Source: Alphaproteobacteria bacterium (lineage in GTDB: Bacteria; Pseudomonadota; Alphaproteobacteria; Caulobacterales; Maricaulaceae). Taken from it: 64,000 bases of DNA. Under the pieces are notes generated by a model, which was given only the letters and a program-made list of their open reading frames with translations, ran no database searches and was not told where the DNA came from. The DNA lies in the NCBI GenBank assembly GCA_030428405.1, contig JAUIEH010000001.1:5082-69081 (forward strand), written 5' to 3'. Positions 1 to 64,000 of the stretch are shown here, one piece after another. Positions within the stretch are counted from its first letter, which is position 1. Each line of letters begins with the position of its first letter. Made by a program: the position numbers and the translations under genes.

Positions 1-3000
1 TCGCAAGCCCTGCTGTTCTGCTTCTTCGGAAGCGGCGGAAAGTTCGGGAGCGAGACCCGCAGCGCCGGACTGCCAGAGCGGGTGCGTAACGATGATGGCC
101 TCCTGACCGTTGGAAATGGCCGGTACACCGGCAAACACTGTCTGTTGAAAACCTGGCCTGGCGCCGGCGAGCGTGAGCGCCGCCGTTTCGGCCACGCGCG
201 ACCAAAGGGGCGACGCGAGCGTGATGGCTACATCGGGATCGAGCGCCAGCCGCGCCATGTCGACCGCAAGCCTCCAGTCGAGGAGGCTATGATACGCGAG
301 GTTGCTGTAGCTTCGAAGGCAGTCAGGGCATGACGTGTAACAGGCTTCGGCATGCAGAGCTGCGACGAGGCGCTCATGGAATTCGTGCGGCCCCTGCTCA
401 GCGACCATCCTCTGCAGCTCTTCGGCAACATCGGGCTGGCCCAGATAGGTCGCGTAGCCCGCGCCATTCTCCAGCGTGTCCGAAAGAAATATCTGGCCAA
501 CCACGCCGGCGGCGGGATCGTCATGGCTGCGGATGCCGGCCTTGAGCTCGTATTCCTGGATGTCGAGCAGCACCGAGGCCGCGCGCCGGAGCATGAACGC
601 TAGCGAGTATAGCGCAGCCCGTCCTTGAGGCGTCCTCGGATCGGCCGCGCATCCTTGCCCGTAGCTGCTGATGCCGAGCAGCAGCATGTCGGTCTCGCTT
701 ATGGCGGCGAGGGCGCACGGAATCGGCGCCTGACGAGGCGTCAGATTCGCTTGGGCGCGCCTGCCCAGTGCGGCGGCATGTTTGGTGTCGGCCGCCAGCG
801 CGGCATCGACGTCAATCATGGCATTGGAGTTGTTCCAGACCTGCGCCAGCTGAAACAGCCGGCCGCCATTGTCGTTGATGACGTAGACGCGCGCCGGACC
901 CGCGCCGATGTCGAAGTTGAGGTGGGAGCCCAGCGCAAAGGACGGATTGCCGACTTTGGGCCGGGCAGCTCGCGGGACGAAATCGAACGCGCCGTCATAG
1001 TCGCGCGCTTTGGCGTAGTAGCTCTGGAACCCTTTCGGCTGCCTGAGGTCGACCGGCCGGTATTCCTGCTCGCCTGCCCCTGAAGGCGCACCGCAAACAA
1101 GACAGGACGGAACGTCCGGATTGACAGTCTCGACATGTTGGCAGTTGCCGCACAGCCCGATGCGCACAGAGGGGCCTAGCGGGTTCGGGTCCTCGATGGC
1201 GCGGTTGCCCTGGGGTACGTAGTGTACCACGCCGATGGCCGTGTGGATGGCGCGCTCCTTGACCGTCTCGGCGCCGGGCGCGAACTGGCTAACGGCAAGC
1301 TCCAGGTCGCGATCGACGACCTCTTTTGGAGGCCATCGGCGAGGCTGCCGGTGGTAGAGATTTCTTGAGCGCGTGGGAAACCCGAACATTGGCAGGATGC
1401 CCCGGTTCGCTAGTCGCTCACTGAGGCCGACCTGGATCAGGCCAGGGTCGTCCGTTGCGTCGGTCACCTCCCGAACGAGGCGGCTTTCAATCCAGCGGAT
1501 CGCTTCATTGCGTTCGGCCGGCCTTCCCTCCAAGCGGGTTCCGACCAGGAGCGAGTCGCATACCTGGCCGATCTCGTCCGGATGGCGGTCGATCCACTCC
1601 TGAATAATCTCCGCGACAGTGGCTCCGCCATAGCCGGCTGGCTGCGCGATCGGTGGCTCCGTCCATGCGTCTGCGGGACCGAATTCGCCATGGACGCTGT
1701 TTCCGAGCGCGTCAGGGAACAGCGCGAGCTCGGCGAAAGCCTGACGGAGAATCTCTTTGCTCAGAACACGCTGGAGAATCTGGCGCCGCTCCGTATCGAC
1801 ATAGGGCGGGGGCGGCGGGTCGGCGGTGATCCGCTCCGGGCGCTGGAAGTAGTAGTCGTCGTGGCTGCGCCCGCGGCAAAGAGTCAGCCCGATCGATAGA
1901 GCGGCTCCCCTTCGCCCGGCGCGGCCGACGCGCTGCTGGTAGTTGAATCGCATCGGCGGCATGTTGGCCATCATCACCGCAAGCAGCGATCCGATATCGA
2001 CTCCCGCCTCCATTGTGGTGGTTACGCTCAGGAGATCGAGATTGTCCGTCAGAGCATGCTCGTCTCCGACCGGGATATTCTGGAACAACCGCTGACGGCT
2101 CCGTGCCACGAGCTTATCCGTCTGGCCGGTCATCTCCGCGCAGTTCAGACGGAAGATCGGGCCGGCCTCCGTGGCGAGCCAGCGGTAGTAGTCCATGGGC
2201 TGCTGATCATCGTCTGCCCCGATCTGCCTTGGCTCACCCAAAGGAGCTTCGCATCCGCTGCATATGCCGCCACTTGGATGGAGATGGACGCGCGAGCATC
2301 GCGCGCATTCATAGTATCGTTCCCCGGGCCGTGCGATGAAGAGACGGCTGTACATCAGTATCCCGCCGTCGAAGACACCGGCGCGGCCCAGCAACTCCGC
2401 CACGTCGCGCTCAAGGTCGCCATACTGCGGCCCGCGAGCGGTCGCTACGGCGGAAATATAGTCGCGCGCATATTTTGGCAGCCTGTTGTCGTCGGCGGTC
2501 GCCCTATGTGTGTCGAGCCGCCGGCGCTTGCCGAGCAGCCGGATGCAGCTATCCGCCGCCTCTTGCACGACGTTGTCGGATGCCGGATAGCGCTGCCGGT
2601 CGAAAGTCGCGGTGCCTAGCTTCAGCGACTCGAAATCGCGCCGCCCGCCGGAGAACACCGTTTCGGCATTTGCCTCACGGGCCGCGCTTTCTATCCGTCG
2701 GCGATGGTCGCGCTGATCCGGGGTCAGATCGCTGTCAGGGTAGAAGCCGGGCGGAACTCGGTTCCAGTCTAGCAGCCGCTGCCAGTCACCCTCGCCGGCC
2801 TCAAGGTCGGTCCACATCACGCTCCGATCGACACCTCCGGGGTTCATGCCGGCGGTGAGCAGCCGCCGCTCGGCTTCTGCCTGAAGTGCAGTGACCGGAT
2901 AGATGCCATCGCGGGCTTGAGCCGCGATCTCGTCAGCCAGCTGCTCCATGGTCAGGCCGCCAACAGGCGACGGGGTCGAGCCTAGCGCCGGATTTGCGGC

Positions 3001-5586
3001 AATCACGGAAATGGCGCCTGCTTCCTGGGGGCGCGACGCGGCAAACCGGTCAGCAAGCGCGGCCTCATCCGCAGGAAGGTCGTCGCCCCGGACGCGCCGC
3101 TGAAAAGCAATGATCGCGCGCCCTTCTTCCGCCATCGCTTCGACTAGCGCTTGGCGAAGGGCGTCGAGCCAATGTGATTTGGCGACGCCGACGGCGAGCT
3201 TGGCGGCGTCCTGCCGGCTATCCGAGAACAGCACGAGCTTGCGCCGTGCATCTTCGGTGTTTGCACCAGGTGTTGCCGGCGCGATCTCGCGGAGAAGCGA
3301 GTCGGACAGGACCTGTGCGATCTTCTGAAAGCCGGTGCGCTGCGTGCGGATTGGCGCAGCATTGGTCATCCTGCTCCAGTTGGCCTCGCAATGCGGGCAC
3401 AGGGCAGGCCTCTCGTTGCGCGCAGACTCGACGGCAGCCCGATCCGGCACAGGGTAACGATGCAGGTCGGGAACATAGTAGATCCATCCGGTCGCGTCTT
3501 GCGTACGGCGCGCCAGTTGGATTTCTCCCGAGCGGTGGTCGAATTGCGCCCGGCGCCATTGCCGCCCGACCCCGTCCTGCGTCCATTGGTTTCTTTGCGG
3601 GTCTAGCAGACGTCCATCGGGCAGACGCGCGGGCCAGTAGACCGCGTAGTTGTCATATTCCCGGTCATTGGCGGTGTGGTCGGGCGCGTTCTCGATATTC
3701 GGATCGTCCGGCACCAGGGACCACACGCCCGAGCGCGTCTCCCGGCGGTAGCCGCCGAGAAACACGTCTCCGCACGGCTCGCAATAGAGCATTTCTAGGG
3801 CGCGCGAGCCGCAGCGGCAGGTCGTGACTGGCCGGTTGAACAGCTGTCCGACGAGAACCTCTTGGCTGATGCGGTTAGCCTCGCTGCAGCCCGGATTACT
3901 GCATGCCCACACGCCCTGGACGTTGCGGAAGAAGATGTGCGCGCGCAGGGGGAGCAAGGGCGCTCCGCTGTCCGAATGCGCCGACGACAGGGCAGCGACA
4001 AGTGCGTGTGCGCCGGCGGTGGCGCTGTCTTCCGGGACATCGGGAAACAGCGCTACGCCAATCGCTGAAGGCGCGTGCGGAACAATCGTCGGCTGCTCGT
4101 CCGAGCTGCCGTTGCACACCGATCTGATGGCCTCCGGCGCGCGGATCGCTGTTAGCGCCGCGCCGAGGCGGCGCTCCGCCGGCAATGCGCCGTCTGGTGC
4201 CGCGATGCCCGCCTGTTCCGCGAAGCGGTCCACCGCCGTGTTGAGGTCCTCGGGAGGATCGACGACGAGCGCGCCGCCGAGTTCGGTGAGCGGCGCCGCA
4301 AGGTTTCGGACCGATCCCTCCGCTCCATGCGGAAGCGGCAGGGCGCCGCCGCGCACTAGGGCGAACGGCGTCGAACGGCCGAAGAACTGCCTCAGATAAT
4401 CTTGGGCTCGCTCCTCGTCTTCTCCGAGCGAGGCGCTAGATGCGAAAATGCGCAGCTGTGGGTGATTGGGATGGAGACCGAGCCGTGCGAACAGAACGCG
4501 AAGTATATAGCCGACTTCCGTGCCCGGCGTGCCCCGGTAGCTATGCAGCTCGTCCACGACGAGTTGGAAGACATGGTTCGGATCGGCTTCAAGCCAGCGG
4601 CGCGTCGAGTCGAAGATCGGCGATTCTACATCGCGCATCAGCATGATGTTCAGCATGCTGTAATTAGTGATGAGTACGTCCGGCGGCGCGTCCTGCATGT
4701 CCCACCGGCTCCACATCTCGCCGCCATCCATCCGCTGAAAGAAGCGCTCAGCGCTCGTTCCGCGCACGGCGTCCGCGAGTTCAGCAAGCCGTCTCAACTC
4801 GTCCCTCAGGTTCGCTTCTTTGCTAGTGCTGTCGGGACGACCGGCGATAGGCGTCCAGCCCGTGTAGCGGCCGAACCAGAAGCGGTTGCCAGGACGGTGG
4901 GTGCCGAGCCAGGCCCGAGCCTCGTTGCCATCAAGAGCCTTGCGCAGCCGTGCCATCTGATCCTCAGCGAGCGCGTTAAGCGGGTAGAGCACGAGCGCGC
5001 GGACCGCCGGCAGTCGACCACCCGCCTCATGCGCCCTCTGGGAGATGCGCGGATGGTGGACTCGCCGCCCCGAACCACGGGGCGGGTCCATCGCCCACCA
5101 GTCATTGCGCGGCGCAGCAGGCAATGCGGGCCAATGGGCTGACTCGCGTGCCAGCGCCGCGAGGATTGGCAGGTAGATTGCTTCGGTCTTGCCCGAGCCC
5201 GTACCGGTCAGAATGACTGTGTCACGCTGATCGGCGACGGAGATGCCGAGCATTTCGAACTGATGGGCGTAGAGTTCGAGTGGCGGGCGGTCCGGATCGG
5301 GAAGAAACAGGCCGCTCTCTGCAAATCCGGAGAAGTCCTCAAGCAGCTGGGTTGTCCAGCCATCGGCGTTGCCGAGCGCTGCAGGTATCGCCTGGCTGAT
5401 GTCATGTCCGCTTCCGGCATAGGGCGGCTGCGGCTCGATGAGCGGCTCGCGGTACAGTACGCCGTCCCGGTCGAGATTGCGCCGGCGCTCCTCGACGAGT
5501 TCCTCGAACCGGAGGTCGAAGGGGCTGTCGAAGTAGCGCAGATATGTTTGCGTGAGACCGTCGAAGGCCCGGATGGCGTTGGTCAT
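1..5586 (-). CDS. druE: Very large SF2 (DEAD/DEAH) helicase fused to a C-terminal DUF1998/MrfA-type zinc-binding domain; DruE-like. 5'-complete; the 3' end runs off the window (1862 codons open to position 1).
   Basis: Absent from the ORF track because it has no in-window stop; translated by hand in the minus frame from ATG 5586. The frame was re-checked at about 3369 and 1152. N-terminus is MTNAIRAFDGLTQTYLRYFDSPFDLRFEEL. Motif I is VILTGTGSGKTEA (about 5188-5208), motif II VVDELH (about 4543-4557) and motif VI QQRVGRAGRRG (about 1905-1940). The DUF1998-type tail is CYTSCPDCLRSYSNLAYHSLLDW (about 290-345). The ATG overlaps the upstream stop (ATGA at 5583-5586). All + strand ORFs listed in this span are short, Arg/Ala-rich shadows. 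Confidence 0.85.
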   Translation of the reverse strand, partial: MTNAIRAFDGLTQTYLRYFDSPFDLRFEELVEERRRNLDRDGVLYREPLIEPQPPYAGSGHDISQAIPAALGNADGWTTQLLEDFSGFAESGLFLPDPDRPPLELYAHQFEMLGISVADQRDTVILTGTGSGKTEAIYLPILAALARESAHWPALPAAPRNDWWAMDPPRGSGRRVHHPRISQRAHEAGGRLPAVRALVLYPLNALAEDQMARLRKALDGNEARAWLGTHRPGNRFWFGRYTGWTPIAGRPDSTSKEANLRDELRRLAELADAVRGTSAERFFQRMDGGEMWSRWDMQDAPPDVLITNYSMLNIMLMRDVESPIFDSTRRWLEADPNHVFQLVVDELHSYRGTPGTEVGYILRVLFARLGLHPNHPQLRIFASSASLGEDEERAQDYLRQFFGRSTPFALVRGGALPLPHGAEGSVRNLAAPLTELGGALVVDPPEDLNTAVDRFAEQAGIAAPDGALPAERRLGAALTAIRAPEAIRSVCNGSSDEQPTIVPHAPSAIGVALFPDVPEDSATAGAHALVAALSSAHSDSGAPLLPLRAHIFFRNVQGVWACSNPGCSEANRISQEVLVGQLFNRPVTTCRCGSRALEMLYCEPCGDVFLGGYRRETRSGVWSLVPDDPNIENAPDHTANDREYDNYAVYWPARLPDGRLLDPQRNQWTQDGVGRQWRRAQFDHRSGEIQLARRTQDATGWIYYVPDLHRYPVPDRAAVESARNERPALCPHCEANWSRMTNAAPIRTQRTGFQKIAQVLSDSLLREIAPATPGANTEDARRKLVLFSDSRQDAAKLAVGVAKSHWLDALRQALVEAMAEEGRAIIAFQRRVRGDDLPADEAALADRFAASRPQEAGAISVIAANPALGSTPSPVGGLTMEQLADEIAAQARDGIYPVTALQAEAERRLLTAGMNPGGVDRSVMWTDLEAGEGDWQRLLDWNRVPPGFYPDSDLTPDQRDHRRRIESAAREANAETVFSGGRRDFESLKLGTATFDRQRYPASDNVVQEAADSCIRLLGKRRRLDTHRATADDNRLPKYARDYISAVATARGPQYGDLERDVAELLGRAGVFDGGILMYSRLFIARPGERYYECARCSRVHLHPSGGICSGCEAPLGEPRQIGADDDQQPMDYYRWLATEAGPIFRLNCAEMTGQTDKLVARSRQRLFQNIPVGDEHALTDNLDLLSVTTTMEAGVDIGSLLAVMMANMPPMRFNYQQRVGRAGRRGAALSIGLTLCRGRSHDDYYFQRPERITADPPPPPYVDTERRQILQRVLSKEILRQAFAELALFPDALGNSVHGEFGPADAWTEPPIAQPAGYGGATVAEIIQEWIDRHPDEIGQVCDSLLVGTRLEGRPAERNEAIRWIESRLVREVTDATDDPGLIQVGLSERLANRGILPMFGFPTRSRNLYHRQPRRWPPKEVVDRDLELAVSQFAPGAETVKERAIHTAIGVVHYVPQGNRAIEDPNPLGPSVRIGLCGNCQHVETVNPDVPSCLVCGAPSGAGEQEYRPVDLRQPKGFQSYYAKARDYDGAFDFVPRAARPKVGNPSFALGSHLNFDIGAGPARVYVINDNGGRLFQLAQVWNNSNAMIDVDAALAADTKHAAALGRRAQANLTPRQAPIPCALAAISETDMLLLGISSYGQGCAADPRTPQGRAALYSLAFMLRRAASVLLDIQEYELKAGIRSHDDPAAGVVGQIFLSDTLENGAGYATYLGQPDVAEELQRMVAEQGPHEFHERLVAALHAEACYTSCPDCLRSYSNLAYHSLLDWRLAVDMARLALDPDVAITLASPLWSRVAETAALTLAGARPGFQQTVFAGVPAISNGQEAIIVTHPLWQSGAAGLAPELSAASEEAEQQGLR

Positions 5587-6455
5587 GCGGGTTTGAGCCC
5601 CGTAATGGCCAGCAGCATCTGCGTGATACGCACCGGCACGTTTTGAAAAACTAGCTCCCGGCTATCCGTATCAGTTTCGGGCAGCTTTCCCGAGCATAGA
5701 ACAAGTGCGCGCGCGATCAGTGCCGGTGGATAGAGCGCCCACGGCATGCGCAGACTGCGCGACGCGATATCCCAGCGGACGACCTTCGCCCGTTCGGCAG
5801 CAGCAAGCCTGCCAGCTCTTGGTTCTATCTGCGCCTGGCTGTTGGCGCCCTGCTTCAGAAGATGGACGTGGTCCCAATCGCGCTGGATGCGGAAGAAGCC
5901 GCGCCGCGCCTGCGCCGCCTCTTCGAGGGACGATGCGATCCAAGTCAGCTGGGATCGGGAGAACCGGCTAACCTCGCCGACCCGGCCAGCCACCATCGGG
6001 CATTCCGTTCGCGGCCAGTCCCGAATTTTTGGCAGACATGCCAGCAGCGTGAAGGCAGCATCGCGCTGAAAGGGAATCTTCGCTTCCGCCGCGGCGGCCA
6101 TGAGGTCCGCGTCGCAGGTTCCGATGACCGCGTACACCGATGGACGAGCTACCTGGCACTGTTCAATACAATCGGTGTCCGTGCGTGCGCAGGCAGATTC
6201 CAGCCGCTGTAGCAGTCTCGGCGACCGCGCCCCGCAGAGTACAGCCTTGCACGCACCGGTCTCCTCGCTCTCCGTCATCGCCAGAACCGGTGGCGCTATG
6301 CGCCAGCTCCCGTTGGGCTCTATTTCGGCGTGACCGAGAGCGGAGAAGTCTCTCAGAATCCGCAGTGGCCGTTCATCCGCGACGATTTCGCGCGGAAGGT
6401 CGCCGTCGCGGCCCGAGACGCGAAATGACATCCATTCGAGTAGGATGTCCGTCAT
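5583..6455 (-). CDS. Hypothetical 290-aa protein with no recognisable domain; occupies the DruG position of a Druantia type II-like operon
   Basis: Track ORF 5583..6638. I prefer the internal ATG at 6455 (MTDILLEWMSFRVSG...) because it forms an ATGA overlap with the stop of the upstream gene (6452-6455). Its own stop overlaps the druE-like ATG in the same way. Confidence 0.6.
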   Translation of the reverse strand: MTDILLEWMSFRVSGRDGDLPREIVADERPLRILRDFSALGHAEIEPNGSWRIAPPVLAMTESEETGACKAVLCGARSPRLLQRLESACARTDTDCIEQCQVARPSVYAVIGTCDADLMAAAAEAKIPFQRDAAFTLLACLPKIRDWPRTECPMVAGRVGEVSRFSRSQLTWIASSLEEAAQARRGFFRIQRDWDHVHLLKQGANSQAQIEPRAGRLAAAERAKVVRWDIASRSLRMPWALYPPALIARALVLCSGKLPETDTDSRELVFQNVPVRITQMLLAITGLKPA

Positions 6456-8491
6456 ACCCGCCCCCTCCAAACGCGGCGCGCTGCGTCCTTTGCTGACCGC
6501 CAGGCAGCCCTCGCAGCCTCGGTGTCCGGGCGAATAGGAAGTCGGCGTGTTGCGGCTGACCGGACCGACCTGGCCCAATCCTGATCCGGTGCATTTTTCG
6601 TCCGGGGGCGATCTGCGCTTGTCCCACGGCCGAGCCATAGGACTTTGCCCTGGCCGCGGCGAAGCCCCTTAGACAGGACAAGGAAAGCTGGCCGAAAAGG
6701 CAGGATGCCGATAGCGGCTGGCGCATCCGTGCGGCGGATCAGGGCTTGGATATTGGCCCGTGCCCCAAGCGCCAGCGCGCTCCAACTTGAGTCCCATGCG
6801 ACCACCATGCGCCCAGCGTTGGTGAAGATACGGGCACCGCAGATAGCAGTCCCTGCCCAGGGGGCGCTGTTACCCGATGGTTCGCGCTCAGGATGAGCAT
6901 CCCACGTTTCCCAGCCATCTGCGCCCCCCGGATCAGCGAGGACGGAATAGGTCAATGACGGCCCTGGCACGACGTCGACGAGATGGCTTCCGGGCGTATC
7001 TGAGCCCGGCGCCGTCCAGCTGCCGTCGCTTTGCTGCGTCGCTCGCTGACTGCCGATCTCGACCTCGCAGCCGGCAGGAAGAGGTTCGATCAGGATTTTT
7101 GGAACGTGCCCTTCCGCATACGTATTGCCCCGGACGGCAAGTCCGCCAATGAGCCGAATTTCAGTTGCCACGCCAGGATCAAGGGGCCGCAGGTAGTCCT
7201 CGAGTTGGCGCTCGGGCGAATGTCTGGGGGTGTAGCCCGTGAGTACCGCCCATCCTGCCGGAATGCCTATCCACCCCTGTATTACTTCGGGAAGCGGTGA
7301 TCCTGTGGACGCCGCTGTCTCAAGCACGGCTGGAGTGTCTTCCTCGCGGCAGATGATGGAGTGTTCAACTCGTGAGCTGGCCGCCGGAACGGAGAGCAGG
7401 TCGGGCTCACCTGCTTCGTTCGCAAAAAGATGGATGGAGCGGGCGCTACGGAGCCATTGTAGCTGCTGCGACGGATCGGTGAGCCGGATCTCGGTAGCGA
7501 GAATGTCGGGCGTCCAATCGATATCGACGTCGTCATACCGGATGTCGTCGAACGCACGTACCGGCTCATCGCAAATGCCATCCAGCTCGATCCGTTCAGG
7601 AAGCCCTTCAGGTCGTGAGAGGACGATTGACAGGCGGATCGATTTGCGGTTCGCGTCGATCGCCAACCGAAGCCTTGCTTCGGATTTGCGCAGAGTAGAG
7701 GCGGAAGCCTGACCAGTGGGCGTGCTTTCGGCCGCATTCGCAGTAGCAGCTCTGCGCGCGCCGCGGCGGTCTTTGTGCCGAGCGGGCCGGCGCGGTGGCG
7801 CAGATGGCGGCGGATGCGAGACCGGCGCTCCGCTCGCAGCATCTGAGGATGCTGGCAGCGGCTTGGCGGCGGGCGCATCGCTGGCCGCGTCGACACTCCG
7901 AACGGGCTCGACAGTTGATCGGGTCGCGCGGGAGGACTCACCTGAAGGGGGATGAAGTTGCTCGACTTCTGCCACCGGTGCCCGGGATTCTTCCAACGGC
8001 TTATTGTCAGGCTCGGTGCAATCGCATGTCCGCTCGTCTGCGCCGTCGTTGCAGGTCGGAGGCTCCTCGGGGGTGGCTTCCGCCGCGGTTTGTGGCAGTG
8101 GCTCCTCAAGAAGTGGAGACGCAGGGCCGTCTGCGCGATGATCTAGTGCCTCGCCGCGTTGCTGCTCAACTGCAGATGCGTCCTTTGGGCTTTGCACCGG
8201 CGCGTCTGGAGGTGCTCCTCGGGACCGAGACGGTCCGCTGGCTGGCGGCTTTTCTGGCAAGGTGGAGGGTGATTTGGCGCTGGCGACTTCCCTCGGCACC
8301 GCCGGCTCTGACCTCGCCTTCTCGATCGGGCCGGAAATCTCAGCTGGCGCGTCCGCCTGCTCCGGAAGGGGCTTCGCGGCGGTCTCGCGAGGCTTTCGAT
8401 TCTGGCGCCGCCAATGAACCGCCAGATCAGCCCCTGCGGCTCTCGCTGCTCCTAAAACGGAAAGAACGAAACGGAGCGCGCCAGACAGCAT
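6452..8491 (-). CDS. Hypothetical 679-aa protein. Hydrophobic N-terminus, then a Pro/Ala/Ser/Glu-rich low-complexity region of about 270 aa, then a C-terminal part of about 400 aa that looks globular. Occupies the DruF position.
   Basis: Long ORF in the track. It starts 16 nt downstream of the methyltransferase stop and is coupled to the next gene by ATGA. I recognise no catalytic motif. Confidence 0.65.
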   Translation of the reverse strand: MLSGALRFVLSVLGAARAAGADLAVHWRRQNRKPRETAAKPLPEQADAPAEISGPIEKARSEPAVPREVASAKSPSTLPEKPPASGPSRSRGAPPDAPVQSPKDASAVEQQRGEALDHRADGPASPLLEEPLPQTAAEATPEEPPTCNDGADERTCDCTEPDNKPLEESRAPVAEVEQLHPPSGESSRATRSTVEPVRSVDAASDAPAAKPLPASSDAASGAPVSHPPPSAPPRRPARHKDRRGARRAATANAAESTPTGQASASTLRKSEARLRLAIDANRKSIRLSIVLSRPEGLPERIELDGICDEPVRAFDDIRYDDVDIDWTPDILATEIRLTDPSQQLQWLRSARSIHLFANEAGEPDLLSVPAASSRVEHSIICREEDTPAVLETAASTGSPLPEVIQGWIGIPAGWAVLTGYTPRHSPERQLEDYLRPLDPGVATEIRLIGGLAVRGNTYAEGHVPKILIEPLPAGCEVEIGSQRATQQSDGSWTAPGSDTPGSHLVDVVPGPSLTYSVLADPGGADGWETWDAHPEREPSGNSAPWAGTAICGARIFTNAGRMVVAWDSSWSALALGARANIQALIRRTDAPAAIGILPFRPAFLVLSKGLRRGQGKVLWLGRGTSADRPRTKNAPDQDWARSVRSAATRRLPIRPDTEAARAAWRSAKDAARRVWRGRV

Positions 8492-8507
8492 AGAGAATCG
8501 CTCTTCG

Positions 8508-9737
8508 TCATGGGCGCAGCTGCGGGCCTTCGGCTTCTACGCCCAGAAGGGCACGAATGGCGTTCGAAACGGCGAGCCCCATTAAGGGCGGCACGGCGTT
8601 GCCGACCTGCTTCAGCTGCTGAAGCTCACTACCATAGAACACGAAGCCGTCGTGGAACGACTGCAAGCGCGCCGCTTCGCGTACAGTAATCCACCGATCG
8701 AACCTGGGATGAATCCACTCCGAGAGATCACGGTGCATCTGCGCGAGGATCGTATATGACGGCCTGTCCGGATCGAGCCGCCGCCACTTGTGCGCCCGAC
8801 TTCCGTTCCAGAGATGCGATGGCAGGGAATCTCCCCTCTCGCCCGGCTTGATGGCTTCGACGATTCGCTTCCGACGCTGCTCGATCCCCTTTGTGTGGTG
8901 ATTGTGAAGAAGCCTGCTTCCGTTGAGCTGCGCGCATTTCGATCTGATGCTCAGAAGATATGTTTCGCAGTCGAGCCGCATGAGGCGCTGATATTCGGAA
9001 CATCTGTCTTTCCGGCGTTTCGGGTACGGGAGGGGCCCATCATCTTCAGAAACTGATGAAGGAAGGTCCGAGATGGCTTCGCGGACCGTGACTGGCCGCC
9101 AGCATTTCTGCTCGGTCATCAGGTCGCGGCAAGCATCTTCGAGGCTTGCCTCAAGAGGCAGCCCATCGCGAAGGCCAATGAAAAACACGCGGCGCCGGTC
9201 CTGAGGCACGCCAAAGTCGGAAGCAAGTAGCGCAACGATCGCTGTGCGGAGATATCCCGCCTTTTGAAAGACCTCCAAAATCTGATCCCGATAGTGGCCA
9301 TTGCGCATGGCCACCATGTTGGGGACGTTTTCCATGATGAATGCTTTGGGCGCTAGCGCTTCGACGACGCGAGCGAACTCTCGGTACAGGAGGTTTCTCG
9401 GGTCTCGCAGGTCACGCGGGCCGATCTGGCTGAAACCCTGGCAGGGAGGGCCGCCATAGATCAGATCAATGTCCTCGGCAGCCAGCTCGCCTAGAGTTGG
9501 AATTTCGGGCCTGTCCTCTTTCAGAAAGCTGCGGATATCGCCACAGAAGAGCGGAACATCCGGAAAATTGGCTGAGAACGTCCGGCATGCATGTGGATCG
9601 GCTTCAACCGCGCACTTCATCTCGTAGCCCGCTAGCCTGACACCAGAGCAAAATCCACCAGCCCCGCTGAACAGCGAAACGGCGGTTAAGCTCTCAAGCT
9701 CGTTATCGTCGGCGGCGCTGGCCTTTGCTTCCATCAT
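8508..9737 (-). CDS. DNA (cytosine-5)-methyltransferase (Dcm family); DruM-like first gene of the operon
   Basis: Canonical C5-MTase motifs are present in order: I LFSGAGGF, IV GGPPCQGFS, VI IMENVPNM, VIII QDRRRVFF, X GNAVPP. Confidence 0.92.
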   Translation of the reverse strand: MMEAKASAADDNELESLTAVSLFSGAGGFCSGVRLAGYEMKCAVEADPHACRTFSANFPDVPLFCGDIRSFLKEDRPEIPTLGELAAEDIDLIYGGPPCQGFSQIGPRDLRDPRNLLYREFARVVEALAPKAFIMENVPNMVAMRNGHYRDQILEVFQKAGYLRTAIVALLASDFGVPQDRRRVFFIGLRDGLPLEASLEDACRDLMTEQKCWRPVTVREAISDLPSSVSEDDGPLPYPKRRKDRCSEYQRLMRLDCETYLLSIRSKCAQLNGSRLLHNHHTKGIEQRRKRIVEAIKPGERGDSLPSHLWNGSRAHKWRRLDPDRPSYTILAQMHRDLSEWIHPRFDRWITVREAARLQSFHDGFVFYGSELQQLKQVGNAVPPLMGLAVSNAIRALLGVEAEGPQLRP

Positions 9738-10370
9738 TTTCTTCAGGACTCAGAGTTCTCTAGTGTCTGACGGCGAAGTATTCTGGATGGCGATGCCGTC
9801 CGCGTTCTTCGACAGAGCGGCGTTGCCTTTTGGGAAGCGCTTCCCCGGCAAGTTCTGTGTGAGCGTCAATCAACATCGCCATGTCGATACACCTCCATGG
9901 ATGGGACCATCCGCCTCGATGGACGGTCTCGGCCAATTTCTAACCCAAGCTGATTCTCGGGACGTTCGGCGACTAAGCCAAGTCCGTCAGTCAAACTAGG
10001 CCGAGTTGAGCGGGGCTCGTCCTGGGTTTCCGGTTTGGTACTTTGGGGACGGAGTCCCACTCAGGATCTCCCTCCCAGCGTCAATGCTCCGCCGAATTCC
10101 GGCCAGCGCTTTTTCGTGTTGGGCGATGCGGCGCTCACGCCGGTCACAGCATGCGACGCTTAGCTAGAGCAGGTTGTGGCGGTCTCAAGCATCCGCAAGC
10201 GTCCCCCTCTCTCAACCGCGCATCCTGGCGCGGCCGCAGCGCTGGTGAGCGAAACCCGTTCGGGTGCTCCGCTTCGCTGCGCCCTGACGGTTCGCTCGTG
10301 CAGCGGCCGCGCCCCAGCCTGCGCCGTTCGCGAGGGGATCGGCCCCGCGCGCCAGCTTGAGGAACCCACG

Positions 10371-10697
10371 ATGGCCACGCTTGGATACGTCACCCGCCAG
10401 CCCGACGGCTCGTTCACCGGCGCTCTGCGCACGCTCTCAATTCGGGCCCGCCTCGACATTCTGCCCAATGACGGCAAGGTCGCCGACGGACATCCGGACT
10501 ACCGCGTCTACGCCGAAGACGGCGTCGAGATCGGCGCCGGCTGGAACCGGCGCTCGAAAGCCTCGGGCAACGACTACGTCTCCCTTAGCCTCGCCGCTCC
10601 CGAATTCGGGCCGCGTCCGATCTACGCCAATCTCGGCCACACGGCCGGCTCGGACGATCCGGACGCGTTCACCCTGATTTGGAATCCGGCGAGCTGA
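10371..10697 (+). CDS. DUF736 domain protein (ICE-associated)
   Basis: MATLGYVTRQPDGSFTGALRTLSIRARLDILPN...DYVSLSLAAPEFGP is the typical DUF736 pattern. I prefer ATG 10371, which has GAGGAA 7 nt upstream, over the long upstream extension of track ORF 10176..10697. Confidence 0.85.
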   Translation: MATLGYVTRQPDGSFTGALRTLSIRARLDILPNDGKVADGHPDYRVYAEDGVEIGAGWNRRSKASGNDYVSLSLAAPEFGPRPIYANLGHTAGSDDPDAFTLIWNPAS

Positions 10698-10711
10698 CGG
10701 CTCGCGCTTGG

Positions 10712-10740
10712 AGCCTCCGCGGATGCCGCGGAGGCTTCTT
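10712..10740 (+). terminator. Intrinsic-terminator-like hairpin after the DUF736 gene
   Basis: Perfect 11-bp stem AGCCTCCGCGG / CCGCGGAGGCT with a 3-nt loop (ATG), followed by TCTT. It starts 15 nt after the stop codon. Confidence 0.55.
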
Positions 10741-10841
10741 GACGCGGCTACTCACCGTCGTTGAACGGCTAGCACGGTATTTGCAACCTATCCGGTTAAG
10801 TCGCGGGTTGGCTCGCGCCGCCCGCATTGCAGGGGGCTGCA

Positions 10842-11699
10842 ATGATGACTGACCGAAGCGAGCAGGGGCCCTGGCGTCCAAATCCGGACGCCTACGCCTA
10901 CACTCGGATGCTCTCGACCTCCGGCTGGGCGTGGGAGTTCTTGCGCCGCAATTCCCAGTTCCGCCGCGAGGCACTGAAGCACCGACGGCGCGATCGGCCG
11001 GAGCGCCGAAACACTATCATCCCGTGTCCCCAAGACGACGGCACAATGTGGTTGATCGGCTTGCAGAGGGTCAACGTCGCCGAGCGCTGGGGCCTCGAAC
11101 TCTTCCCTGATCCCGACAAAAACGGGCTCGAGACGACGCCGTTCTGGCTTCCTGACGTCATAGGTGGCGACATCGAAGCGCTCATGGAGCCGCCGGCTCG
11201 CATAGGCTGCGACCTCTTCTCGATCTCGAGCGTGCCGAAGCGCAAAACCGTGCTGATCCGGCTCGGCGAGCGCGTTCGCATGACTGTGGACGGCTCCGGC
11301 TTCAATGAGACGATAGGCTGCGCGGCGCCGTCGGCGCCGCCGAGCGGCGAGATACTCGTTGCGTTGACGGTCGGCGGCGAGCGCAAATTCCGCACTCATG
11401 TAGACCGCCTTGGCGCGTTCCTCGACTACTGCCAAGCATCCGCGCCGGGCGCGCCGCGCATGGCCGAGAACGCCTCGCGGAGATTGAGGGAGATCCTGAT
11501 CGCCCTCGACGGGCGGCGTTCCGGGCGCTCCTATCGCGAAATCGCCTGCGCGTTCTACGAGCCCGATCAGGTCAAGGACGACTGGGCGACGAACGCTGCG
11601 ATGAAGCAGAGAATTCGCCGCCTTGTCCTTCGCGGCGACAGCCTCATGCGGAGCTGCTACAGGAGGCTGGTTGCGCCGCGCGCGGCGGCAGCTTCCTGA
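10842..11699 (+). CDS. DUF6499 plus DUF2285 domain transcriptional regulator (FseA-like ICE activator family)
   Basis: The N-terminal motif SGWAWEFLRRNSQFRRE and the C-terminal RRLREILIALDGRRSGRSYREIACAFYE (HTH-like) are characteristic of this family. I prefer ATG 10842, which has AGGGGG 5 nt upstream; the track ORF starts at TTG 10827. Confidence 0.8.
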   Translation: MMTDRSEQGPWRPNPDAYAYTRMLSTSGWAWEFLRRNSQFRREALKHRRRDRPERRNTIIPCPQDDGTMWLIGLQRVNVAERWGLELFPDPDKNGLETTPFWLPDVIGGDIEALMEPPARIGCDLFSISSVPKRKTVLIRLGERVRMTVDGSGFNETIGCAAPSAPPSGEILVALTVGGERKFRTHVDRLGAFLDYCQASAPGAPRMAENASRRLREILIALDGRRSGRSYREIACAFYEPDQVKDDWATNAAMKQRIRRLVLRGDSLMRSCYRRLVAPRAAAAS

Positions 11700-11723
11700 A
11701 CAGCCAGCTAAGGAAATGGACGT

Positions 11724-12239
11724 TCAAGGCGACCTCGCGCCATCACCGGTCAGCAGGTCCTCGAGGAAGAAAGCGGACAACTCGTTTCTTCCGGACAATC
11801 CCGCCTTGCGATAGAGCGCGCGGGCCTGCTCCCTCGCCGTCCGTTCGCTGGTCTGGCGAACATCTGCGATTTCGCGATGACTAAGTCCCTTCAGGAGGAG
11901 AAGGCCGATCTCGGCTTCCGCCGCGCTCAACCGCCAAGCATCGAACTGTTTCTGAATTGCGGAGCTTAGGCCGCGGACGATCTCTTGATTTTCCCGCCGC
12001 CAGCGCGCCGCATCTTCGCGCGCGGCGGCTAAGTCGCCGCTTACGCGGCTGACCGTGCGAAGCATCAGCACGACCCCAATCGCAGCGCCGATAAGCACAG
12101 TGCCTTCGATCGCCAGATGGACGATGCCCGCGCCTTCTTGGCGATCGATGACAAGATCGGCCGCGATCAAGATGGCGATCGCGCCAAACAGAAACGCCGA
12201 GGCCAGCCTGAGCCGCCGCTCCCTTACGTCATCCGACAT
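11724..12239 (-). CDS. Membrane-anchored LuxR-family helix-turn-helix regulator (two predicted TM helices, no receiver domain)
   Basis: The C-terminus LSAAEAEIGLLLLKGLSHREIADVRQTSERTAREQARALYRKAGLSGRNELSAFFLEDLL is a LuxR/GerE HTH. The N-terminus has two hydrophobic helices. ATG 12239 is preceded by AGGAGG. Confidence 0.8.
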   Translation of the reverse strand: MSDDVRERRLRLASAFLFGAIAILIAADLVIDRQEGAGIVHLAIEGTVLIGAAIGVVLMLRTVSRVSGDLAAAREDAARWRRENQEIVRGLSSAIQKQFDAWRLSAAEAEIGLLLLKGLSHREIADVRQTSERTAREQARALYRKAGLSGRNELSAFFLEDLLTGDGARSP

Positions 12240-12350
12240 AACGCCTCCTGATCGCACTTATTCGTCGGCGATCTGTCACACGACTAATAGCGCCCGCCGC
12301 ATACGCGCGACATGTCTAGTCGACGAAAAGAGCAGCGGAGCCGCAGCGAG

Positions 12351-13034
12351 ATGGCAACAGAGAAAGATGACGCGGTCGTTCGTGTCTGGGACCCGATAGT
12401 TCGGATCGGACACTGGGTTATCGTGGTCGGCTTCTTCACCGCCTATCTGACCGGCGACGAGTTTTTGTCGGTCCACGTCTGGGCGGGATATGCCGTGTCT
12501 GCGACAGTCGCTGTTCGCATCGTTTGGGGATTTGTCGGCCCGCGACACGCGCGATTTGCGAGCTTCGTTCGCGGCCCCGCCGCCACCTGGAGGCACATCT
12601 CCGGCTTGATCTCCGGCCGCGCCGAACGCCATCTCGGGCACAACCCGGCGGGCGCGGCCATGATCCTCGCCCTGCTGGTCGCACTTTCCGGAACGATCGT
12701 CTCCGGTTTGGCTCTCTATGCTGTCGAAGAAGGCAAGGGGCCGTTCGCGGTCGTGATGGCCGCCGCCAGCTCTGATTCCGAGCTCTCACGTGGGCTGGCG
12801 ATGTATCACTCAGACAGCCACGAGCGCGAGGAAGACGGCGAATACGATCGCGATCACGGTGAGCACGAATTCGAAGAGGCTGAAGAACTCCTCGAGGAGG
12901 CTCACTCGGCCTTCACCTACGTGACCTTGATCCTGATCGGACTGCACATTCTTGGCGTTGTCGCCTCAAGCCTCGCCCACCGCGAGAACCTCGTTCGCGC
13001 CATGGTGACCGGCGTCAAGCGAGCGGGAAAATAG
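12351..13034 (+). CDS. Cytochrome b561 / Ni-Fe-hydrogenase b-type cytochrome family membrane protein with an acidic, His-rich insert
   Basis: VRVWDPIVRIGHWVIVVGFFTAYLTGDE...HVWAGYAV...HLGHNPAGAAMILALL is the typical four-helix dihaem cytochrome b pattern. The insert is HSDSHEREEDGEYDRDHGEHEFEEAEELLEEAH. An alternative upstream start lies at 12312. Confidence 0.7.
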   Translation: MATEKDDAVVRVWDPIVRIGHWVIVVGFFTAYLTGDEFLSVHVWAGYAVSATVAVRIVWGFVGPRHARFASFVRGPAATWRHISGLISGRAERHLGHNPAGAAMILALLVALSGTIVSGLALYAVEEGKGPFAVVMAAASSDSELSRGLAMYHSDSHEREEDGEYDRDHGEHEFEEAEELLEEAHSAFTYVTLILIGLHILGVVASSLAHRENLVRAMVTGVKRAGK

Positions 13035-13338
13035 TCGCTCGCGCCTGCCTTGCGCGTGAGGCATGGGCGCCGTCGTGGCGCCGCGTTCCTGCTCAACGCA
13101 GCGCCCATGGTCCGCAATGCGTTGGCTAGAAGTCTTGAATCCAATTTGAGTCGAAGCCGTCATGGCCGAACGTCGCGCGAGGACCCAGGCGGCCATTTTC
13201 GACGATCTCCGGCCACTTGCGCGTGTCTTTCGGCAGGGGTGTCGACTGCGCTCAACCTGAAAACGTCACTCCTCAACATCCCAACCGCCGCTCATCCTCA
13301 CGCACCTGAACGCCACAAACAGTGCGGGGGCACAGCCG

Positions 13339-13545
13339 ATGAACGTCAATCATACCTCAGAGAATTCGAGCCCATTTTTCAACACGGCCGAGGCCGCCGT
13401 CTATCTACGCATGCGTAAGCGCACGCTCGAGAACATGCGCTGGCGCGGCGAGGGGCCGGACTTCCGCAAGCATGGTAAATGGATCTGCTACCACGTCGAC
13501 GACCTCGAAAAATGGTCGCGGGCGCGCGCGAGAAACGCGCGATGA
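13339..13545 (+). CDS. Excisionase-family / MerR-like helix-turn-helix DNA-binding protein
   Basis: FFNTAEAAVYLRMRKRTLENMRWRGEGPDFRKHGKWICYHVDDLEKW is the typical excisionase-type HTH. Its stop overlaps the next start (ATGA at 13542-13545). Confidence 0.8.
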   Translation: MNVNHTSENSSPFFNTAEAAVYLRMRKRTLENMRWRGEGPDFRKHGKWICYHVDDLEKWSRARARNAR

Positions 13546-14015
13546 GCGAGGCGCTACCGCTCACCGAGGTGACGCTACGGACCGAAGCGAAGGTCCGCCG
13601 CGAGCGCCTGCGCTTCGGCGCGCCCGTCCGTCGTCAAGCAATTTCGAAGCGCCAGCAGCTTGCCTGGTTGGCGCCAGACGCCACGTTCGCCCTCGTTCGC
13701 TGGAGGCGAAACGCCTACGGCACGGTGTCCTGGCGCTTGTTCATCGCGCAGGCCGGGCGGCCAGGCGAGGCGCTCGTCGCCATCCCCGGCGTACGCCCGG
13801 GCGCGCATGCGCTCGCGGTTCTACAGGGCGCTGTGCGCGTGCGCCGTGGCCTGCTGGCTCTGGGGGAACTAGAGCGCGCCGGCGTCAATCTGCTCGACAT
13901 TTCGCCCGCCTTTTGGCGGCGTTTTCAGGAGCGCGTCTTTCAAAAGAAGCCGCTCATTCTACCGTCGCCAAGCCAGGTCGCCTTTGGCTATGCGCGACGA
14001 AAGGCGCTGTCGTGA
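13542..14015 (+). CDS. DUF2840 domain protein (ICE backbone)
   Basis: Sequence is MSEALPLTEVTLRTEAKVRRERLRFG...WLAPDATFALVRWRRNAYGTVSWRLFI. Position immediately upstream of traF is as in related ICEs. It has an ATGA overlap upstream and a GTGA overlap downstream. Confidence 0.7.
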   Translation: MSEALPLTEVTLRTEAKVRRERLRFGAPVRRQAISKRQQLAWLAPDATFALVRWRRNAYGTVSWRLFIAQAGRPGEALVAIPGVRPGAHALAVLQGAVRVRRGLLALGELERAGVNLLDISPAFWRRFQERVFQKKPLILPSPSQVAFGYARRKALS

Positions 14016-14539
14016 AGCGCAAATCCCAACGGATTTCCGCTCTGATCGCGGTCGGATTCGTGCTGATCGCCGCCGCGTCCGCGATCGAACGGCGGCCCGT
14101 TCTTCTCTATAATCCGAGCCCGAGCGCGCCGCGCGGGCTCTATGTCGTGCGCCCATCTGCGACAGCGGAACGCGGCGATCTCGTCGCCGCGCGGCTGCCC
14201 GAATGGGCCCGCGAACTAGCGTCCGAGCGAGGCTACTTGCCCTCCGGACTACCCGTCATCAAGACGGTTTGGGCCGTCGCCGGCGACCGCGTTTGCGCCG
14301 AGAACGGAAGCCTGCGCGTCGCTGGCCGACCGGCCCTTATCGCCCTCGAATCCGATCGCGCGGGACGCACGATGCCGCGTTGGAGCGAGTGCCGGACGCT
14401 CCAGAACGGCGAGGTTTTCCTCGCATCTACCCAAGTCGATGAGTCCTTCGACGGGCGCTACTTCGGGCCCGTCTCCGCAACCAACATACTTGGACGCGCC
14501 GTGCGCGTCTGGCCGCGCGAAGGGACGCAGCGCCCGTGA
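14012..14539 (+). CDS. traF: Conjugative-transfer signal peptidase TraF (S26 family)
   Basis: This is the C-terminal 175 aa of track ORF 13472..14539: N-terminal TM helix, then NPSPSAPRGLYVV...GDLV...SFDGRYFGP, an S26 peptidase pattern. Start is GTG 14012, overlapping the DUF2840 stop. Confidence 0.8.
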   Translation: MKRKSQRISALIAVGFVLIAAASAIERRPVLLYNPSPSAPRGLYVVRPSATAERGDLVAARLPEWARELASERGYLPSGLPVIKTVWAVAGDRVCAENGSLRVAGRPALIALESDRAGRTMPRWSECRTLQNGEVFLASTQVDESFDGRYFGPVSATNILGRAVRVWPREGTQRP

Positions 14540-14775
14540 GGCGGTGCGGACGAACGGCGCGGGGGGAAGGGGTGGGGGCTTTAGGCAAGATAAAAGGAGG
14601 CGGCGCCAAAGCGCGCCTCGCCCCTTGTCTGCACATCGAATCCGGCGGCGCCGGAACTTTTCTCGAACGATGTCGCGCTTTCGCGCAAGCGTTTGATATC
14701 GCGCGCGAATTCGTGGCGCCGCTTTCACGTATTCCAACGATTTCAGACGGTTAGCCCCCTGAGCCCCCGCGCCCA

Positions 14776-16707
14776 ATGAGCGATAACGACTACAACGAGT
14801 TCCGCCCGCGCGTCGGCCGCATCCGCAGCCTCGGCGACGGCCGCGCTCGGACGTATCTATCGCGCGTCGCGAAGGCCGTGAGCCGCGCGGGCGGCGGGCC
14901 GCGCCTGTCTGCCGCCTACGCCGCCGGCAGCGGCTTGCCTGCACGCAGCTGGAAGGTCTCTCGCCGCGCGATCGTGAAGGCGCGTGTCGTCAGGCTCACG
15001 CCGACCGGTCTCGCGCGCCAGGCTGCGCACCTCGCCTACATTCAGCGCGACGGGGTGAGCCGCGCGGCGGGCCCTGCGCACCTCTACAATGGCGGCTCGG
15101 ACGAGGCCGACGGCGAGGCTTTCGCCGAACGCTCCCGCGGCGACCGCCATCAGTTCCGCTTCATCATCTCGCCCGAGGACACGCGCGAACTCGGCGAACT
15201 CAAGCCCTTCGTGCGTGATCTCATGAAAGAGATGAGCCGCGATCTCGGCACAGAACTCGATTGGGTGGCGGCGGATCATTTCGATACAGACCATCCCCAT
15301 ACGCATGTCGTGCTGCGCGGCAAGGAGCAGTACGGGAACGATCTCGTCATTCCGCGCGCCTACATGTCCCACGGCTTCCGCCGCCGCGCCTGTGAGGCGC
15401 TCACGCGCGAGCTCGGGCCCGAGACGGCGGTCGAGGCCTACGAGAAGCTCGTCAGCGAGGTGAAGAAGGACCGGCTCACGCGCATCGACCGGCGCTTGCT
15501 GGCGGCGGCGCGCGATCACGTCGTGACGCTCGATGTGCGCCACGGCGACGGCCCGCTCTTAGCCTCGCGCCTCAGGCATCTGGAGGACAAGGGTCTCGCC
15601 GCGCGCGCGGGCGAGGGCTGGCGGCTCGCGCCGGAACTCGAAGCGACGCTGCGGCGCATGGGCGAGCGCGGCGACATCATCAAGACGCTGCACCGGTGCC
15701 TGCATGAGCGTGGACTCGCGCGTCCGCTTGCGCCCGACGCCGTGTGGGACGGACGCCGGCCCGAGGCGCGCGTCTTCGCCGGCCGGCTCGTCGCGCTCGG
15801 GATCGCAGACGAACTCACCGACCGCGCCTATGCGATCGTCGACGGCTTCGACGGCAAGGCGCGCCATGTCGATCTGGGTCTCGAGCCGCCTAGCAGCACG
15901 ATCAGCGAGGGCGCCCTCGTCGAGGTTCGCCCCAATGCGCCCAAGGGGCTGCGCAAGGGCGACCTGACGATCGCCCAGATCGCGGAGCGCTCGGGCGGGC
16001 TCTACAGCGAGGAGCGCCACCGCGCCTTCGATCCGGCCGCGCGCGCCGAGTTCATCCGCGCCCATGTGCGCCGGCTGGAGGCGCTGCGCCGGGCGCGGCT
16101 CGTCAAGTGTGGGCCCGAGGGCGACTGGACCATTCCGGCGGACTACGCCGAGACCGCCGCAAACTACGATCGCGCGCAGGCGGCGCGCGCGCCGGCGCGG
16201 CTGGCGCTAATCACGGACATGTCCTTGTCAGCGCAGGTCGCCGTCCACGACGCCACCTGGCTCGACCGCCGCCTCGCCGGCGAGGGCGAACGCGGCCTGG
16301 CCGAGATCGGGCTCGGCCGCGAGGCGCGTGAGGCGCTGACGCTGAGGCGGCGTTGGCTCGTGCGCGAAGGGCTCCTCGCCGACGACGCGCAAGGCCGCAA
16401 GCTGCCGCAGGAGAGCCTGGCGGAGCTGCGCCGGCGCGGGCTCGAGCGTATCGGCGCGTCACTGTCGCGCGATCTCGGACTGCCCTATGCGCCCGCGCAG
16501 GACGGCGAGCGCATCGACGGGACCTATGTGCGCGCGGAGATGTCGGGCAAGGGCAAGGTCGCCGTCATCACCCGCGCGCGCGACTTCACGCTCGTTCCCT
16601 GGCGAGAGGTGCTCGACCGCAATCTCGGCAAGCGCGTGTCGGGCGTTGTGCGCGGGGACGCGATCTCGTGGGATCTGACGCGGAAACGGGGGATAGGGCC
16701 GACGTGA
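14776..16707 (+). CDS. Relaxase/mobilisation nuclease with DUF3363 domain (VirD2-like, RlxS-type ICE relaxase)
   Basis: His-triad region DHFDTDHPHTHVVLRG. N-terminus EFRPRVGRIRS...AHLAYIQRDGV is typical of this relaxase family. Size is 643 aa. Confidence 0.88.
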   Translation: MSDNDYNEFRPRVGRIRSLGDGRARTYLSRVAKAVSRAGGGPRLSAAYAAGSGLPARSWKVSRRAIVKARVVRLTPTGLARQAAHLAYIQRDGVSRAAGPAHLYNGGSDEADGEAFAERSRGDRHQFRFIISPEDTRELGELKPFVRDLMKEMSRDLGTELDWVAADHFDTDHPHTHVVLRGKEQYGNDLVIPRAYMSHGFRRRACEALTRELGPETAVEAYEKLVSEVKKDRLTRIDRRLLAAARDHVVTLDVRHGDGPLLASRLRHLEDKGLAARAGEGWRLAPELEATLRRMGERGDIIKTLHRCLHERGLARPLAPDAVWDGRRPEARVFAGRLVALGIADELTDRAYAIVDGFDGKARHVDLGLEPPSSTISEGALVEVRPNAPKGLRKGDLTIAQIAERSGGLYSEERHRAFDPAARAEFIRAHVRRLEALRRARLVKCGPEGDWTIPADYAETAANYDRAQAARAPARLALITDMSLSAQVAVHDATWLDRRLAGEGERGLAEIGLGREAREALTLRRRWLVREGLLADDAQGRKLPQESLAELRRRGLERIGASLSRDLGLPYAPAQDGERIDGTYVRAEMSGKGKVAVITRARDFTLVPWREVLDRNLGKRVSGVVRGDAISWDLTRKRGIGPT

Positions 16708-16930
16708 CTGCATGCTTCTCTACAGCGATCGCGCCGAGTCTGGCGGCAGAGCTTCGGGAGCAGGCTTAGATTTCCAAATATGCCGTACAGACTCCGTCAC
16801 AACCGAATCACCAATATCCTACGACGTCACATTCTGCGGCAATTGCTGCGCCAGCCTGCCTGTGGCGAGGCACGGTGCGGACGCAGCCAAACTCAGTTAG
16901 GCAAGTGAGAGAAACGCATCACACAGAACA

Positions 16931-17824
16931 ATGACGGACTCGAACACAACCTACAGTGATCAGCAATTGCTCGACTTCATCTTGGCGATGGAGGACGCAC
17001 TACTAGAAGAAGGTATGAGTCCGGAGGCTCGAGGCTTCGAACTCCCTCATCGTGTTCTGGACCAGCTCGGCTACGTGTCCTATTTCACGACCGGCCCTGA
17101 TCAGCCAGCGGTCCTGGAACGCCTTCGGGCGATTCACGAGCGCCTCTACCGACCGCACGACGTCGGCATGGGAAGACTTCACTCCGGCGCATTCATGTTT
17201 CGTGGCATCGCGGTCCACGTGTTTGTGCCGATCGTTTTTGGTCAGGTGCGTGTAAGGCCGTTCGAATGGTGCGATCTCAACGAAATGCAAGTGCAATGGC
17301 TTCAATCAAATGCCTTCCACGTCAAAGCGTACCTCGCGACGTTCGCAGATATTTTTGATTTTTGCGCCGGAATTCATCCGTTTGAAGGCTACGCGCCGCC
17401 AAATGACGCTGCGAAACGTTGGTTCGACCTTGCCTCGTTCCAGCTACAGGGCGCGAGCGCGATTCTTTGCGCGCACTTGGACGGGCGTGGAGCTACTCAA
17501 AGCGCATTGCTAGGCTCTGAGCTCGCGCTGAAAGCGCCTTTGGCCGCAAATGGTGTGGCGGAGACCGAGCTGAAGAAGCTCGGTCATGATCTCAAGGGCC
17601 TCGCGGACGAAGTGGCGGCGCGATATTCGGACTTCGACCTGCCGGCAGTGCAACAGCGGGTGGCGCTACTCCCTCCCTACGTCGCAAATCGCTACGCACC
17701 GGTTCAGCCTTCCCTCTTCGAGGCCGGCGAGATCGTTGTGGCGGCCCAGTTTGTAGCTGCTGAGGCGATGCGCGCAGTCACTGGCGGTCGCGTTCAAGCA
17801 AAAGCAGGTGCCTTCGCGTCGTAG
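16931..17824 (+). CDS. Hypothetical 297-aa protein with a C-terminal HEPN-like helical region
   Basis: The segment SALLGSELALKAPLAANGVAETELKKLGHDLKGLADEV matches the classic HEPN pattern (E-alKA-L...G......HDL--L). GC content is lower than in the flanking backbone genes. Confidence 0.6.
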   Translation: MTDSNTTYSDQQLLDFILAMEDALLEEGMSPEARGFELPHRVLDQLGYVSYFTTGPDQPAVLERLRAIHERLYRPHDVGMGRLHSGAFMFRGIAVHVFVPIVFGQVRVRPFEWCDLNEMQVQWLQSNAFHVKAYLATFADIFDFCAGIHPFEGYAPPNDAAKRWFDLASFQLQGASAILCAHLDGRGATQSALLGSELALKAPLAANGVAETELKKLGHDLKGLADEVAARYSDFDLPAVQQRVALLPPYVANRYAPVQPSLFEAGEIVVAAQFVAAEAMRAVTGGRVQAKAGAFAS

Positions 17825-18072
17825 GTGCGCTGCGGGATCAGCAGAGTCGCGGACGATTTCTTATTGCGCCCGTGTGCGGTGGCAACGGCGCTCGATCGGC
17901 ACCGCCGCTGAGTTCTGTCTCGACGCGTAGGATCCCGTCTATGTCTCCGCATCTTCGCTGTTGCGGTACTCGTCGAATCGCATGGGTTGACCTCTCCAAG
18001 CGCCTGCTCCAGCGACTGACGACGGCGAGGTAGTGATATGACGCGGGGGAGTCAGATTCGGCTCAAAATGCT

Positions 18073-19266
18073 CTAGCTCTGCGTTTTCCTCAGGGCTTCG
18101 ATTTCCGACGGGTTGGAATACGTCGCGATCAAGAAGTCGACCCATGCCTGCGAATACGTGTAGTCGCGGTGGGCTGAGTGATAAACGCAATAACGCTTGT
18201 CAGTCTGTCCCGGTTGCTTTGCGCCAGACGCGGGACGGGCATTATGGCGTTTCCAAGCTAGCTGGTGGCAATGAGAGGTGAAGTCTGGAACAGCCTTTCG
18301 TACAATTCTCACTACAGACAAAGGCTTGTGAGGAAAGTCTTCGTCAGAGATTCGGGATTTGACAAGTACGTTGTGGATATTTTCGCCCTCTTCGCTATCG
18401 GGGCTGATGAATCTAATGTTTGAGCCAGACCTAGAAGATCCGTCAAGCGTGAATACAATCTGAAATTTGTATTCAACTGCTCCGGGATCATCCGGATCAA
18501 TATCGGAGTTCAGGCGGGCGTCGAGGGCCATAATATTTGCGGGGACGGCCAAATCTTGTGTTTCGGATATTTGCATCAAGCTTACGCGAGAGAATTGCAG
18601 GGCAAAACCCAAGTTTGATTGAAGCGAAAGCATTGGTCCAAAAAGGTCACATATAGTGTTGTCAAAATTTACACAGCACGCTTGAAACAGGCCAAGCCAA
18701 TTATTGTCAGATAGGCCGAAGCGGCTGTGCTCAACGGCGTCCCTTATCTCTTTGATCGCTACCAAATTTCTTCGAACGTTGTTCGACAATGGCGTCGTTT
18801 GGCGTGAAAGGAGTTCATAAAGGGAAACGGTCTTCCCATCTGGCCTAGCAATGCTCTCCCCCAGGGTCCGGTCATGGTATTCGTGCATGAGATATGTCCA
18901 AGCAATAATCGCGAGGACGGAAAACTGCTCGGTTCTGAATTTGAGGTGTGGGCTATTGAATATGTGCACGGCCATCATCATGGCCTCGCGAGCACGAATG
19001 AGGCGTTCGTCGTCAACGTCATTCAATCCAGTTATTGGATCGTATAGTGTTTTCTTAAGTTTGAATAATTCAAGTTCATCGCTTGTAGCTGCCTCTTGCG
19101 AGTCGTCGGACTTAACTTCAGTTATGCGTGCACTGTTAATTGTTGCGTTGCGGCCACGATTGACTAGGTCTTGGATGTCTTGGTTGCGCATATCCTCGGC
19201 TAGCATGGCCTTCACTGCGCGTTTCTCGTCCTTGGTTAGACTTCCCTCCTTCAAGCGCTTAGCCAT
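18073..19266 (-). CDS. 397-aa HEPN-motif protein, DUF3644-like by my recollection; candidate abortive-infection or defence RNase
   Basis: REAMMMAVHIFNSPHLKFRTEQFSVLAIIAWTYLMHEY, followed by an Rx4H motif in AIKEIRDAVEHSRF. AGGAG lies 8 nt upstream of ATG 19266. This is the most AT-rich gene in the window. Confidence 0.75.
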   Translation of the reverse strand: MAKRLKEGSLTKDEKRAVKAMLAEDMRNQDIQDLVNRGRNATINSARITEVKSDDSQEAATSDELELFKLKKTLYDPITGLNDVDDERLIRAREAMMMAVHIFNSPHLKFRTEQFSVLAIIAWTYLMHEYHDRTLGESIARPDGKTVSLYELLSRQTTPLSNNVRRNLVAIKEIRDAVEHSRFGLSDNNWLGLFQACCVNFDNTICDLFGPMLSLQSNLGFALQFSRVSLMQISETQDLAVPANIMALDARLNSDIDPDDPGAVEYKFQIVFTLDGSSRSGSNIRFISPDSEEGENIHNVLVKSRISDEDFPHKPLSVVRIVRKAVPDFTSHCHQLAWKRHNARPASGAKQPGQTDKRYCVYHSAHRDYTYSQAWVDFLIATYSNPSEIEALRKTQS

Positions 19267-19507
19267 GTAGTGCTCCTGACGCGTCCCAGTAAAATCTGTT
19301 CACGAGGCTCACAATATCAGCTTCCGGTGGATCGGGCTCGATGCGTACGACAAGCGATTCGCGAAGCCGTTCTTGAGGAACGAATCGGGGCCCGCCGTTC
19401 CCCCTGAGGCAACAGCGTCGGAGCACAAAATAAGTTTTGTGTGTAGAGGGGGCGCTCAGCGCCGCCAGCTGCAAAAGGGCGGCACCAAATTCAGCGTACT
19501 CATTCAT
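19259..19507 (-). CDS. Possible 82-aa upstream partner ORF overlapping the HEPN gene start by 8 nt; no recognisable domain
   Basis: Track ORF. Its stop (TAA 19259-19261) overlaps ATG 19266 in the string ATGGCTAA. It has a weak RBS and no recognisable domain. Confidence 0.25.
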   Translation of the reverse strand: MNEYAEFGAALLQLAALSAPSTHKTYFVLRRCCLRGNGGPRFVPQERLRESLVVRIEPDPPEADIVSLVNRFYWDASGALHG

Positions 19508-19644
19508 TCCCGATAGCCACTCACCGTGCTCATTTCGTCATCCATTGTGCACGTATAACCGCTTGAAAACACTCTGCAAACCCGCGTTGACGCGGGTACC
19601 GTCCGCGCATGAGGCTCAGCTCCGGAAAGGGGACTTCAGCCATC

Positions 19645-21621
19645 ATGACGCCGACGAAAATCCTCATTGGGCAGATCGCGCTCGTGTTCGGCGTCGTGCT
19701 CGCCGGCGTCTGGTTCGGCACGCAGTTCGCGGCGTCCGAGCTCGGCTACGCGGCTGAACTCGGCGCGCCCTGGTTCAGCCTCGGTGCGACGCCGGTCTAC
19801 AAGCCTTGGCGGCTGTTCGAATGGTGGTACGCCTACGAGGCCTACGCCCCGGCAATCTTTGCACGCGCCGGCGCGATCGCGGCCGCCGGCGGAGTCGCGG
19901 GGGCGGCGGTCGCCATCGCCGGCTCGGTGTGGCGGGCGCGCTCTGCCAAGAACGTCACCACTTACGGCTCGGCGCGCTGGGCGCGGGTCTCCGAGATCGC
20001 CAAGGCGGGGCTGTTCGCACCGGCGGGCGTCGTGCTCGGGCGCTATCGCGACAGGTATCTGCGCCATAACGGGCCCGAGCATGTCATGGCCTTCGCGCCG
20101 ACGCGCTCGGGCAAGGGCGTGGGGTTGGTCGTTCCAACGCTGCTGACCTGGCGCGACAGCGCGCTCATCCACGACATCAAGGGCGAAAACTGGGAGCTGA
20201 CGGCGGGCTGGCGGTCGAGCTTCTCGCGCTGCCTGCGCTTCGATCCCACCGATCCCAAGAGCGCGCGCTACAATCCGCTCCTCGAAGTGCGGCGCGGGCC
20301 GAATGAAATTCGCGACGTCCAGAACATCTCCGACATCCTCGTCGATCCCGACGGCGCGCTCGAGCATCGCAATCACTGGCAGAAAACCGCGCAGGACGTG
20401 CTCGAGGGCGCGATCCTGCACGTGCTCTATGCGGAAGACGAAAAGACGCTCTCGCGCGTCGCCACGCTCCTCTCCGATCCGGATCGGCCGATCCTCGAGA
20501 CGATCGCGGTCATGGCGAGGACGCCGCATCTGGGATCGCGCGGCGTCCATCCCAAGGTGGCCAAGGCCGCCCGCGCGCTCGAGAACAAGTCGCCCAACGA
20601 GCTCTCCGGCGTCCTCTCCACAGTCATGACCTATCTCGGACTCTACGCTGATCCGGTCGTGGAGCGTGCCACCGCGCAGTCCGACTTCCGCATCGAGGAC
20701 CTCGTTACGGGCGAGCGGCCGCTGTCGCTCTACCTTGCCGTGCCGCCGTCGGACATCTCGCGCACGCGCCCGCTCGTGCGGCTGATGCTCAACCAGATTG
20801 GCCGCCGGCTCACCGAGCGGCTTGATCTCGAGCGCCGCCGGCTCCTGATGATGCTGGATGAGTTCCCGACGCTCGGACGGCTCGACTTCTTCGAGACGGC
20901 GCTCGCCTTCCTCGGCGGTTATGGCGTGCGCGCCTTCCTAATCGCTCAGTCGCTCAATCAGATCGAGAAGGCCTACGGGCCCAATAACGCCATCCTCGAC
21001 AACTGCCATGTGCGCGTGGCGTTCGCGACCAACGACGAGCGCACGGCCAAGCGCATATCGGACGGGCTCGGGACGGCGACCGAGATGCGCGCCCAGCGCA
21101 ACTATGCCGGCCATCGGCTCGCGCCTTGGCTCGCCCACGTCATGGTCTCGCGCCAGGAGACGGCGCGGCCGCTGATGACGCCCGGCGAGGTCATGCAGCT
21201 CGACGCGCGCGACGAGCTCGTCATGGTCGCCGGCTCGCCGCCGATCCGCGCAGGCAAGCTCCGCTACTACGAGGACCGCAACTTCCTCGATCGTCGCCTT
21301 GATCCGCCGGCGGACGCGAGCGACGGCGCGCCGGTCGCGGACCACGACTGGTCTGATCTGACGATTACTGCGGCTCCGGCGCACGAGGGCGATCGGCCGG
21401 ACTTCGACGAGGATGACGGCGGCTTGCGCCAGGCGCGCGCACCCGAGCGCGAGCCCGACGCGACGGTCGCGCCCGAACGCGAGAGCGACGTTGCGGCCAT
21501 CCCGGAGGCCGGCGACGGCGACGCGCCGCGTGACGCCAGGACGCTCAAACAACTCACGCCGGTCCAGCGGGCCCACGGTCTCAACGCCGGCGCCTCGCGC
21601 GATCCCATCGAGGAGTTCTGA
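19645..21621 (+). CDS. traG: Type IV coupling protein TraG (VirD4 family)
   Basis: MTPTKILIGQIALVFGVVLAGVWFGTQFAA is the typical TraG N-terminus. Walker A is FAPTRSGKGVGLVVP; Walker B-like is LLMMLDEFPTLG. The track ORF begins at 19609; I prefer the internal ATG 19645. Confidence 0.9.
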   Translation: MTPTKILIGQIALVFGVVLAGVWFGTQFAASELGYAAELGAPWFSLGATPVYKPWRLFEWWYAYEAYAPAIFARAGAIAAAGGVAGAAVAIAGSVWRARSAKNVTTYGSARWARVSEIAKAGLFAPAGVVLGRYRDRYLRHNGPEHVMAFAPTRSGKGVGLVVPTLLTWRDSALIHDIKGENWELTAGWRSSFSRCLRFDPTDPKSARYNPLLEVRRGPNEIRDVQNISDILVDPDGALEHRNHWQKTAQDVLEGAILHVLYAEDEKTLSRVATLLSDPDRPILETIAVMARTPHLGSRGVHPKVAKAARALENKSPNELSGVLSTVMTYLGLYADPVVERATAQSDFRIEDLVTGERPLSLYLAVPPSDISRTRPLVRLMLNQIGRRLTERLDLERRRLLMMLDEFPTLGRLDFFETALAFLGGYGVRAFLIAQSLNQIEKAYGPNNAILDNCHVRVAFATNDERTAKRISDGLGTATEMRAQRNYAGHRLAPWLAHVMVSRQETARPLMTPGEVMQLDARDELVMVAGSPPIRAGKLRYYEDRNFLDRRLDPPADASDGAPVADHDWSDLTITAAPAHEGDRPDFDEDDGGLRQARAPEREPDATVAPERESDVAAIPEAGDGDAPRDARTLKQLTPVQRAHGLNAGASRDPIEEF

Positions 21622-22115
21622 TGCGCAAGCCGAAGAAGATACGCCTCTGCACGCGCGTCTCGCCCGACCTGCACGCCAAGCTCGTCTCGGTCGGCAAGCG
21701 CGACGGCGTCAGCCAGGCCAATGTCGTCGAAGCGGCGCTTCACGGCTTCTTCTCTTTCGAGCGCGACGACCAGCGCGACGCCTCGATCATCCGCCGGCTC
21801 GACCGGCTGACGCGCCAGTTCTCGCGCCTCGAGCGCAACGACCTCGTGCTCTCCGAGACGGTGTCGCTGCTCACACGCTTCCTGTTCACGGTGACGCCGC
21901 AGCTGCCGCAAGACGACTTCGCTGCCGCTCAAGCAGTGGCCGAGAAGCGCTTCGACGATTTCGTCGAGCGCCTGGCCCAGGACCTCGCAAAGGGGCGGCG
22001 CGTGCTGCAGGCCGCCTTGAACGACGTCGTCCCCGACATCGATGAGTTCGCGACGCTCGACGAGGCCGATGGCGAGCGCGCTTCGAGCAATGGCGGAGGC
22101 GGCGCCCATGTCTGA
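21621..22115 (+). CDS. Ribbon-helix-helix (CopG-family) protein of the trb operon
   Basis: The N-terminus KKIRLCTRVSPDLHAKLVSVGKRDGVSQANVVEAALHGFF is RHH-like. It sits between traG and trbB as in related ICEs. Its ATG overlaps the traG stop (TGATG). Confidence 0.7.
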   Translation: MRKPKKIRLCTRVSPDLHAKLVSVGKRDGVSQANVVEAALHGFFSFERDDQRDASIIRRLDRLTRQFSRLERNDLVLSETVSLLTRFLFTVTPQLPQDDFAAAQAVAEKRFDDFVERLAQDLAKGRRVLQAALNDVVPDIDEFATLDEADGERASSNGGGGAHV

Positions 22116-23091
22116 CCGCCGCCATCCGGTCTCCCGCGCCCGCGAGCGCGCCATGCTGCGTTCGGCCTTCGGGCCGGCGATCGCCGCCGCGCTCGACGAT
22201 CCATCGGTCATCGAGGTGATGGTCAATCCCGACGGCCTCTTGTGGCTTGATCGTCAGCAAGAGGGGCGAGCGTGCACGGGCCAAGTGATCGGCGCGGCCG
22301 AGACCGAGCGCGTGATCCGTCTCGTCGCCAGTCACATCCGCGTCGAACTCTCGCGCGACGCGCCTATCGTCTCGGCCGAGTTGCCCGGAAGCGGCGAACG
22401 CTTCGAGGGCGTCCTGCCGCCGGTATCAGCGGGCCCGTGCTTTTCAATCCGCAAGTCCGCGGGCGGCGTCATCGGGCTCGACCAATACGTTACCTCCGGC
22501 GTTATGTCCGAGGCTCAAGCTGAAGCGCTGCGCTCGGCCATTCGCGAACGCGCTAACGTGCTCGTCGCCGGCGGCACGAGCTCCGGTAAGACGACGCTGG
22601 CGAACGCGCTCCTTGCCGAGATCACGGCTTGCGAAGAACGTGTCGTAATCTTGGAGGACACGCGCGAGCTTGTGTGTGACGCGGAGGACGTGGTCGCGCT
22701 GCGCACGCGGGCCGGCGCGGTAACGCTCGCCGATCTCGTGCGCTCGACCCTGCGTTTGCGCCCCGACCGCATCATCGTCGGCGAGGTGCGCGGCGGGGAA
22801 GCCCTCGATATGCTCAAGGCCTGGAACACGGGCCATCCCGGCGGAATTGCGACGCTGCACGCCAATTCCGCGCCTGCCGCGCTCACGCGTCTCGAACAGC
22901 TCATTCAGGAGACGGTCGTTCACGTGCCGCGCGCGCTCATCGCCGAAGCGATCGACGTGATCGTGTTCCTCGCCGGCCGCGGCGCCGCGCGCCGCGTCGA
23001 CACGCTCGCGCGCGTCGAGAACCTGACGCCCGCCGGTTACGCGCTCGCCGACCTCGCCACCGCAACGGATCGCAAGGGAGAAACGTCATGA
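22108..23091 (+). CDS. trbB: P-type conjugative transfer ATPase TrbB (VirB11 family)
   Basis: Walker A is VAGGTSSGKTTLANAL; also ILEDTRE, IIVGEVRGGEALDML and TGHPGGIATLHA. GGAGG lies 8 nt upstream of ATG 22108. Confidence 0.92.
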   Translation: MSDRRHPVSRARERAMLRSAFGPAIAAALDDPSVIEVMVNPDGLLWLDRQQEGRACTGQVIGAAETERVIRLVASHIRVELSRDAPIVSAELPGSGERFEGVLPPVSAGPCFSIRKSAGGVIGLDQYVTSGVMSEAQAEALRSAIRERANVLVAGGTSSGKTTLANALLAEITACEERVVILEDTRELVCDAEDVVALRTRAGAVTLADLVRSTLRLRPDRIIVGEVRGGEALDMLKAWNTGHPGGIATLHANSAPAALTRLEQLIQETVVHVPRALIAEAIDVIVFLAGRGAARRVDTLARVENLTPAGYALADLATATDRKGETS

Positions 23092-23396
23092 TCCGCCGCT
23101 TCCAAGCACTCGCCGCTTTGGGGGCGGCGATCCTGTACTCATCAGCCGCTCACGCCGCCGGCTCCGGCATGCCGTGGGAAGGCCCGTTGCAACAGGTCCT
23201 CGATTCCATCGAAGGGCCTGTCGCGCGCATCGTCGCCGTCATCATCATCGTCATCACCGGCCTGACGCTGGCCTTCGGTGAATCGAGCGGCGGCTTCCGC
23301 CGGCTCATTCAGATTGTTTTCGGCCTCTCGATCGCGTTTGCGGCGACGAGCTTCTTCCTGGCGTTCTTCTCGTTCGGCGGCGGGGCGACGCTGTGA
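23088..23396 (+). CDS. trbC: TrbC/VirB2-family pilin precursor
   Basis: Signal peptide ending AHAAGSG, followed by two hydrophobic helices. The start overlaps the trbB stop. Confidence 0.88.
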   Translation: MIRRFQALAALGAAILYSSAAHAAGSGMPWEGPLQQVLDSIEGPVARIVAVIIIVITGLTLAFGESSGGFRRLIQIVFGLSIAFAATSFFLAFFSFGGGATL

Positions 23397-23665
23397 TGCG
23401 CGCGGACGCCTCTCCCGCGGGCTTCTCTGTGCCCCTGCATCGATCGCTGACCGATCCGATCTTGCTGGGAGGCGCGCCGCGGTCTTTCGCCATCTTCAAC
23501 GGCACGCTGGCGGCCGCCCTCGGGCTCGGGCTGCAGCAATGGATCGCAGGCGGGCTCCTTTGGATCGGTGGACACGCGCTCGGCGTCTTTCTCGCCAAGC
23601 GTGACCCACACTTCCTCGAAGTGCTGATCCGCCACATCCGCCACAAGGCGTGGGCGTCATGTTGA
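23393..23665 (+). CDS. trbD: TrbD (VirB3-like)
   Basis: 90 aa. FSVPLHRSLTDPILLGGAPRSFAI is the typical TrbD pattern. Position is between trbC and trbE. Confidence 0.88.
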   Translation: MMRADASPAGFSVPLHRSLTDPILLGGAPRSFAIFNGTLAAALGLGLQQWIAGGLLWIGGHALGVFLAKRDPHFLEVLIRHIRHKAWASC

Positions 23666-26097
23666 ACCTGGCCGAATATCGTGCGCGAGCGAGCCTGCTC
23701 GCCGACTATCTCCCCTGGGCGTGTCTCGTCGCGCCCGGCGTCGTCCTCAACAAAGACGGCTCGTTTCAGCGCACGGCGCGCTATCGCGGGCCCGACCTCG
23801 ACAGCGCCACCGCTCACGAGCTCGTCGCTTTTTCGGCGCGCGTGAACAATGCTCTCAAGCGCTTCGGCTCGGGCTGGGCGCTCTACTTCGAGGCCGACCG
23901 CAGCGCTTGCGTCGACTATCCGCGCTCGGATTGGCGCGACGGCGCGGCCTGGCTGATCGACGAAGAGCGCCGAGCCGAATTCGAGCAGGCCGGTTCCCAT
24001 TTCGAGAGCCGCTATTTTCTCACGATCGCATTTCTGCCGCCGGTCCAGCAGGTCGGGCGCGCTGAACAGCTTTTCATTGACCAGCCCGATGAGGACAAGG
24101 GCTCGAGCTATGCCGAGCGCCTCGACGCCTTTGTCGTCGAGACCGACCGCGCGCTCGATCTCCTCGCCCAGATGATGCCAGAGGCGGCCTGGCTGAGCGA
24201 CGAGGAGACGCTCACTTATCTGCACGGGACCATCTCGCCCAAGCGCCACCGCGTGGCGGCGCCGGCGACGCCCGCCCATCTCGACGCCGTCCTGCCGGAC
24301 GCGCCGCTCGCCGGCGGCCTCGCGCCGCGGCTCGGCGATCATCACCTGCGCACGCTCTCGGTGCGCGGCTTTCCGAACGCCACCGAGCCGGGGTTCCTCG
24401 ACGAGCTCAACCGGCTCGGGCTCGCCTATCGCTGGGTGACGCGGTTTCTGCCGCTCGACAAGGCTGACGCGACGAAAACGCTCACGGGCTACCGCCGGCG
24501 CTGGTTCGCCAAGCGCAAGTCGATCGTGGCCATCCTCAAGGAGGTGATGACCAATGAGGCCTCCGTACTCGTGGACACCGACGCCGACAACAAGGCGAAC
24601 GATGCGGACGCAGCGCTCCAGGAACTCGGCGCCGACGACGTAGCCTTCGGATATCTGACGACGGCCGTCACGGTCATGGACGCGGATGCCAGCGCGGCTG
24701 AGGAGAAGCTCCGCGCCGTCGAGCGCATCGTCAATGGTCGCGGTTTCGTCACCATCCGCGAGAGCGTGAACGCGGTCGAGGCCTGGCTCGGCTCGCTGCC
24801 CGGCCACGCTTACGCCAATGTGCGCCAGCCCATCGTGCACACGCTCAATCTCGCGCACATGACGCCGCTGTCGGCCGTGTGGGCGGGGCCCGAGCGCAGC
24901 GAGCATCTCGACGGCCCGCCGCTGGTGACGGCGACGACGGACGGGGAAACCCCGTTCCGCCTCGTCACCCATCATGGCGATGTCGGGCATACGCTCGTCG
25001 TCGGCCCCACCGGCGCGGGCAAGTCCGTGCTCCTCTCCCTCCTGGCGCTGCAGTTCCGCCGCTACCGCGACGCGCAGGTGTTCATTTTCGACAAGGGCGG
25101 CTCGGCGCGCGCCGCAACGGCTGCGCTCGTCGGCGAGCACTATGACCTCGGCGGCGAGGAGGGGATCGGATTCCAGCCGCTCGCCGGCGTCGACCGCGAG
25201 GCGGAAGCCGCTTGGGCGCTCGACTGGCTCGCTGGGCTGCTCGCCAATGAGGGCGCCGAGGTGACGCCCGAGGCCAAAGACGCACTGTGGGCGGCGCTGC
25301 AAAGCCTCGCCTCTGCGCCGGTGCGCGAGCGCACGTTGACTGGGCTCTCGCTGTTGTTGTCCGACCAGGCGCTCGTGCGCGCGCTCCGGCCCTTTACGCT
25401 CGAGGGCCCGAATGGCGGCCTGCTCGATGCGGAAGAAGAGCATCTCGGCGGCGCGGACTTCCAGTGCTTCGAGATGGAGGAACTAATGCATGCGCGCGCG
25501 CGCGTCGCGCCGGTGCTCACCTATCTCTTCCACCGCCTGGAAGCGCGCTTCGACGGCCGGCCGTCGCTGCTCGTGCTCGACGAGGCCTGGGTCTTTCTCG
25601 ACGAACCGCTGTTCGCGGAGCGCATCCGCGAATGGCTTAAGGTGCTGCGCAAGAAGAACGTCGCGGTCGTCTTCGCCACCCAGTCGCTCGCGGACGTATC
25701 TCTCAGCACCATCGCGCCCGCCGTCATCGAAAGCTGCCCGTCGCGCATCTTCCTGCCCAACGAGCGCGCGCTCGAGCCGCAGCAGGCCGAGGCTTACGCG
25801 CGCTTCGGGCTCAACGATCGCCAGATCGAGATCATCGCGCAGGCGATTCCCAAGAGGGACTATTACTACCAGTCGCGGCGTGGAAACCGCCTGTTCGACT
25901 TGGCGCTTGGGCCGGTGGCGCTGGCCCTTTGCGCATCGGCGAGCCCTGACGACCAAAAGCAGATTGCGCGGCTTCTGTGCGAGGTGGGGCGCGAACGCTT
26001 CGCCGCCGCCTTCCTGCGCGAGCGCGGCCTCGGCTGGGCCGCCGATCTCATCGTTGAATTCGACACAAGGGAGGCCCTGCCATGCGCAGCAGAATGA
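23659..26097 (+). CDS. trbE: TrbE (VirB4-family ATPase)
   Basis: Walker A is VVGPTGAGKSVLL; Walker B is SLLVLDEAW; also VVFATQSLAD. ATG 23659 overlaps the trbD stop (ATGTTGA). Confidence 0.93.
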   Translation: MLNLAEYRARASLLADYLPWACLVAPGVVLNKDGSFQRTARYRGPDLDSATAHELVAFSARVNNALKRFGSGWALYFEADRSACVDYPRSDWRDGAAWLIDEERRAEFEQAGSHFESRYFLTIAFLPPVQQVGRAEQLFIDQPDEDKGSSYAERLDAFVVETDRALDLLAQMMPEAAWLSDEETLTYLHGTISPKRHRVAAPATPAHLDAVLPDAPLAGGLAPRLGDHHLRTLSVRGFPNATEPGFLDELNRLGLAYRWVTRFLPLDKADATKTLTGYRRRWFAKRKSIVAILKEVMTNEASVLVDTDADNKANDADAALQELGADDVAFGYLTTAVTVMDADASAAEEKLRAVERIVNGRGFVTIRESVNAVEAWLGSLPGHAYANVRQPIVHTLNLAHMTPLSAVWAGPERSEHLDGPPLVTATTDGETPFRLVTHHGDVGHTLVVGPTGAGKSVLLSLLALQFRRYRDAQVFIFDKGGSARAATAALVGEHYDLGGEEGIGFQPLAGVDREAEAAWALDWLAGLLANEGAEVTPEAKDALWAALQSLASAPVRERTLTGLSLLLSDQALVRALRPFTLEGPNGGLLDAEEEHLGGADFQCFEMEELMHARARVAPVLTYLFHRLEARFDGRPSLLVLDEAWVFLDEPLFAERIREWLKVLRKKNVAVVFATQSLADVSLSTIAPAVIESCPSRIFLPNERALEPQQAEAYARFGLNDRQIEIIAQAIPKRDYYYQSRRGNRLFDLALGPVALALCASASPDDQKQIARLLCEVGRERFAAAFLRERGLGWAADLIVEFDTREALPCAAE

Positions 26098-26813
26098 GAA
26101 GGCTGTTGCTCGGGGGCGTCGCCGCAGCGTGCCTGTGTGCGAGCACGGCGGGGGCGCAGCTCTTTGGTCCGGGGCGGATCGTCTACGACCCCGCCAACCA
26201 CGCCCAGAACATCCTCACCGCCGCGCGAGCGCTGCAGGAGATCCGCCAGCAGCTCGAGCAGCTGCAGAACGAAGCGCGGATGCTCGTCCACCAAGCACAA
26301 AATCTGGAAAGCCTCGGCGTCTCGACCGCGCCTGAGCTGCAGGCGGCGATTACACGTGTTCGCGCGCTGCTCGACCGCGCCGAGGGCATCGCCTTCGAGA
26401 TCGCGGCGACCGAGGAGGCCTGGGCACGAGACTTCCCGGAAAGCTACGCCGCGCTCGACAATGTCGAGATGATCGCGACGGCGCGCGCGCAGTGGACGCA
26501 CGCCCGCCACGCGCTCGGCGCTTCGCTCATGACCCAGGCCGAGATCGTCGCCCTGGGTGAGGAGGACGCCGCGACCCTGCAGCGCCTTCTGTCGGAGAGC
26601 CAGGGCGCAGCCGGCAATCTCGACGCCACGCAGGCCGGCAACGAGCTCCTCGGCCTTTCCGTCTCGCAGAGCCTGCGCACGCAGCAGCTGTTGGCCGTCC
26701 AAGCCCGCGCCGAAGCGCTCGCTCGCGCGCGCGAGCTCGAGGAGGCCGAAGCAGCGCGCGTTCGCCGCGAGCGCTTCCTCGGCGACGGCGAAGCCTATGA
26801 GGAGGGCTTCTGA
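26082..26813 (+). CDS. trbJ: TrbJ (VirB5-like)
   Basis: Signal peptide, then IVYDPANHAQNILTAARALQEIRQQLEQLQNEARML, a typical TrbJ coiled coil. AAGGGAGG lies upstream of the start. Confidence 0.88.
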   Translation: MRSRMRRLLLGGVAAACLCASTAGAQLFGPGRIVYDPANHAQNILTAARALQEIRQQLEQLQNEARMLVHQAQNLESLGVSTAPELQAAITRVRALLDRAEGIAFEIAATEEAWARDFPESYAALDNVEMIATARAQWTHARHALGASLMTQAEIVALGEEDAATLQRLLSESQGAAGNLDATQAGNELLGLSVSQSLRTQQLLAVQARAEALARARELEEAEAARVRRERFLGDGEAYEEGF

Positions 26814-26814
26814 C

Positions 26815-27018
26815 ATGCGCCCCGTAACTCCAAACCGAGCGCAGCGAGGCAAGCGCTACCGGCCGTCGCGCCTGATGGCGCGCCCCCCCGGAGCTGATCG
26901 GCCACAAGCCGATTCAGCGCGAGCGAAATGGACAATCAAGCGCGACTGCGCGTCGCGCCTGATGGCGCGCCCGCGCGGAGCGCCTCGGCCGCAGGCCGAT
27001 TGGGCGCGAGCGAGATAA
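26815..27018 (+). CDS. Questionable 67-aa highly basic ORF built from an internal repeat, occupying the slot where trbK / trbK-alt normally lies
   Basis: ATG 26815 has GAGGAGGG 8 nt upstream. The peptide contains SRLMARPPGADRPQADSARA and SRLMARPRGAPRPQADWARA, 29 codons apart. It has no TM helix or lipobox, so it is not TrbK-like. Confidence 0.25.
   Translation: MRPVTPNRAQRGKRYRPSRLMARPPGADRPQADSARAKWTIKRDCASRLMARPRGAPRPQADWARAR
26864..27015. repeat. Two copies of a 65-nt GC-rich palindromic (REP-like) unit, period 87 nt
   Basis: Copies 26864-26928 and 26951-27015 share 55/65 identical positions by hand alignment. Each has hairpin CGCGCC-tgat-GGCGCG, a second hairpin (ATCGGC-cacaa-GCCGAT versus TCGGCC-gca-GGCCGA) and terminal inverted repeats TCGCGC...GCGCGA. 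Confidence 0.8.
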
Positions 27019-27023
27019 TCCCC

Positions 27024-28355
27024 ATGAACGATCTCGGCGTCATCGATCAGTTCACGGATACGTTTTCGACGTACATCGATAGCGGATTCGGACTGCTCGC
27101 CGGCGAGGTGGCGTTCCTCACCTCGATCCTGATCGGGATCGACGTAGCCATCGCCGGTATTATGTGGGCGCTCAATGGCGAGCAGAATGTGCTCGGCGCG
27201 TTCATCAAGAAGGTGCTCTTCATCGGCTTTTTCGCCTTCATCCTGAACAATTTCGCCTTTCTCGCCGACATCATCTTCTCGTCCTTCGCGGGGCTCGGGC
27301 TCCAGGCGACGGGCGCGACACTCACGCCCGGCGACCTGATGCATCCCGGCTTCGTCGCCTCGACCGGATTTTCGGCCGCGCATCCGCTCCTCGACGAGGC
27401 CGGCGGGCTTATGGGCCCGATCGCCTTCTTCGAGAACTTCGTGACGATCTTCGTCCTCCTGCTCGCCTGGCTCGTGGTGCTCGCCGCCTTCTTCATCCTC
27501 TCGGTGCAGCTCTTCATCACCATCATCGAGTTCAAGCTGACGACGCTCGCGGGCTTCGTGCTCGTGCCCTTTGCGCTGTGGAACAAGAGCGCCTTCCTCG
27601 CCGAGCGCGTGCTCGGAAACGTCATCGCCAGCGGCATCAAGCTCATGGTTCTCGCCGTCATCGTTGGCATCGGCTCTACGATTTTCGGCTCGATGACGGC
27701 CGCCTTCACGCCAGGCGCGGTGACGCTCGAACAAGCCGCGAGCGTCATCCTCGCATCGCTCGCATTGTTGGGCCTAGGTGTATTTGGCCCCGGCATCGCC
27801 AACGGCCTTGTCTCCGGTGCGCCCCAGCTCGGCGCCGGCGCCGCTGTCGGCACGCTCGCGGGCGCAGGCGCCGCCGGATACCTCGCGGGAAGCGCCGCTG
27901 TCGGTGCGGGACGCGCCGCCGCCTCGGCCGGAACAGGCGCGGTGCGCGCCGGCGCGTCAATGTCCGGGATGGCAACGGCCGGATTTCGACTCGGCCGCGC
28001 GTCCTCCGGACACAGCGGCATGCGCGGCGCGGCGGCGGGCGCCGCCGGCGCCGGACGCGCATCGGCCAGCGCGCTTGGCGCGCGCATGCGTTCCGCCGGC
28101 GGTCGTGCGCTTGGACAGCCTCGCCAAGCCTACGAAGCCGGCGGCCGCGCCGCCGTCGCAGCCACGGGCGGGCGCATCGCCAGCGGGAGCTCCGCCGACA
28201 TGGCCGCGCCGTCCTCCGACGGCGCGCCGGTCTGGGCGCAGCGGCTGCGCGCCGAGCAGGGCCTGCGCGACGCCGGGATGATGACCGCGCACGCCGTGCG
28301 CGACGGCGACCGGCCCGGCTCATCGGAAGGACCCGACGTGAAGGAGAACGAGTGA
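27024..28355 (+). CDS. trbL: TrbL (VirB6-like) with a Gly/Ala-rich C-terminal tail
   Basis: MNDLGVIDQFTDTFSTYIDSGFGLLAGEVAFL is the typical TrbL N-terminus. It has multiple TM helices. I reject the track ORF 26928 extension, which reads through the repeat. Confidence 0.9.
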   Translation: MNDLGVIDQFTDTFSTYIDSGFGLLAGEVAFLTSILIGIDVAIAGIMWALNGEQNVLGAFIKKVLFIGFFAFILNNFAFLADIIFSSFAGLGLQATGATLTPGDLMHPGFVASTGFSAAHPLLDEAGGLMGPIAFFENFVTIFVLLLAWLVVLAAFFILSVQLFITIIEFKLTTLAGFVLVPFALWNKSAFLAERVLGNVIASGIKLMVLAVIVGIGSTIFGSMTAAFTPGAVTLEQAASVILASLALLGLGVFGPGIANGLVSGAPQLGAGAAVGTLAGAGAAGYLAGSAAVGAGRAAASAGTGAVRAGASMSGMATAGFRLGRASSGHSGMRGAAAGAAGAGRASASALGARMRSAGGRALGQPRQAYEAGGRAAVAATGGRIASGSSADMAAPSSDGAPVWAQRLRAEQGLRDAGMMTAHAVRDGDRPGSSEGPDVKENE

Positions 28356-29050
28356 TGGTCTGGAGACGCGCAGGCGAAACCTATGGCGCGACGCCCGAGC
28401 CGGCGACGCCCTATCAGCGCGCCGCCCAAATCTGGGACGACCGCATGGGTTCGGCCCGCGTGCAGGCGCGCAACTGGCGGCTGATGGCGTTCGGGAGCTT
28501 CGTGCTGGCCGCAGGCCTCTGCGCGGCGCTCGTCTGGATGAGCGCCCAGTCGCGCGTCGCCCCTTACGTCATCGAGGTCGACGCCCTCGGCGAGGTCCGC
28601 GCCGTCGGACCGGCCGAGGAGCACTACGTTCCGACCGACGCCCAGATCGCCCATCAACTCGCAACCTTCATCCGCAATGTGCGCGGCGTCTCGATCGATC
28701 CCGTCGTCGTGCGCCTCAACTGGCTGGCGGCCTACGATTATGTGACGAGCGAGGCCGCCCAAACGCTCAATGAATACGCCTCCGAGCACGATCCCTTCGC
28801 CGAGATCGGCCAGCGCTCGGTCTCCGTCGACGTGACCAGCGTCGTGCGCGCCGGTCCCGACAGCTTCACGGTGCGCTGGACCGAGCGCGCCTTCCGCCAG
28901 GGCTCGCTCGAATCGACGACGCGCTACACCGCCGTCCTCTCCATCGTCATTACGCCCCCGCGCGATGCGGAGACGCTGAGGAAGAATCCGCTGGGCGTCT
29001 ACGTGCACGGATTGAACTGGTCGCAAGACCTCGTCCCGGAGGAATCCTGA
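28355..29050 (+). CDS. trbF: TrbF (VirB8-like)
   Basis: This is the C-terminal 231 aa of track ORF 27164..29050 and includes TPYQRAAQIWDDRMGSARVQARNWRLMAF. AAGGAG lies 9 nt upstream. The ATG overlaps the trbL stop (TGATG). Confidence 0.9.
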   Translation: MVWRRAGETYGATPEPATPYQRAAQIWDDRMGSARVQARNWRLMAFGSFVLAAGLCAALVWMSAQSRVAPYVIEVDALGEVRAVGPAEEHYVPTDAQIAHQLATFIRNVRGVSIDPVVVRLNWLAAYDYVTSEAAQTLNEYASEHDPFAEIGQRSVSVDVTSVVRAGPDSFTVRWTERAFRQGSLESTTRYTAVLSIVITPPRDAETLRKNPLGVYVHGLNWSQDLVPEES

Positions 29051-29051
29051 C

Positions 29052-30032
29052 ATGCGTTCACTTTCTCTCGGCGTTCTCGCCTTCGCCTTGGCCGGATGCG
29101 CCACGCCCACTCTCAGCGCCATCGATTTCGACACGCTCGATTTCGAGGAGGCCTATCTCACCGAGGACGAGCCGCTCCCGGTCGAGCTCGTCACAATCGC
29201 CGAGCCCTGGCCGCTGCCCGGTCAGCTCATGCCCATCGAGGAAGAGCTCGAAGGCCGGCCCGAGCCGCGCACGGCCGCCGGGCGCATAGATCTCGCCAAC
29301 GAGACGGCGCGCATGCAGCCCTCGCTCGAGGGCTATCTCAACGCGGTCCAAATCTATCCTTACACGCCGGGCGCGCTCTATCAGCTCTATGGCGCGCCCG
29401 AGCAGGTCACCGACGTAGCACTTCAGCCGGGCGAGGAGCTGATATCCGTCTCGGCAGGCGACACCGTGCGCTGGATCGTCGGTGACACCATCTCCGGGCA
29501 TCCCGACGGCGATCAGGCCCACATCCTCGTCAAGCCGGTCCAATCGGGCCTGCGGACCAATCTCGTCATCACCACGAACCGGCGCGCCTATCACCTCGAA
29601 ATGACGAGCTATCGCGAGACCTACATGGCCTCGATCTCCTGGCGCTATCCTCAGGACGAGCTGCGCCGGCGCGCCGCCGGCAATGTCCGCGCCCTGCGGG
29701 CCCGCGACGGCGTCGCCGCGCGCGAGGTCGCGCTCGAGCAGCTGCGCTTCCGTTACGTCATCTCTGGCGACGATCCCGCCTGGCGGCCGCTGCGCGCCTT
29801 CGACGACGGCCACAAGGTCTACATCCAGTTCCCCGCGCGCATCGATCAGGGCGAGGCGCCGCCGCTCTTCGTGCTCGGGCCCGACGGCGAGGCCGAACTC
29901 GTGAACTACCGCGTTCGCGGCCGCTTCTACGTCGTCGACCGGCTCTTCGCCGCCGCCGAGCTACGGCTTGGAACGGAGCCGCAGCAAATCGTGCGCATCC
30001 AGCGCGCCGACATCGGCGGGCGCCGATCATGA
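29052..30032 (+). CDS. trbG: TrbG (VirB9-like) lipoprotein
   Basis: Lipobox LAGC. Size and position fit trbG. Confidence 0.88.
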   Translation: MRSLSLGVLAFALAGCATPTLSAIDFDTLDFEEAYLTEDEPLPVELVTIAEPWPLPGQLMPIEEELEGRPEPRTAAGRIDLANETARMQPSLEGYLNAVQIYPYTPGALYQLYGAPEQVTDVALQPGEELISVSAGDTVRWIVGDTISGHPDGDQAHILVKPVQSGLRTNLVITTNRRAYHLEMTSYRETYMASISWRYPQDELRRRAAGNVRALRARDGVAAREVALEQLRFRYVISGDDPAWRPLRAFDDGHKVYIQFPARIDQGEAPPLFVLGPDGEAELVNYRVRGRFYVVDRLFAAAELRLGTEPQQIVRIQRADIGGRRS

Positions 30033-31240
30033 GCGCGGCCGAGGCCTCCGACCCGCTCGAGCTGCGCGCGCAGCCGCGGCCCGTCAGGCGGTTCAACCGC
30101 AAGGCGCTGATCGTCGCAGCCGCCGGCGTCGCGGTGCTGCTCGCCGCGTCCATGACGGTGGCGCTGTCGCCGCCGCGGGTCAGGGGCGGGGAGGCTGGCC
30201 GCGAACTATACAATGTTCGTCACGTCGCCCGCGCCGACGGCCTCGCGGCGCTGCCGGCGAGCTACGCCGACCTGCCGCCGGCGCTAGGGCCGCCGCTGCC
30301 GGGCGATCTCGGCTCGGCCATCCTCGCCGCCGAACTGGAGACCGCGCCGCCGCCGGCGCTGGAGCCCGCGCCCTTCCGGCCGAGCGCCGAGCTTGACGCC
30401 GAACGCGAGGCGCGCCTGCGCGCCGCCCAGATCGCCGAGGCCGCGCGCGAGTCCGGCGTCTTCTTCCAGCTCGCCAATGCGGGCGCCGGCGCGCGGACAG
30501 AGCCCTCAGCCGATCGCGGCTTCGACGCGCTCGCTTCGCCTTTCGCCTATCCGATCGGAGCCGACGCCCTCGCCGAGCCCGGCGCCGCCGATCCGCTCGC
30601 GCCCACGCGCGGGGAGGCTTTTCTCGACCGCGACATCGACGACTCTGTCATCAACGGCCACGCCCTCGAGGAGCCGGTTTCGCCCTATGTCGTCATGGCC
30701 GGCGCGGTGATCCCGGCGAGCCTCGTCACGGGCGTGAATTCCGACCTGCCGGGCACGGTCATCGCCCAGGTGACCGAGAATGTCTACGACACGCCCACGG
30801 GCCGCCATCTCCTCATTCCGCAGGGCGCGCGCCTCATCGGCGCCTATGACAGCGTCGTCGCGTTTGGCCAGGAGAGGGCGCTCTTGGCCTGGTGGCGCAT
30901 CGTCTTCCCGGACGGCGCCTCCATGGTCCTCGACAATCTGCCGGCGACGGACGCCTCCGGTTACGCGGGCCTCGAAGATGAGGTCGACCACCACACCTGG
31001 CGGCTCCTGCAGGGCGTGGCGCTGTCGACGCTCTTGGGCGTCGGGACAGAGCTCACCTTCGATGACGAAAGCGATCTCGTGCGCGCCATGCGCGAGGCCG
31101 CTCAGAGTTCGGGCGATCAGGCCGGCCAGCGCATCGTCAACCGTGCGCTCTCGATCCAGCCGACCATCACCATCCGTCCAGGCTGGCCGCTGCGCGTCAT
31201 CGTCCACCGCGACCTCGTTCTGCGGCCCTATCAGAGTTGA
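30029..31240 (+). CDS. trbI: TrbI (VirB10-like)
   Basis: One TM helix, a Pro/Ala-rich linker, then a conserved C-terminal domain (VIPASLVTGVNSDLPG...ITIRPGWPLRVIV). Confidence 0.9.
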   Translation: MSAAEASDPLELRAQPRPVRRFNRKALIVAAAGVAVLLAASMTVALSPPRVRGGEAGRELYNVRHVARADGLAALPASYADLPPALGPPLPGDLGSAILAAELETAPPPALEPAPFRPSAELDAEREARLRAAQIAEAARESGVFFQLANAGAGARTEPSADRGFDALASPFAYPIGADALAEPGAADPLAPTRGEAFLDRDIDDSVINGHALEEPVSPYVVMAGAVIPASLVTGVNSDLPGTVIAQVTENVYDTPTGRHLLIPQGARLIGAYDSVVAFGQERALLAWWRIVFPDGASMVLDNLPATDASGYAGLEDEVDHHTWRLLQGVALSTLLGVGTELTFDDESDLVRAMREAAQSSGDQAGQRIVNRALSIQPTITIRPGWPLRVIVHRDLVLRPYQS

Positions 31241-31251
31241 GGAGGGTACCC

Positions 31252-31476
31252 ATGAAGCTCGAACGACTGCCCGACCGCACGCCCGTGAAGCTAACCGCGA
31301 GCTTTCCGCCACGGGATCACGCCGACTTGGCGCTCAATGCGGAACTCTATGCGCGCACCTATGGCGAACCCGTTCCGCCGGCCGAACTCGTTCCCTCCAT
31401 AGTGCGCGCGTTCCTAGCCAGCGATCGCGACTTCAAGCGCATGCGCAAGACGGCGGAGCGCGGCGATGAGCAGTGA
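31252..31476 (+). CDS. DUF2274 domain protein
   Basis: MKLERLPDRTPVKLTASFPPRDHADL...ELVPSIVRAFLASDRDF, with the usual position after trbI. GGAGGG lies 6 nt upstream. Confidence 0.8.
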   Translation: MKLERLPDRTPVKLTASFPPRDHADLALNAELYARTYGEPVPPAELVPSIVRAFLASDRDFKRMRKTAERGDEQ

Positions 31477-31684
31477 CGCCGTACCATTCGACCGGCTGCT
31501 AACGGTGGCCGACGTGCTGGCGCTCACCGGCTATCGCAGCCGCACGACCCTGTGGCGCAAGGTGCGCGCGGGCGGCTTTCCGCCGCCGCGCAAGGACGGA
31601 ACGGCGAGCGTGCGCTGGCGCGCCTCTGACATTCAGCGCTGGATCGAGGGGCTGCCTGAGCAGACCTATCAAGGCCCAAGCTAA
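31466..31684 (+). CDS. AlpA-family helix-turn-helix regulator
   Basis: LLTVADVLALTGYRSRTTLWRKVRAGGFPPPRK...VRWRASDIQRWIE is the typical AlpA/excisionase-like fold signature. Confidence 0.8.
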   Translation: MSSDAVPFDRLLTVADVLALTGYRSRTTLWRKVRAGGFPPPRKDGTASVRWRASDIQRWIEGLPEQTYQGPS

Positions 31685-31713
31685 ATCGATTGTCGCAATG
31701 GCGATGCGCTCTA

Positions 31714-31812
31714 TGATCGATCGATCAAAAGTTTAGCTTCATAACCGATCGATCATACTGCTTGACTTATAACCGATCGGTCATCATATGAATGATATGA
31801 TCGATCGGTTAT
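31714..31812 (+). promoter_or_regulatory. Operator array upstream of hipBA: four related GATCGATCG-core palindromic sites
   Basis: The four sites are:
- TGATCGATCGATCA (31714-31727), a perfect 14-bp palindrome;
- ATAACCGATCGATCAT (31741-31756);
- ATAACCGATCGGTCAT (31769-31784);
- ATGATCGATCGGTTAT (31797-31812), the exact reverse complement of the second site.
TTGACT at 31762-31767 is a possible -35. The whole region is AT-rich. Confidence 0.6.
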
Positions 31813-31825
31813 ATGGAAATGCGTC

Positions 31826-32101
31826 ATGAAGATCTCTCGCCCGCAGGACCTCGGCGCGCTCATACGGAATTTCCGAACTGAAAATGGTCTCAATCAGTCC
31901 GAGCTCGCGCAACAACTTCAGACGTCGCAGAGGTGGGTTTCGCACCTAGAGAACGGCAAGCCGACAGTTCAATTGGGATTGGTATTGCGCGCGCTCAACG
32001 AACTAGGATTTACGGTCTCCATCACCCACCCCGGCCGAGAAGATCGCTCCGCGCAGTCGATTTCGCCGCGCTCGATAATTGACGACATCGTCGATGGATA
32101 A
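31826..32101 (+). CDS. hipB: HipB-like XRE-family antitoxin
   Basis: LIRNFRTENGLNQSELAQQLQTSQRWVSHLENGKPTVQLGLVLRALNELG is an XRE HTH. It overlaps the hipA start by 8 nt. Confidence 0.85.
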   Translation: MKISRPQDLGALIRNFRTENGLNQSELAQQLQTSQRWVSHLENGKPTVQLGLVLRALNELGFTVSITHPGREDRSAQSISPRSIIDDIVDG

Positions 32102-33395
32102 GGAACTCGTCGTCCTCGTCAATGAGACCGTGCTCGGGTTCCTCCGACAGGCACGGAACGGCCGGTTGTCGTTTTGTTATACAGACGAGTGGATGGCGCG
32201 CATCGACGCCTTTCCGCTGTCCTTGTCCATGCCGCTGGCGCTCAGGGAACACAGCCATCATGTCGCTCACGCCTATCTCAACGGGCTCCTTCCCGAAAGC
32301 GATGCGGCCCGTCGCGCCATCGCACGCCATTACGGTCTTTCTTCGACTACAGCCTTCAAGCTCGCAGCCGCCATGGGCGAGGACCTCGCGGGCGCCGTCC
32401 AGGTCGTGCCGCCAGATCGCTTGAATGAGCTCAAACGCCGGCAAGGAACTGCGCTCATTCCAGAGGCGCGCCTCGGCCGCTACCTCGACGAACTCAAGAC
32501 CAATCCGGGCGCTCTGCCCATCACCGAGGACGCCGGTCGCTTCAGCCTCGGCGGCGTCCAGGCCAAAAAGGCCGTCTACTGGGTCAACAACAAGTGGTAC
32601 GAGCCGCGCGGGCGCACGCCGTCAACGCACATCATCAAGCCGCCCATCCCCTGGCTGGACGCACAGGTCGAGAATGAACATTTCTGCCTGCGACTCGCGG
32701 AGCGCTTGGGATTGTCTGCGTGCCGCTCTGAGATCGTTCGCATTCACGACAAGCCCAACATCGTCGTCTGGCGCTACGATCGCCAGCGGCGCAGGGGAGC
32801 ACGCGTCCTCGAGCTCACCGAAACCGGCGGCTCGGTCGTTCGCATCCACCAAGAGGACATGTGCCAGGCCTTAGGCGTTGAACCCGTCAGAAAGTATCAG
32901 GAGGATGGCGGGCCCGGCATGAAGGCCATCATGGCGTTGCTCTCGGGCTCCGGTCGCCCGACGGCGGACCGGCGCCGTTTCATGGCCGCATGCCTCTACA
33001 ACTTCATCATTCTTGGCACGGACGCTCACGCCAAGAACTACTCCGTTTTGATAGATCACAGCCACTATCGGCTTGCGCCTCTCTACGACATCAACTCGGT
33101 GCTGCCGTATGAGTCCCGCCTCGACGGGTCTCGCAAGCTCGCCATGTCAGTGGGCGGACAGAACAAGTGGCGAGCGATTGCTCTGCGAGACTGGGAAAAA
33201 GCCGCCGACGAATGTGGCTATCCCTTCGACGAACTCGTCGACCAACTCACAAAATTGCTCAATGCCGCGCCGGACGCCGCAGCGAGTGTGCTCAACTCAT
33301 GCCAGGCGGCCGGACTTGATTCTCCGATCTTGGTTCGCTTGGCCGATCAGATCGCTCGGCGCTGCGGCAAGCTAAAGCGATCGTTTGAACTCTAA
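32094..33395 (+). CDS. hipA: HipA-family serine/threonine kinase toxin
   Basis: FSLGGVQAKKAV (P-loop-like), TDAHAKNYSVL (catalytic loop) and LAPLYDINSV. I prefer ATG 32094 (MDKELVVLVNE). Confidence 0.9.
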   Translation: MDKELVVLVNETVLGFLRQARNGRLSFCYTDEWMARIDAFPLSLSMPLALREHSHHVAHAYLNGLLPESDAARRAIARHYGLSSTTAFKLAAAMGEDLAGAVQVVPPDRLNELKRRQGTALIPEARLGRYLDELKTNPGALPITEDAGRFSLGGVQAKKAVYWVNNKWYEPRGRTPSTHIIKPPIPWLDAQVENEHFCLRLAERLGLSACRSEIVRIHDKPNIVVWRYDRQRRRGARVLELTETGGSVVRIHQEDMCQALGVEPVRKYQEDGGPGMKAIMALLSGSGRPTADRRRFMAACLYNFIILGTDAHAKNYSVLIDHSHYRLAPLYDINSVLPYESRLDGSRKLAMSVGGQNKWRAIALRDWEKAADECGYPFDELVDQLTKLLNAAPDAAASVLNSCQAAGLDSPILVRLADQIARRCGKLKRSFEL

Positions 33396-33718
33396 TTGCA
33401 CGGCGGCCGCCGCCCTACGACGACGAGGGTCCCCACACTCCATGACTGCGCCAAGCTTGCACGCCGCCGCCAGTTGGCGGTTCAGCTCGAGCGCGACGAT
33501 GCCATGGAAGTGTTGGACGCTTCATTCGGCGATCCCAGCGAGGTCCCGTCACCGCAGGGACCCGTTGCGAATGAGCAAACTGACCGCGGCCCTGACTTGC
33601 GATCACGAACTGTGATTTCAAGGCTTAACTCGCCGTCCAGGCATTGTGTGGTGCAAGCCGGCCTCGCCTCGGACCAATGACTAGGTAGCGCGGAGCGCCG
33701 CCGGCTCGCCAAATGCGC

Positions 33719-34168
33719 TCACTCCGTCTCCGCGGGCTCTATCTCCACGACGCGGAACACATCGTCGCGGCCGCGGCGGATGGTGAAGTTCACGTCCTGG
33801 CCTGCTTCGAACGCCGAAAGATCGACGCGGCGCGTGACCGGGACGTCCATCGTCATAGCCGGCCAGCCGATCTCGGGCATCGGCGGATGCGTGATGTTGA
33901 TCGAGCCTGCCTCAGCGTCGACGGCGTTGATGGTTCCAAGCGCAGTCGCCTCGCTGGCGTCCCCGGCGCCGAGATCGATTCCGCCGTGCCCATAGGATGC
34001 GCCCTCGTCGGTCATCTCGTCATCCGTCATGGCGTCGTGATCATTCGCCATCTCGTCGCGATGCGCGCCGTTATCCGCGTGCGACTGGTCCATCTCGTTG
34101 GCGTTCGAGCAGCCCGCGAAAACGATCAGCGATCCGGCCATGGCGGCGATGCGGAGTGAAACAGGCAT
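33719..34168 (-). CDS. cusF: CusF-like periplasmic copper-binding lipoprotein with a His/Asp/Met-rich N-terminal region
   Basis: Lipobox FAGCS. The C-terminal domain GTINAVDAEAGSINITHPPMPEIGWPAMTMDVPV is CusF-like. It lies directly downstream of the RND pump gene. Confidence 0.8.
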   Translation of the reverse strand: MPVSLRIAAMAGSLIVFAGCSNANEMDQSHADNGAHRDEMANDHDAMTDDEMTDEGASYGHGGIDLGAGDASEATALGTINAVDAEAGSINITHPPMPEIGWPAMTMDVPVTRRVDLSAFEAGQDVNFTIRRGRDDVFRVVEIEPAETE

Positions 34169-34169
34169 G

Positions 34170-37100
34170 TCAGGCTCCTAGTGATTGGGCGAGGTGGGTA
34201 TCGTCCGCCGGCGGCGAGGTCGCGCCGGCCAGGCGCTGTCTCCGGGCTTCCCAGACGAAGTATAGAACGGGCAGGACGACGAGCGTGAGCACCGTCGTTG
34301 TGATCATGCCGCCGACCATCGGCAGCGCGATGCGGCGCATGACGTCGGCGCCCAAGCCGTCGGTGAAGAAGATGGGCGCAAGACCCGCGAAGATGGCGAG
34401 CACCGTCATCAGCTTCGGCCGCAGGCGCATGACCGCGCCGCTCATAACGGCCTTGGTCAATGCGCCACGGTCGGCGGGCGAGGTCTCCCGCACCTGCTGG
34501 TCGAGATAGATCAACATGACGACGGCGGTCTCCACCGCAATGCCGCCCAGAGCGATGAAGCCGACTGCGACCGCGACCGACATGTCGTAGCCGGCCAGCC
34601 AGACCGACCAGAGGCCTCCGATCAGCGCGAAAGGCAGCGACGCCATGATGAGCAGCGTCCGATCCAAGCGGCCGAAATGAAGCATGAGGAGGACGAAGAT
34701 GATGGCGATGGCGGCCGGGATCGCGAAGGACAAGCGCTCGCGGGCCTCGATCATCTGTTCGAATTGCCCCGACCAATCGATGGCATAATCGGCCGGCAGC
34801 TCGACCTCTTCGTCCACACGCGCGTCCGCGTCGGCGACATAGCCGGCGATGTCGCGACCGACGACATCGACGAACACCCAGCCGGTCAATCGCGCATTCT
34901 CCGAGCGAATGACGGGCGGGCCGTCGGCAAACTCGATCGAGGCCAACTCGCCCAAGGGCACATGTGCGCCTGCCGGCGTCGGCACGAGGATGTCGTCGAG
35001 CGCGCCGGCCGTCTCGCGGAACGGGCGATCATAGCGGATCATAATGTCGTAGCGCTCGCGCCCTTGCACGCTCTCCGCGACGGGCAAGCCGCCAAGCGCA
35101 GTCTCGACGACCATTTGCACGGTGCCCAGATCCACGCCGTGACGCGCGAGTGCGTTTCGGTCGGGATTAATTTCCAGATAACGCCCGCCGGTCGTGCGAT
35201 CAGCAAAGGCTGACCGCGTGCCGGGAACGCTGCGCACCGCCGCCTCGACTTCCGCTGCGATGCGCTCGATCGTCTCCAGGTTCGGGCCGGTGATTTTGAT
35301 GCCCACGGGCGTGCGGATGCCTGTCGAGATCATGTCCATGCGAATGCGGATCGGGTAGCCCCAGGAATTCACGAGGCCGGGCATGCGCACGCGGGCGTCA
35401 AGTTCTTCGATCAGCGTCTCCGGCGTCACGCCCACGCGCCACTCATCGCGCGGCCGCAAACGAATCCAGGTCTCGATCATGGAAAGCGGCGCGGGATCGG
35501 TCGCGGTGTCGGCGCGGCCGACCTTGCCAAAGGCGAGTTCGACCTCCGGCACGGTCATTATCAAACGGTTGGTCTGAGCGAGGATGTCGCGCGCCCGGCT
35601 CACCGATACGCCGGGAAGGGTCGTCGGCATGTAGAGAAGCTCGCCTTCGTAGAGCGGCGGCATGAACTCGCCGCCCAGACGCGTCAGCGGGATCGCGGCG
35701 CTGGCGAGCAGACCGAGCGTGAAAGCCAGCGTTAGCCAGCGAAACCTCAGTGCTGCGCGCAGGATGGGCCGGTAAACCGCGATCAAGACGGCCATGATCG
35801 GATTGGCCGTTTCGGGCCGCTGGCGTCCTCTCACGAGGAGCATGATCAGCACGGGAACGAGCGTCACCGAAAGCCCGGCGGCGAACGCCATTGCGTAAGT
35901 CTTGGTGTAAGCGAGAGGCGAGAAAAGGCGGTAGCTCTCGCCCGTCAACGCGAAGACCGGCAGGAACGAAGCGGTGATGATCAGTAGCGAGAAGAACAGC
36001 CCCGGACCGACCTCCTGGGCCGCGCGCAGCCGGGCGGCGTTGCCGTCTTGGGGCGAGGCGTCGTCCGGCAGCTCCGCCAAGCGGCGATTGGCGTTCTCGA
36101 CCATCACGATGGAGGCGTCGACCATCGCCCCGATCGCAATGGCGATACCGCCCAGGGACATGATGTTCGCGGTCACGCCCTGCGCCTGCATGACGATGAA
36201 TGCCGCCAGAACACCGAGCGGCAGCGTGATGATCGCGACAAAGGCGGAGCGCACGTGGAGGAGGAATATGAAGACGACGAGCGCGACGGCTATGCCTTCC
36301 TCGAACAGCTTGTGGCGCAAATAATCGACAGCTCCTTCGATCAGCGGCGCACGGTCATAGACGGTGATTATTTCGACGCCGTCCGGCAGTCCGTCTTCGA
36401 GGTCCTGCAAGCGTTCGCGCACGGCCTCGATAACGGTCAGCGCGTTTTCGCCGGACCGCATCACGACGATGCCCGCGACGACCTCGCCTTCGCCGTTGAG
36501 CTCGGTGACGCCGCGACGCAGCCCTGGCCCTTCGACGACGCGGCCGAGATCACCGAGGCGAATGGGGGTGCCCTCGACCGCTGCGACAACGACTTGTTCT
36601 AAATCGTCGCGATCGCTGACATAGCCGTAGGAGCGCACGAAGAACTCGGTTTCGGCCTGTTCGATGATGCGGCCGCTCGTTTCGCGCGAGGCCGCGCGCA
36701 CGGCTTCGATGACGCGGCTGATCGGGATGTCGAAAGCGCGCAAGCGGTTGGGATCGAGCAGAACCTGATATTCGCGAACGTATCCGCCGACGGAGGCCAC
36801 CTCGGCGACGCCGGGCACGGCCGCCAGCTCGAAGCGCAGAAACCAATCCTGCACGGCTCGGAGATCGGCCAGGTCACGCTCGCCGGTCCGATCAATAAGC
36901 GCGTACTGAAAAACCCAGCCAACACCCGTGGCGTCGGGGCCGAGCTGCGGGCGTGCGGAGGACGGCAAATCGCCCTGGATGCGCGAAAGCGCCTCGACGA
37001 CCCGCGATCGCGCCCAATATTGATCCACGCCGTCCTCAAATACTACGTACACGAACGACGTGCCGAACATGGAAAAACCGCGCACGTCTTGGGTTCGCGG

Positions 37101-37403
37101 CAGACCTAGCAAAGTCGAGGCGAGGGGATAGGTGACGAGGTCTTCAACGACCTGTGGACTTTGGCCGGGGAAATCCGTGCGGATGATGACCTGCGTGTCG
37201 GACATGTCGGGAATGGCGTCGAGCGGTATGCGCTCGACCGCGCGCACGCCCGCCACCAGAAGCAGCGCCGCGCCGAAAAGGACGAGAAGCCGATTGCCGA
37301 CCGACCACGCGATCAGCTTGGCGACCCAGCTTTCGGTCGGATCTCTAAGTTCGGTATCAGTGGTCATGAGTAAGCGCAGCCCGCGCCGCGTCTTCATCGT
37401 CAT
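34170..37403 (-). CDS. cusA: CusA-type (monovalent Cu/Ag, HME4) RND efflux pump
   Basis: About 1070 aa with 12 TM helices. The signature GGIAIAIGAMVDASIVMVEN matches the Cu/Ag-type AIGxxVDxxIVxxEN motif. The start is ambiguous: 37403 overlaps cusB by 47 nt, and ATG 37367 (MTTDTELRD) is an alternative. Confidence 0.9.
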   Translation of the reverse strand: MTMKTRRGLRLLMTTDTELRDPTESWVAKLIAWSVGNRLLVLFGAALLLVAGVRAVERIPLDAIPDMSDTQVIIRTDFPGQSPQVVEDLVTYPLASTLLGLPRTQDVRGFSMFGTSFVYVVFEDGVDQYWARSRVVEALSRIQGDLPSSARPQLGPDATGVGWVFQYALIDRTGERDLADLRAVQDWFLRFELAAVPGVAEVASVGGYVREYQVLLDPNRLRAFDIPISRVIEAVRAASRETSGRIIEQAETEFFVRSYGYVSDRDDLEQVVVAAVEGTPIRLGDLGRVVEGPGLRRGVTELNGEGEVVAGIVVMRSGENALTVIEAVRERLQDLEDGLPDGVEIITVYDRAPLIEGAVDYLRHKLFEEGIAVALVVFIFLLHVRSAFVAIITLPLGVLAAFIVMQAQGVTANIMSLGGIAIAIGAMVDASIVMVENANRRLAELPDDASPQDGNAARLRAAQEVGPGLFFSLLIITASFLPVFALTGESYRLFSPLAYTKTYAMAFAAGLSVTLVPVLIMLLVRGRQRPETANPIMAVLIAVYRPILRAALRFRWLTLAFTLGLLASAAIPLTRLGGEFMPPLYEGELLYMPTTLPGVSVSRARDILAQTNRLIMTVPEVELAFGKVGRADTATDPAPLSMIETWIRLRPRDEWRVGVTPETLIEELDARVRMPGLVNSWGYPIRIRMDMISTGIRTPVGIKITGPNLETIERIAAEVEAAVRSVPGTRSAFADRTTGGRYLEINPDRNALARHGVDLGTVQMVVETALGGLPVAESVQGRERYDIMIRYDRPFRETAGALDDILVPTPAGAHVPLGELASIEFADGPPVIRSENARLTGWVFVDVVGRDIAGYVADADARVDEEVELPADYAIDWSGQFEQMIEARERLSFAIPAAIAIIFVLLMLHFGRLDRTLLIMASLPFALIGGLWSVWLAGYDMSVAVAVGFIALGGIAVETAVVMLIYLDQQVRETSPADRGALTKAVMSGAVMRLRPKLMTVLAIFAGLAPIFFTDGLGADVMRRIALPMVGGMITTTVLTLVVLPVLYFVWEARRQRLAGATSPPADDTHLAQSLGA

Positions 37404-39087
37404 CGTTTGAGGCGGCGTCTTCGGTCGCTGCGGCGTCGCTTATTTGAGGCCACTCGATTGGTGCAGCTTCGCCGGCGTTGAAGGGATTGGCCGCGCGTTC
37501 GCCCTCTTGGAGCCAGCGGCGACCGCTGGCCGTGTCCTCGAAAAGGACCACGCCAAGTTCCGCGTAGCGTTGCGGACGGCCTTCGAGCAGCCATGGCTCC
37601 AGAGCGGCGATGAGACTGGCGAGCGCATCGTGAAGCTCGGTTTCCGTGCGCGCTGCGCCTGCAGCCGCAAGTGGCGGTCTAGTCGCCTCCATGACGCGGG
37701 CCAGGCGCGTGTCGGGATAACGGCCCTCGAGGTAAAGCGCGGAATCGACGGCGACCTGCAGAAGATCGGATTGGACGTCGAATCCATCGACGAGCGCTTC
37801 ATGGACATAGAGGGCGGCGTCGATGACATGATCGATCGTCGACAGCTCAACATCCGACAGCGATATGAGCGAAAGGGGGAGGTTCTGACGTTCAAGCCGG
37901 CGGAACGTCTCTCTGAGCGAACTCTCGGAGTCCAAGAGGAACTGGCCGGAAACGACAATCATTTCTCCGGCTTCCAATCCCGACAAGATCTCGGTGCGGC
38001 CGCCGCTTTCCAACCCGGTCTCGACGACACGCGGCTGAAAGCGTCCGCCGCCGAGCGAGACCACGACGCGGGCGCCGGAACCGTCTCGCAAAACGGCGTC
38101 GCTCGACACGGACAGACGACGCTCGCGACCGGCCTGAAAGACGATGTCGGCATAGGCGCCGGGCCGGATTTCGCCGGCGGTATTGTCGATGACGAGGCGC
38201 ACGTCCGCTGTCCGCGTGCGGGCGTCCAGCGTGGGGTAGATGTAGTCTAGTGTCGTTTCGACGTCAGGCATGTCCGCGCTCGGAAAGCCGACCCTCGCAG
38301 GCGCGCCGGGCTCGAGAAACTGCAAATCCTGCTCGGGCACGGAGGCGATCAGCCAGAGCTCTGAATAATCCTGAAGCGTGAGTATGCCGGCGCCGGACGC
38401 GACATAGCTCCCCTCCACGACGTCGATTTCGGCGACCAGCCCCGAGGCCTGTGCGAATATGGGCACGAGCTCCATCGCTTCGCCGCTGTCTCGCAGGCGT
38501 TCGATCGTGGCCGTCTGCATGCCCAGCGCTTCGAGCCGGCGCGCCGCGGCGCGCGCGCGGCTGGCGCTTGATCCGCGCGCGGCGAGGTAGTCTTGTTGGG
38601 CTGCGACGAGTTCAGGGCTGTAGAGCTCGAACAAAAGGTCCCCGGCTTCGACCGGATCGCCGACGGCGCGCACGGCGAGGCGTTCGATCCAGCCCTCGAC
38701 GCGGCTCGTGATCGCCGCCTGGGTTCGAGGGTTGGCGGAAACGGCCGCGAAGCTGCGCACCTCGCCGCCGAACAGTGCGATCTCGACTGGCTCGATCTGA
38801 ACGCCGATCGTCTGAATGATCTCGGACGCCACGGTGACGACGGCCCGCGGCGGAGATGCGCCATCATCGGAAGGAGCGAGCGCGTCGGCTTCCTCGACCG
38901 GGACGAGGTCCATGCCGCAGATCGGACAGGTCCCGTCCTGATCCGCAATGTAGTGGGGATGCATCGGGCAGGTGTAGAGCTGCCCGGTCGCCTCGGCCTC
39001 CTGTGCAACAGCCGGCGCCGGCGCCAGCACGGTTGGCGCAGCGAGGAAGGCGACGCAAACAAAGGCGGCGAGGATTGAACGTCTCAT
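37357..39087 (-). CDS. cusB: RND periplasmic adaptor (CusB-like) with an N-terminal CxxC metal-binding domain and a long C-terminal extension
   Basis: Signal peptide, then YTCPMHPHYIADQDGTCPICGMDL, then the membrane-fusion core, then an extra C-terminal region of about 170 aa with an acidic tail. ATGA overlap with the outer-membrane factor gene. Confidence 0.88.
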   Translation of the reverse strand: MRRSILAAFVCVAFLAAPTVLAPAPAVAQEAEATGQLYTCPMHPHYIADQDGTCPICGMDLVPVEEADALAPSDDGASPPRAVVTVASEIIQTIGVQIEPVEIALFGGEVRSFAAVSANPRTQAAITSRVEGWIERLAVRAVGDPVEAGDLLFELYSPELVAAQQDYLAARGSSASRARAAARRLEALGMQTATIERLRDSGEAMELVPIFAQASGLVAEIDVVEGSYVASGAGILTLQDYSELWLIASVPEQDLQFLEPGAPARVGFPSADMPDVETTLDYIYPTLDARTRTADVRLVIDNTAGEIRPGAYADIVFQAGRERRLSVSSDAVLRDGSGARVVVSLGGGRFQPRVVETGLESGGRTEILSGLEAGEMIVVSGQFLLDSESSLRETFRRLERQNLPLSLISLSDVELSTIDHVIDAALYVHEALVDGFDVQSDLLQVAVDSALYLEGRYPDTRLARVMEATRPPLAAAGAARTETELHDALASLIAALEPWLLEGRPQRYAELGVVLFEDTASGRRWLQEGERAANPFNAGEAAPIEWPQISDAAATEDAASNDDDEDAARAALTHDH

Positions 39088-40298
39088 TCGGTTCCCGCGA
39101 TGAGGCTGCTCATGCGCGCTGCGGCGCGATCGGCGGCGAGGCGCTGCAAGTGGCGACTGATGCGCACGTCGATCTGATTGATGCGCGCATCCAAGACCGG
39201 CGAAATTGGCCCGGCGGCGCTTTCATATTGGCGCTGCGCGGCGGCGGCGACGCCGTCGAGCGCACGATCGCGGCGCTCCAGCGAGGAGGCGGCGCGAACA
39301 GCGGCGGCGTGCTCGGCGGCCGCGGCGCGAAAGGCGTCGCCCGCGGTTCGAGAGGCGTCAGCGATGCGCAACCGGGCCGCGCTGGCGCCGTCGCGCGCAG
39401 CCTCCAGGCGGGGCGTCTGGTTCCAGCGCGACCAAAGCGGAATCGAAAGGCCCAGCTGGACGGACACCCAATCATCGCCGGCGAAGTTGGCGCCGTCTTC
39501 TCGCTGGAGATAGCTCACGCTGACCCCGTAGGAGATATCGTAGTCGCGCTCGCGCACGGCCACGCCCGCATCCGCCGCGCGCGCAAGCGCCTGAGCGACG
39601 CGAACAGAGTGGAAGCCCGCCTGAGCAGGCTCGGACGGCGGCTCGATCGCCTCGATCATAGGCGCGGTCCCTTCGAGCGGACCGACCAGACGATGGATGC
39701 GGCTCATCGCTTGTGCGCGCATGCTTTCGGCCTCGGCGAGGCGCTCATCGGCCTCTGCGCGATCGGCGTCGACATCTGATAGATCAGCGAAGACGGGGCG
39801 GCCTGCATCAACCTCGCCTTCGAGCGTTGCCTCGAGCTCGTCGAGGATTTCCAACTGGGCCGCGATGAGCGCAATGATCTCGTCAGCGGTACGTAATTCG
39901 GCCAATGAGACGAGCAATTCGCTCGCGAGGAGGTCGTAGTGAGCCGTACGTCGCGCGTGGGCGATTTCGGCGCCGGCGCGCTCGCGATCGGAGCGTGCGC
40001 CGCGCAGGCCGCGGCTGGGGATTTCCTGGCTGAACGTCACGGATCGATTGCTCGGCAGGAACTCGTCGAACTGCAAGGGATCGGTCACGGGCACGTTGTT
40101 GACGCCGACGCTGACGCGAGGATTGGGCAGTCCCATCTGACCCGCTGCATTATTGTGTGCGGCGGATGCATCCGATTCATAGGCCGATAGGGCGGGATGC
40201 TCGCGCAGATCGTCGAGCAGCGCCTCAACGGCACCCGTTTCGGGGGAGACGAAACTCAGGTTTGCAGCGAGCAAGATTGCGGCGAATGACATGATCAT
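39084..40298 (-). CDS. cusC: TolC-family outer-membrane efflux protein (CusC-like)
   Basis: Repeated coiled-coil / beta-barrel halves typical of outer-membrane factors. I prefer ATG 40298 (MIMSFAAILLAAN, a signal peptide) because the promoter-like motif at 40326-40352 lies inside the longer track ORF. Confidence 0.8.
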   Translation of the reverse strand: MIMSFAAILLAANLSFVSPETGAVEALLDDLREHPALSAYESDASAAHNNAAGQMGLPNPRVSVGVNNVPVTDPLQFDEFLPSNRSVTFSQEIPSRGLRGARSDRERAGAEIAHARRTAHYDLLASELLVSLAELRTADEIIALIAAQLEILDELEATLEGEVDAGRPVFADLSDVDADRAEADERLAEAESMRAQAMSRIHRLVGPLEGTAPMIEAIEPPSEPAQAGFHSVRVAQALARAADAGVAVRERDYDISYGVSVSYLQREDGANFAGDDWVSVQLGLSIPLWSRWNQTPRLEAARDGASAARLRIADASRTAGDAFRAAAAEHAAAVRAASSLERRDRALDGVAAAAQRQYESAAGPISPVLDARINQIDVRISRHLQRLAADRAAARMSSLIAGTE

Positions 40299-40325
40299 GA
40301 AGCCAGTCAGCTGGGCATAGTCGAG

Positions 40326-40352
40326 ACTACGCGGTTCGATGACCGATCCCTC
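40326..40352 (-). promoter_or_regulatory. Island promoter motif, site 1 (cusCBAF-like operon)
   Basis: Minus strand reads GAGGGA-N14-GCGTAGT. It ends 27 nt upstream of ATG 40298. Confidence 0.55.
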
Positions 40353-40514
40353 GCTCTCGCCGCGGTAACATTTCGTTAATGACTGGCCGTTCAGGCGACC
40401 ACACACGTTTGCGCCAAATCGCGTGATGCGCGGCGTGTCTCACGCACTCTCGAATGGCGGCGTCGCGCTCGAACTCCTTTAGCTCGAAGTTTTGCAGTCA
40501 AGCGCACCGACGGG

Positions 40515-40541
40515 GAGGGGTCGCGCGCGTCCACGCGTATC
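40515..40541 (+). promoter_or_regulatory. Island promoter motif, site 2 (acyltransferase gene)
   Basis: GAGGGG-N14-GCGTATC. It ends 27 nt upstream of ATG 40569. Confidence 0.55.
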
Positions 40542-40568
40542 CGCATAGGGCGAATCATCGGCGGGCGC

Positions 40569-41678
40569 ATGCGGAAATTCACCACGATCGGCGCGGCGTA
40601 TGTCGGCCGCGAAAATAGGCTGACTCCCATTCGTTGGGTTTTGGCGAGCGCGGTGATGGTCGAGCACGCTGTCGTCGTCACGATTGGACCGATCTTGCCT
40701 TCGCCCGTTGCCGTGAATGGCTGGTCGATCGGCTATGCAGCGGTCAATGCGTTCTTCGTGCTCAGCGGCTTCTTGATCGCCGACAGCCTCGAGCGGCGCG
40801 CTGATCCGTTCGTATACGCCGCGGCGCGGGCGCTGCGCATCCTTCCGGCTTTGGTTTTTCTATCCCTCGGAGCGGTCCTCGTGGTCGGCCCCGTGGCCAG
40901 CGATTTGACGCTGAGCGCCTATTGGAGCAGCGCCCAGACTTGGCTCTATCCAGTCAACGTCCTGGCCTTCATGGACACCTCGCAGGGACCTGCGGGCATC
41001 TTCACTGACAATCCGTGGCCCGGCGAGTTTTCGGCGACGCTCTGGACGCTGCGATACGAAGTGCTCGCTTATGTCGCGGCGGGCGTATTGTTCTTTTTCC
41101 GCCTGTTCTGGGGCTGGCGTTCTCACCTCTTTCTATTCGTCGCAGCTACGCTCGCCTACTTGGCTTTGCGTTACGGATGGACCGACGCGCCGCCCATGCT
41201 GATGAGCGGCGCGCGTTTGGCGAGCGCGTTCAGTCTGGGCATGTTCGTACACGCCTCTCGTCACCGGCTGCCGCTGGCGCCGATCATCGCCGTCTTGGCG
41301 ACGCCTGCATGGCTGCTTCTCGGCAGCCAGCCGGTCGCGGAGGTCGCAATGAACCTCGCGATCGCCTCAACGCTGTTCTGGATCGGCTTCGCGAGATTGG
41401 GCGGCGCCCCGACCGGAGCGAGGATTCCCGATTGGTCGTACGGCATCTATATTTGGCACTACCCAATGATGCAGCTGGTCGTCTTCTTCGATCGCTCCGC
41501 CACACCGCTGGAAGTAGCCGTCTTCACAGTGCCCGCGACTTTAGCGATATCCGGTCTTTCTTGGAGCTATGTCGAAAAGCCGAGCCTTGGGCTCAAGACC
41601 GTCACCGGCGAGCGCTTGCGCTCCACGTGGCTCGCACTATTCAGCAAACGGGCCGAGCGACGCACGCGGCTGCGCTAA
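40569..41678 (+). CDS. Acyltransferase-3 family integral membrane protein (OafA/YrhL-like)
   Basis: RLTPIRWVLASAVMVEHAV...VNAFFVLSGFLIADSL and about 10 TM helices are typical of PF01757-type acyltransferases. Confidence 0.8.
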   Translation: MRKFTTIGAAYVGRENRLTPIRWVLASAVMVEHAVVVTIGPILPSPVAVNGWSIGYAAVNAFFVLSGFLIADSLERRADPFVYAAARALRILPALVFLSLGAVLVVGPVASDLTLSAYWSSAQTWLYPVNVLAFMDTSQGPAGIFTDNPWPGEFSATLWTLRYEVLAYVAAGVLFFFRLFWGWRSHLFLFVAATLAYLALRYGWTDAPPMLMSGARLASAFSLGMFVHASRHRLPLAPIIAVLATPAWLLLGSQPVAEVAMNLAIASTLFWIGFARLGGAPTGARIPDWSYGIYIWHYPMMQLVVFFDRSATPLEVAVFTVPATLAISGLSWSYVEKPSLGLKTVTGERLRSTWLALFSKRAERRTRLR

Positions 41679-42394
41679 CGCGGTAGACTCGCCGCGTTTA
41701 AGAGGTTGCGCCGCGCGCGATAGAGCGAGATCACGCCGAGAGGCGTTGTCTGACGGTGAGTCTCCGCAACGTCGACGAAGCCGGCCTCGCGTAGGAGGGG
41801 TTTAAGACCGACGCGGACATGGTCTTGCGTGTTGGAGAAGCCGTCGAGAAGCTGGACCAGGAAGAAGCCGAGCCGCTGCCAGGGAAAGCGCGCGCGGCCC
41901 CAATCGGCGATGTGGAGTTCGCCGTCCGGCTTCAGCCATTCTTTGACCCGCGCGAGCGTGCGCGCCTTCGCGTCTGGTTCGAGGTGGTGAAAGACGAGGC
42001 TCGACGCCACGCGGTTGAAAGAGCCCGGCTCAAAAGACGCGTCATCGAACAGGGACTGCTCGAATGATATCTCGGCGCCTGTCCGGTGCGCCTTTTCGCG
42101 CGCGATGCGCAATGCGGTCGCATCGGCGTCGAGACCGACGACCTCTACGTTGGGGTTTGCTTTCTTGAGTTGAAGCGCGATGTCGCCGGTGCCGCATCCT
42201 AGATCGAGAACGCGATGACCGGCCTGCGCGCCGATCTGGGCGATCAGCTTCGGCCGCCAGACCGCGTCCAGGGTCGTGACGCGGACGATCACATCATAGG
42301 CGCCGGTCAGCCACTTGAAGCGCAGCGGCGCGATGTAGGACGCGTTAGCGTTTTGTGACATTCCACGAGCCTTTCGCGTAGCCGCCGTCTGCAT
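41675..42394 (-). CDS. Class I SAM-dependent methyltransferase
   Basis: Motif I is RVLDLGCGTGDIALQL; the post-I motif is VVGLDAD. An alternative start lies at 42361 (MSQNANASY). Confidence 0.85.
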   Translation of the reverse strand: MQTAATRKARGMSQNANASYIAPLRFKWLTGAYDVIVRVTTLDAVWRPKLIAQIGAQAGHRVLDLGCGTGDIALQLKKANPNVEVVGLDADATALRIAREKAHRTGAEISFEQSLFDDASFEPGSFNRVASSLVFHHLEPDAKARTLARVKEWLKPDGELHIADWGRARFPWQRLGFFLVQLLDGFSNTQDHVRVGLKPLLREAGFVDVAETHRQTTPLGVISLYRARRNLLNAASLPR

Positions 42395-42400
42395 ATCCGC

Positions 42401-42664
42401 TCAACCGTGGCGCTCCCAGGGAGGCGGAAATCTGTGTTTTATGAAAACGAGCGCCGCGAAGAGCAGCACTTCTTCGACAAGAAAGAAGAGCAGGCCCAAG
42501 CCGAATGCAAAGGCGACAATTCCCTGGACGACGGACGCCCGGAAGAAATCGTAGAGCTGATCGTGGCAAGTCAGACACAACCAAACACGCGCGAAGCGAA
42601 TGGTGGTCGACATGCGGCAGAACGGACACCGCTTCGGTCGGGACGCCGTCGCTTGGTCGGACAT
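42401..42664 (-). CDS. 87-aa protein: N-terminal zinc-ribbon-like CxxC...CxxC followed by two TM helices
   Basis: CPFCRMSTTIRFARVWLCLTC, then hydrophobic helices. It is packed tightly between copA (stop 42701) and the methyltransferase gene. Confidence 0.5.
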   Translation of the reverse strand: MSDQATASRPKRCPFCRMSTTIRFARVWLCLTCHDQLYDFFRASVVQGIVAFAFGLGLLFFLVEEVLLFAALVFIKHRFPPPWERHG

Positions 42665-42700
42665 CGCTTTGCTTTGCTCATTGGCGGGTTCGACGCGGCA

Positions 42701-44908
<2,208 letters not shown>

Positions 44909-44930
44909 GACGCGCTCCCGGCTCACTCGC

Positions 44931-45194
44931 CTAACGACGTGCGAGGCGGTTGAAGACGACCGCGAGAATCGCCGCGAACAGCCATCCAAACGCGATGCTG
45001 CCGACGATGCCCTCGATCCAGCCGAGCGCTGAGGTGACCGGCCGGGCTGTGAACACCTCGACCCATGCATGCGCGACGGGAAAATTCGGAATGAGGAGCT
45101 CGAAGCCGGCGCAGAGAACGAAGGTGACCGCCAGGGCGGCGGACAAGGCCCAGCCAGCGGGCCATAGCGGAATACGAGAAACCGTTTCGGACAT
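44931..45194 (-). CDS. Small membrane protein of 87 aa with 2-3 TM helices, first gene of the copA operon (possibly DUF5676-like)
   Basis: AAGGAGG lies 6 nt upstream of ATG 45194. The protein is hydrophobic. Position is between the CsoR boxes and copA. Confidence 0.6.
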
Positions 45195-45216
45195 CGTTTC
45201 CTCCTTGTAGGGCAAT

Positions 45217-45257
45217 ATACCCCTGTGGGGTATTACATTTATACCCAATGGGGGTAT
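45217..45257. promoter_or_regulatory. Two CsoR-type operators in the divergent csoR / copA-operon promoter region
   Basis: ATACCCC-TGT-GGGGTAT (45217-45233, perfect 7-bp arms) and ATACCC-AATGG-GGGTAT (45241-45257). Known CsoR operators are GC-rich TACCC...GGGTA pseudo-palindromes. Confidence 0.7.
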
Positions 45258-45267
45258 AGTTCAAGGC

Positions 45268-45546
45268 ATGAAGCCTGAAACCCGAAAAGCCGCCCGTGCG
45301 CGCCTCGCCCGCATCGAGGGCCAAGTCCGCGGTCTGATCCGCATGATCGACGATGATCGCTACTGCATCGACGTGATCACCCAGACCCAGGCCGTGCGTG
45401 CAGCGCTCGCGCGCGTCGAATCGCTGGTCTTGAAGGATCATGTCGCCAACTGCGTGGCGGACGCCGTCGCCTCGAACGACGAGGACGAGCGGCGCACGAA
45501 GATCGACGAGCTGATCACGGTCATGGACCAAGCCGTAAGGCGCTGA
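45268..45546 (+). CDS. csoR: CsoR/RcnR-family metal-sensing repressor
   Basis: RLARIEGQVRGLIRMIDDDRYCIDVITQ...LKDHVANC shows the x-C-H-C ligand pattern of Cu(I)-sensing CsoR. Confidence 0.88.
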   Translation: MKPETRKAARARLARIEGQVRGLIRMIDDDRYCIDVITQTQAVRAALARVESLVLKDHVANCVADAVASNDEDERRTKIDELITVMDQAVRR

Positions 45547-45640
45547 GCGGCGTCGGTGCACGGCTTCAATTCTCGTGTCTTCCAGCCCATGCTTTGAATA
45601 CGCGCGGCGGCGCGGGGGCCCTCGCGCATGGTTTCCATAA

Positions 45641-45668
45641 GAGGGGAGGCGGCGATCTCCTGCGTAGT
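45641..45668 (+). promoter_or_regulatory. Island promoter motif, site 3 (anti-sigma/sensor/ECF operon)
   Basis: GAGGGG-N15-GCGTAGT. It ends 38 nt upstream of ATG 45707. Confidence 0.55.
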
Positions 45669-45706
45669 CTCATGTGAGCGATGGCTGGAGGTCTCGGAAT
45701 AGAACG

Positions 45707-46015
45707 ATGACGAAGAACCTGGACGAATTGGCGCGCGCGCTCAGAGACGCGCCTCCTGATCGCGACTTGAGCGCCATTGAGCCGCTGGTGTGGCGCCGCC
45801 TGGATGATGAAAGATCGTGGGCGTTTTTCGGCTCGGCGATCTCATCCGCAATGTCGGTTCGAGCCTTCCAGTCGGCGCTAAGCGCAATCGTATTGTTTTC
45901 GGGCGTGCTCGCAGGCGCAGCCCTGCAAAGCAGCGCAGTGTCCGAGCCGGACGCTTTCGCGGTCTTCCCCATTGCATCGCCGCTGGCGCCGTCGACCTTG
46001 CTCGAACGATCATGA
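45707..46015 (+). CDS. Small single-TM anti-sigma factor (CnrY-like by position and size)
   Basis: 102 aa with one TM helix (ALSAIVLFSGVLAGAAL). ATGA overlap with the next gene. It is the first gene of a Y-X-H type operon. Confidence 0.55.
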   Translation: MTKNLDELARALRDAPPDRDLSAIEPLVWRRLDDERSWAFFGSAISSAMSVRAFQSALSAIVLFSGVLAGAALQSSAVSEPDAFAVFPIASPLAPSTLLERS

Positions 46016-46491
46016 CCGCCGCTGAGATCGCGTCGCGCACAATCCGCACGCGACTGCTTCGCAACATCGTCATCATGGCGCTTGTCGCATTCATCGCCGG
46101 AGCCGCGGGTGCGGCTCTCGGCGCGACCTTGTTTGCTGCGCCCGGCGATCACGCCTCTTCGGGCATGCACGCGCTTGTTCATGAAGGGCTTGATCTGTCT
46201 GCGGAACAAGAACGCGCGCTTGACGCCATCGAGGAGCGCTTCGCCGCGCGCCGGCGCGAGGTTGAATCCGAGCTTACAGCCGCCAATCGAGCGCTCGCGG
46301 ACGTTATCGCCGAAAACCCGGACTACGCGCCCGAAGTCGGCGACGCGGTGGGGCGCGTCCATCAGGTCATGGGCGAACTGCAGGTCGCTACCGTGCTTCA
46401 CGTCTATGAGATGCGCGCCATCCTGACTGAAGAGCAGGCGGCGCTGTTCGATCAACGCGTCAGCAGGGCCCTGATGGGCGCCGCTGAATGA
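46012..46491 (+). CDS. Periplasmic heavy-metal sensor (CnrX / Spy-CpxP-like, LTxxQ motifs)
   Basis: TM anchor, then HASSGMHALVHEGLDLSAEQERAL...LTEEQAALF. Position is between the anti-sigma and ECF sigma genes. Confidence 0.65.
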   Translation: MTAAEIASRTIRTRLLRNIVIMALVAFIAGAAGAALGATLFAAPGDHASSGMHALVHEGLDLSAEQERALDAIEERFAARRREVESELTAANRALADVIAENPDYAPEVGDAVGRVHQVMGELQVATVLHVYEMRAILTEEQAALFDQRVSRALMGAAE

Positions 46492-46492
46492 C

Positions 46493-47062
46493 GTGACGAA
46501 CGAAGGCGAAAGCGACGCCGATTTAGCAGTGCGTGCGCGCCAAGGAGATGAGCGCGCTTTCACGTCCTTGATGCGCCGGCACAAGGACGCCGTTTATCAG
46601 GTTGCGCGGCGGAATCTCGCCGACTCCGACGAAGCGCTGGACGTCGTTCAAGAAGTCTTTGTCGCGGCTTGGCGCAATATCAAGAAATTCGATCCAGAAC
46701 GGCCGATGGCGGCTTGGCTCTTTCGCATCGCGGTCAATGCTTGTCGCGACCGTCACCGGCGTCGCGCTGTCAGAGCGTTCTTCTTTCGCGCCACGCCGCT
46801 CGATGAGCCCGGCGCGCGAAATGTCGCTGACGTGAACGAGCGCACTGAGGATCGCGTCATGGCGCGTGACGAACTCAGGCGTCTTGCGCACGAGATCGAG
46901 CGTTTACCACAAGGCGCGCGCGAGGCGTTCGTGCTGAACGTGATCGAAGGTCTATCCCAGGGCGAAGCCGCGGACGCTCTCGGCGTCACTGTCAAAGCAG
47001 TGGAGACGCGCGTGGCTCGCGCACGGCGATTGCTGGCCGAGCGCCTCGATATCGACGAATAG
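46493..47062 (+). CDS. ECF-type RNA polymerase sigma-70 factor (CnrH-like position)
   Basis: Region 2 is FTSLMRRHKDAVYQVARRNL...DVVQEVFVAAWRNI. Region 4 is LPQGAREAFVLNVIEGLSQGEAADALGVTVKAVETRVARARRLL. Start codon is GTG. Confidence 0.88.
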   Translation: MTNEGESDADLAVRARQGDERAFTSLMRRHKDAVYQVARRNLADSDEALDVVQEVFVAAWRNIKKFDPERPMAAWLFRIAVNACRDRHRRRAVRAFFFRATPLDEPGARNVADVNERTEDRVMARDELRRLAHEIERLPQGAREAFVLNVIEGLSQGEAADALGVTVKAVETRVARARRLLAERLDIDE

Positions 47063-47077
47063 GCTGCCGCTTCCGAT

Positions 47078-48019
47078 CTAGCTCGCGAAATCGAGTTCCG
47101 GCGCCGCATCGGAGCGACAGGCCCGCTCCACCTGCAAGGTCGAAAACACGAAACCATAGCGCAGGCGTAGCAAATCATGCGCGCTCCCCAGGACCGCTTC
47201 ATGCTCTGCGTTCTCGGTTATGCGAATGTGGGCGGAAAAGAGATTGCGTCCGCTTGTCAGCGCCCAGGCGTGAACGTGATGGATGTCCTCGACGCCGTCC
47301 AGCGAAAGAAGCGCCTCACGCACGGCAACCACGTCGACGCCCGTAGGCACGGTCTCCATGAGGATGCGCAGCGCGTCTCGGCAGATCGTCCACGACGCCC
47401 AAAACAACACGAACCCGAATCCGATGCCGAGAATCGGATCGATCGGTGTCCAGCCGGTCAGCCAGATCACGGCGGCGGCGATGATGATGATTAGGCTGCC
47501 GACAAATGTCTGAATGACGTGCCAGAATGCGCCGCGCATATTGAGGTTCTCGCGCTGGCTGGCGAACAGCAGTCGGATCGAAATCAGCTCGGTGACGAGA
47601 CCGCCGAGGGCGGTCAACACCATGGGCAGAGGCGGCAGTTCGACTGGATGGCGCAACCGCATTGCGCCCATGACGATGACGACGACGGCCATCGCGAATA
47701 GGAACAACCCGTTGATGAGGGCGCCGATGATTTCGGCGCGGTAGGAGCCGAACGTGCGATAGCGATCGGAAGGTCGCTCGGCGAGTTTCCCCGCGACAAG
47801 CGCGATCAGCACGCCGCCGACCGCGGAGAACGTGTGAAAGGCGTCAGATATGACCGCGATCGAGCCGATCCAAACGCCAACGATGAGCTCGATCAAGAAA
47901 TAGACGCCCGTCAGCCAGGACGTCCAAATGAGCGCCCTGCGATTGGCGCGCAGCATGGCGGACATGTCGTGCCCGCCGTGGCTCGTCCGGCCGCCGGTCT
48001 GTTCGTGCGCGCCGCTCAC
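47078..48019 (-). CDS. czcD: Cation diffusion facilitator transporter (CzcD/ZitB-like)
   Basis: Six TM helices with SDAFHTFS and a C-terminal cytoplasmic domain (VEDIHHVHAWALTSG). The GTG start overlaps the upstream stop (GTGA). Confidence 0.88.
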   Translation of the reverse strand: MSGAHEQTGGRTSHGGHDMSAMLRANRRALIWTSWLTGVYFLIELIVGVWIGSIAVISDAFHTFSAVGGVLIALVAGKLAERPSDRYRTFGSYRAEIIGALINGLFLFAMAVVVIVMGAMRLRHPVELPPLPMVLTALGGLVTELISIRLLFASQRENLNMRGAFWHVIQTFVGSLIIIIAAAVIWLTGWTPIDPILGIGFGFVLFWASWTICRDALRILMETVPTGVDVVAVREALLSLDGVEDIHHVHAWALTSGRNLFSAHIRITENAEHEAVLGSAHDLLRLRYGFVFSTLQVERACRSDAAPELDFAS

Positions 48020-48477
48020 GACGTCTGGAGATGGCAGATCTTCCAGCCTTCGGCGGTCTCTTCAAACACGGCTGTTCCGCGGCCCTCACGTTCATAGGGC
48101 TCGCCATCCAGAGTGCCGGTGATCGCGAATTCGAAAAGCGCGTAGCCGAGATCAGTTCCCTCGTAAGGACGCACGTCGGAGATCTGATAGTCCTCGATGT
48201 GAAAGCGCTCGCTTTCGAACTCGGGCGTGAGGTGGTCCTCACGGTATTCCGTCCACGACCAATTCGCACCGCGGCCTTCTATGATCGTGAAACGCGTGTG
48301 CCCGAGCGTTTCGGCTTCCATGGCGTCGAGGTCTTCGTTGCGGATGGCCTCCGCGTAGCGCTCCAGCACGGCCGCGTAAGGGTGGGCCGGCTCGGGCTCT
48401 TGCGCGGTCGCGCAGCCTGACGCGAGTACGGCTGCGAACAAAGGCGCCGCTAGAACGCGCTGTAACGTTGCAATCAT
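48016..48477 (-). CDS. NTF2-like (SnoaL/DUF4440-type) lipoprotein
   Basis: Lipobox LASGCA. LERYAEAIRNEDLDAMEA...GRGTAVFEETAEGWKICHLQTS is the typical NTF2-fold pattern. GGGGAGGAA lies upstream of ATG 48477. Confidence 0.6.
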   Translation of the reverse strand: MIATLQRVLAAPLFAAVLASGCATAQEPEPAHPYAAVLERYAEAIRNEDLDAMEAETLGHTRFTIIEGRGANWSWTEYREDHLTPEFESERFHIEDYQISDVRPYEGTDLGYALFEFAITGTLDGEPYEREGRGTAVFEETAEGWKICHLQTS

Positions 48478-48516
48478 CGTATTCCTCCCCTTGCGAGCGC
48501 CGATTGGCCTGTAGTG

Positions 48517-48543
48517 GTTACGCAGGGCGGCGCACGAGCCCTC
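48517..48543 (-). promoter_or_regulatory. Island promoter motif, site 4 (NTF2-like lipoprotein / czcD operon)
   Basis: Minus strand reads GAGGGC-N14-GCGTAAC. It ends 39 nt upstream of ATG 48477. Confidence 0.5.
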
Positions 48544-48560
48544 GCGCTGAACGCGCCTTG

Positions 48561-48587
48561 AAGGGGAGGCCGCTTGAGCTGCGTAGT
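48561..48587 (+). promoter_or_regulatory. Island promoter motif, site 5 (copCD)
   Basis: AAGGGG-N14-GCGTAGT. It ends 36 nt upstream of ATG 48624. The longer string GGGGAGGC...CTGCGTAGTC is shared with site 3. Confidence 0.55.
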
Positions 48588-48623
48588 CGCTATGCGGTCT
48601 AGTGGCCTTCGGAGGATACTCGC

Positions 48624-49007
48624 ATGAAGATGCTTCGCGCTTTGGTGATCTCCGCGCTTGCCGCTCCCGGCCTTTTCTCCGGCGGGCCGGCTTTGGCGCA
48701 TGCGCGCCTTGAGGATGCAACCATCGCTGACGGAGCCGAAATTGCCGAGCTTCCGGCCGAATGCGTCTTTCATTTCTCTACGCCAGTGGCGCTTGCGCGT
48801 GTGACGCTCGAAAACGCGAGTGGTGAGAACATACCCTTGGATTTCACGCCGGCGCGCCAGGAAGCCGCCTCCCACGCCGTCAGCCTGCCAGCCATTGCGC
48901 CCGGCTCCTACACGCTGATCCTGCGGGCGATGTCTGACGACGGCCACGTCATGGCGAATTCCATCTCTTTCACACTGATAGAGCAGGACGAGGCCGAGAG
49001 CCGCTGA
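48624..49007 (+). CDS. copC: CopC-domain periplasmic copper-binding protein
   Basis: Signal peptide ending ALAHA, so the mature N-terminus is HARLEDATIADG, the characteristic CopC N-terminal His. Confidence 0.85.
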   Translation: MKMLRALVISALAAPGLFSGGPALAHARLEDATIADGAEIAELPAECVFHFSTPVALARVTLENASGENIPLDFTPARQEAASHAVSLPAIAPGSYTLILRAMSDDGHVMANSISFTLIEQDEAESR

Positions 49008-49027
49008 ACGCTTGACGGACCGCGCCT

Positions 49028-49867
49028 GTGATCGGCGTTTTCGCAAAGCTCGCCATTTACGCCGCTGTGCTTGGCGCTGCGGGCTTTTCGTTCGCAGCCT
49101 TGGGCGTGACGACGGCTCCGCAGAGCGTTCGCCGATATCTGGGCGCTGCATCGCTTCTATCGATCGTCGCCGCTGCGACCGCCGGCCTTCGCATTCTGCT
49201 CGACGCCGTCCGGCTCGCGGGCGACTGGGCGGCGGTGGGTGAGCCGCCTTATCTTAGTTGGGCGTTCGATGCGCAATCCGGCTTCATCGCGGCTTTCGCG
49301 CCGGGCGCGATCATTCTTTTCACCGCCGGTCTTGCTCGTTGGCGCGTGGCGGCCGCCATCGGCGGCGCTGTGATGCTCGCGAGTTTCGCTGCGACCGGGC
49401 ATGCAAGCGCAGACGGCGCGCCCTGGCCGGCGCGCGCTGCACTGGTCGTCCATTTGTGGGGCGTCGCGTTTTGGGTGGCCGCGCCGATTGTGCTTTGGCC
49501 CGCTGCCTGGACTGATCACGCCGAGCTGCTCGACAGAATGAAGAGGTTCAGCCGCATCGCGACCTTGATCGTTCCGGCTTCGCTCGCCGCAGGCGCGGTT
49601 TTGGTCGTCACTCTTCTGCCGCAACTGACGAACCTCGTGACGACGACCTATGGCAGGCTGATTGCGCTGAAAGTCGTGCTCGCGGCGTCCGCGTTCGGGC
49701 TCGGCGCTATCAACAAGGTTTGGGTGACGCAGAGACTTGAGATAAATCCCGTTCACGGACGAAGGCTGCTCAAACTCACTTTGTCGGCGGACGCCATCCT
49801 GTTCGCCGTCGCGCTCACCGCCGTGGCGGCGGCGACGACACTGACGGGCCCGACAGAGGAACTCTAG
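49028..49867 (+). CDS. copD: CopD-family inner-membrane copper resistance protein
   Basis: Eight TM helices. It lies immediately downstream of copC. Start codon is GTG. Confidence 0.8.
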   Translation: MIGVFAKLAIYAAVLGAAGFSFAALGVTTAPQSVRRYLGAASLLSIVAAATAGLRILLDAVRLAGDWAAVGEPPYLSWAFDAQSGFIAAFAPGAIILFTAGLARWRVAAAIGGAVMLASFAATGHASADGAPWPARAALVVHLWGVAFWVAAPIVLWPAAWTDHAELLDRMKRFSRIATLIVPASLAAGAVLVVTLLPQLTNLVTTTYGRLIALKVVLAASAFGLGAINKVWVTQRLEINPVHGRRLLKLTLSADAILFAVALTAVAAATTLTGPTEEL

Positions 49868-49900
49868 CCGGGCCCGTCGCGCGCCTAAGAGTGGCGGTTC

Positions 49901-50281
49901 TTAGTCTTCGTCGCTGTGTCCCTGCATCTCCATCATCATTTCGTGCTGGGACATCATCTGCATCATCATTTGATGCATGTTCGACATGTGCTCGTGCATC
50001 CGCTCCATCGAGGCGCCGTCATCATCGGCCATCATCCCATGTCCGCCCATCATGCCCTCGGAGGCGTGCATCTGCTCGCGCATCAAGGCCATGTGCTCGT
50101 GCATGAGCGCGCGGCGTTCCGCGGCGTCATCCGCCGATGCGAACGCTTCACGCATCTCCTCCATGCGCTCGAACCGGTCACCGCCGCCGTGCTCATGGGC
50201 TGGGTCCTGGGCGAAGGCTGTCGTCGTGGCGCACGCCGAAAGGCCGAAGGCCGCCGCGACGATGATTGGCTTCAACAACAT
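49901..50281 (-). CDS. Met/His-rich periplasmic lipoprotein (probable Cu(I)/Ag(I) binder)
   Basis: Signal/lipobox FGLSAC, then MHEHMALMREQMHASEGMMGGHGMMADDDGASMERMHEHMSNMHQMMMQMMSQHEMMMEMQGH. Confidence 0.75.
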   Translation of the reverse strand: MLLKPIIVAAAFGLSACATTTAFAQDPAHEHGGGDRFERMEEMREAFASADDAAERRALMHEHMALMREQMHASEGMMGGHGMMADDDGASMERMHEHMSNMHQMMMQMMSQHEMMMEMQGHSDED

Positions 50282-50368
50282 CTGTTTGCTCCCTCGTGAT
50301 GTGCGAGCTTGCGTCACAGGGCGCGGATGAGATCCTCGCCAATCTGCGTGACCACCAGCTCTTGTTGG

Positions 50369-50395
50369 GATACGCAGCCGCGCGACCGCCCCCTC
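50369..50395 (-). promoter_or_regulatory. Island promoter motif, site 6 (Met/His-rich protein gene)
   Basis: Minus strand reads GAGGGG-N14-GCGTATC. It ends 87 nt upstream of ATG 50281, or 51 nt from the alternative start at 50317. Confidence 0.45.
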
Positions 50396-50514
50396 GGAAA
50401 AAGCGGGCGAAGGAGAGGAGATTGGGTGACGAATGCTCCACGGTTCAGCGTCGATCCGTCCTCACGCCGATACAGAGATTGCAGTGCGGTCAGAGTACGG
50501 ACGAATGCGTCTGA

Positions 50515-51261
50515 TTAACGGTGTGCCTTCGCGAAGCTCGCCAAACGCAGCACGACCAGCCCGACGCCGGCCAAGGCGAACAGAACCGCCAGCGACGCCG
50601 TCATCTTGATCCACCACGAATTGAAGTTCTCGCGGCTCGACCAATCCATAATGTGCAGGCCCCACATAAAATCGAACGTGCGCCACAAACCCGTTCGAAC
50701 CGCGCGCACGTCGCCGGTCGAAGCGTCGACATAGAAGCTGGCCGCGTCCGGGCGATCGAAGTCGACGCGCCATGCGGGCCCGGGGCGTCCATATTCGCGC
50801 GGCGGGTCGTCGAAGAACGTCGCCGTCCCTATCGCGCCGTCGCCGCGATAGTTCGATTGCGCGAGGCGACGCGCCCAGTCTTCGGACAATGGCGTGATGA
50901 GTTCGCCCGACGTCGCGTCGATCATGACGGTCGCATCGTCTGCGCTGACCCGCCATACGGCCGTCTCGTCCAGCATCATCGCCGACGCAGTGCTCGCAGA
51001 CACGCCGGAGGTCTCAATCGCTTCCGCTAACTCGACATGGTCGGGCGCCCACGCGAGCGTTGGCGGCTCGTGCTCGGTACGGAGATGCTCGCCACGAACC
51101 TGTTCGATCGGGAACCACGTCATGAACAATCCCGTCGCCAGCCAGATGACGACCTGCGCGCCGATTGCGAGGCCGAGCCAAAGGTGAAGCTGACGAAGGC
51201 GACGGTTGAATAGGGCTCGGGTCACTCGGCGGCTCTCTGCGAAAGATCTGTCCGTGCTCAT
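50515..51261 (-). CDS. PepSY-domain / PepSY-associated TM protein
   Basis: FNRRLRQLHLWLGLAIGAQVVIWLATGLFMTW...FMWGLHIMDW is the typical PepSY_TM pattern. Confidence 0.75.
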   Translation of the reverse strand: MSTDRSFAESRRVTRALFNRRLRQLHLWLGLAIGAQVVIWLATGLFMTWFPIEQVRGEHLRTEHEPPTLAWAPDHVELAEAIETSGVSASTASAMMLDETAVWRVSADDATVMIDATSGELITPLSEDWARRLAQSNYRGDGAIGTATFFDDPPREYGRPGPAWRVDFDRPDAASFYVDASTGDVRAVRTGLWRTFDFMWGLHIMDWSSRENFNSWWIKMTASLAVLFALAGVGLVVLRLASFAKAHR

Positions 51262-51294
51262 CGGACGGCGTGCGCATATCATACGAACATTGGA

Positions 51295-51321
51295 ATTACG
51301 CGCGAGGTCTCCTAGCCCCTC
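51295..51321 (-). promoter_or_regulatory. Island promoter motif, site 7 (PepSY gene)
   Basis: Minus strand reads GAGGGG-N14-GCGTAAT. It ends 33 nt upstream of ATG 51261. Confidence 0.5.
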
Positions 51322-51603
51322 GATCGCGAACCGCTGAGATACGATTCCTGTTTCTTCAACGCGGAGCTAGCGGCGATAGAATGCGAGGCGTGATCAGCGC
51401 ATGCCAATCGTTCCGATCGCGGCGCCTGGCTGGACGATGCCAGCCAGGCTACCACCTCCTTCGAAGCGGCAGGATTTCGTGAGTGATGACCAACCAGCTC
51501 ATTCACGCCGGCCGACCAAACTCAACCGGGCCCTTCATCGTGGTCTCGGCTCACCTCGCACTTGCCAACGCCCAGCTTCGCTCGCCGCCTCATTCACGCT
51601 TCA

Positions 51604-56126
<4,523 letters not shown>

Positions 56127-56132
56127 TTTGGA

Positions 56133-57461
56133 TCACTCCTCTCCGGGCAGCGGGGCCGCGAAGCGTGCAGTCAGCCGATCGTGGGTGGCATCGGTGCGGT
56201 GATAATTGGCGAGCGTTTCGACGAGCTGTTCGCGTGCGTCGTGCAGCGCTCTTTGCGCGACGATCACTTCGAGCGAGGAAAACGCGCCGCGCTGATAGGC
56301 GTCACGCGCCTGGGCGAGCGCGCGTTGCGCTTGCGGAATAATGCTGTCGCGCAGCGCGTCGATCTGCGTGATAGCGGTCGCTCGCTCGCGTTCGAGACGA
56401 ACCGTCTCCCGCAAGAATGCACGGCGCAAAGAAGCCGCTTCATAGGCCAGTCGTGATCGATCGGATCGGGCGGATGCGATGGCTCCCCGATTGCGATCGA
56501 AGATCCCAAGAGGAATGGAGATTTCCGCCACTAGAGCGACATCGCCGCCGTCGGCGAAATGGCGAACGCCGACGCCGGCGTCCAGGTCTTGAACGCCACG
56601 TGCGATCTCCAATTCGACCTCAGCGTCCGAGCGGCTCTGTTCTGCTGTAATCCGCGCGAGGTCTGGAGAACGTTCGACGTCGATCGCAGTCGGTTCTCGC
56701 GCATGCGCGCCTGGTTCGTAGAACGCTTCAAGATCGACGACGAAGTCCGCGGCAGACGCGTCCCAAAAGCTGGCGAGACGCTCCAGCGTAGTTTCCTCGG
56801 CGCTTCGCGCGGTCGCCAGTTCGGCGCGCGCGGAAGCGAGCTCAAGCTCTGCTCGTGTCAACGCGACAGCGGGGTCCAAGGCCGAATTGACGCGCTGAGA
56901 GACCGACGCCCGCACCTCTTCCGCGATGCTGAGGAGCTCTTCGGCGAGATCGCGCTGCGCCATCGCGGCCGCCGCGTCGACATAAGCGACTTGAACATCG
57001 CGCAAGAGGTCGAGGCGGCGCAAGACGGCGTCACTACGCGTGATCGCCAATGCGCCTTCCGCCACGCTTGTGCGTGCACGGCGATCGCCGCCACGCTCGA
57101 ACGTGTGCACATAGGTCGCCGTGGTCTCGGCGCTGTCGACGCCCGAGAGGGGCCCTGTGCCGAGAGCGTTCTCCACCTCGACGGAGAGCGCCGGATTGGG
57201 ACGCACCGAGGCTTGATCGACGCCCGCTCGGGCGGCGTCGATTGCAGCAGCGGCGGCGGCGAGGCCGGGTTCGGCGCGGCTCGCGCGCGCCAAGGCTTCC
57301 TCAAGCGTCACGATCTGTTGCGCCGCTGCGCTTTGCGACACGAGCGCCGCTGCGCCGACAATCAGCCCGGCGACGCCATAGCGAAGTTTTCGGGCTCGAA
57401 TGAGCGCGATTTCGGCGACACCCTCATGCAAGGGTTCCGGCCGGCGATGTGGGATGCACAC
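56133..57461 (-). CDS. czcC: TolC-family outer-membrane factor (CzcC-like)
   Basis: Typical outer-membrane-factor repeats. I prefer GTG 57461, which has AGGAGG 5 nt upstream, over the TTG at 57485 used by the track. Confidence 0.85.
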   Translation of the reverse strand: MCIPHRRPEPLHEGVAEIALIRARKLRYGVAGLIVGAAALVSQSAAAQQIVTLEEALARASRAEPGLAAAAAAIDAARAGVDQASVRPNPALSVEVENALGTGPLSGVDSAETTATYVHTFERGGDRRARTSVAEGALAITRSDAVLRRLDLLRDVQVAYVDAAAAMAQRDLAEELLSIAEEVRASVSQRVNSALDPAVALTRAELELASARAELATARSAEETTLERLASFWDASAADFVVDLEAFYEPGAHAREPTAIDVERSPDLARITAEQSRSDAEVELEIARGVQDLDAGVGVRHFADGGDVALVAEISIPLGIFDRNRGAIASARSDRSRLAYEAASLRRAFLRETVRLERERATAITQIDALRDSIIPQAQRALAQARDAYQRGAFSSLEVIVAQRALHDAREQLVETLANYHRTDATHDRLTARFAAPLPGEE

Positions 57462-57521
57462 GCTTACCTCCTGCGAAGACGACAAGACACAAAGCGCGCT
57501 TAGGAGCGCGGAATGCTGTCG

Positions 57522-57863
57522 TCAGGCGCGTGGAGGTCGGAAGACGCCGCCGAGGAGGCGTCCAATCGCATTGTCGTCGATGACCGGCGCGTTTTGGCGG
57601 GGGGCGGTTTTGGCGCTCAGGACCGGCGGTGTCGTGCCGCCGAGGACATGGAAGTGGCAGCCGCCGCAGCCATGCGCGACATGCAAAGCGTGATCGGCGT
57701 CGATCGGGCCGTCATCAACGGCGACGATTTGTCCGTGCTCACACGGATTGGTGTGCGCGCCATTGGCCGCATGCGCTGGCGCAAACACGCTAGCGAGCGC
57801 CCAAAAGGCGATCAGCAGGGCATGAACTACCGCGCGGCGTGGATTATTCAGCGAGCGCATCAC
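57522..57863 (-). CDS. Secreted 113-aa His/Cys-containing protein upstream of czcC (CzcI-like position; identity uncertain)
   Basis: Signal peptide ending PAHA, then NPCEHGQ...ADHALHVAHGCGGCHFH. Confidence 0.45.
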   Translation of the reverse strand: MMRSLNNPRRAVVHALLIAFWALASVFAPAHAANGAHTNPCEHGQIVAVDDGPIDADHALHVAHGCGGCHFHVLGGTTPPVLSAKTAPRQNAPVIDDNAIGRLLGGVFRPPRA

Positions 57864-58512
57864 AGACCGACTTTTCGTCCCCGTCTTCTTTATGCGAGGT
57901 AAACGACCGGCGCTCAGCGAGCGCCTGGGTAATGATAAGCCATGAGGACCGGAGGAACAAGCCGGCCAGCGCTATCGCTACAATCAAGTCCGGCCAGGCG
58001 GTTCCGGAAGCCCAAACAGCCGCGCCCGCGCCCATGACCGCGACATTTCCGATCGCGTCATTGCGCGAGCAAAGCCAAACAGATCGTACGTTCGCGTCGC
58101 CGTTTCTCCATCGAATGAGGATCAGCACGCTCGCCAGATTGGCGGTCAGAGCAAGCGCGCCGATCGCGCCCATCACCGAGGCGTCAGGCGGCGCGCCGTT
58201 CAAGACGCGGGCGAACGTCGAAATCAGCACGTAGGACGCGACGAGCGCTAGCGATGCGCCTTTTATGAGGGCTGCTGTCGCGCGCACCCGGATCGATGAC
58301 CCGATGACCGCCAGGCTGATCGCGTAAGTCGCGGTGTCGCTCGCGAAATCAAGCGCATCAGCTTTCAGTGCTTGTGACTGAGCGAGAAATCCCGCTGCGA
58401 TTTCGACGAAAAACATCGCCGCATTGATGCCGATGACGGCAACCAATGCGCGCCGATAGGCGTTGGAGACGCCGGAGAATTGCTGAGCTGCGACTTCACA
58501 TTCACATGACAT
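57844..58512 (-). CDS. Short cation-diffusion-facilitator-like transporter (TM domain only)
   Basis: MSCECEV...INAAMFFVEIAAGFLAQSQALKADALDFASDT and six TM helices, with no C-terminal cytoplasmic domain. It lies downstream of a MerR-type promoter. Confidence 0.75.
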   Translation of the reverse strand: MSCECEVAAQQFSGVSNAYRRALVAVIGINAAMFFVEIAAGFLAQSQALKADALDFASDTATYAISLAVIGSSIRVRATAALIKGASLALVASYVLISTFARVLNGAPPDASVMGAIGALALTANLASVLILIRWRNGDANVRSVWLCSRNDAIGNVAVMGAGAAVWASGTAWPDLIVAIALAGLFLRSSWLIITQALAERRSFTSHKEDGDEKSVCDALAE

Positions 58513-58544
58513 AGCGCGAGCGGTCCAAGGGCTGATCGAAAAGC

Positions 58545-58575
58545 CGCTTAGCACCTACAGCCGCTGTAGAAGCAA
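58545..58575 (-). promoter_or_regulatory. MerR-type promoter M1 (drives the short CDF gene)
   Basis: Minus strand reads TTGCTT-(19 nt: CTACAGCGGCTGTAGGTGC)-TAAGCG. The dyad CTACAG-N3-CTGTAG lies at 58555-58569. Confidence 0.55.
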
Positions 58576-58629
58576 GCGCGAAATTCGACGGTTGCGGATG
58601 TCGGGACTGGCGCCCCGACGACGCTCGAT

Positions 58630-59091
58630 CTACGTCGCCGTCGCGATCGTGCCTCCGCCGGCATGCCCGTGGTCGTCATGCAGACATTGGCCGTGATCGG
58701 CCAGCGCGCTCATGACGGCGCATGATCCGACTCTGCCGCCGGCGCAGGCGCTGATCATTCGCTCGAGTTCTCTTTCTAGCGCCTTCAACTGCTCAAGCCG
58801 CTCACGCACGTCGGCGAGTCGCTTGCGCGCCACGGCATCGACGCTGTCGCAATCCCTTCCAGGATCAATTTGAAGCGCGATTAGCTCGCGGATGGTCTCG
58901 ACGGGAAAGCCCAGCGCGCGGGCGTGACGTATGAATGCGAGTCTTGCCTGGGCGTCCGCGTCATAGACGCGCTGCCCGCTTGTCGTACGCTCCGGCGGCG
59001 GCATCAGACCTATGGTCTCGTAGTATCGGATCGTCGTCACCTTAACGCCCGTCGCGCGCGACAGGACGCCGATCGTTCGCCGCTTCGTCAC
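58630..59091 (-). CDS. MerR-family metal-responsive regulator (CadR/PbrR/ZntR-like)
   Basis: N-terminal HTH is IGVLSRATGVKVTTIRYYETIGLMPPPERTTSGQRVY. It has a dimerisation helix and a Cys/His-rich C-terminus, CAGGRVGSCAVMSALADHGQCLHDDHGH. Confidence 0.88.
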   Translation of the reverse strand: MTKRRTIGVLSRATGVKVTTIRYYETIGLMPPPERTTSGQRVYDADAQARLAFIRHARALGFPVETIRELIALQIDPGRDCDSVDAVARKRLADVRERLEQLKALERELERMISACAGGRVGSCAVMSALADHGQCLHDDHGHAGGGTIATAT

Positions 59092-59106
59092 CGTTTCTGC
59101 TCCCGC

Positions 59107-59137
59107 TTGCCTCTACAGCGACTGTAGAGTTTATGCA
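59107..59137 (+). promoter_or_regulatory. MerR-type promoter M2 (divergent from merR-like 58630..59091; drives the ICMT-like gene)
   Basis: TTGCCT-(19 nt: CTACAGCGACTGTAGAGTT)-TATGCA. The extended dyad CTCTACAG-CGA-CTGTAGAG lies at 59111-59129. Confidence 0.6.
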
Positions 59138-59159
59138 CGCACCGTCAAAGCGGAGATGC

Positions 59160-59729
59160 ATGATGAAACAGGCGCTCTTGATCTATGTTGCGGTGAATGC
59201 GGTGTTGTCGATCTTCATGGCGCGGTTCGTCATCCGCGACTTTCAGCGGATAAGGCGCGTCTCCGTTCCCGTAGCTATCTGGACCGGCGTCGCGATGCAT
59301 GGGCACGCTCTGGCGACCTTCGCGATGGCCTGGATCGATCGCGGCTCTCTCTATGCGCTGAGCTATTGGACGGCTGCGGGCGGCGGACTTGTCCTTGTCA
59401 TCGGTGCTTACATTATTTTTCTCGGCCGAAGCGCTTATGGTGATCGCGCACGCGTTTATGGCCTCAAGGAAGACGAGTTGATCGATCGCGGCGTATATCG
59501 CTGGTCGCGAAACCCGCAATATTTCGGCTACTGGCTCATGTTCGTCGGCGCCGGCTTGGCCAGCGGTTCTTGGCTGACGCTGGCGTTCGCGGCCGCGTTT
59601 GCTGTCTTCATCGATGTCTACATTCGCGTAGTAGAGGAGCCTCATCTCAAACGCGTCTTTGGTGAAGCGTATAGCGCCTATCGTCAGCGCGTGAGCCGCT
59701 ATTGGTCGCTGCCTCGATCGTCTGACTGA
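59160..59729 (+). CDS. Isoprenylcysteine carboxyl methyltransferase (ICMT/PEMT)-family membrane protein (CzcN/NccN-like)
   Basis: LIDRGVYRWSRNPQYFGYWLMFVGAGL...EEPHLKRVFGEAYSAYRQRV is the ICMT-family signature. GGAG lies upstream of ATG 59160/59163. Confidence 0.8.
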   Translation: MMKQALLIYVAVNAVLSIFMARFVIRDFQRIRRVSVPVAIWTGVAMHGHALATFAMAWIDRGSLYALSYWTAAGGGLVLVIGAYIIFLGRSAYGDRARVYGLKEDELIDRGVYRWSRNPQYFGYWLMFVGAGLASGSWLTLAFAAAFAVFIDVYIRVVEEPHLKRVFGEAYSAYRQRVSRYWSLPRSSD

Positions 59730-59771
59730 TGGGTTAACTCGCGAAGATCCGCGGTCGTTCGAACGTGTGCG

Positions 59772-61010
59772 CTACCGATGCGACGACGTTGAACGCCCAT
59801 TCTCCTCGATCCACGACGCCAAGAACGAAAGATAGTCCTCCGATATCCAACCGTCGTCGGGATCGAACAATCCGTGCCCCATGCCTTCGAACACACGGAT
59901 GTCGATGGGTTGTGCGCGATCGCGATTGAGTTCCTCCAGCAACGCTACGGTGCGGATTACGGGCACGTTGTCGTATTCGTCCTCTTCGCCAAGGATGATC
60001 AGTCCAGGCCCGTCTAACGCGCGCCAATCATCGGTCGGCCGCAGATCGCCGTTGAGGCGCCAGTAGACGGGATTGCGGTCTCGTACGAGGATTCCGTTGA
60101 GCTCGGCGAAGGGGCGCAACATCCAGTCGGGCAGATGCTGACGCCCCATGTCGTTTGACAGCTCTTGGATCAGGCTCTCGTTTATGGTGGTGAGCGATCC
60201 GACTACGTTCACCGTGAACGCTACACGCTCATCAAGCACCGCGGCGCGTGGCGCCACGCGACCGCCAGAGCTAAGACCGACCATCCCGATCGAACTCAAG
60301 ACCTCGCCGTCGCCGCCGGCAAGAACTGACAATGCGGCGAGCGCATCGCCCGCGAAGTCATCCAGCGACGACGTACGCCAGTCGCCTCGCGAACGCCCGC
60401 TGCCGCGCTTGTCCGGCAAGAGCACCGTGATGCCCCGGCGCGCCAGATAGTCCGCTTGCGCGACGTACCAGAGATTGTTGCGATCGCTCGTGCCCGATCC
60501 GTGGATCATCACGACGCCGATGCCGGAGGATCGGGGCGGCGGGCGATAGATCGTGCCGTAGAGTTCGACCTCCCCATTTTGAAAGACGACCTGTTCGACT
60601 TCATAGGGAGGATCGACGAGGCGCGCGGCCGCTTGGATTGTTCCATCGGCATCGGTGCGCGTGTAACCGGTGACCTGATCCGCTCCGTCGCGGTGGAAGT
60701 CGATGGTTGCAGCGACGTCGCCCGCGCGCGGTTCGCGTATGAACGAGCCGTCGGCCTGCGGCGCAAAACGCCGGCTGCGCCAAATGCGTTCGGCGGGATC
60801 ATCAACCGCCCGCAGGCCGCGAACGGCGTCCCAGGAGACGAGCAGTCTGGTCCCGTCGTCGCGCTCATACCAGCCGACATAGTCTTCCAGGCTGTACGCG
60901 GTGTCGTCAAAGAAGACGCGTTCGGGAGGACGCGTAACGAGGCGATTGGCGCCGAGCGTCACGATCCAGATCACGACCAGCGTGACGAATACGGAAAGCA
61001 CGCGCTTCAT
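59772..61010 (-). CDS. Alpha/beta hydrolase with an N-terminal TM anchor
   Basis: VVMIHGSGTSDRNN (oxyanion region), nucleophile elbow GLSSGG, and a C-terminal EGMGHGL (catalytic His region). Confidence 0.7.
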   Translation of the reverse strand: MKRVLSVFVTLVVIWIVTLGANRLVTRPPERVFFDDTAYSLEDYVGWYERDDGTRLLVSWDAVRGLRAVDDPAERIWRSRRFAPQADGSFIREPRAGDVAATIDFHRDGADQVTGYTRTDADGTIQAAARLVDPPYEVEQVVFQNGEVELYGTIYRPPPRSSGIGVVMIHGSGTSDRNNLWYVAQADYLARRGITVLLPDKRGSGRSRGDWRTSSLDDFAGDALAALSVLAGGDGEVLSSIGMVGLSSGGRVAPRAAVLDERVAFTVNVVGSLTTINESLIQELSNDMGRQHLPDWMLRPFAELNGILVRDRNPVYWRLNGDLRPTDDWRALDGPGLIILGEEDEYDNVPVIRTVALLEELNRDRAQPIDIRVFEGMGHGLFDPDDGWISEDYLSFLASWIEENGRSTSSHR

Positions 61011-61019
61011 CGTCCGCGC

Positions 61020-61487
61020 TCAGCCGGCGTTCGACGCTTCACGCTCTCCGGCAATGCGCGCTTCCACCCAATCGATCGGCGTGAAAACGATGCAAACGAG
61101 ATGCGTATAGCGCCCGAAGATCAGCGAGGGGATCGCCATCACCTCGCACCCCCCGTCCGATCGCGCCGCGACGATGGCGAGTGATATCCCGATATAGGCG
61201 AACGCCGCCATCGTGCCGGCGCCGCCGCCCAAGATTGCGACACATATGACAGGGATGACCGCCAACAATGCGCCGATCCAGGGATTGAGCCGACGCGCAA
61301 ATCTAGCGATCAGCAGATGCAACACAGAATAGACCGCCGTCAGTGCTGCGAACCATGCGCCGGACGTAAGAAGCGTCGTCGCGTCTGCTGCGACCGCTTG
61401 AATTGCTGCTACGTAGATCAGCGCCGCCGCCAAGGCCGCGCGAAGCAGCCGCCCGACGGTCCGTGCACGCAGGATGGCGCCGTCCAT
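61020..61487 (-). CDS. Uncharacterised 4-TM membrane protein with a GCE...C...ID-W-E motif (paralog of 63442..63999)
   Basis: The C-terminus DGGCEVMAIPSLIFGRYTHLVCIVFTPIDWVE aligns with PGCEMRAFHHLFSIVTGRPTHEHHCPVGPLSAIDRWE in the other copy. AAGGAG lies 7 nt upstream of the ATG. Confidence 0.65.
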   Translation of the reverse strand: MDGAILRARTVGRLLRAALAAALIYVAAIQAVAADATTLLTSGAWFAALTAVYSVLHLLIARFARRLNPWIGALLAVIPVICVAILGGGAGTMAAFAYIGISLAIVAARSDGGCEVMAIPSLIFGRYTHLVCIVFTPIDWVEARIAGEREASNAG

Positions 61488-61515
61488 TTAAAGTCTCCTT
61501 CCAGCCATTCGCGCA

Positions 61516-61546
61516 AGCCTCGCACCTGGAGCCACTACAGGATCAA
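61516..61546 (-). promoter_or_regulatory. MerR-type promoter M4 (degenerate dyad; upstream of 61020..61487)
   Basis: Minus strand reads TTGATC-(19 nt: CTGTAGTGGCTCCAGGTGC)-GAGGCT. On the + strand, 61521-61547 shares 20/27 identical positions with the M1 region. Confidence 0.35.
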
Positions 61547-61686
61547 GCCCGCGCCCCACATCTGATCACGCGTCTTTGATAGCGCAGCGGGTTGATGAGA
61601 GTGCGGGAGCCCTGAGATGCCGTTGCTCCTGTACCCGCTCCAGCATCCAAGCTACTCGAACTGCACCGCCTCAGCGGATCGAACGG

Positions 61687-62082
61687 ATGAGTGAAAAACC
61701 GAACGCGCCGGGTCCGGCCGACCGCGCCGCAGCAGCAGCGACCGGCGGAGCCGTGGGTGTCAGCGCGATCGCCTCGTTCATCGGGCTCTGCTGCATCGGT
61801 CCCTGGGCCGTGGCGCTGTTTGGGGTGCCTGGCGCCGTCGCGCTGGCTCGCTTTCAGCCTCTGCGGCCTTACCTGCTCGCCTTGGGCGGGGCGCTTTTGA
61901 TCTGGGTGTTTTGGCGCGTTTACCGGCCCCGGCGGGCGAGCGCACCGGCATGTGATGTGAAACGGCGCAGCATTTGGCTGCAGGCCGTACTTTGGGCCTC
62001 CACGGCATTGTTCGTTGCTGCACTGTTCGCAGACCAGCTGCAGTGGCTACTCGTTGATCCGACGCCGGATGGTTTGAGATAA
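61687..62082 (+). CDS. MerT-like metal (mercuric-ion) transporter membrane protein
   Basis: The first TM helix carries vicinal cysteines (FIGLCCIGPWAV), as in MerT/MerC-type transporters. It has three TM helices. I prefer ATG 61687. Confidence 0.55.
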   Translation: MSEKPNAPGPADRAAAAATGGAVGVSAIASFIGLCCIGPWAVALFGVPGAVALARFQPLRPYLLALGGALLIWVFWRVYRPRRASAPACDVKRRSIWLQAVLWASTALFVAALFADQLQWLLVDPTPDGLR

Positions 62083-62134
62083 TGCATGCGCGTCGCCCGC
62101 CGTCGCAGCGGGCGACCGAAATCGCGAGCTGCGT

Positions 62135-62518
62135 TCAATGCGCGAGCGCGTCGAGGATCGGACATTCGCCGCCGCCGCTCTCACACGCCTCGACCAGCTG
62201 AGCCAGGTTGCGGCGCAACCGCCGTAGGTCTGCGAGCTTTTCTTGAACCTGCGCGAGGTGTTTTTGAGCCAATTCGCGAGTTTCGTCACAATCGCCGCCG
62301 CCGGCGTCCAGCGCGATCAGGCGCCGCACATCCTCGATCGAAAAGCCAAGCTCGCGGGCGCGTCTGATGAAGCGCAGTCGCCGTATGTCGTCTTGAGCAA
62401 AAAGCCGCCGCCCGCTCTGCGATCGGGGGGGCGGCGGCACGAGGCCGATGCGCTCATAATAGCGGATCGTTTCGATATTCACGCGCGTCTTCTCGCTCAC
62501 GGCGCCGATGGGCAGCAT
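62135..62518 (-). CDS. MerR-family metal-responsive regulator
   Basis: IGAVSEKTRVNIETIRYYERIGLVPPPPRSQSGRRLF, plus a Cys at GGGDCDE and the loop ACESGGGECPIL. I prefer ATG 62518 and reject the long N-terminal extension in the track. Confidence 0.88.
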   Translation of the reverse strand: MLPIGAVSEKTRVNIETIRYYERIGLVPPPPRSQSGRRLFAQDDIRRLRFIRRARELGFSIEDVRRLIALDAGGGDCDETRELAQKHLAQVQEKLADLRRLRRNLAQLVEACESGGGECPILDALAH

Positions 62519-62535
62519 CGTAACTCCTAAAGTGC

Positions 62536-62566
62536 TTGCTTCTGTAGCTGCTACAGGATGCAGGAT
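62536..62566 (+). promoter_or_regulatory. MerR-type promoter M3 (divergent from merR-like 62135..62518; drives the thioredoxin-fold lipoprotein operon)
   Basis: TTGCTT-(19 nt: CTGTAGCTGCTACAGGATG)-CAGGAT. The dyad CTGTAG-CTG-CTACAG lies at 62542-62556. The -10 is weak and overlaps the first ATG (62565). Confidence 0.5.
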
Positions 62567-63197
62567 GCCCGCGATGAGGTCCGATGCGAAGACAATCTTG
62601 CGTGATCCGCTGCGCGTCACAGCCGCGTTGGCGGTGAGCGCCGGACTCCTTGGCTGCGACGCCGGCGAGGGCGCATCGGCCAACGCCGACATCACCCGAA
62701 ACGAGCTGATGCTGGCGAGCGAAGACCTCGCCGAAATCCGCGCGGACTTCAACGCCGCCGCAGGCGATCTTCGGCTGGTGTTTCTTATCGGGCCGAGCTG
62801 CGGTCCGTGCCTGCTCGGGCTTAATGAGATCAACCGCGTGCTCGGTGACGAGATACGCGCGAACGACAGACTGCATGCGTATGTGATCTACGTCCCGACC
62901 TTGTCGGCGCAGAGACATCACGCCGAGCGGGCGATGCGCCTGCTGCCCGGCGAGGGCGTGCGCCACTATTGGGACGAGACGGGAAACTCAGGCGTCGAGT
63001 TTCAAGAAGCGCTTAGTCTCCAGGTCTACGCCTGGGACATGTACATGATTTTTGAGCCGGCCTCATTGTGGGACGGGGATGCGCCGCCGGCGCCGGCGCT
63101 GATGCGTCATCAGCTGCAGGGCTTGCCGCGTGAGACGCGCTTCGACGCCGACGACTTCGCCGAAGAGGTCCGGCGCCGATTGGAGGAGCTCACATGA
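62565..63197 (+). CDS. Thioredoxin-fold lipoprotein with a CGPC active-site motif
   Basis: Lipobox LLGCD. RLVFLIGPSCGPCLLGLNEINRVL is a beta1-CxxC-alpha1 thioredoxin signature. An alternative start lies at 62574. Confidence 0.7.
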   Translation: MPAMRSDAKTILRDPLRVTAALAVSAGLLGCDAGEGASANADITRNELMLASEDLAEIRADFNAAAGDLRLVFLIGPSCGPCLLGLNEINRVLGDEIRANDRLHAYVIYVPTLSAQRHHAERAMRLLPGEGVRHYWDETGNSGVEFQEALSLQVYAWDMYMIFEPASLWDGDAPPAPALMRHQLQGLPRETRFDADDFAEEVRRRLEELT

Positions 63198-63376
63198 CCG
63201 ATCCCATTCGCATGGACGGCGTATTCAGGTTCGACGAGGCGGGAACACTGCCGCGTCCTGGCCCCATCGGCCGCATGGTCCGCATCGCGTTCGGCGCTGC
63301 CTGCCTCTATCTCGTTTGGCAGGTTGCGCCGGTCAGCGATCCATGCACGCGAGGCGATTGTTCAACACGGCCATAG
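63194..63376 (+). pseudogene. Truncated N-terminal fragment of the GCE-motif membrane protein family
   Basis: LPRPGPIGRMVRIAFGAACLYLVWQV aligns with LTKPGPIGRVVRLGFGLASLYYVYSL of 63442..63999. The fragment stops after 60 aa and lacks the Cys-motif C-terminus. It has an ATGA overlap with the upstream gene. Confidence 0.55.
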
Positions 63377-63441
63377 TACGGATCGGCGCGAGCTTTGCTG
63401 CGAATTGAAAGAACTCAGTAGAATAGGAAAAAGTACAGCAA

Positions 63442-63999
63442 ATGGCGACGACAGACCTAAAACTTGAGCAACCCGGCAGCCTGACCAAGCCAGGCCCCAT
63501 CGGCCGGGTTGTCCGCCTCGGCTTTGGGTTGGCGTCTCTCTACTACGTGTACAGCCTATGGGGCGTACGGAGTGATCTGATCGCGGGCGATGACTCCGTG
63601 CGATCACTCCTGTGGAACGGGATTTTGCCAGGGCTGTTTCTGGTGAGCTACGTCGTCAATATCGGCTATTCGCGAGATTGGAAAAAATGGCCCGCCGCTA
63701 TCAGCGCGGGTCTTTTGCTCGCCGCCGCCGGGATCGGCTATGTGCGCGCCGGCGTGCTGGAAACGCCTCTTCTTGCGAGCACGATATTGTGGTGGGAACT
63801 CTATATCTTTGCGCATCTTGGTTTGTGTTTTGTCTTATCCGCTGTGCTGGCGACGCCGGGCTGCGAGATGCGCGCATTCCACCACCTATTTTCAATCGTT
63901 ACCGGTCGACCTACCCACGAGCATCACTGCCCCGTTGGGCCGCTCAGCGCTATTGATCGCTGGGAGACGCATCTCACCGGTCGCGCCGACGATGAATGA
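63442..63999 (+). CDS. Uncharacterised 4-TM membrane protein with a GCE...HHC...ID-W-E motif (paralog of 61020..61487)
   Basis: The track ORF is complete, with its stop at 63997-63999. It has hydrophobic helices and the motif PGCEMRAFHHLFSIVTGRPTHEHHCPVGPLSAIDRWE. Confidence 0.7.
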   Translation: MATTDLKLEQPGSLTKPGPIGRVVRLGFGLASLYYVYSLWGVRSDLIAGDDSVRSLLWNGILPGLFLVSYVVNIGYSRDWKKWPAAISAGLLLAAAGIGYVRAGVLETPLLASTILWWELYIFAHLGLCFVLSAVLATPGCEMRAFHHLFSIVTGRPTHEHHCPVGPLSAIDRWETHLTGRADDE

Positions 64000-64000
64000 C

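Follow-up and report, generated by a model that had tools for sequence, protein, structure and literature searches.

A Druantia operon in which type IV parts are joined to a cytosine methyltransferase, Vsr and a small 171-aa protein

The left edge of the window, which is the whole 64,000-nucleotide stretch of DNA that was analyzed, carries four genes of a defense operon that continues beyond it. Judged by its sequence, the locus is a real Druantia operon, in which type IV parts are joined to a cytosine methylase, Vsr and a small 171-aa protein. We consider it probable that its six genes form one Druantia module of the type IV/II lineage, which lies as cargo near the integrase end of a tRNA-integrated ICE and in which methylation marks self and a helicase drives the attack on unmarked DNA. 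The gene content, gene order, conservation and fold classes are observed, and from these we infer each functional step.

A preliminary description of this DNA listed four co-directional minus-strand genes. The ORF calls and the directly read junctions confirm that these genes are intact and tightly coupled at the coordinates given there (Table 1), with ATGA overlaps at 6452-6455 and 5583-5586 and a 16-nt gap (8491/8508). The 1-5586 frame is uninterrupted, and its 1862 codons run off the left edge. The public contig L001 is 100% identical to the window across 16,455 bp and continues leftward past that edge. The leftward extension proposed earlier supplied the DruE C-terminus (the last 15 codons and the stop, which complete the protein at 1877 aa) and raised the gene count from four to six: vsr, which encodes a canonical Vsr mismatch endonuclease, begins after a 10-nt gap downstream of druE and is followed by the gene for a conserved 171-aa protein. 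The operon order is C5-methyltransferase, DruF-like, DruL, DruE, Vsr and the 171-aa protein, and all six genes are joined by start/stop overlaps or 10-16-nt gaps. The operon promoter is presumed to lie in the intergenic region 9738-10175. No sigma-70 consensus site was found by promoter scan in the corresponding stretch, and the promoter and terminator scans around the operon were uninformative. The start of the DUF736 ORF may really be near 10371, because its Pfam match starts at residue 69. A longer ORF for the 290-aa gene extends to 6638; the ATG at 6455 is supported by more than 100 homologs that are 288-290 aa in length and start with MTD(I/L)LLEW. An operon whose helicase scores 1745 bits on a DruE profile and whose two middle proteins both belong to large homolog families is far beyond chance.

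Table 1. Features of the operon, in window coordinates unless contig L001 is named
Feature	Position	Strand	Evidence
C5-cytosine DNA methyltransferase (DruM-like), first operon gene, 409 aa	8508-9737	-	Pfam, PADLOC, motifs
Divergent DruF-like protein, 679 aa	6452-8491	-	weak DruF-named PADLOC matches
DruL, 290 aa	5583-6455	-	PADLOC DruL4
DruE helicase, residues 1-1862 of 1877 in window	1-5586	-	PADLOC DruE4
vsr	L001 16514-16999	off-window, beyond window position 1	TIGR00632
171-aa gene	L001 16999-17514	off-window	overlaps vsr stop codon
Divergent intergenic region between methylase gene and DUF736 gene; presumed operon promoter region	9738-10175	.	position only

DruE matches PADLOC DruE4 at 1751 bits over residues 2-1876, followed by DruE2 (1623 and 1548 bits), DruE1 (626 bits) and DruE3 (342 bits). 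The preliminary description had read the last gene as a giant SF2 helicase with a DUF1998-type Cys cluster, and its motifs are located at residues 128 (GTGSGKT), 345 (DELH), 1217 (QQRVGRAGRRG) and 1753 (terminal CPDC cluster). The Pfam search suggested there matches DEAD (44 bits) and Helicase_C (25 bits), and MZB/DUF1998 below its cut-off (19.1 bits, E 0.002; cut-off 24.2). The matching PDB sequences are 9wae_A, labeled 'Helicase' (590 bits), 9tu7_Y (136 bits) and YprA 6znp (32 bits); a literature search on entry 9wae found no relevant paper. By these profiles, DruE is a full-length SF2 (YprA/MrfA-like) helicase with zinc-binding modules and DUF1998, and it has the form that defines Druantia, a giant helicase of ~1800-2100 aa with a DUF1998 zinc module. 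For DruE of types I and II, the only nuclease domain reported is Vsr-like and inactivated (PMC12458937). Comparison of the C-terminal 150 aa of DruE with Vsr (hhalign) gives no signal, which neither confirms nor denies such a domain here.

The 290-aa protein had been taken for DruG. That candidate is ruled out, as no DruG model matches any of the six operon proteins at E <= 0.01 or at E <= 0.1, and the protein instead matches PADLOC DruL4 (PDLC00057; 97 bits, E 2.4e-28, residues 2-280), which we take to be the marker of PADLOC's Druantia type IV. The DruF2 models (1011 and 1030 positions) match as well, through their C-terminal 250 positions and at 44-50 bits, and because of this correspondence to the C-terminal part of long DruF2 models the protein looks like a split DruF. 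At least 317 DruL homologs of 288-330 aa were found, and the family comprises 1428 clusters at 50% identity; tblastn against PLSDB plasmids gave no match. The AlphaFold model (pLDDT 92, pTM 0.88) consists of repeated small alpha/beta modules and has no PDB match at E <= 0.001 (best TM-score 0.2). The sequence likewise matches no PDB sequence and no Pfam or NCBIfam family. DruL is predicted to be an adaptor or sensor subunit without a recognizable enzymatic domain.

Of the PADLOC models, only DruF-named ones match the 679-aa protein, read earlier as DruF, and the match is weak and divergent (17.5-18.6 bits, E about 1e-4), with DruF4 scoring the same 17.5 bits as DruF2. The DruF of standard-looking type IV relatives also reaches only 20-30 bits, and the best DruF-model match among 36 members of the family has an E of 1.5e-8. 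The protein has 76 homologs and belongs to no Pfam or NCBIfam family. It comprises a weak N-terminal hydrophobic helix, a ~200-aa Pro/Ala/Ser/Glu-rich linker and a ~420-aa beta-rich C-terminal domain that ends in helices; in its relatives, an N-terminal membrane anchor and a linker that is disordered precede the Ig-like domains. The AlphaFold model (pLDDT 79) shows tandem Ig-like beta-sandwiches followed by C-terminal helices; neither the model nor the family profile finds a significant match in the PDB by fold or by sequence, respectively. In 22 of 35 homologs, the mean hydropathy over 19 residues (KD19, Kyte-Doolittle scale) is 1.6 or more in an N-terminal helix, and in most of these basic residues (RRR) follow the helix, as read by eye. 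The window copy, with R7, R17 and D22 inside the helix, has a KD19 of 1.36, below the usual threshold. DruF is probably membrane-anchored. A McrB/McrC-like (CoCoNuT) nature of DruF and DruL was considered and ruled out, since the predicted folds contain neither a P-loop fold nor a long coiled coil and McrB matches are absent.

The first gene, described earlier as a C5-cytosine methyltransferase with all canonical motifs, is just that: PF00145 matches at 212 bits and TIGR00675 (dcm) at 174 bits, and all catalytic motifs are located (FSGAGG 23, PPCQGFS 97, ENV 136, QDRRR 179 and GNAVPP 379). With the helicase score, this sustains the reading of the locus as Druantia-family defense that begins with a C5-methyltransferase. 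Among PADLOC models, the generic MTase_II (382 bits) scores above DruM2 (262 bits) and DrmMII (225 bits), and the closest solved structures are 3g7u and M.HaeIII. The Vsr protein matches TIGR00632 (138 bits) and the E. coli Vsr structure 1cw0 (98 bits) and keeps the catalytic motifs of E. coli Vsr. In the Dcm/Vsr pair of E. coli, Vsr nicks the T:G mismatches that arise from 5mC deamination. The repair partner of the methyltransferase is Vsr in 13 loci and an HhH-GPD glycosylase in L019, a different enzyme class that could serve the same 5mC-damage repair.

Neither Pfam nor PADLOC nor the PDB yields a match to the 171-aa protein, and 28 members of its family are likewise without a Pfam match. 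The family has an invariant D..ExE..K pattern, and UniRef labels some homologs 'restriction endonuclease'. In hhalign comparisons, the family matches the DruK alignment with a probability of 0.1% and BamHI with 0.5%, the latter a rough test with an approximate BamHI query sequence. With no profile match and no detectable relation to DruK or BamHI, a nuclease role of the protein is a guess. The homologs have no C5-methyltransferase nearby in the two other contexts examined, and for this reason the protein does not look like a classical cognate endonuclease. The nuclease slot differs between loci: it holds the 171-aa protein here and, elsewhere, DruK (which has a Cas4 signature and for which PADLOC already offers a model), in L015 a GHKL/REase_II-like protein and in L018 an HNH protein, which suggests that the nuclease position may be interchangeable.

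Twelve other genomes, which span several phyla (Alpha- and Gammaproteobacteria, Obscuribacterales and Binatia), have the order MTase-DruF-DruL-DruE-(DruK nuclease)-Vsr. It is conserved with DruK in 10 genomes (L003-L010, L012 and L013; in L005 and L006 the methyltransferase position is cut off by the contig end), with a degraded DruE in L014 and without DruK in L002. The C5-methyltransferase is the first operon gene in the window locus and in 12 related loci. Orthologs of 64-78% identity occupy the equivalent position in L002-L010 and L012-L014, and a C5-methyltransferase of 28% identity does so in L011. The exact six-gene form is also present on the independent contig L025. The sub-clade of the window locus lacks DruK and has the 171-aa gene instead, which is absent from most relatives. 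In all 17 loci where the methyltransferase could be scored, it lies within ~4 kb of the DruFLE core. In distant loci it is located downstream or on the other strand and adjoins its own nuclease (an HNH or GHKL protein), an arrangement that looks like a neighboring R-M system in a defense island; the distant loci that resemble standard type IV give the same profile scoring pattern. Overall, the conservation suggests that the DruL-type core is regularly accompanied by a cytosine methylase within the operon and by a gene for the repair of 5mC damage.

Doron et al. (2018) reportedly defined Druantia type II as DruM-DruF-DruG-DruE, and a 2026 preprint by Loeff et al. is said to place type IV among four DruE clades. 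Because the 290-aa protein matches DruL4, DruG is absent and DruE4 exceeds DruE2, we assign the core to PADLOC type IV, and the earlier type II assignment is not upheld; the clade call for DruE compares DruE4 with DruE2 profile scores. PADLOC type IV consists of DruF-DruL-DruE and was described (Payne et al. 2021, PMC8565338) as having neither DruM nor DruG. The locus shares this core, with DruE4 and DruL4 as top-scoring models, but differs in its leading in-operon C5-methyltransferase, in the vsr gene, in the missing DruK with a 171-aa gene after vsr, and in a divergent DruF (~18 bits). With type II it shares the leading methylase, the terminal DruE and two uncharacterized proteins between them. 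These mixed affinities suggest that the boundary between type II and type IV may be blurred.

The preliminary description also held the mechanism of Druantia to be essentially unknown, which is outdated for type III (four 2026 preprints) and still true for types II and IV; a literature search found no experiment on a Druantia of either of these two types. In type III, DruE works at junctions as a 3'-5' helicase-nuclease and is bound by the C-terminal helical domain of DruH, a protein that also contains Ig-like repeats (10.64898/2026.05.13.724313). The helicase core here is homologous (DruE3 342 bits, 9tu7_Y 136 bits), and DruH and the DruF model both combine tandem Ig-like folds with a C-terminal helical region. 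Type III has its nuclease as a PLD domain inside DruE and has no methylase. The locus here has no DruH, and no sequence similarity was found between its DruF and any PDB chain. Type I Druantia leaves a methylation mark (10.1101/2024.04.14.589459).

In the mechanism that we propose, the methyltransferase would place 5-methylcytosine on a short motif of resident DNA as a self mark, as its domain and conserved in-operon position suggest, and Vsr, by analogy with E. coli, would nick T:G mismatches that arise from 5mC deamination and thereby offset the mutations to which the mark leads. On the model of type III DruE and DISARM DrmA, DruE may act as an ATP-driven motor of 3'-to-5' polarity that engages foreign DNA, whether incoming or replicating, at its ends or where single strand meets duplex. 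Catalytic signatures are absent from DruF and DruL, and their models show no enzyme fold; both are taken as partner subunits that would keep DruE inactive or guide it. The N-terminal helix and long flexible linker of DruF may tether it to the inner membrane in most relatives. Given that the nuclease domain reported for type I/II DruE is inactivated, a nuclease encoded apart from DruE should do the cutting, presumably the Cas4-like DruK in most relatives and, here, the 171-aa protein or host nucleases as candidates. A more elaborate version, which we regard as speculative and unlikely, is a membrane-tethered, methylation-gated restriction machine, in which DruF would anchor DruL-DruE at the inner membrane through the long flexible linker to meet entering DNA, the C5-methylase would mark self, a dedicated repair enzyme (Vsr or an HhH-GPD glycosylase) would pay the mutational cost of the mark, and the nuclease would be an exchangeable cassette (DruK, 171-aa, GHKL or HNH protein). 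Within this version, Vsr, as a free-standing protein, might itself be the effector nuclease, docked on the inactivated Vsr-like domain of DruE.

Two independent systems could instead share one transcript, with a Type II R-M/repair module of a Dcm-type methylase and Vsr (perhaps with a 171-aa endonuclease) wrapped around a methylation-independent type IV core that recognizes DNA structure as type III does. Type IV was described without a methylase and may thus work without one (PMC8565338), and type III requires no methylation (10.64898/2026.05.12.722862). The higher score of the methylase on generic Type II models than on DruM2, its pairing with an HNH or GHKL protein on the other strand in distant loci, the 'restriction endonuclease' labels and the overlap of vsr with the 171-aa gene point the same way. 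The pair also recalls Dcm-Vsr pairs and M-V-R type II systems in joining a C5-methyltransferase to a canonical Vsr. Against these stands the arrangement itself: the 8.5-kb DruFLE block separates the methylase gene and vsr at opposite operon ends in a fixed order across phyla, for which chance nesting is hard to accept. No cognate restriction endonuclease could be demonstrated; members of the 171-aa family lack a nearby C5-methyltransferase in the two other contexts examined, and most relatives do not have the gene. We consider two nested systems unlikely.

A canonical four-gene type II operon of DruM, DruF (679 aa), DruG (290 aa) and DruE, which the gene order, the sizes and the DruM2 (262 bits) and DruE2 (1623 bits) matches recall, is less likely still and improbable: DruG is missing, the 290-aa protein is DruL4, DruE4 exceeds DruE2, and vsr and the 171-aa gene are additional. 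Moreover, type I/II operons are reported with an inactivated McrB-like GTPase (CnuB homolog) and a long coiled coil (type IV CoCoNuT reading; PMC12458937), and the middle proteins contain neither. DISARM also unites a YprA-like helicase and DUF1998 with a DNA methylase thought to mark self, and local DrmA, BrxH and DpdJ matches of 20-43 bits on the helicase motifs and DrmMII on the methylase (225 bits) are in keeping with it. However, DrmA reaches only ~30 bits, whereas DruE profiles cover the protein from end to end (1877 aa, 1751 bits); a single polypeptide combines helicase and DUF1998, as in DruE, and no match to DrmB, DrmC, DrmD or DrmE occurs in the operon. These scores rule out DISARM and other helicase systems, in agreement with the earlier reading, and DISARM class 2 or an unrelated helicase beside a plain R-M pair is extremely improbable.

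A recent survey (10.64898/2026.05.13.724313) assigns ~40% of Druantia loci to types II and IV together. Annotation with the current profiles would overlook DruF here and would call the system incomplete or mistype it, and the locus and its relatives offer testable handles in the methylase, the nuclease gene and the DruF anchor. For ICE biology, the module adjoins ArdC and an integrase. The element carries the relaxase DUF3363, TraG, TrbB, TrbE and TraF and has the hallmarks of an ICE, with an integrase beside a tRNA, a relaxase, a coupling protein and type IV secretion genes. The window contains no second attachment repeat and no tRNA, and the other end of the element was not located. The preliminary description placed the Druantia system at the edge of an ICE. 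On contig L001, the operon is followed by ArdC, a tyrosine integrase and a truncated tRNA 3' end (read by eye), so that the module is cargo inside the ICE. Counting the Druantia module as one, the ICE carries at least two defense-type cargo genes.

Four minus-strand genes are recovered by ORF calling where the preliminary description had placed them, and the junctions claimed between them (two ATGA overlaps and a 16-nt gap) are confirmed in the sequence together with every motif that it had named. A longer ORF, reaching position 6638, is possible for DruL; the start is placed at 6455 because more than 100 homologues are 288–290 aa in length and share the same MTD(I/L)LLEW start. In Pfam, the first protein of the operon matches PF00145, and the helicase matches DEAD and Helicase_C with MZB/DUF1998 below the threshold, while the two middle proteins (679 and 290 aa) give zero matches. 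A 20.7-kb public contig (L001), which was retrieved by exact-protein look-up, is identical to window positions 1–16455 with zero mismatches and contains the complete DruE of 1877 aa, from which the window falls short by only 15 codons. On this contig, the gene for a 161-aa Vsr protein starts ten nucleotides past the DruE stop, and the vsr stop is overlapped by the start of a 171-aa ORF. The operon, previously drawn as four genes at the edge of an ICE, was thus incompletely delimited. The Vsr protein scores 96 bits with PF03852, 138 bits with TIGR00632 (cut-off 98) and 98 bits with E. coli Vsr (1cw0), and retains the PD and HGCFWH motifs.

Genes of the module inside the window and the two genes flanking it
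Feature	Window position	Strand	Length	Remark
C5-methyltransferase (MTase)	8508–9737	-	409 aa	
DruF-like	6452–8491	-	679 aa	
DruL	5583–6455	-	290 aa	
DruE	1–5586	-	1862 codons	open frame
DUF736 protein	10176–10697	+		flanks module
DUF2285 (RovC_DNA-bd) regulator	10827–11699	+		flanks module

Among the PADLOC models, the helicase scores highest with DruE4 (1751 bits), followed by DruE2 (1623 and 1548 bits), DruE1 (626 bits), DruE3 (342 bits) and DrmA (~30 bits). The 290-aa protein matches DruL4 with 97 bits (E 2e-28) and positions 770–1026 of the 1030-position DruF2 model with 50 bits. The methylase is best described by the generic MTase_II model (382 bits), with DruM2 at 262 and DrmMII at 225 bits. 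The 679-aa protein matches only DruF4 and DruF2, at 17.5 bits each; when 36 members of its family are searched, solely DruF-named models match (best E 1.5e-8), and by this measure the family appears to be a divergent DruF branch that is barely detected by current profiles. The same score pattern is observed in more distant loci that resemble ordinary type IV. None of the operon proteins matches any DruG model in PADLOC.

Judged by these profiles, the locus is Druantia and its DruF-DruL-DruE core is type IV, while a methylase is characteristic of type II. The assignment to Druantia in the preliminary description stands on the DruE profiles, and its methylase is confirmed, but the type II order DruM-DruF-DruG-DruE does not, since DruG fails to appear and DruL is present. 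PADLOC defines type IV as DruE, DruF and DruL without DruM and DruG (PMC8565338), and a 2026 preprint accepts four DruE clades (I–IV). The locus differs from type II in the lack of a DruG match and from type IV, which is described as having no methylase, in possessing one; the McrB-like component reported for types I and II (PMC12458937) is not displayed either. We class it as a variant of the type IV/II lineage. In the DruF2 models of 1011 and 1030 positions, it is the final 250 positions to which DruL also aligns. Some type II DruF proteins may accordingly be fusions of DruF and DruL, and a gene split may be what separates types II and IV.

To sample relatives, the DruL alignment was scanned over species-representative genomes, which gave 21 loci, and their gene content was scored by tblastn with the six operon proteins. 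Loci L003–L010, L012 and L013 show the order MTase-DruF-DruL-DruE-[~380-aa gene]-Vsr, with the MTase position of L005 and L006 lost to the contig end; in L014 the genes are ordered likewise, but DruE is degraded. The hosts of these loci are Alpha- and Gammaproteobacteria, one Obscuribacterales MAG and one Binatia MAG. The ~380-aa extra gene is the DruK of PADLOC, a PD-(D/E)xK protein whose signature, made up of an N-terminal Cys, RPD, E/D-x-K and C-x2-C-x5-C, is of the Cas4 type. DruK is absent from the locus in the window and from L002, its nearest genome relative. In L002 (16022–18508), which is a Gammaproteobacteria MAG, an IS66-like insertion interrupts DruE, the methylase match falls in two pieces, and this copy of the system is probably inactive. 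The exact six-gene form occurs again in an independent metagenome contig (L025), in which the 171-aa gene shares 80% identity. DruF of that contig (904–2978) is called as two ORFs of 479 and 212 aa; the cause may be a frameshift, or the gene may be split naturally. Only a few relatives have the ArdC or the integrase of this ICE in common; the module moves between genomic contexts.

The folded parts of the two middle proteins were modelled with AlphaFold. The DruL model is confident (pLDDT 92) and consists of repeated small alpha/beta modules, with no match in the PDB at E <= 0.001 and a TM-score of ~0.2. Clustered at 50% identity, the large DruL family gives 1428 clusters, almost all of them stand-alone proteins of 290–330 aa. 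The C-terminal 449 aa of DruF (pLDDT 79) form tandem Ig-like beta-sandwiches and two terminal helices; neither the model nor the sequence of this region has a significant match in the PDB. In 22 of 35 homologues, DruF begins with a strongly hydrophobic helix (19-residue Kyte-Doolittle mean 1.8–3.4), after which Arg/Lys residues stand in most cases, and then a ~200-aa Pro/Ala/Glu-rich linker. A membrane anchor is probable for DruF from these features, and its folded domain would be cytoplasmic by the positive-inside rule. The DruF in the window has a less hydrophobic helix (1.36) that contains two Arg and one Asp, so that its own anchoring is uncertain; strong helices are present in, for example, the L002 and L025 orthologues.

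No experiments on the mechanism of type II or IV Druantia were found in the literature. In type III, DruE works at duplex/single-strand junctions as a 3'-5' helicase-nuclease, and its partner DruH combines Ig-like repeats with a helical domain at the C-terminus that binds DruE (10.64898/2026.05.13.724313). An inactivated Vsr-like nuclease domain has been predicted in type I/II DruE (PMC12458937), and type I Druantia leaves a methylation mark (10.1101/2024.04.14.589459). The best reading of the anatomy of the present system is that it would be modification-dependent. The methylase would mark self DNA, and Vsr, or a glycosylase in L019, would repair the damage from 5mC deamination; DruE would act as a translocase with DruF and DruL as non-catalytic partners, and cutting would be performed by a separately encoded, exchangeable nuclease. 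A C5-MTase lies within ~4 kb of the core in all 17 loci where it could be scored; in 12 of them it is upstream within the operon, and in the other 5 it lies either downstream or on the opposite strand. In L019, a C5-methylase gene lies 3' of DruE (16421–18290) and leads into an overlapping HhH-GPD glycosylase gene, the glycosylase being a different enzyme class in the usual position of Vsr. In L015, DruE is followed by a GHKL/REase_II-like protein, and in L018 an HNH protein lies beside the methylase.

In the main rival reading, the core works independently of methylation and is surrounded by a separate R-M/repair unit made up of the methylase, Vsr and the 171-aa gene. The constancy of the in-operon order across phyla speaks against this rival, and the variable placement in distant loci leaves it plausible. 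More than 2200 sequences of ~168 aa make up the family of the 171-aa protein, in which D90, E101, E103 and K115 are invariant. Some members are labelled restriction endonuclease in UniRef, a label that found no support in profile or structure tests. Two contexts of homologues were examined, one beside a type I R-M system and one among hypothetical genes, and neither has a C5-MTase beside the homologue. In Roseimaritima ulvae (L024, 6001–6507), the homologue is separated by 77 nt from hsdM-hsdS-hsdR, which follow it in the same direction, and members of the family may serve restriction systems generally as accessories.

The Druantia family itself is already known and widespread. New and testable leads into its uncharacterised half come from the pairing of methylase and Vsr within one operon, from the interchangeable position of the nuclease and from the probable anchoring of DruF in the membrane.

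Beyond the 171-aa ORF, L001 encodes ArdC and a tyrosine integrase in convergent genes. The 3' end of a tRNA (T-arm, acceptor stem and CCA, read by eye) is located at L001 ~20545–20573, ~370 bp beyond the integrase gene and ~4.1 kb outside window position 1; ARAGORN makes no call there because the tRNA gene is cut off. This truncated tRNA is likely the ICE attachment site. For the second ICE end, neither a matching repeat nor a tRNA was found within the window. On the other side of the module, the window contains genes for DUF736, a DUF2285-type regulator, TraF, a DUF3363 relaxase, TraG, TrbB and TrbE. The gene content on both sides therefore gives the layout tRNA-int-ardC-[six-gene module]-DUF736-transfer genes, in which the module is cargo within the ICE, ~3 kb from the integrase end. 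The DUF736 protein may really start near 10371, as its Pfam match begins at residue 69. We take the pair of DUF2285 regulator and DUF736 protein to resemble the FseA-type excision activator region of ICEMlSymR7A-like elements. Between the relaxase gene and traG, a DUF3644 gene (18073–19266, minus strand) lies in a low-GC islet (54.7% versus ~65%); its product matches the PADLOC candidate defence family PDC-S19 with 150 bits, by which it is a putative second defence-type cargo gene on the ICE. Past the trb genes, an AcrB-family RND efflux pump gene is encoded at 34170–37403 (minus strand), where the GC skew changes sign.

Follow-up and report, generated by a model that had tools for sequence, protein, structure and literature searches.

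What is an AT-richer segment of 2.9 kb doing between the genes for the relaxase and the coupling protein of a conjugative element, and do the 2 genes that it carries work together? The segment lies in a stretch of DNA of 64 kb, here called the window, and a first-pass annotation had read it as a horizontally acquired defence or addiction module in an area of low GC content, with 2 HEPN-like genes that we refer to as ORF-A and ORF-B (Table 1). The GC content was 0.67 to 0.75 at 15.4-16.8 kb, 0.46 to 0.62 across 16.6-19.6 kb and 0.70 at 19.6 kb when computed in 400-bp windows (flanks 0.65 to 0.75 against 0.46 to 0.62 in the insert), with sharp shifts where rlxS stops and traG starts. Per gene, the values were 0.714 for rlxS and 0.687 for traG, whereas they were 0.583 for ORF-A and 0.490 for ORF-B, and the corresponding GC3 values were 0.868, 0.869, 0.631, and 0.540. 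The 2 minima of the whole window in 1-kb windows (0.502 and 0.506) were both located at 18.0-19.5 kb, and only 5 of the 1-kb windows, taken in 500-bp steps across the 64 kb, fell below 0.58. Neither flanking repeats nor the signature of a mobile element was found at the insert. The insert is a compositionally foreign segment, and the GC dip between GC-rich flanks noted at first reading was confirmed.

Table 1. Features of the insert and of the adjoining conjugation genes, in window positions.
Feature	Position	Strand	Basis
HTH_17 gene (rdfS-like)	13339-13545		Domain match
S26 TraF	13472-14539		Domain match
RlxS-type relaxase (backbone, left boundary)	14776-16707	+	NF041267 (relax_RlxS) E 4.5e-207; Pfam DUF3363 E 6.8e-113 and relaxase nuclease domain
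AT-richer cargo insert between rlxS and traG	16708-19608		GC content and junction length in relatives
62-aa ORF, doubtful gene	16712-16900	+	No family match
ORF-A, 297 aa: N-terminal domain of novel type and putative classical HEPN domain (PF05168-like)	16931-17824	+	Family, AF2
ORF-A N-terminal alpha+beta domain (residues 1-154)	16931-17392	+	Conserved residues
ORF-A predicted HEPN domain (residues ~155-285), with E197, K201, H219, R254, Y255	17393-17785	+	PF05168 via family, Foldseek
Spacer between the 2 convergent stop codons, 248 bp	17825-18072		ORF positions
ORF-B, 397 aa: HTH-like, HEPN (DUF3644/EC042_2821) and putative REase-like C-terminal domains; PADLOC PDC-S19	18073-19266	-	Pfam, PADLOC
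ORF-B C-terminal region (residues 253-397), including putative EC042_2821-type REase-like domain	18076-18510	-	Sub-threshold PF18740
ORF-B HEPN domain (residues 88-252)	18511-19005	-	Pfam DUF3644 extent, Foldseek
Rx4H catalytic-type motif RDAVEH (R175...H180)	18727-18744	-	Translation
ORF-B N-terminal three-helix domain, probably HTH (residues 1-60)	19087-19266	-	Conservation, AF2, weak profile match
82-aa ORF, doubtful gene	19259-19507	-	End overlaps ORF-B start by 8 nt
IncP-type TraG coupling protein (backbone, right boundary)	19609-21621	+	NF010450 E 0, 1041.8 bits; Pfam T4SS-DNA_transf E 7.1e-102
TrbB (T2SSE)	22042-23091		Domain match

The 2 short ORFs at the edges of the insert are doubtful genes. 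The 62-aa ORF had no homologue in any of the fetched loci, and the 82-aa ORF, which also lacked a family match, was matched solely by an identical sequence in one related locus (L092) and was absent upstream of the close ORF-B homologues. The spacer between ORF-A and ORF-B contained a single weak terminator-like hairpin at 17896-17911, which did not exceed the expectation from shuffled sequences.

The genes surrounding the insert follow the order rdfS-like HTH gene, traF and rlxS, as described previously (PMC11963761), and are accompanied by an IncP-type traG/trb set. By this gene content, the element has the backbone of a conjugative element of the ICEMlSym type (rdfS-traF-rlxS/traG-trb); neither its integrase nor its attachment sites were located, and no tRNA gene was present in the 64-kb window. 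The gap between rlxS and traG ranged from 79 bp to 9 kb among 53 related elements, and the junction was empty (79 to 139 bp) in some of them. Of 80 related loci, none contained ORF-A and 2 contained DUF3644 genes, and neither gene is therefore part of the backbone. The rlxS-traG junction is a variable cargo slot, as supposed in the first-pass annotation. The ORFs in the slot of related elements encoded GajA (E 1.5e-225), SMODS, patatin, OLD-TOPRIM, LmuB-like, RES, Fic, and M78 proteins as well as an AbiEii-like toxin-type protein, and defence genes of the Gabija, CBASS, Lamassu-like, RES, and Fic types were often present. Furthermore, one related element contained another DUF3644 gene inside the slot (L062), a second contained a gene for a minimal HEPN protein of 145 amino acids inside the slot (L088), and a third contained a DUF3644 gene close to the relaxase gene (L079).

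By its sequence, the ORF-B protein clearly belongs to the DUF3644/EC042_2821 HEPN family. It matched Pfam PF12358 (DUF3644) with an E-value of 2.8e-38 and 131.8 bits, against a cutoff of 27.6 bits, over model positions 2 to 179 of 183. In PADLOC, 8 PDC-S19 HMMs were matched, the best with an E-value of 2.5e-44 (residues 83 to 347) and the next with 1.2e-43 (residues 88 to 392), and these were the sole PADLOC models with matches at E <= 1. Homologues of ORF-B formed more than 1000 clusters, all with lengths of about 397 amino acids. Close homologues were also AT-rich islands in their own hosts (0.435 to 0.48 vs 0.62 to 0.65) and were often located alone between housekeeping genes, with no defence island around them.

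The predicted structure of the ORF-B protein contained the four-helix up-down bundle of HEPN domains. The top Foldseek matches were the HEPN proteins HepT (6m6w, prob 0.97), SO_3166 (5yep, 0.94), AF_0298 (2hsb, 0.99; target-normalised TM 0.67), and Csm6, and 1wol was matched with a prob of 0.91; the E-values were about 0.4 to 1.6 because just one of the 3 domains aligns. R175 and H180 in the RDAVEH motif were invariant in 25 homologues, and ORF-B is a predicted RNase. The N-terminal domain, with 3 confident helices at residues 12 to 53 in the AF2 model (pLDDT about 90), is probably an HTH domain. It matched the LuxR-type HTH of EsrB weakly (E 0.11), and residues G8, L10, E14, R27, Q29, D30, N36, R39, T42, N44, and R47 were strongly conserved. 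The C-terminal domain resembles the REase-like domain of the EC042_2821 family, with a PF18740 match (E 1.4e-3, 19.6 bits) under the 24.9-bit cutoff and matches at E <= 0.01 in 12 of 25 close homologues. No clean PD-(D/E)xK motif was seen in this part, and the AF2 model was poor at residues 221 to 305 (confidence < 50).

The ORF-A protein itself had no match in Pfam, PADLOC, or NCBIfam, and no Pfam HEPN match was obtained at E <= 5. It belongs to a family of 471 representative clusters, mostly of about 290 amino acids, which is absent from PADLOC and, as a full-length family, from Pfam. We noted that 27 of 66 aligned family members matched PF05168 in the homologous C-terminal half, with a best E-value of 1.8e-7 and matches spanning model positions 4 to 107 of 117. 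In the AF2 model (pLDDT 87.8), the matches with the best probabilities were HEPN structures, 1wol (prob 0.94) and 4nqf (0.72), with E-values of about 1; the superposition on 1wol gave a target-normalised TM of 0.69 and an rmsd of 3.6 A over 127 columns. It was also noted that the ORF-A profile aligned end to end with the HEPN protein TT1696 (1ufb) at an E-value of 0.31. These family and fold matches argue for a classical HEPN domain in the C-terminal half of ORF-A, where the signature ELALKAPL...KKLGHDLKGL...NRY is located (17519-17695). The N-terminal domain had no fold match in the PDB or among viral proteins and no Pfam match, and its weak profile match to the S1-fold protein M156R was non-significant (E 0.085). 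R34, G86, G104, and D143 are conserved in this domain, and the close subfamily additionally conserves Y73, R74, D77, H84, and GAFMFR.

Across the ORF-A family, R34, E197, K201, and H219 were invariant and R254 was kept in at least 90% of the members. The histidine of the canonical Rx4-6H motif was missing, with no histidine at +5 to +7 from R254 (RYAPVQP), and the protein is therefore possibly non-catalytic. Members of PF05168 that lack the motif histidine "have a conserved H elsewhere" (Anantharaman 2013, Table 1; PMC3710099), and the invariant H219 fits this subgroup. Like ORF-B, ORF-A is a predicted RNase. The 2 genes could instead be inert passengers, with ORF-A as a regulatory or RNA-binding HEPN protein, or decaying cargo. 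Non-catalytic HEPN proteins such as MtlR are known (Anantharaman 2013; PMC3710099), and a scan of the insert for promoter-like sites, which covered only the sigma-70 consensus of the enterobacterial type, gave none. However, both ORFs are intact and of full length and have kept all family-invariant residues, and the conservation of E197, K201, H219, R254, and Y255 across sequences that are just 20% to 50% identical argues for a functional site. We consider it very improbable that the genes are mere passengers.

Both ORFs and the sequence strings quoted in the first-pass annotation were recovered, and its HEPN reading was borne out by the direct PF12358 match of ORF-B and, for ORF-A, by the matches of family members and folds. 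The Rx4H motif noted for ORF-B is intact, whereas the canonical Rx4-6H histidine is missing from ORF-A, whose family is uncatalogued. The statement that neither protein matched a system that could be named did not hold for ORF-B, for which both a family and a PADLOC model were found, and the C-terminal domain of ORF-B, described as impossible to identify, could be related to PF18740 below the threshold.

The proposal that ORF-A and ORF-B form one two-gene module, be it a toxin-antitoxin or addiction pair or a defence system with 2 components, has its appeal in that the genes adjoin in one insert, both encode HEPN domains, and HEPN proteins are well known as toxins in toxin-antitoxin systems (PMC3710099). 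However, the genes are convergent and cannot be co-transcribed, and they differ in GC content. Moreover, the 2 genes did not co-occur in any of 12 independent contexts: no DUF3644 gene neighboured the ORF-A homologues in their 7 contexts, and no ORF-A homologue was located near the ORF-B homologues in chromosomal, ICE, or plasmid contexts. Profile-profile comparison revealed no relationship between the 2 families, and no MNT-type or other antitoxin gene adjoins either ORF. Since the genes never co-occur, differ in GC content and are convergent, they represent 2 separate single-gene cargos, and the single module of the first reading was not upheld. The module is largely refuted by the missing co-occurrence, and we hold it to be extremely improbable. 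ORF-A and ORF-B are unrelated, independently mobile single-gene HEPN cargos.

The neighbourhoods of the ORF-A homologues were examined in the same 7 contexts, all of which contained mobile-element or defence genes, and in 5 of them recognised defence genes were located within 8 kb. The neighbours included HsdR/DruA, MmeI, the HEPN protein ApeA, AbiU2, an Eco57I-type methyltransferase, integrases, and transposases. No partner gene was conserved across the 7 contexts, and no NTP_transf_2-type gene adjoined ORF-A or its homologues. One or both genes might instead stabilise the ICE itself, for example by killing or arresting cells that have lost it. HEPN RNases are toxic effectors, the genes are located within the conjugation gene cluster, and the toxin-type genes RES, Fic, and AbiEii-like occur in the same slot of related elements. 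Nevertheless, a cognate antitoxin gene is missing, the close ORF-B homologues are chromosomal single genes away from mobile elements, members of both families are found on their own in diverse contexts outside ICEs, and the slot also contains bona fide defence systems (Gabija, CBASS components). A role in ICE stability is accordingly judged to be unlikely.

We favour, with some confidence, the explanation that the insert is horizontally acquired cargo with 2 unrelated single-gene HEPN proteins in an ICE slot, both of which are likely to act as stand-alone immune or conflict effectors. ORF-B belongs to a family already known as a candidate for defence, and ORF-A to a family that appears to be undescribed. 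Most likely, ORF-B is a stand-alone immune RNase that would remain silent until a phage or plasmid is sensed, presumably by its non-HEPN domains, and that would then cut RNA needed for the replication of the invader or for host translation. We infer this activity, its trigger and the defence phenotype from the genetics of 2 relatives, HEC-08, which is anti-phage and needs its Rx4-6H histidine, and Ishtar, which causes the loss of plasmid RP4. ORF-A combines a novel N-terminal domain, which may act as a sensor or regulator, with a putative classical HEPN-T domain in which the arginine is kept and the invariant H219, together with E197, K201, and Y255, could provide an alternative site; most likely, this protein is also an effector of conflict or defence that stands alone. 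A bolder reading, which we put forward only as a doubtful possibility, is that the ORF-A family (~470 clusters) is an as yet undescribed type of single-gene HEPN defence with a new sensor domain and a non-canonical E/K/H/R/Y site that replaces Rx4-6H, and that ICEs of the RdfS/RlxS type use their rlxS-traG junction as a dedicated hotspot for genes of immunity against phages and mobile elements, to which Ishtar-like DUF3644 genes have repeatedly been recruited to clear rival plasmids.

Among the known systems, ORF-B is similar to the EC042_2821/DUF3644 family (PMC3710099; PF12358 and PF18740), in which a HEPN domain with an Rx4H motif is combined with a REase-like C-terminal domain (sub-threshold in ORF-B), and whose genes are carried on mobile or defence DNA. 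An N-terminal wHTH domain is present in some members (Anantharaman 2013; PMC3710099). The 95-kb region of E. coli 042 that was searched encoded a single DUF3644 protein, WP_001222856.1 (L099:18188-19501), which is presumed to be the EC042_2821 type protein, its record showing no old locus tag. ORF-B matched it with a BLASTP E-value of 7e-9 and, in hhalign, with a probability of 95.4% and an E-value of 1.9e-8 over 229 columns; the identity was about 30% over the 98-aa HEPN core, where RDAVEH aligned to RDQAVH. The presumed type protein itself reached just 18.4 bits against PF18740. Its gene is located on an integrative element with genes for MobQ, TraD, and DotA. ORF-B is not part of an R-M operon but occupies the slot in the ICE conjugation cluster.

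The PDC-S19 system is likewise encoded by a single gene, and its HMM matched ORF-B over nearly the full length. PDC systems are candidates only. By definition they are embedded in a BREX, DISARM, or type I R-M locus (Payne et al. 2024, preprint), and no such locus surrounds ORF-B. HEC-08 is an anti-phage DUF3644 HEPN protein in which mutation of the HEPN histidine abolishes defence (bioRxiv 10.1101/2024.01.29.577857). As compared by description, it shares with ORF-B the DUF3644 HEPN domain with an Rx4-6H motif and the single-gene organization, whereas ORF-B has a putative REase-like C-terminal domain of the PF18740 type (sub-threshold) and an N-terminal HTH-like domain. No cysteine clusters were found in the C-terminal part of ORF-B. 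The identification of ORF-B with HEC-08 was rejected because the C-terminal part differs and the PADLOC matches at E <= 1 were to PDC-S19 only.

The Ishtar proteins (Ist1/Ist2; XZW63086.1 and MGQ1310977.1) of Acinetobacter baumannii are DUF3644 or DUF4145 HEPN proteins that clear plasmid RP4; they are encoded by single genes, have the HEPN domain at the N terminus and a mixed alpha/beta domain at the C terminus, and show a patchy distribution with horizontal transfer (Poire et al. 2026, preprint; bioRxiv 10.64898/2026.07.06.735840). ORF-B, compared by description only, has the same type of Pfam domain and is likewise encoded by a single gene. This likeness raises the alternative that ORF-B is primarily a weapon with which the ICE clears or excludes competing conjugative plasmids, rather than an anti-phage protein, an idea that gains from the independent recruitment of DUF3644 genes to the slot and near the relaxase gene in related elements and from the integrative element of E. 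coli 042. However, the relatedness is known from the shared Pfam domain only, an N-terminal HTH-like domain is not mentioned for Ishtar, and HEC-08, the second DUF3644 relative with a tested activity, acts against phages. Moreover, the ICE itself uses IncP-type TraG/Trb, so that self-targeting would have to be avoided. We regard a primarily anti-plasmid role as unlikely and retain the broader interpretation of ORF-B as an immune effector against phages or plasmids.

Finally, the C-terminal half of ORF-A resembles the classical HEPN-T/PF05168 domain of MNT-HEPN systems (TT1696, 1ufb; ST0689, 1wol) in its predicted fold and in the signature ELxLKA...GH[DN]L...RY, and it shares with many PF05168 members the missing motif histidine and a conserved histidine elsewhere. 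It differs from the MNT-HEPN toxin-antitoxin systems in that an MNT nucleotidyltransferase is neither adjacent nor fused to it, and a conserved N-terminal domain of ~150 amino acids is present instead.

The junction between rlxS and traG had been described in a first-pass annotation as an AT-richer insert, and this was borne out by the sliding-window profile, in which the GC content was 0.46 to 0.62 over 16.6 to 19.6 kb versus 0.65 to 0.75 on either side. The two 1-kb windows with the lowest GC content in the entire 64-kb window were both located at 18.0 to 19.5 kb. Per-gene GC values (GC3 in brackets) were 0.714 (0.868) for rlxS and 0.687 (0.869) for traG versus 0.583 (0.631) for ORF-A and 0.490 (0.540) for ORF-B. 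The two convergent ORFs reported previously were recovered in the ORF list, with the quoted motifs present in their translations and 248 bp between them. Genes for an RdfS-like HTH_17 protein and an S26 TraF protein were located 5' of rlxS, with a TrbB gene downstream. The element backbone is of the ICEMlSymR7A type, which is characterized by the gene order rdfS-traF-rlxS (PMC11963761). A repeat search of the insert identified neither direct nor inverted repeats at its flanks of the kind expected for a transposon or cassette, and a promoter and terminator scan of the insert gave no signal above the shuffle expectation.

Features of the insert, its flanking genes and other parts of the window
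Feature	Position	Strand	Description
679-aa ORF	6452-8491	-	No Pfam match; adjoins the C-5 cytosine methyltransferase gene
C-5 cytosine DNA methyltransferase	8508-9737	-	PF00145, E 1.3e-62
rlxS, left flank	14776..16707	+	RlxS-type relaxase
Small ORF, doubtful	16712-16900	+	No family match; no homologue in the fetched loci
ORF-A	16931..17824	+	297 aa
ORF-B	18073..19266	-	397 aa
82-aa ORF, doubtful	19259-19507	-	No family match; sole homologue is an identical sequence in L092
traG, right flank	19609..21621	+	IncP-type TraG
164-aa ORF	21621-22115	+	Between traG and trbB; no Pfam match
CusABC-type RND heavy-metal efflux operon	34170-40406	-	Downstream of the trb genes; AcrB-family pump, HlyD/CusB adaptor with heavy-metal-binding domain, outer-membrane factor

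Two small ORFs located in the insert seem to be spurious; they had no family matches and no homologues beyond L092, and were treated as doubtful. It was noted that the 82-aa ORF overlaps the start-codon region of ORF-B by 8 nt, in a layout resembling translational coupling. This ORF was missing upstream of close ORF-B relatives and is probably not a gene. L092, a Logan contig of 4,436 bp from an independent sequencing-run assembly (ERR3428548), contained ORF-B, the 82-aa ORF and part of ORF-A with 100% identity, and the same insert is therefore present in at least one other public dataset.

The HEPN domain proposed for ORF-B was confirmed. Residues 88 to 252 matched DUF3644 in Pfam (PF12358, E 2.8e-38), R175 and H180 in the RDAVEH motif were invariant in an alignment of 25 homologues, and the top PDB matches of the AF2 model in Foldseek were the HEPN toxins or domains HepT, SO_3166, AF_0298 and Csm6, with probabilities of 0.89 to 0.99. 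The model had a mean pLDDT of 74.5, with good values at residues 1 to 220 and 306 to 397 and values below 50 at residues 221 to 305. Strong conservation in the alignment also extended to residues 1 to 60 and to much of the last third of the protein. The N-terminal three-helix unit gave a weak, non-significant profile match to the LuxR-type HTH of EsrB (E 0.11), and residues 355 to 389 gave a sub-threshold Pfam match to the EC042_2821 REase-like family (PF18740, E 1.4e-3, 19.6 bits). The ORF-B family comprised more than 1,000 clusters, with a constant length of about 397 aa.

ORF-B had been thought to match no system that could be named, which proved incorrect. Eight PDC-S19 models in PADLOC matched the protein (best E 2.5e-44), PDC-S19 being one of the 145 "guilt-by-embedding" phage-defence candidates in the PADLOC PDC set; a literature search for this name found no paper. 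The EC042_2821 HEPN family was defined by Anantharaman et al. (2013, PMC3710099), who described a "novel REase (EC042_2821_CTD)" fused to HEPN and an N-terminal wHTH in some members. The DUF3644 protein of E. coli 042 was located and is presumed to be EC042_2821; the old locus tags are absent from the record. Its HEPN core, including the Rx4H motif, aligned with that of ORF-B (E 7e-9), and the ORF-B family profile matched it over 229 columns with 95.4% probability. The E. coli protein itself reached only 18.4 bits on PF18740, which was matched by 12 of the 25 ORF-B homologues, so a sub-threshold score such as that of ORF-B is usual in this family. ORF-B adds a new member to a candidate family that is already known from computational description. 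In E. coli 042, the gene directly follows the integrase gene of an ssrA (tmRNA) island and adjoins a DNA methyltransferase gene (region L099:16913-21559; NC_017626.1 3011913-3016559); genes for a MobQ relaxase, TraD and DotA/TraY are also located on this island. An integrative mobilisable element thus carries the presumed founding member as cargo, too.

ORF-A had no direct match in Pfam or PADLOC, neither ORF was matched in NCBIfam, and PDB sequence searches with both family profiles gave nothing significant. A word-indexed search with ORF-A identified only 30 clusters, and an exhaustive profile search identified 471 representatives at E <= 1e-3 (122 at E <= 1e-30), most of which were full-length proteins of about 290 aa. 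Among 66 diverse members, R34, E197, K201 and H219 were invariant, and G86, G104, D143, L198, P248, R254, Y255 and Q273 were at least 90% conserved. When each of these was scanned against Pfam, 27 matched the classical HEPN family PF05168 (best E 1.8e-7), with the match spanning model positions 4 to 107 of 117 in the C-terminal half of the proteins, and no other family recurred. With PADLOC, ORF-A and 66 of its relatives gave a single marginal match (PDC-M60A, E 0.0084). The best-probability PDB matches of the AF2 model (pLDDT 87.8, pTM 0.85) in Foldseek were the HEPN domains 1wol (probability 0.94, TM 0.69, 3.6 Å) and 4nqf, with E values of about 1, as the alignment covers just half of the query. 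The family profile also aligned end to end with the HEPN protein TT1696, at a non-significant E of 0.31, and the HEPN-T signature ELxLKA...GH[DN]L...NRY is present in ORF-A. The HEPN-like nature suggested for ORF-A is supported by its fold and by the PF05168 matches of its family. The Rx4-6H motif is incomplete, with no histidine 4 to 6 residues past R254. Most likely, ORF-A would be another effector that acts independently, its HEPN-T domain having a non-canonical E/K/H/R/Y site and being controlled by the new N-terminal domain. Alternatively, the protein could be a non-catalytic RNA binder.

The N-terminal domain of ORF-A, about 150 aa in length, consists of helices and a conserved β-hairpin (H84-x-GAFMFR), and had no fold match in the PDB or in the viral library BFVD in Foldseek searches. 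An MNT-like NTase identity was rejected, as the domain has neither the G[SG]...DxD pattern nor a Pfam or fold match. It was also noted that residues 62 to 122, approximately, of the family profile, which include the β-hairpin GxxHxGxFMFRD, gave a weak, non-significant match to M156R (S1/OB-fold, E 0.085), and judging from this sequence match the domain might bind RNA as an S1-like element. In ORF-A, a known effector domain is part of a new domain architecture, and its family is described in no resource searched.

The two genes had been interpreted as a single module, either for defence or addiction. None of the seven independent contexts of ORF-A homologues contained a DUF3644 gene. These contexts included genes for DruA, transposases, DUF4238 and HsdR (L001), a transposase island (L002), a DEAD helicase, an Eco57I-type methyltransferase and a serine recombinase (L004), MmeI, HigBA and two integrases (L006), the HEPN protein ApeA and two integrases (L007), the HEPN protein AbiU2, an N6 methyltransferase and an RHH antitoxin (L096), and IS21 and a DEAD helicase (L097). 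Conversely, no ORF-A relative was found near ORF-B homologues, which were located alone between housekeeping genes (L009, L010), on plasmids (L093) and in ICEs (L062, L079). A toxin-antitoxin or other two-gene system was rejected on this co-occurrence evidence, and also on the convergent orientation, the difference of 9 GC points between the genes and the unrelated profiles. A profile-profile comparison of the families gave a probability of 0.3, and no close relationship between the two HEPN domains is detectable. Close ORF-B homologues were AT-rich islands in their own hosts (GC 0.435 to 0.48 versus 0.62 to 0.65), consistent with continual horizontal movement. We also noted Trypsin_2-type serine proteases upstream of or near ORF-A homologues (L002:6976-7803, L003:3154-3981, L096:5580-6494), representing two independent contexts; their proximity could be coincidental, or they could be partners in some cases.

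When 185,579 species genomes were scanned with the relaxase, 80 related loci were identified, 53 of which had traG downstream in the same orientation. The distance from the end of the relaxase gene to the start of traG was 79 to 139 bp in 4 loci, about 0.55 to 0.85 kb in 4, 1.2 to 1.9 kb in 22 (mostly Bradyrhizobium), 2.5 to 5.4 kb in 15 and 5.8 to 9 kb in 8, compared with 2.9 kb in the window. An ORF-A homologue was found in none of the 80 loci and a DUF3644 gene in only two, so the two genes are not conserved backbone, in line with the cargo slot originally suggested. One DUF3644 gene was located upstream of the relaxase (L079) and the other directly past it in the rlxS-traG slot of Parvibaculum indicum (L062, 9958-11244, +; PF12358 E 1.1e-52). 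The latter protein was about 29% identical to ORF-B, and its gene had the opposite relative strand and a GC content below that of its flanks; the family seems to have been recruited to this slot independently. In Brevundimonas diminuta 470-4 (L088), the 548-bp slot was filled by a stand-alone HEPN-like ORF of 145 aa (5335-5772, +; ELALKA...GHSLE), which matched the HEPN half of the ORF-A family HMM (E 1.9e-8) and no Pfam model.

A census of 103 slot ORFs in 35 elements (among L012-L091) identified 3 ORFs for Gabija GajA (E 1.5e-225), 3 for CBASS SMODS cyclases, 2 each for patatin, OLD-TOPRIM, UvrD and RES, 6 for LmuB-like (Lamassu-like) SMC ATPases, 3 each for Fic, M78 peptidases and NTP_transf_8, 4 for Tle1-like lipases, and also AAA_15/21 and some transporters. 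Defence and toxin-type genes are thus abundant at the rlxS-traG junction, which is a hotspot for cargo. Elsewhere in the window, the methyltransferase gene and its neighbour (6452-9737, -) lie in the region of a second lower-GC patch (9.0 to 10.0 kb, GC 0.573) and may be restriction-modification or orphan-methylase cargo. The efflux operon is presumably further ICE cargo, and the 164-aa ORF, judging from its position, may encode a small regulator or an accessory Trb protein.

Most likely, ORF-B would be a self-contained immune protein with predicted RNase activity. The R175/H180 site of its HEPN domain would stay inactive until foreign nucleic acid or protein is sensed by the HTH-like and/or REase-like domains, and the active protein would then cleave RNA and block invader replication or host translation. 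By analogy, the target may be a phage, as for HEC-08, or a plasmid, as for Ishtar. HEC-08 combines DUF3644 with zinc fingers, and its anti-phage defence is abolished by mutation of the HEPN histidine (bioRxiv 10.1101/2024.01.29.577857). Ishtar is a single-gene system with a DUF3644 or DUF4145 HEPN and a C-terminal α/β domain, with which plasmid RP4 is lost (bioRxiv 10.64898/2026.07.06.735840). Both have a HEPN type in common with ORF-B, a likeness of domain type and description only. ORF-B adds a member to a family for which these systems give the first experimental support, against phages and plasmids, respectively. Together with the independent DUF3644 gene in the same slot, it suggests a role for such ICE-borne genes as weapons or gifts when mobile elements are in conflict.

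The ORF-A family is sizeable, unannotated and outside Pfam and PADLOC, and combines a classical HEPN with a new domain; its members travel together with defence islands, and the family is therefore a new defence candidate that is cheap to test. The junction is a practical site for mining new defence genes in alphaproteobacterial ICEs. We consider it rather unlikely that ORF-A represents a new defence family and that the junction is at the same time a dedicated immunity hotspot to which Ishtar-like genes are repeatedly recruited. Current understanding is not overturned by these results: both lone HEPN effectors and defence cargo in ICE hotspots are established themes.

Follow-up and report, generated by a model that had tools for sequence, protein, structure and literature searches.

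Eight copies of the bipartite motif GAGGG-N15-GCGTA, located in a metal-resistance island, are very probably promoters for RNA polymerase carrying the CnrH-like (ECF291-type) sigma factor that the island itself encodes. The island, which is mobile, lies within the 64-kb stretch of DNA analysed here (further referred to as the window; 64% GC, approximately 80% coding). A known kind of metal-sensing switch appears here to be wired to copper-type, not nickel/cobalt, genes, and a regulon of eight promoters with such a cargo would be unusually large for a member of the CnrYXH/ECF291 kind.

Occurrence and position of the motif

Exact matches to GAGGG-N15-GCGTA occur six times in the window, whereas 100 dinucleotide shuffles contained 0.13 on average and never more than one, in line with the rough estimate of the initial annotation that far fewer than one match should arise by chance. 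In an unbiased count over the window this dyad ranks first among 12.6 million combinations of two 5-mers with a gap of 10-21 (Poisson p = 3.7e-10; ~0.005 after Bonferroni correction). Tolerance of one base brings the number of sites to eight (Table 1), all of them in intergenic DNA of the island, between 40.3 and 51.3 kb. Seven had been described before, and re-reading of the sequence reproduced their coordinates, sequences and start-codon distances; the remaining one (site 3) had been overlooked. A weight matrix derived from 22 sites of other loci only, applied with a threshold of at least 17 bits, gave seven matches in the window, all in intergenic DNA of the island, and none inside coding sequence throughout the window, as expected from the earlier statement that the matches are exclusively intergenic. 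Among 20 shuffled windows, one contained a match at this threshold, and a single one. The exact pattern was found 35 times in 239 kb near CnrH-like sigma genes and once in 688 kb (67% GC) near unrelated ECF sigma genes, where its density is therefore about 100-fold lower.

Table 1. Promoter-like sites and regulatory and metal-related genes of the island, with weight-matrix scores of the sites
Feature	Position	Strand	Description	Predicted start	Genes faced
Site 1	40328-40352	-	GAGGGA-N14-GCGTA, 19.8 bits	~40319	cusC-like 39084-40298; cusB-like 37357-39087; cusA-like 34170-37403; cusF-like 33719-34168
Site 2	40515-40539	+	GAGGGG-N14-GCGTA, 19.2 bits	~40548	Acyl_transf_3 40569-41678
Site 3	45599-45623	-	GAGGGC-N14-GCGTA, 22.0 bits	~45590	
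Site 4 (autoregulatory)	45641-45666	+	GAGGGGAGG-N..-TGCGTA, spacer one base longer, 17.4 bits	~45675	
Site 5	48519-48543	-	GAGGGC-N14-GCGTA, 21.7 bits	~48510	SnoaL_3 lipoprotein 48016-48477; CDF transporter 47078-48019
Site 6	48561-48585	+	AAGGGGAGG-N..-GCGTA, 14.3 bits	~48594	copC 48624-49007; copD 49028-49867
Site 7	50371-50395	-	GAGGGG-N14-GCGTA, 21.4 bits	~50362	Secreted Met/His-rich protein 49901-50281
Site 8	51297-51321	-	GAGGGG-N14-GCGTA, 19.1 bits	~51288	PepSY_TM 50515-51261 (or 51282)
CnrY-position ORF	45707-46015	+	102 aa, single hydrophobic segment		
CnrX/NccX-like sensor	46012-46491	+	159 aa, membrane-anchored periplasmic metal sensor; Pfam Metal_resist		
CnrH-like ECF sigma	46493-47062	+	189 aa, GTG start; Pfam Sigma70_r2 and r4_2		
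csoR	45268-45546	+			
CsoR-type palindrome pair	45218-45257				
DUF5676 gene	44931-45194	-			
Cu-type P1B ATPase	42701-44908	-			
Cys-rich ORF	42401-42664	-	87 aa		
Methyltransferase	41675-42394	-			

For seven of the eight sites a same-strand start codon follows 27-87 nt downstream, so that the promoter-like distances noted initially hold for all sites except site 3, which lacks a gene immediately downstream. If the unpaired sites 7 and 8 were read in the reverse direction, they would hit gene 3' ends or antisense strands. The -35 boxes of sites 3 and 4 stand back-to-back, 17 nt apart, and sites 5 and 6 form a pair of the same geometry. As to site 6 (upstream of copC), it has AAGGG in place of GAGGG and is not significant by its score, about 0.45 matches per shuffle reaching 14 bits; it was accepted because of its position and of the homologous sites upstream of copC in other loci. 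The genes behind site 1 encode a cusCBAF-like set with the Pfam domains OEP, HlyD_D23/HlyD_D4/HMBD, ACR_tran and CusF_Ec.

The sigma module and its relatives

The identification of the sigma factor as CnrH-like was supported by comparison with solved structures, among which CnrH is the best match (PDB 4cxf, E=6e-40, residues 5-188), followed by SigW (1e-21); identity to cnrH of the Cupriavidus metallidurans CH34 plasmid pMOL28 is 45% (tblastn). The "anti-sigma gene" reported behind site 4 is in fact two genes, the CnrY-position ORF, which begins 40 nt after this site, and the sensor gene. For the sensor, NccX (PDB 4clv) is the best solved structure (2.8e-23), NccX and CnrX together ranging from 2.8e-23 to 1e-20. 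The metal ligands of CnrX include His42, His46, Glu63 and His119. In the island sensor the ligand columns are H53, H57, E74, H130 and M134, invariant among 15 homologues including CnrX, and the protein carries an extra, clade-specific H-x-x-M. Met123 is a further metal ligand of CnrX. The CnrY-position ORF resembles CnrY-like anti-sigma factors in position, size, its hydrophobic segment and the overlap of its stop codon with the start of the sensor gene (ATGA), and we regard it as a candidate anti-sigma factor; no similarity to CnrY was detected by BLASTP (E=27), profile comparison (probability 0.3%), PDB search or Pfam/NCBIfam. ECF291 is defined by the Y-X-H gene order with the anti-sigma gene at position -2. 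The sigma and sensor data support assignment of the module to CnrYXH/ECF291, a kind already known.

The sites, whose geometry was interpreted from the beginning as that of ECF-type promoters, match the promoters of this very group. In the pMOL28 sequence the boxes AAGGGGGAG..GCCGTATA precede cnrY and GAGGGGAAG..TCCGTATA precede cnrC. Primer extension placed the starts (cnrYp and cnrCp) 24 and 25 nt ahead of the respective genes, exactly 9 nt past the A of CGTA, so that GAGGG corresponds to the -35 and CGTA to the -10 box. For the -10 box CCGTATA, verification by primer extension and run-off transcription is reported. However, in a recent mapping of start sites in C. metallidurans cnrYp proved to be shared with RpoD, and cnrCp was not detected, hence the sequence by itself does not guarantee promoter activity.

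Our analysis revealed the motif in 12 other loci, whose sigma factors are 40-72% identical to that of the island, in the correct orientation and mostly 26-90 nt before start codons (the ATPase sites being farther). The autoregulatory copy, already noticed before the sigma operon of the island, was present in all close relatives examined; among the relatives as a whole, most have a homologous site ahead of the cnrY-position gene (L044, L045, L048, L050, L051, L053, L056, and L057). The motif also stands before copC in six loci (L044, L048, L050, L051, L053, and L057) and before homologous Met-rich protein genes in L044 and L045; its targets in the related loci comprise copC, multicopper oxidase, ATPase, cytochrome c, Met-rich protein, DUF305, DUF411 and copper-binding protein genes. 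In Asticcacaulis pASTEX02 a motif-preceded operon includes an acyltransferase gene, like that behind site 2. The cnrYXH-like modules located beside copCD and copAB on plasmids of Sphingomonadales and Caulobacterales share with the island the motif with its N15 spacing and the H-x-x-M of the sensor; in these modules, divergent promoter pairs separate copCD from the cnrY-position gene, and further sites precede the genes of the multicopper oxidase and the ATPase. The identity of their sigma factors to the island one is only 40-47%. Their annotation goes no further than [quoted passage not shown], and no experimental or descriptive paper on them was found in the literature searched.

Site 3 and alternative readings

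Site 3 is directed antisense into csoR, beyond which lie, on the minus strand, the genes of DUF5676, the Cu-type ATPase, the Cys-rich ORF and the methyltransferase. No terminator-like site was found on this strand from 45590 to 45195. The regulon probably extends to the ATPase operon through site 3, a candidate promoter antisense through csoR. In this respect the initial proposal that the CnrH-like sigma co-ordinates the island operons, well supported by the homology to CnrH and the match to the pMOL28 promoters, was incomplete. It is conceivable, if rather unlikely, that site 3 alone is a non-functional relic, left by duplication of a bidirectional promoter cassette of which only the plus-strand half is in use there: the cassettes 45590-45680 and 48510-48600 are similar beyond the core boxes, and the ORF beginning at the predicted start, where no gene directly follows, is not conserved. 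Against this, site 3 has the top matrix score in the window, the same site is found behind csoR in L050 (sigma just 68% identical), motif-driven units in L044 and L045 likewise meet csoR head-on in the direction of the ATPase, and the motif precedes ATPase genes in L052, L053 and L056.

For the motif set as a whole, we consider it improbable that the sites, though real ECF-type promoters, are mainly read by a paralogous host sigma encoded elsewhere, and only to a small extent by the island sigma. In favour of this, relatives can have a pair of cnrYXH-like modules sharing the motif on one plasmid, as in S. cloacae, and starts assigned by consensus are reported to be regulated in a strain that lacks CnrH (that consensus being apparently strand-inverted). 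However, the sigma gene of the island is the only ECF sigma gene in the window, the motif accompanies genes of CnrH-like sigma factors and is much rarer near other ECF genes, and the autoregulatory site is conserved. Still less credible is an operator for a conventional regulator in place of a promoter, although the island does encode a CsoR-type repressor and a MerR-type regulator and two pairs of its sites are in inverted arrangement. The GAGGG and GCGTA boxes are not mutually complementary and have no dyad symmetry; single sites occur, and the distance within pairs varies among loci from 11 to 73 nt, which points to separate promoters and not to a single palindromic operator. Besides, the CsoR-type palindrome pair is located apart from the motif, the same boxes have been mapped as elements of promoters in pMOL28, and, while an operator would be expected to overlap a housekeeping-type promoter, a sigma-70-like promoter was called at none of the eight sites. 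Finally, G-rich or CG-rich words are common in a genome of 64% GC, but a chance or compositional artefact is practically out of the question, being refuted by the shuffle, dyad-rank, weight-matrix and ECF-neighbourhood statistics and by the intergenic position of all eight sites in a mostly coding window.

Proposed regulation and comparison with known systems

By homology with CnrYXH, a periplasmic metal ion would bind to the membrane-anchored CnrX-like sensor, and the small membrane protein in the CnrY position would then set the sigma factor free. The latter would recognise GAGGG(G) as the -35 and (G)CGTA as the -10 element, transcription presumably starting about 9 nt past the A of CGTA, and would switch on its own operon together with seven other units: the cusCBAF-type efflux system, the acyltransferase, the lipoprotein with the CDF exporter, copCD, the periplasmic Met/His-rich protein, the PepSY membrane protein and, probably, the DUF5676/Cu-ATPase/methyltransferase operon, by way of the promoter antisense through csoR.

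Like the island, the Cnr system of pMOL28 (ECF291) encodes a small membrane protein, a periplasmic sensor with the same five ligand positions and a sigma factor, in this order; common to both are the boxes [A/G]AGGGG and CGTA(T), an autoregulatory promoter and a promoter of an RND efflux operon. The island differs from Cnr in its spacer, which has one base less in seven of the eight sites, in the number of promoters (eight against two) and in its cargo, made up of cusCBAF, copCD, a CPC/YN/MxxSS ATPase, CsoR and the Met-rich protein where Cnr has cnrCBAT. Further differences are the absence of sequence similarity between the small membrane protein and CnrY, the additional H-x-x-M of the sensor, and the location on an alphaproteobacterial conjugative element. 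Cnr modules respond to periplasmic Ni(II)/Co(II); the island sensor retains the ligands, and the probable regulon is of the copper type. The nickel-cobalt-cadmium determinant NccYXH is alike in module logic, its NccX being the best solved-structure match of the island sensor, and differs in the same points; the island also lacks ncc-type efflux genes. We tentatively suggest that in Alphaproteobacteria CnrYXH now serves as a periplasmic sensor of copper (or copper/silver) commanding a mobile copper-resistance regulon, with the H-x-x-M contributing to the changed specificity and one promoter deliberately directed antisense through csoR. If so, this promoter would couple what is sensed in the periplasm to the Cu(I) circuit of the cytoplasm, through reduced CsoR output and/or through the Cu-ATPase operon driven from upstream.

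Another copper-responsive ECF sigma, CorE of Myxococcus xanthus, activates a multicopper oxidase and a copper ATPase and senses copper by its own Cys-rich C-terminal extension, without an anti-sigma factor. A metal-binding sigma of the CorE type was rejected for the island, where the sigma factor has one Cys and ends directly after region 4 and genes of a sensor and a small membrane protein lie upstream. As to the consensus that a 2026 paper gives for ECF291, it appears to be strand-inverted, i.e. the reverse complement of the real promoter.

Probable promoter boxes in the metal island

The pattern GAGGG-N15-GCGTA, which can also be written as GAGGG(G)-N14-GCGTA, has six exact matches in the 64-kb window, while 100 dinucleotide-preserving shuffles contain 0.13 matches on average and never more than one. 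If the motif may begin with A or G and its spacer may be one base longer, the number of sites rises to eight, all of them within 40328-51321 and numbered here from left to right. The initial annotation listed seven copies; all seven were found where it had placed them, and the one it overlooked is site 3 (45599-45623, minus strand). Its estimate of far fewer than one chance match agrees both with the shuffles and with an unbiased dyad census, intended to reach beyond the initial hypothesis and covering every pair of 5-mers separated by 10-21 nt on both strands. In this census GAGGG-N15-GCGTA ranks first among 12.6 million possible dyads, with 6 occurrences observed versus 0.081 expected (Poisson p = 3.7e-10, or approximately 0.005 after Bonferroni correction). 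A palindromic dyad, CGATG-N13-CATCG, was also noticed; it occurs five times versus 0.44 expected (32300, 34847, 37608, 42103, and 49267), always in coding sequence.

The claim that the matches are confined to intergenic regions, and the proposed search for the motif inside genes, could be addressed with a weight matrix trained solely on 22 sites from other loci, the window sites being excluded. It gave seven window matches at 17-22 bits, all in intergenic regions of the island and none in coding sequence, and one comparable match altogether in 20 shuffles. Although coding sequence makes up about 80% of the window by a rough gene call, each of the eight sites lies between genes, and seven of them have a start codon on the same strand 27-87 nt downstream. 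As to site 6 (48561-48585, plus strand), which precedes copC and begins with AAGGG, its score of 14.3 bits falls inside the noise band, and so this site rests on its context and not on its score. Candidates for further sites at 17691 (minus strand, within a gene) and 26800 (plus strand) are noise-level matches and were rejected. In real DNA taken as a control, 688 kb around unrelated ECF sigma genes (67% GC) contain a single exact match, compared with 35 in 239 kb around CnrH-like sigma genes.

The identity of the boxes follows from the plasmid pMOL28 of C. metallidurans CH34, whose sequence reads ttcAAGGGGGAGtccttcgcgcaGCCGTATAag upstream of cnrY and accGAGGGGAAGcatcgacctggtCCGTATAga upstream of cnrC. 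Both promoters consist of the two boxes of the window with one more base in the spacer, a feature shared by the window's own autoregulatory site (site 4, 45641-45666, plus strand). Primer extension had placed the transcription starts 24 nt (cnrY) and 25 nt (cnrC) upstream of the gene, and in the pMOL28 sequence each of these positions lies exactly 9 nt past the A of CGTA. A study from 2026 (PMC13492112) reports the cnrY start at the identical position and states that primer extension and run-off transcription had confirmed the CCGTATA -10 box. These starts fix the orientation of the motif, with GAGGG as the -35 element and CGTA as the -10 element, and support the ECF-type promoter geometry that had been proposed. 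In the window, transcription is predicted to start at approximately 40319(-), 40548(+), 45590(-), 45675(+), 48510(-), 48594(+), 50362(-), and 51288(-). The eight sites are not metalloregulator operators.

Table 4 of PMC13492112 quotes the ECF291 consensus of the ECF Hub as xATACGC (-35) and xxCCCTCA (-10), and in the same study an ECF291 promoter could not be identified upstream of cnrY. ATACGC and CCCTCA are the exact reverse complements of GCGTAT and TGAGGG (compare pMOL28 positions 8216-8243 and 9590-9617, before the mapped cnrYp and cnrCp starts). In view of these mapped starts, and since every site faces its own gene, the published consensus seems to be strand-inverted, likely due to a database error, which, if so, would account for the CnrH promoter at cnrY having been missed. 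A plausible cause is the divergent partner promoter located just upstream of most cnrY-position genes, which also puts the motif, in reverse complement, on the strand of the gene itself.

The CnrYXH-like module and its relatives

The only ECF sigma gene of the window (46493-47062) encodes a protein matching CnrH (PDB 4cxf) over almost its full length with E=6e-40, versus 1e-21 for SigW, the next solved ECF, in support of its initial designation as CnrH-like. In the public annotation this protein (P0001, 163 aa) begins at 46571, 26 codons after a GTG at 46493; since all relatives have 189 aa and the CnrH alignment runs from residue 5, the 189-aa form initiated at this GTG is the more likely one. 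The gene in front of it (46012-46491) encodes a protein similar to NccX and CnrX (2.8e-23 to 1e-20), and the columns aligned to His42, His46, Glu63, His119, and Met123 of CnrX are invariant in all 15 aligned homologues. Such an intact ligand set would suggest nickel or cobalt as the inducer; in contrast, the cargo is of the copper type in the window and in all alphaproteobacterial relatives. An H-x-x-M motif (His117 and Met120 in the window) is invariant in 13 of 13 alphaproteobacterial CnrX-like sensors, its place being taken by E-x-x-A in CnrX and the Ralstonia homologue; this may hint at a changed sensor specificity, which we regard as a lead and not as evidence. The first ORF of the operon (45707-46015, 102 aa) resembles CnrY in position, size, a single hydrophobic segment, and an ATGA start/stop overlap. 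As all sequence-based comparisons of it with CnrY were negative, we infer from these features that it encodes the anti-sigma factor. By homology, the periplasmic sensor would bind the metal, the small membrane protein would then let go of the sigma factor, and the latter, once free, would activate seven further units along with its own operon.

The closest relatives of the sigma factor (61-72% identical) were found in metagenomes and in a Maricaulaceae MAG (68%), and a scan of a genome collection with the protein found nothing above 49% identity. When the island and the transfer region were compared with plasmids by megablast, only conserved pieces of ATPase, TraG, and TrbE (71-76%) were retrieved. 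We compared four distinct loci with closest-relative sigma factors and eight plasmid or MAG loci (Novosphingobium, Sphingomonas, Sphingobium, Polymorphobacter, Caulobacter, Asticcacaulis, a Caulobacterales MAG, and Ralstonia) where the sigma is 40-49% identical. In most of them the motif stands before the cnrY-position gene (box variants are GCGTT in Rhodothalassium and GCGGG in Caulobacter FWC26), just as it precedes the Y-X-H operon in the window, in support of the autoregulation supposed initially. It is also found upstream of copC in six loci, of a multicopper oxidase gene in seven, and of P-type ATPase genes in three, as well as before genes of cytochrome c, a Met-rich protein, DUF305, DUF411, a four-helix copper-binding protein, and a methyltransferase. 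In these loci the distance to the start codon is mostly 26-90 nt, and the pooled sites yield the consensus c-GAGGG-N14-(t/c)GCGTA-(t/a).

Sites frequently occur in back-to-back pairs. Depending on the locus, the partners are 11-73 nt apart, which rules out a single symmetric or palindromic operator; the paired sites are two independent promoters. In the window, the back-to-back cassettes 45590-45680 and 48510-48600 are alike beyond the core boxes (the spacer GCGGCGC, CCCTCGCGC, AGGGGAGGC, and TGCGTAGTC), a resemblance suggesting that they arose by duplication of a bidirectional promoter cassette.

With its sigma factor, sensor, promoter boxes, and autoregulation corresponding to those of CnrYXH/ECF291, the module is a member of this group. 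The sigma is not CorE-like, since it lacks the Cys-rich extension of CorE, the sole copper-related ECF named in the reviews on copper signalling that were consulted, including one on marine bacteria. Our literature search found no paper on such modules in Alphaproteobacteria. New features are the number of promoters (eight, where cnr has two), a cargo of the copper type, the location on a mobile element, and the arrangement antisense to csoR. Conservation of CnrH-type promoters extends from Burkholderiales as far as Sphingomonadales, Caulobacterales, and Maricaulaceae, and in the alphaproteobacterial branch they stand before copper genes. The result is a concrete and testable regulon map (eight promoters, about twenty genes) of a metal-resistance island that is self-contained and horizontally mobile, linking to metal stress an acyltransferase, a SnoaL lipoprotein, a PepSY protein, and a Met-rich protein whose roles were unassigned.

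Gene content of the island and the probable promoter antisense to csoR

Genes of the window
Feature	Coordinates	Strand	Remarks
C-5 cytosine methylase	8508-9737		
DUF3363 relaxase, TraG coupling protein, TrbB/E/L/G/I-type secretion genes	14776-33395 stretch		Conjugative transfer, left half
HipA toxin	32079-33395		Adjoins the metal island
cusF-cusA-cusB-cusC-like genes	33719-40298	minus	Metal island starts at 33.7 kb
Acyl_transf_3	40569-41678		
Methyltransferase, 87-aa Cys-rich ORF, ATPase, DUF5676	41675-45194	minus	Operon
CsoR-type repressor	45268-45546	plus	C-H-C ligand pattern, N-terminal His absent
102-aa ORF, CnrX-like gene, ECF sigma	45707-47062		
CDF exporter, SnoaL_3 lipoprotein	47078-48477	minus	
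copC, copD	48624-49867		
Secreted Met/His-rich protein	49901-50281	minus	
PepSY_TM protein	50515-51261	minus	
Second RND efflux operon (OEP, MFP, RND), second CDF gene, MerR-type regulator	51604-59091		

The left half of the window is a conjugative element, and the window as a whole resembles an integrative conjugative element or a plasmid. The ATPase encoded together with DUF5676 bears the CPC, YN, and MxxSS signatures, which we take, following the standard P1B classification, to mark Cu(I)/Ag(I) pumps. The weight-matrix scan found no copy of the motif in the block containing the second RND operon, and the island therefore seems to be controlled at no fewer than three levels (ECF, CsoR, and MerR).

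Site 3 has the highest weight-matrix score in the window and aims, on the opposite strand, at the 3' end of csoR, beyond which the copper ATPase operon lies in the same direction. From 45590 to 45195, the minus strand shows no terminator-like structure. The same arrangement exists in the related locus L050 (2301-2326, minus strand); in two others, L044 and L045, units driven by the motif meet csoR head-on and the ATPase operon follows behind it, and in three more loci the motif directly precedes the ATPase at 85-311 nt. We infer that site 3 provides a second, sigma-dependent input to the ATPase operon and an antisense RNA to csoR. It is rather unlikely that site 3 is a relic, i.e. the unused half of a duplicated bidirectional cassette, although the similarity of the window's two cassettes outside the core boxes speaks for it. 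A small protein or leaderless gene, conceivable from the ATG exactly 9 nt past the A of CGTA in both the window and L050, is unlikely, as the peptides encoded at the two loci show no relationship.

The gap separating csoR from the divergent DUF5676-ATPase operon contains a tandem pair of CsoR-operator-like palindromes, ATACCCCTGTGGGGTAT and ATACCCAATGGGGGTAT, at 45218-45257, which overlaps the sole sigma-70-like promoter called in the island (45232-45260). The Met/His-rich protein is conserved in L044 (13072-13479) and L045 (7238-7621), has approximately 126-135 aa with repeated MHEHM and MMxQMM motifs, and matched no Pfam or NCBIfam family. The promoter motif stands upstream of its gene in 3/3 loci, the window included, and the protein is a candidate periplasmic copper binder.

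Follow-up and report, generated by a model that had tools for sequence, protein, structure and literature searches.

Classical mercury resistance operons such as those of Tn21 and Tn501 comprise merR together with merT, merP (merC), merA, merD and merE. The locus described here lies in a 64,000-nt stretch of alphaproteobacterial DNA (GCA_030428405.1; "the window"). Like the Tn21/Tn501 operons it encodes a MerR with the three Cys of the Hg type, has a divergent MerR-type promoter whose 19-nt spacer contains a dyad operator, and carries a gene for a MerT-like transporter in which TM1 has a vicinal Cys pair; in related loci a periplasmic CxxC protein is also encoded beside the MerT-like gene. In contrast to Tn21/Tn501, MerA, MerP, MerD and MerE are missing from the window, the periplasmic CxxC protein has a thioredoxin instead of an HMA fold, and the dyad reads CTGTAG/CTACAG instead of TCCGTAC/GTACGGA. 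Three further genes, for two GCE-motif membrane proteins (here X and copy 1) and a hydrolase, stand behind MerR-type promoters.

The cluster has no mercury-reducing enzyme but has retained a sensor of the mercury type along with a MerT-like transporter and a lipoprotein resembling thioredoxin, and it shares its island with Czc-type RND, CDF and P1B-ATPase genes. We read the region as derived from a mer locus by rearrangement, without the reductase, and as part of a heavy-metal resistance island, a reading to which we assign a probability of about 0.5.

Results and Discussion

The ORFs, motifs and MerR-type promoter reported in an earlier sequence-only reading of the window were all found in place (Table 1), with the boundaries of merR and the start of the MerT-like gene corrected. 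For the lipoprotein the most likely start is the one just after the promoter and not 62508.

Table 1. Features of the locus, in window coordinates
Feature	Position	Strand	Characteristics
Alpha/beta hydrolase, 412 aa, N-terminal membrane anchor or signal sequence	59772..61010	-	Pfam Abhydrolase_6, Hydrolase_4, Peptidase_S9
Copy 1, GCE-motif membrane protein, 155 aa	61020..61487	-	distant paralogue of X, related to Pfam DUF6410
MerR-type promoter facing copy 1	61516..61546	-	-35 TTGATC, 19-nt spacer with dyad CTGTAGTGGCTCCAG (1 mismatch), -10 GAGGCT
MerT-like transporter, 131 aa	61687..62082	+	vicinal CC in TM1; Pfam MerT (PF02411)
Predicted Hg-type MerR regulator, 127 aa	62135..62518	-	best NCBIfam match TIGR02051 MerR, 125.4 bits; Cys77, Cys112, Cys119
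MerR-type promoter facing CGPC gene	62536..62566	+	-35 TTGCTT, 19-nt spacer with perfect dyad CTGTAGCTGCTACAG, -10 CAGGAT
Membrane-tethered thioredoxin-fold lipoprotein, 207 aa	62574..63197	+	lipobox LLGC, Asp at +2, invariant C76-G-P-C79
Putative X-family gene relic, first ~45 residues and TM1 only	63194..63376	+	start overlaps CGPC gene stop (ATGA)
X, GCE-motif protein of mer-linked family, 185 aa, 4 TM helices	63442..63999	+	Cys141, His161/162 and Cys163 on predicted cytoplasmic side

Judged by its sequence, the regulator is of the Hg type. Each of its three Cys is conserved in 68-72 of the 72 MerRs compared from X loci. The earlier view of the module as Cys-based metal handling under a MerR-type sensor is supported. 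The profile score stays below the NCBIfam equivalog cut-off of 150.85, with the ZntR, CueR and CadR models reaching 95-105 bits. Along with the absent MerA and the RND, CDF and P1B-ATPase genes of the island, this would suit a sensor and module that answer another thiophilic metal (Cd, Pb, Zn or Au) and not mercury. We consider such a scenario very improbable: the MerRs of genuine merTPA(B) and merTPA-X operons score no higher (112-120 bits), the window MerR is 45-49% identical to regulators of genuine merTPA(B) operons, the operator dyad is the same, and the X family is tied to MerA, MerT and MerP and shows no such link with systems for other metals.

The dyad CTGTAG-N3-CTACAG occurs only twice in the 64 kb, at 62542 and 61526 (at most one mismatch), where 100 shuffles gave an expectation of none. 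Both copies lie in fitting intergenic regions, one ahead of the CGPC gene and X, the other ahead of copy 1 and the hydrolase gene. The promoter TTGAxx-CTGTAG-N3-CTACAG was found in 52 of 77 X loci, including canonical merTPA-X, merTP-X and merT-like-CxxC-X operons; in some (L039, L056, L089) the dyad is directly ahead of X, which then stands alone. The promoter facing copy 1, which the sequence-only reading did not contain, has the geometry of canonical merTPA-X promoters.

X belongs to a widespread, never studied family that has over 1,000 members, all unnamed, and is encoded at the end of genuine mercury-resistance operons in other marine bacteria. No Pfam or NCBIfam model matches the family, in line with the earlier statement that it has no named function. 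The window protein is homologous over its full length, is 58-79% identical to 120 members (among the matches listed), and has all 47 invariant positions, with the motifs GRxxR, NIGxSRxWKKWP, TPGCEMR and EHxCPxGxLxxxDxWE. The family is no orphan, X being a regular component of genuine mercury operons of the type merR-merTPA-X. Within 6 kb of X, MerR is encoded in 62 of 77 genome loci, MerT in 49, MerP in 40 and MerA in 30; X directly follows merA in 20, and independent look-ups also show the order merR-merT-merP-merA-X. The adjoining MerAs are genuine (TIGR02053 537-554 bits vs a cut-off of 454, C-terminal SCCAG). Since X is regular in merR-merTPA-X operons and shares the operator with them, the open list of metals and metalloids considered before narrows to Hg(II) as the metal most likely handled, and Hg(II) would also be the effector of the module.

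The AlphaFold model of X is confident (pLDDT 88.9) and consists of four TM helices in a fold without match among solved structures (best E 0.7). K+R counts predict the N-terminus, loop 2 and the C-terminal Cys/His region to be cytoplasmic. Cys141 lies at or after the end of TM4, and His161, His162 and Cys163 lie in the tail on the same predicted side; no TM helix has a Cys on the periplasmic side. With this probable topology, the modeled Cys/His site is a plausible cytoplasmic metal site. One could suspect that X and copy 1 are autonomous importers of Hg(II) or organomercurials, analogues of MerC, MerE, MerF or MerH and redundant with MerT, since both are Cys-containing proteins of small size in the inner membrane and are encoded distally in mer operons, the usual place of accessory transporters, and X occurs alone behind a MerR-type promoter in the three loci named above. 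This seems decidedly improbable in view of the missing sequence relation to the MerC, MerE, MerF and MerT models, the lack of a vicinal Cys pair or CxxC in any TM helix of X, whose conserved Cys sit at or beyond the cytoplasmic end of TM4, and the fact that X mostly co-occurs with MerT (49 of the 77 loci) instead of replacing it.

Copy 1 and X are homologous, as proposed before: BLASTP gives 24% identity (E 4e-6), and profile-profile comparison a full-length match at 97.3% probability (E 1.7e-11). Seven positions (G21, R22, R25, G140-C141-E142 and D172) are invariant among 65 superfamily members, and T158 and E175 nearly so. The C-terminal motif described earlier as shared is therefore real, but its second Cys, which all X-family members have, is not invariant in the copy-1 family. 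While 15 of 24 copy-1-family members match PF19948 (DUF6410; best E 2.4e-12), copy 1 and X themselves do not, even at E<=10, and copy 1 has no Pfam match at all. In the copy-1 family at large, the dyad was upstream in none of 75 loci. The gene following copy 1, a hydrolase gene already in the earlier reading and now Pfam-confirmed, starts 9 nt downstream and is probably co-transcribed. Homologues of the hydrolase follow copy-1-family genes in L102, L113 and L124, and another lies in the syntenic island L179.

At E<=0.1 the CGPC lipoprotein has no match in Pfam or NCBIfam, the families Thioredoxin, Redoxin and AhpC-TSA included. Its AlphaFold model (pLDDT 87.6), however, has a strand (66-72) followed by C76-x-x-C79 and a helix (77-96), and Foldseek aligns it with DsbE, CcmG, ResA, TlpA and Sco (probability 1.0, E 3e-4 to 7e-3), which supports the thioredoxin fold that had been ascribed to the lipoprotein behind the MerR-type promoter. 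Homologues directly follow a MerT-like gene in 12 of 12 genome loci as well as in L179, L180 and L182, and MerP is missing from each of these MerT-like-CxxC operons. In these modules the CxxC protein fills the slot that is normally MerP's, and would stand in for it.

CcdA and DsbD keep TlpA, ResA and CcmG reduced. A module moving reducing equivalents, in which the lipoprotein repairs or protects Hg-damaged periplasmic thiols and is itself kept reduced via the membrane proteins, would agree with the thioredoxin-type active site and with the best structural matches, the reducing thiol:disulfide oxidoreductases CcmG/DsbE, ResA, TlpA and StoA. Yet the gene partner is a MerT-family protein and not CcdA/DsbD, Sco-type metal chaperones are equally good matches of the fold, and most X operons have no CxxC protein. 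Also, X could not relay disulfides from one side of the membrane to the other on its own, as its Cys are predicted to face the cytoplasm only. We regard this scenario as highly doubtful. Nothing examined supports reduction, which had been listed among the possible functions.

Profile searches agree with the earlier observation that MerA, MerP and organomercurial lyase are missing. MerA has no match over the TIGR02053 cut-off in the contig or the MAG (best 345 vs 454 bits), although the MAG is only 90% complete and the absence therefore not proven. The best MerP match in the genome, on another contig, reaches 24.5 bits vs a cut-off of 92.55, and MerB was not found. MerA over the cut-off is also absent from all ten other tested genomes with MerA-less X loci, among them the isolate Kordiimonas laminariae 5E331. 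With MerA-less X operons being common and these genomes lacking MerA, the reductase-less state appears to be kept in many lineages.

Besides the MerT-like gene, the genome has no other gene of the MerT family. Its product just passes the Pfam MerT cut-off (34.2 vs 32.9 bits) and, at 30.7 bits, falls below that of the NCBIfam MerT equivalog (150). The vicinal Cys pair reported earlier is present (TM1 GLCCIGP), and the cytoplasmic loop ASAPACDVKRR holds one Cys where relatives have C-x4-C. Close relatives are encoded in L051 (4249-4638) and L180 (4627-4998). The gene sits between the two promoter-driven units, convergent with merR, and no recognizable MerR-type promoter of its own was found.

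The truncated ORF is an X-family sequence, as had been noted (43% identity over 49 aa to the N-terminus of the neighboring X, E 6e-13). It is not, however, a copy of this neighbor, being closer (53-60% identical) to the X genes of the merT-like-CxxC-X modules of Woeseiaceae, and its sequence suggests that it is what remains of an X gene once located directly behind the CxxC gene. The full-length X, by contrast, nests in the lineage located after merA, and its seven nearest relatives all directly follow merA. As the two belong to different lineages, the operon is a chimera of an after-merA X and a truncated ORF of the CxxC-module lineage, and the MerA-less state of the locus looks secondary.

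This chimeric operon with its gene relic may be decaying. In the extreme case, the cluster would be a remnant without coherent function, left after a mer island lost merT-merP-merA by recombination. The lineages of the full-length and the truncated X fit such a history. So do the MerT-like gene, which has no MerR-type promoter and is parted from the CxxC gene that elsewhere always follows it, the lost Cys of the MerT loop pair, and the related island L179, which still has merT-merP-merA-merB beside the same merR. On the other hand, all ORFs other than the relic are intact and retain every family-invariant residue, the 19-nt spacer length and the dyad are preserved at both promoters, and MerA-less X operons are common, with ten tested genomes lacking MerA. 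We thus regard a functionless remnant as unlikely.

For the favored reading, a reductase-less mer derivative, a mechanism can be built on the gene identities, the operator, the family-wide linkage of X to mer, the CGPC thioredoxin fold and the absence of MerA. The Hg-type MerR would control two promoters, one driving the CGPC lipoprotein, the X relic and X, the other copy 1 and the hydrolase. Periplasmic Hg(II) would be captured by the membrane-tethered CxxC protein in MerP's place and would pass the membrane on the MerT-like vicinal Cys pair. The X site (Cys141, His161-His162-Cys163) would receive it at the cytoplasmic face and hand it to MerA where present, in the window genome to thiols of the cytosol or to other binding partners. 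Both the direction of this relay and the part of X as acceptor are inferred. The direct transfer from lipoprotein to GCE protein envisaged before has to be revised: with the Cys of X predicted to face the cytoplasm, any relay should run from the periplasmic CxxC to the MerT-like CC and then to X. In seven loci X is co-transcribed with merR and not with transport genes, so a hand-off role fits less well there. Further points against this reading are the missing MerR-type promoter and lost loop Cys of the MerT-like gene, the lack of a periplasmic-side TM Cys in X, the chimeric make-up of the operon, and the dyad's absence ahead of copy-1-family genes elsewhere. Moreover, Hg(II) import without a reductase sensitizes E. 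coli, which makes a pure import relay physiologically puzzling.

A more speculative and distinctly unlikely variant is that the X family, with its MerT-like, CxxC-lipoprotein and GDCCVxC partners, forms the core of reductase-independent mercury handling. The invariant Cys-Glu plus Asp site at the inner membrane face (with a second Cys in the X family) would then perform chemistry or directed hand-off and not passive binding; organomercurial protonolysis resembling the Cys/Asp/Cys site of MerB, or Hg loading onto an exported or sequestering thiol, are possibilities. If true, this would explain why many marine bacteria without any MerA in their genomes keep MerR-controlled X operons.

Comparison with known systems

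The merR-merT-merP-merA-X operons of marine Alphaproteobacteria (Kordiimonas, Parvularculaceae, Marinicaulis and Hyphococcus; L001, L020-L036, L184) share with the window the X family (61-79% identity), a related MerR (45-49%) and the dyad. There, MerT, MerP and an NmerA-less MerA are encoded directly upstream of X, whereas the window X follows the CxxC lipoprotein gene and the relic.

The merR, merT-like-CxxC-X modules of Woeseiaceae (L048, L051, L069 and others) and the L179/L180 islands combine the same three structural families in an operon without MerA, and L179 and the window also have hydrolase, second MerR, CDF and PEMT neighbors in common. In these loci, the MerT-like gene comes first behind the promoter and directly before the CxxC gene, while the window copy is out of this position and converges with merR. 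An additional C-terminal domain of ~250 aa sets the CxxC proteins of Woeseiaceae apart from the window protein, and L179 and L180 carry other Cys-rich membrane proteins in place of X.

X resembles MerC, MerE, MerF and MerH in being a small Cys-bearing inner-membrane protein of mer operons, but differs in lacking detectable sequence similarity and a TM-helix Cys pair, and in its predicted cytoplasmic Cys/His site. The likeness of the copy-1 family to DUF6410, which has no known function and no mention in the literature searched, covers the N-terminal part of the model (last TM helix, GCE motif and the next motif); the C-terminal part (model positions ~90-189) is missing from the window proteins. 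Finally, the CGPC protein shares with TlpA, CcmG (DsbE), ResA and Sco the predicted fold, a CxxC where helix 1 begins, a VPT loop with a conserved Pro, and a membrane tether on the periplasmic side. It differs from them in matching no thioredoxin-like profile and in its partner gene, which is MerT-like instead of CcdA/DsbD or a cytochrome-maturation gene.

Gene content of the locus

Mercury resistance counts among the best-understood bacterial metal systems, and the mer-type locus at the end of the heavy-metal island (window 42701-58554) has at its core protein families on which no study exists. The two GCE-motif membrane proteins, copy 1 and copy 2 (hereafter X, also for its family), and the thioredoxin-fold lipoprotein with a CGPC motif belong to no Pfam or NCBIfam family at E<=0.1, as judged by profile searches; for the GCE proteins this was a check that the sequence-only reading had proposed. 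The MerT-like gene is convergent with merR and displaced from the place directly behind the promoter that it holds elsewhere. In the 12 kb that follow the window, ArsR, ACR3, Fic and a STAND NTPase are encoded, but no mer genes. Between X and this ArsR-ACR3 pair, L019 (the contig just past the window) has a 217-aa ORF (3369-4022, minus strand) that matches no Pfam or NCBIfam family.

Features of the mer-type locus and the adjoining metal island (window coordinates)
Feature	Position	Strand	Remark
P1B-ATPase with HMBD domain	42701-45070		island
CDF	47078-48019		island
SnoaL/DUF4440 protein and PepSY-TM protein			island
Czc-type RND/MFP/OMP genes	51604-57485		island
His-rich ORF	57522-57863		island; 113 aa
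CDF-like gene, short	57844-58554		island
Second MerR, CadR/ZntR type	58630-59091		island
PEMT/ICMT-like methyltransferase	59133-59729		island
Alpha/beta hydrolase	59772-61010	-	ORF list; Pfam match
GCE protein copy 1	61020-61487	-	155 aa
MerR-type promoter of copy 1	61516-61546	-	ends ~29 nt upstream of start codon
MerT-like gene	ATG 61687 (likely start) to 62082	+	131 aa; marginal Pfam MerT, 34.2 bits (cut-off 32.9)
MerR gene	62135-62518	-	Pfam match
MerR-type promoter, merR-CGPC intergenic region	62536-62566		19-nt spacer
CGPC protein	62574 (most likely start) to 63197	+	lipobox LLGC, Asp at +2
60-codon ORF (probable truncated X relic)	63194-63376	+	start overlaps stop of CGPC gene
X (GCE protein copy 2)	63442-63999	+	185 aa

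Copy 1 and X had been described as paralogues with a shared motif, and they are homologous over their full length (BLASTP E 4e-6; profile-profile probability 97.3%, E 1.7e-11), with G21, R22, R25, G140-C141-E142 and D172 invariant in a 65-sequence superfamily alignment. The second cysteine of the proposed motif, C163, never varies among X proteins, but it is not invariant in the copy-1 family. The short ORF, first described as a third, truncated copy, matches the N-terminus of X (E 6e-13).

X is linked to mer operons

A search of 5.8 billion proteins returned at least 1,194 relatives of X. The top 120 are 59-79% identical to it, have no precomputed Pfam domain, and are called “hypothetical protein” wherever the source gives a name. 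Three relatives that were looked up lie on integrative or conjugative DNA and show the order merR / merT-merP-merA-X, one with merC too; the same gene order recurs in the closest relative (79% identity). A scan of the genome collection yielded 77 X loci, whose neighbours within 6 kb were identified by tblastn with mer proteins. The hosts are marine Alphaproteobacteria (Kordiimonas, Parvularculaceae, Marinicaulis, Hyphococcus, Robiginitomaculum), Gammaproteobacteria (mostly Woeseiaceae) and one Pirellulaceae. MerR was found near X in 62/77 loci, MerT in 49/77, MerP in 40/77, MerA in 30/77 and a homologue of the CGPC protein in 12/77; MerR and CGPC lipoproteins are the partners whose co-occurrence the sequence-only reading had proposed to check. 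X directly follows merA in 20 loci and merP in nine, and comes after the CxxC lipoprotein gene in 12. These counts establish the linkage of X to mer genes, and X is probably a Hg-regulated accessory membrane protein of mer systems. A less probable rival view makes X an autonomous importer; its usual co-occurrence with MerT counts against that.

The MerAs adjoining X are genuine (537-554 bits on TIGR02053, cut-off 454; C-terminus SCCAG). The NmerA domain is absent from 25 of the 29 MerAs near X, including all 20 that directly precede it. Substitution for NmerA as the sole role of X is unsupported, given four NmerA-bearing MerAs near X and the many X loci without any MerA. Most of the 20 NmerA-less MerAs (L020-L045; e.g. 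L024 4557-5981) bear a short N-terminal tail with a vicinal Cys pair (MSDCCP..., ...ESGCCTSE...).

In seven gammaproteobacterial loci (L037, L041, L046, L047, L049, L053, L067) X follows merR on the same strand, with merT-merP-merA divergent from merR-X; X would here come from the merR promoter rather than from the Hg-induced one. In many alphaproteobacterial mer operons a 453-aa glutathione-reductase-like flavoprotein disulfide reductase directly follows X (L024 6539-7900; same order in L020, L021, L032-L034, L129 and L130). Its redox motif is CALRGC, a CC pair is missing from its C-terminus, and its best NCBIfam model is glutathione-disulfide reductase (311 bits, under the cut-off).

X had no match in 72,556 PLSDB plasmids. 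The copy-1 profile found nothing beyond the window's own genome in a 400-genome sample across the phylum, from which X is given as absent too. Both families are sparse and patchy.

Structure of X and the copy-1 family

The AlphaFold model of X is confident (pLDDT 88.9, pTM 0.82) and has four long helices with a C-terminal region of two short helices. A fold search against the PDB gave no match (best E 0.7, TM 0.2-0.3). From family-wide K+R counts, the N-terminus, the YSRDWKK loop and the C-terminal region are assigned to the cytoplasm. By the positive-inside rule Cys141, His161/162 and Cys163 would therefore face inward, at the inner face of the membrane.

The copy-1 family (266 representative clusters) is smaller and more diverse than the X family. 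The N-terminal part of DUF6410 (Pfam) is matched by 15 of 24 members, and longer relatives carry the remainder of this domain. Its neighbours vary over 80 metagenome loci: a two-component system (10), GDCCVxC proteins (6) and tandem X-like paralogues (8), with MerR, MerT-P or MerA in a few loci and a similar hydrolase immediately downstream in three. Beyond the window itself, just a few loci (L024, L032, L130, L139) connect copy 1 to mercury.

Two MerR-type promoters and their regulator

The merR-CGPC intergenic region contains the MerR-type promoter TTGCTT-CTGTAGCTGCTACAG-GATG-CAGGAT, and the minus-strand site upstream of copy 1 reads TTGATC-CTGTAGTGGCTCCAG-GTGC-GAGGCT. The dyad of such promoters, CTGTAG-N3-CTACAG with at most one mismatch, occurs exactly twice in the window versus 0 expected. 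Copy 1 and the hydrolase therefore form a second MerR-type unit, which the sequence-only reading had missed. Promoters of identical architecture, dyad included, precede merT-merP-merA-X operons (L001, L020, L024) as well as merT-like-CxxC operons (L179, L180). In the scan 52/77 X loci had the dyad, always in promoter position; three loci have it 63-127 nt ahead of X itself. None of 75 copy-1-family loci elsewhere has the dyad upstream, so MerR control of copy 1 is particular to the window. For the MerT-like gene a standard sigma-70 scan gave no promoter. In the CGPC promoter, 7 nt separate the end of the -10 hexamer from ATG 62574 (window 62561-62576), and the lipoprotein mRNA may thus be leaderless or nearly so.

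The window's MerR scores highest on the Hg MerR model, at 125.4 bits, above the MerRs controlling genuine merA operons (112-120 bits), and its three cysteines are conserved. These scores suggest Hg(II) as the effector; a response to another metal is a less probable rival reading, which could draw on the metal genes of the neighbouring island.

A CxxC lipoprotein in place of MerP

C76, C79 and the VPT loop are kept in 25 detectable relatives of the CGPC protein. AlphaFold models it with confidence (pLDDT 87.6; >95 in the mature domain), and the model resembles membrane-anchored proteins of the thioredoxin fold (DsbE/CcmG, ResA, TlpA, StoA) and the Sco copper chaperones (Foldseek probability 1.0, E from 3e-4). 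Such a fold could also suit the less probable alternative of an electron relay to a periplasmic reductase. In every locus examined the CGPC-type gene directly follows a MerT-like gene, of a divergent subfamily shared with the window's, in an operon without MerP, so that it is a positional replacement for MerP.

The island of L179 is syntenic with that of the window, sharing the hydrolase, second MerR, CDF and PEMT neighbours, but it retains merT-merP-merA-merB divergent from the same merR. In the MerR-controlled modules of L179 (5608-5994, 5964-6452) and L180 (5611-6396), two small paralogous membrane proteins with the motif C...N..RC.R.HC replace X behind the CxxC lipoprotein gene; they match no Pfam or NCBIfam family and make up a further unstudied group of Cys-rich membrane proteins. 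The CxxC lipoproteins of Woeseiaceae (L051 4617-5996 and others) have a CGIC motif and an extra C-terminal domain of ~250 residues that the window's CGPC protein lacks.

Operons without a reductase

The absence of mercuric reductase, MerP and organomercurial lyase from the window extends to its genome (610 contigs, 90% complete), where MerA and MerP gave no match over cut-off and MerB none; the window's MerT-like gene is the only member of the MerT family. MerA over cut-off was likewise missing from 10/10 other genomes with MerA-less X loci; although most of them are MAGs, this consistency argues that X operons lacking a reductase are being maintained. It speaks against the less probable rival explanation of the cluster as a decaying remnant, which the truncated ORF favours. 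One of the ten is Kordiimonas laminariae 5E331. This organism, a cultured isolate with no MerA over cut-off in its genome, carries merR / merT-like - GDCCVxC protein - X (L093 5426-6543; merT-like 119 aa with SCC in TM1, GDCCVxC protein 68 aa, NCBIfam NF041374) and lends itself to experiments.

In a maximum-likelihood tree of 75 X proteins the window X falls inside a well-supported (99/94) alphaproteobacterial clade of 25. Within this clade 17 follow merA, among them all seven nearest relatives of the window X, and every X gene of a CxxC module lies outside it. The short ORF is 53-60% identical to the CxxC-module X genes versus 43% to the neighbouring X. The operon is therefore a chimera: to judge from these sequences, the X gene once coupled to the CxxC gene has been reduced to a relic, and the full-length X behind it comes from the after-merA lineage. 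Because the frame “TDRRELCCEL” ahead of X resembles the MerA C-terminus “DVRELSCCAG”, a leftover merA 3' end was considered there. It is ruled out: 30 MerA sequences yielded no blastx match at that end, and the closest merA-X locus shares DNA homology exactly from the X start codon onward.

A proposed thiol relay and its place among mer systems

The best-supported reading of the window cluster, at a probability of about 0.5, is a thiol relay that responds to mercury and has no reductase. In it, the CxxC protein tethered to the membrane in the periplasm would stand in MerP's place, the CC pair of the MerT-like protein would carry Hg(II) across the membrane, and the cytoplasm-facing Cys/His site of X would receive it and hand it on, to MerA in cells that have one and elsewhere to cytosolic thiols or binders. 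The mer linkage, the regulation and the fold rest on observation; the metal, the direction of transfer and the part played by X are inferred. The sequence-only observation is confirmed and its interpretation partly borne out: the Cys-based metal module under a MerR-type sensor and without MerA stands; X is no orphan, given its mer linkage.

The conserved X family, with over 1,000 members, closes genuine mer operons of marine Alpha- and Gammaproteobacteria and is nameless, without profile model or match to a solved fold, and without a paper in the literature searched. DUF6410 and GDCCVxC are likewise not mentioned there, and no gene of this kind appears in mer surveys. MerR-controlled operons of X and its partners also occur in genomes without detectable mercuric reductase, which raises the question of what use a mercury-sensing import system is without reduction. 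Both operon kinds are present in cultured Kordiimonas strains: K. aquimaris JCM 16665 and K. lipolytica CGMCC 1.15304 have merRTPA-X, K. laminariae 5E331 and K. lacus S3-22 a MerA-less merR…X. The question is therefore directly testable, and the answer bears on mercury handling in marine sediments and on the annotation of “merA-negative” mer loci in metagenomes. The accepted mer gene list of a 2021 survey comprises MerR, D, T, P, C, E, F, G, A and B (PMC8261052), and X differs from every one of them.
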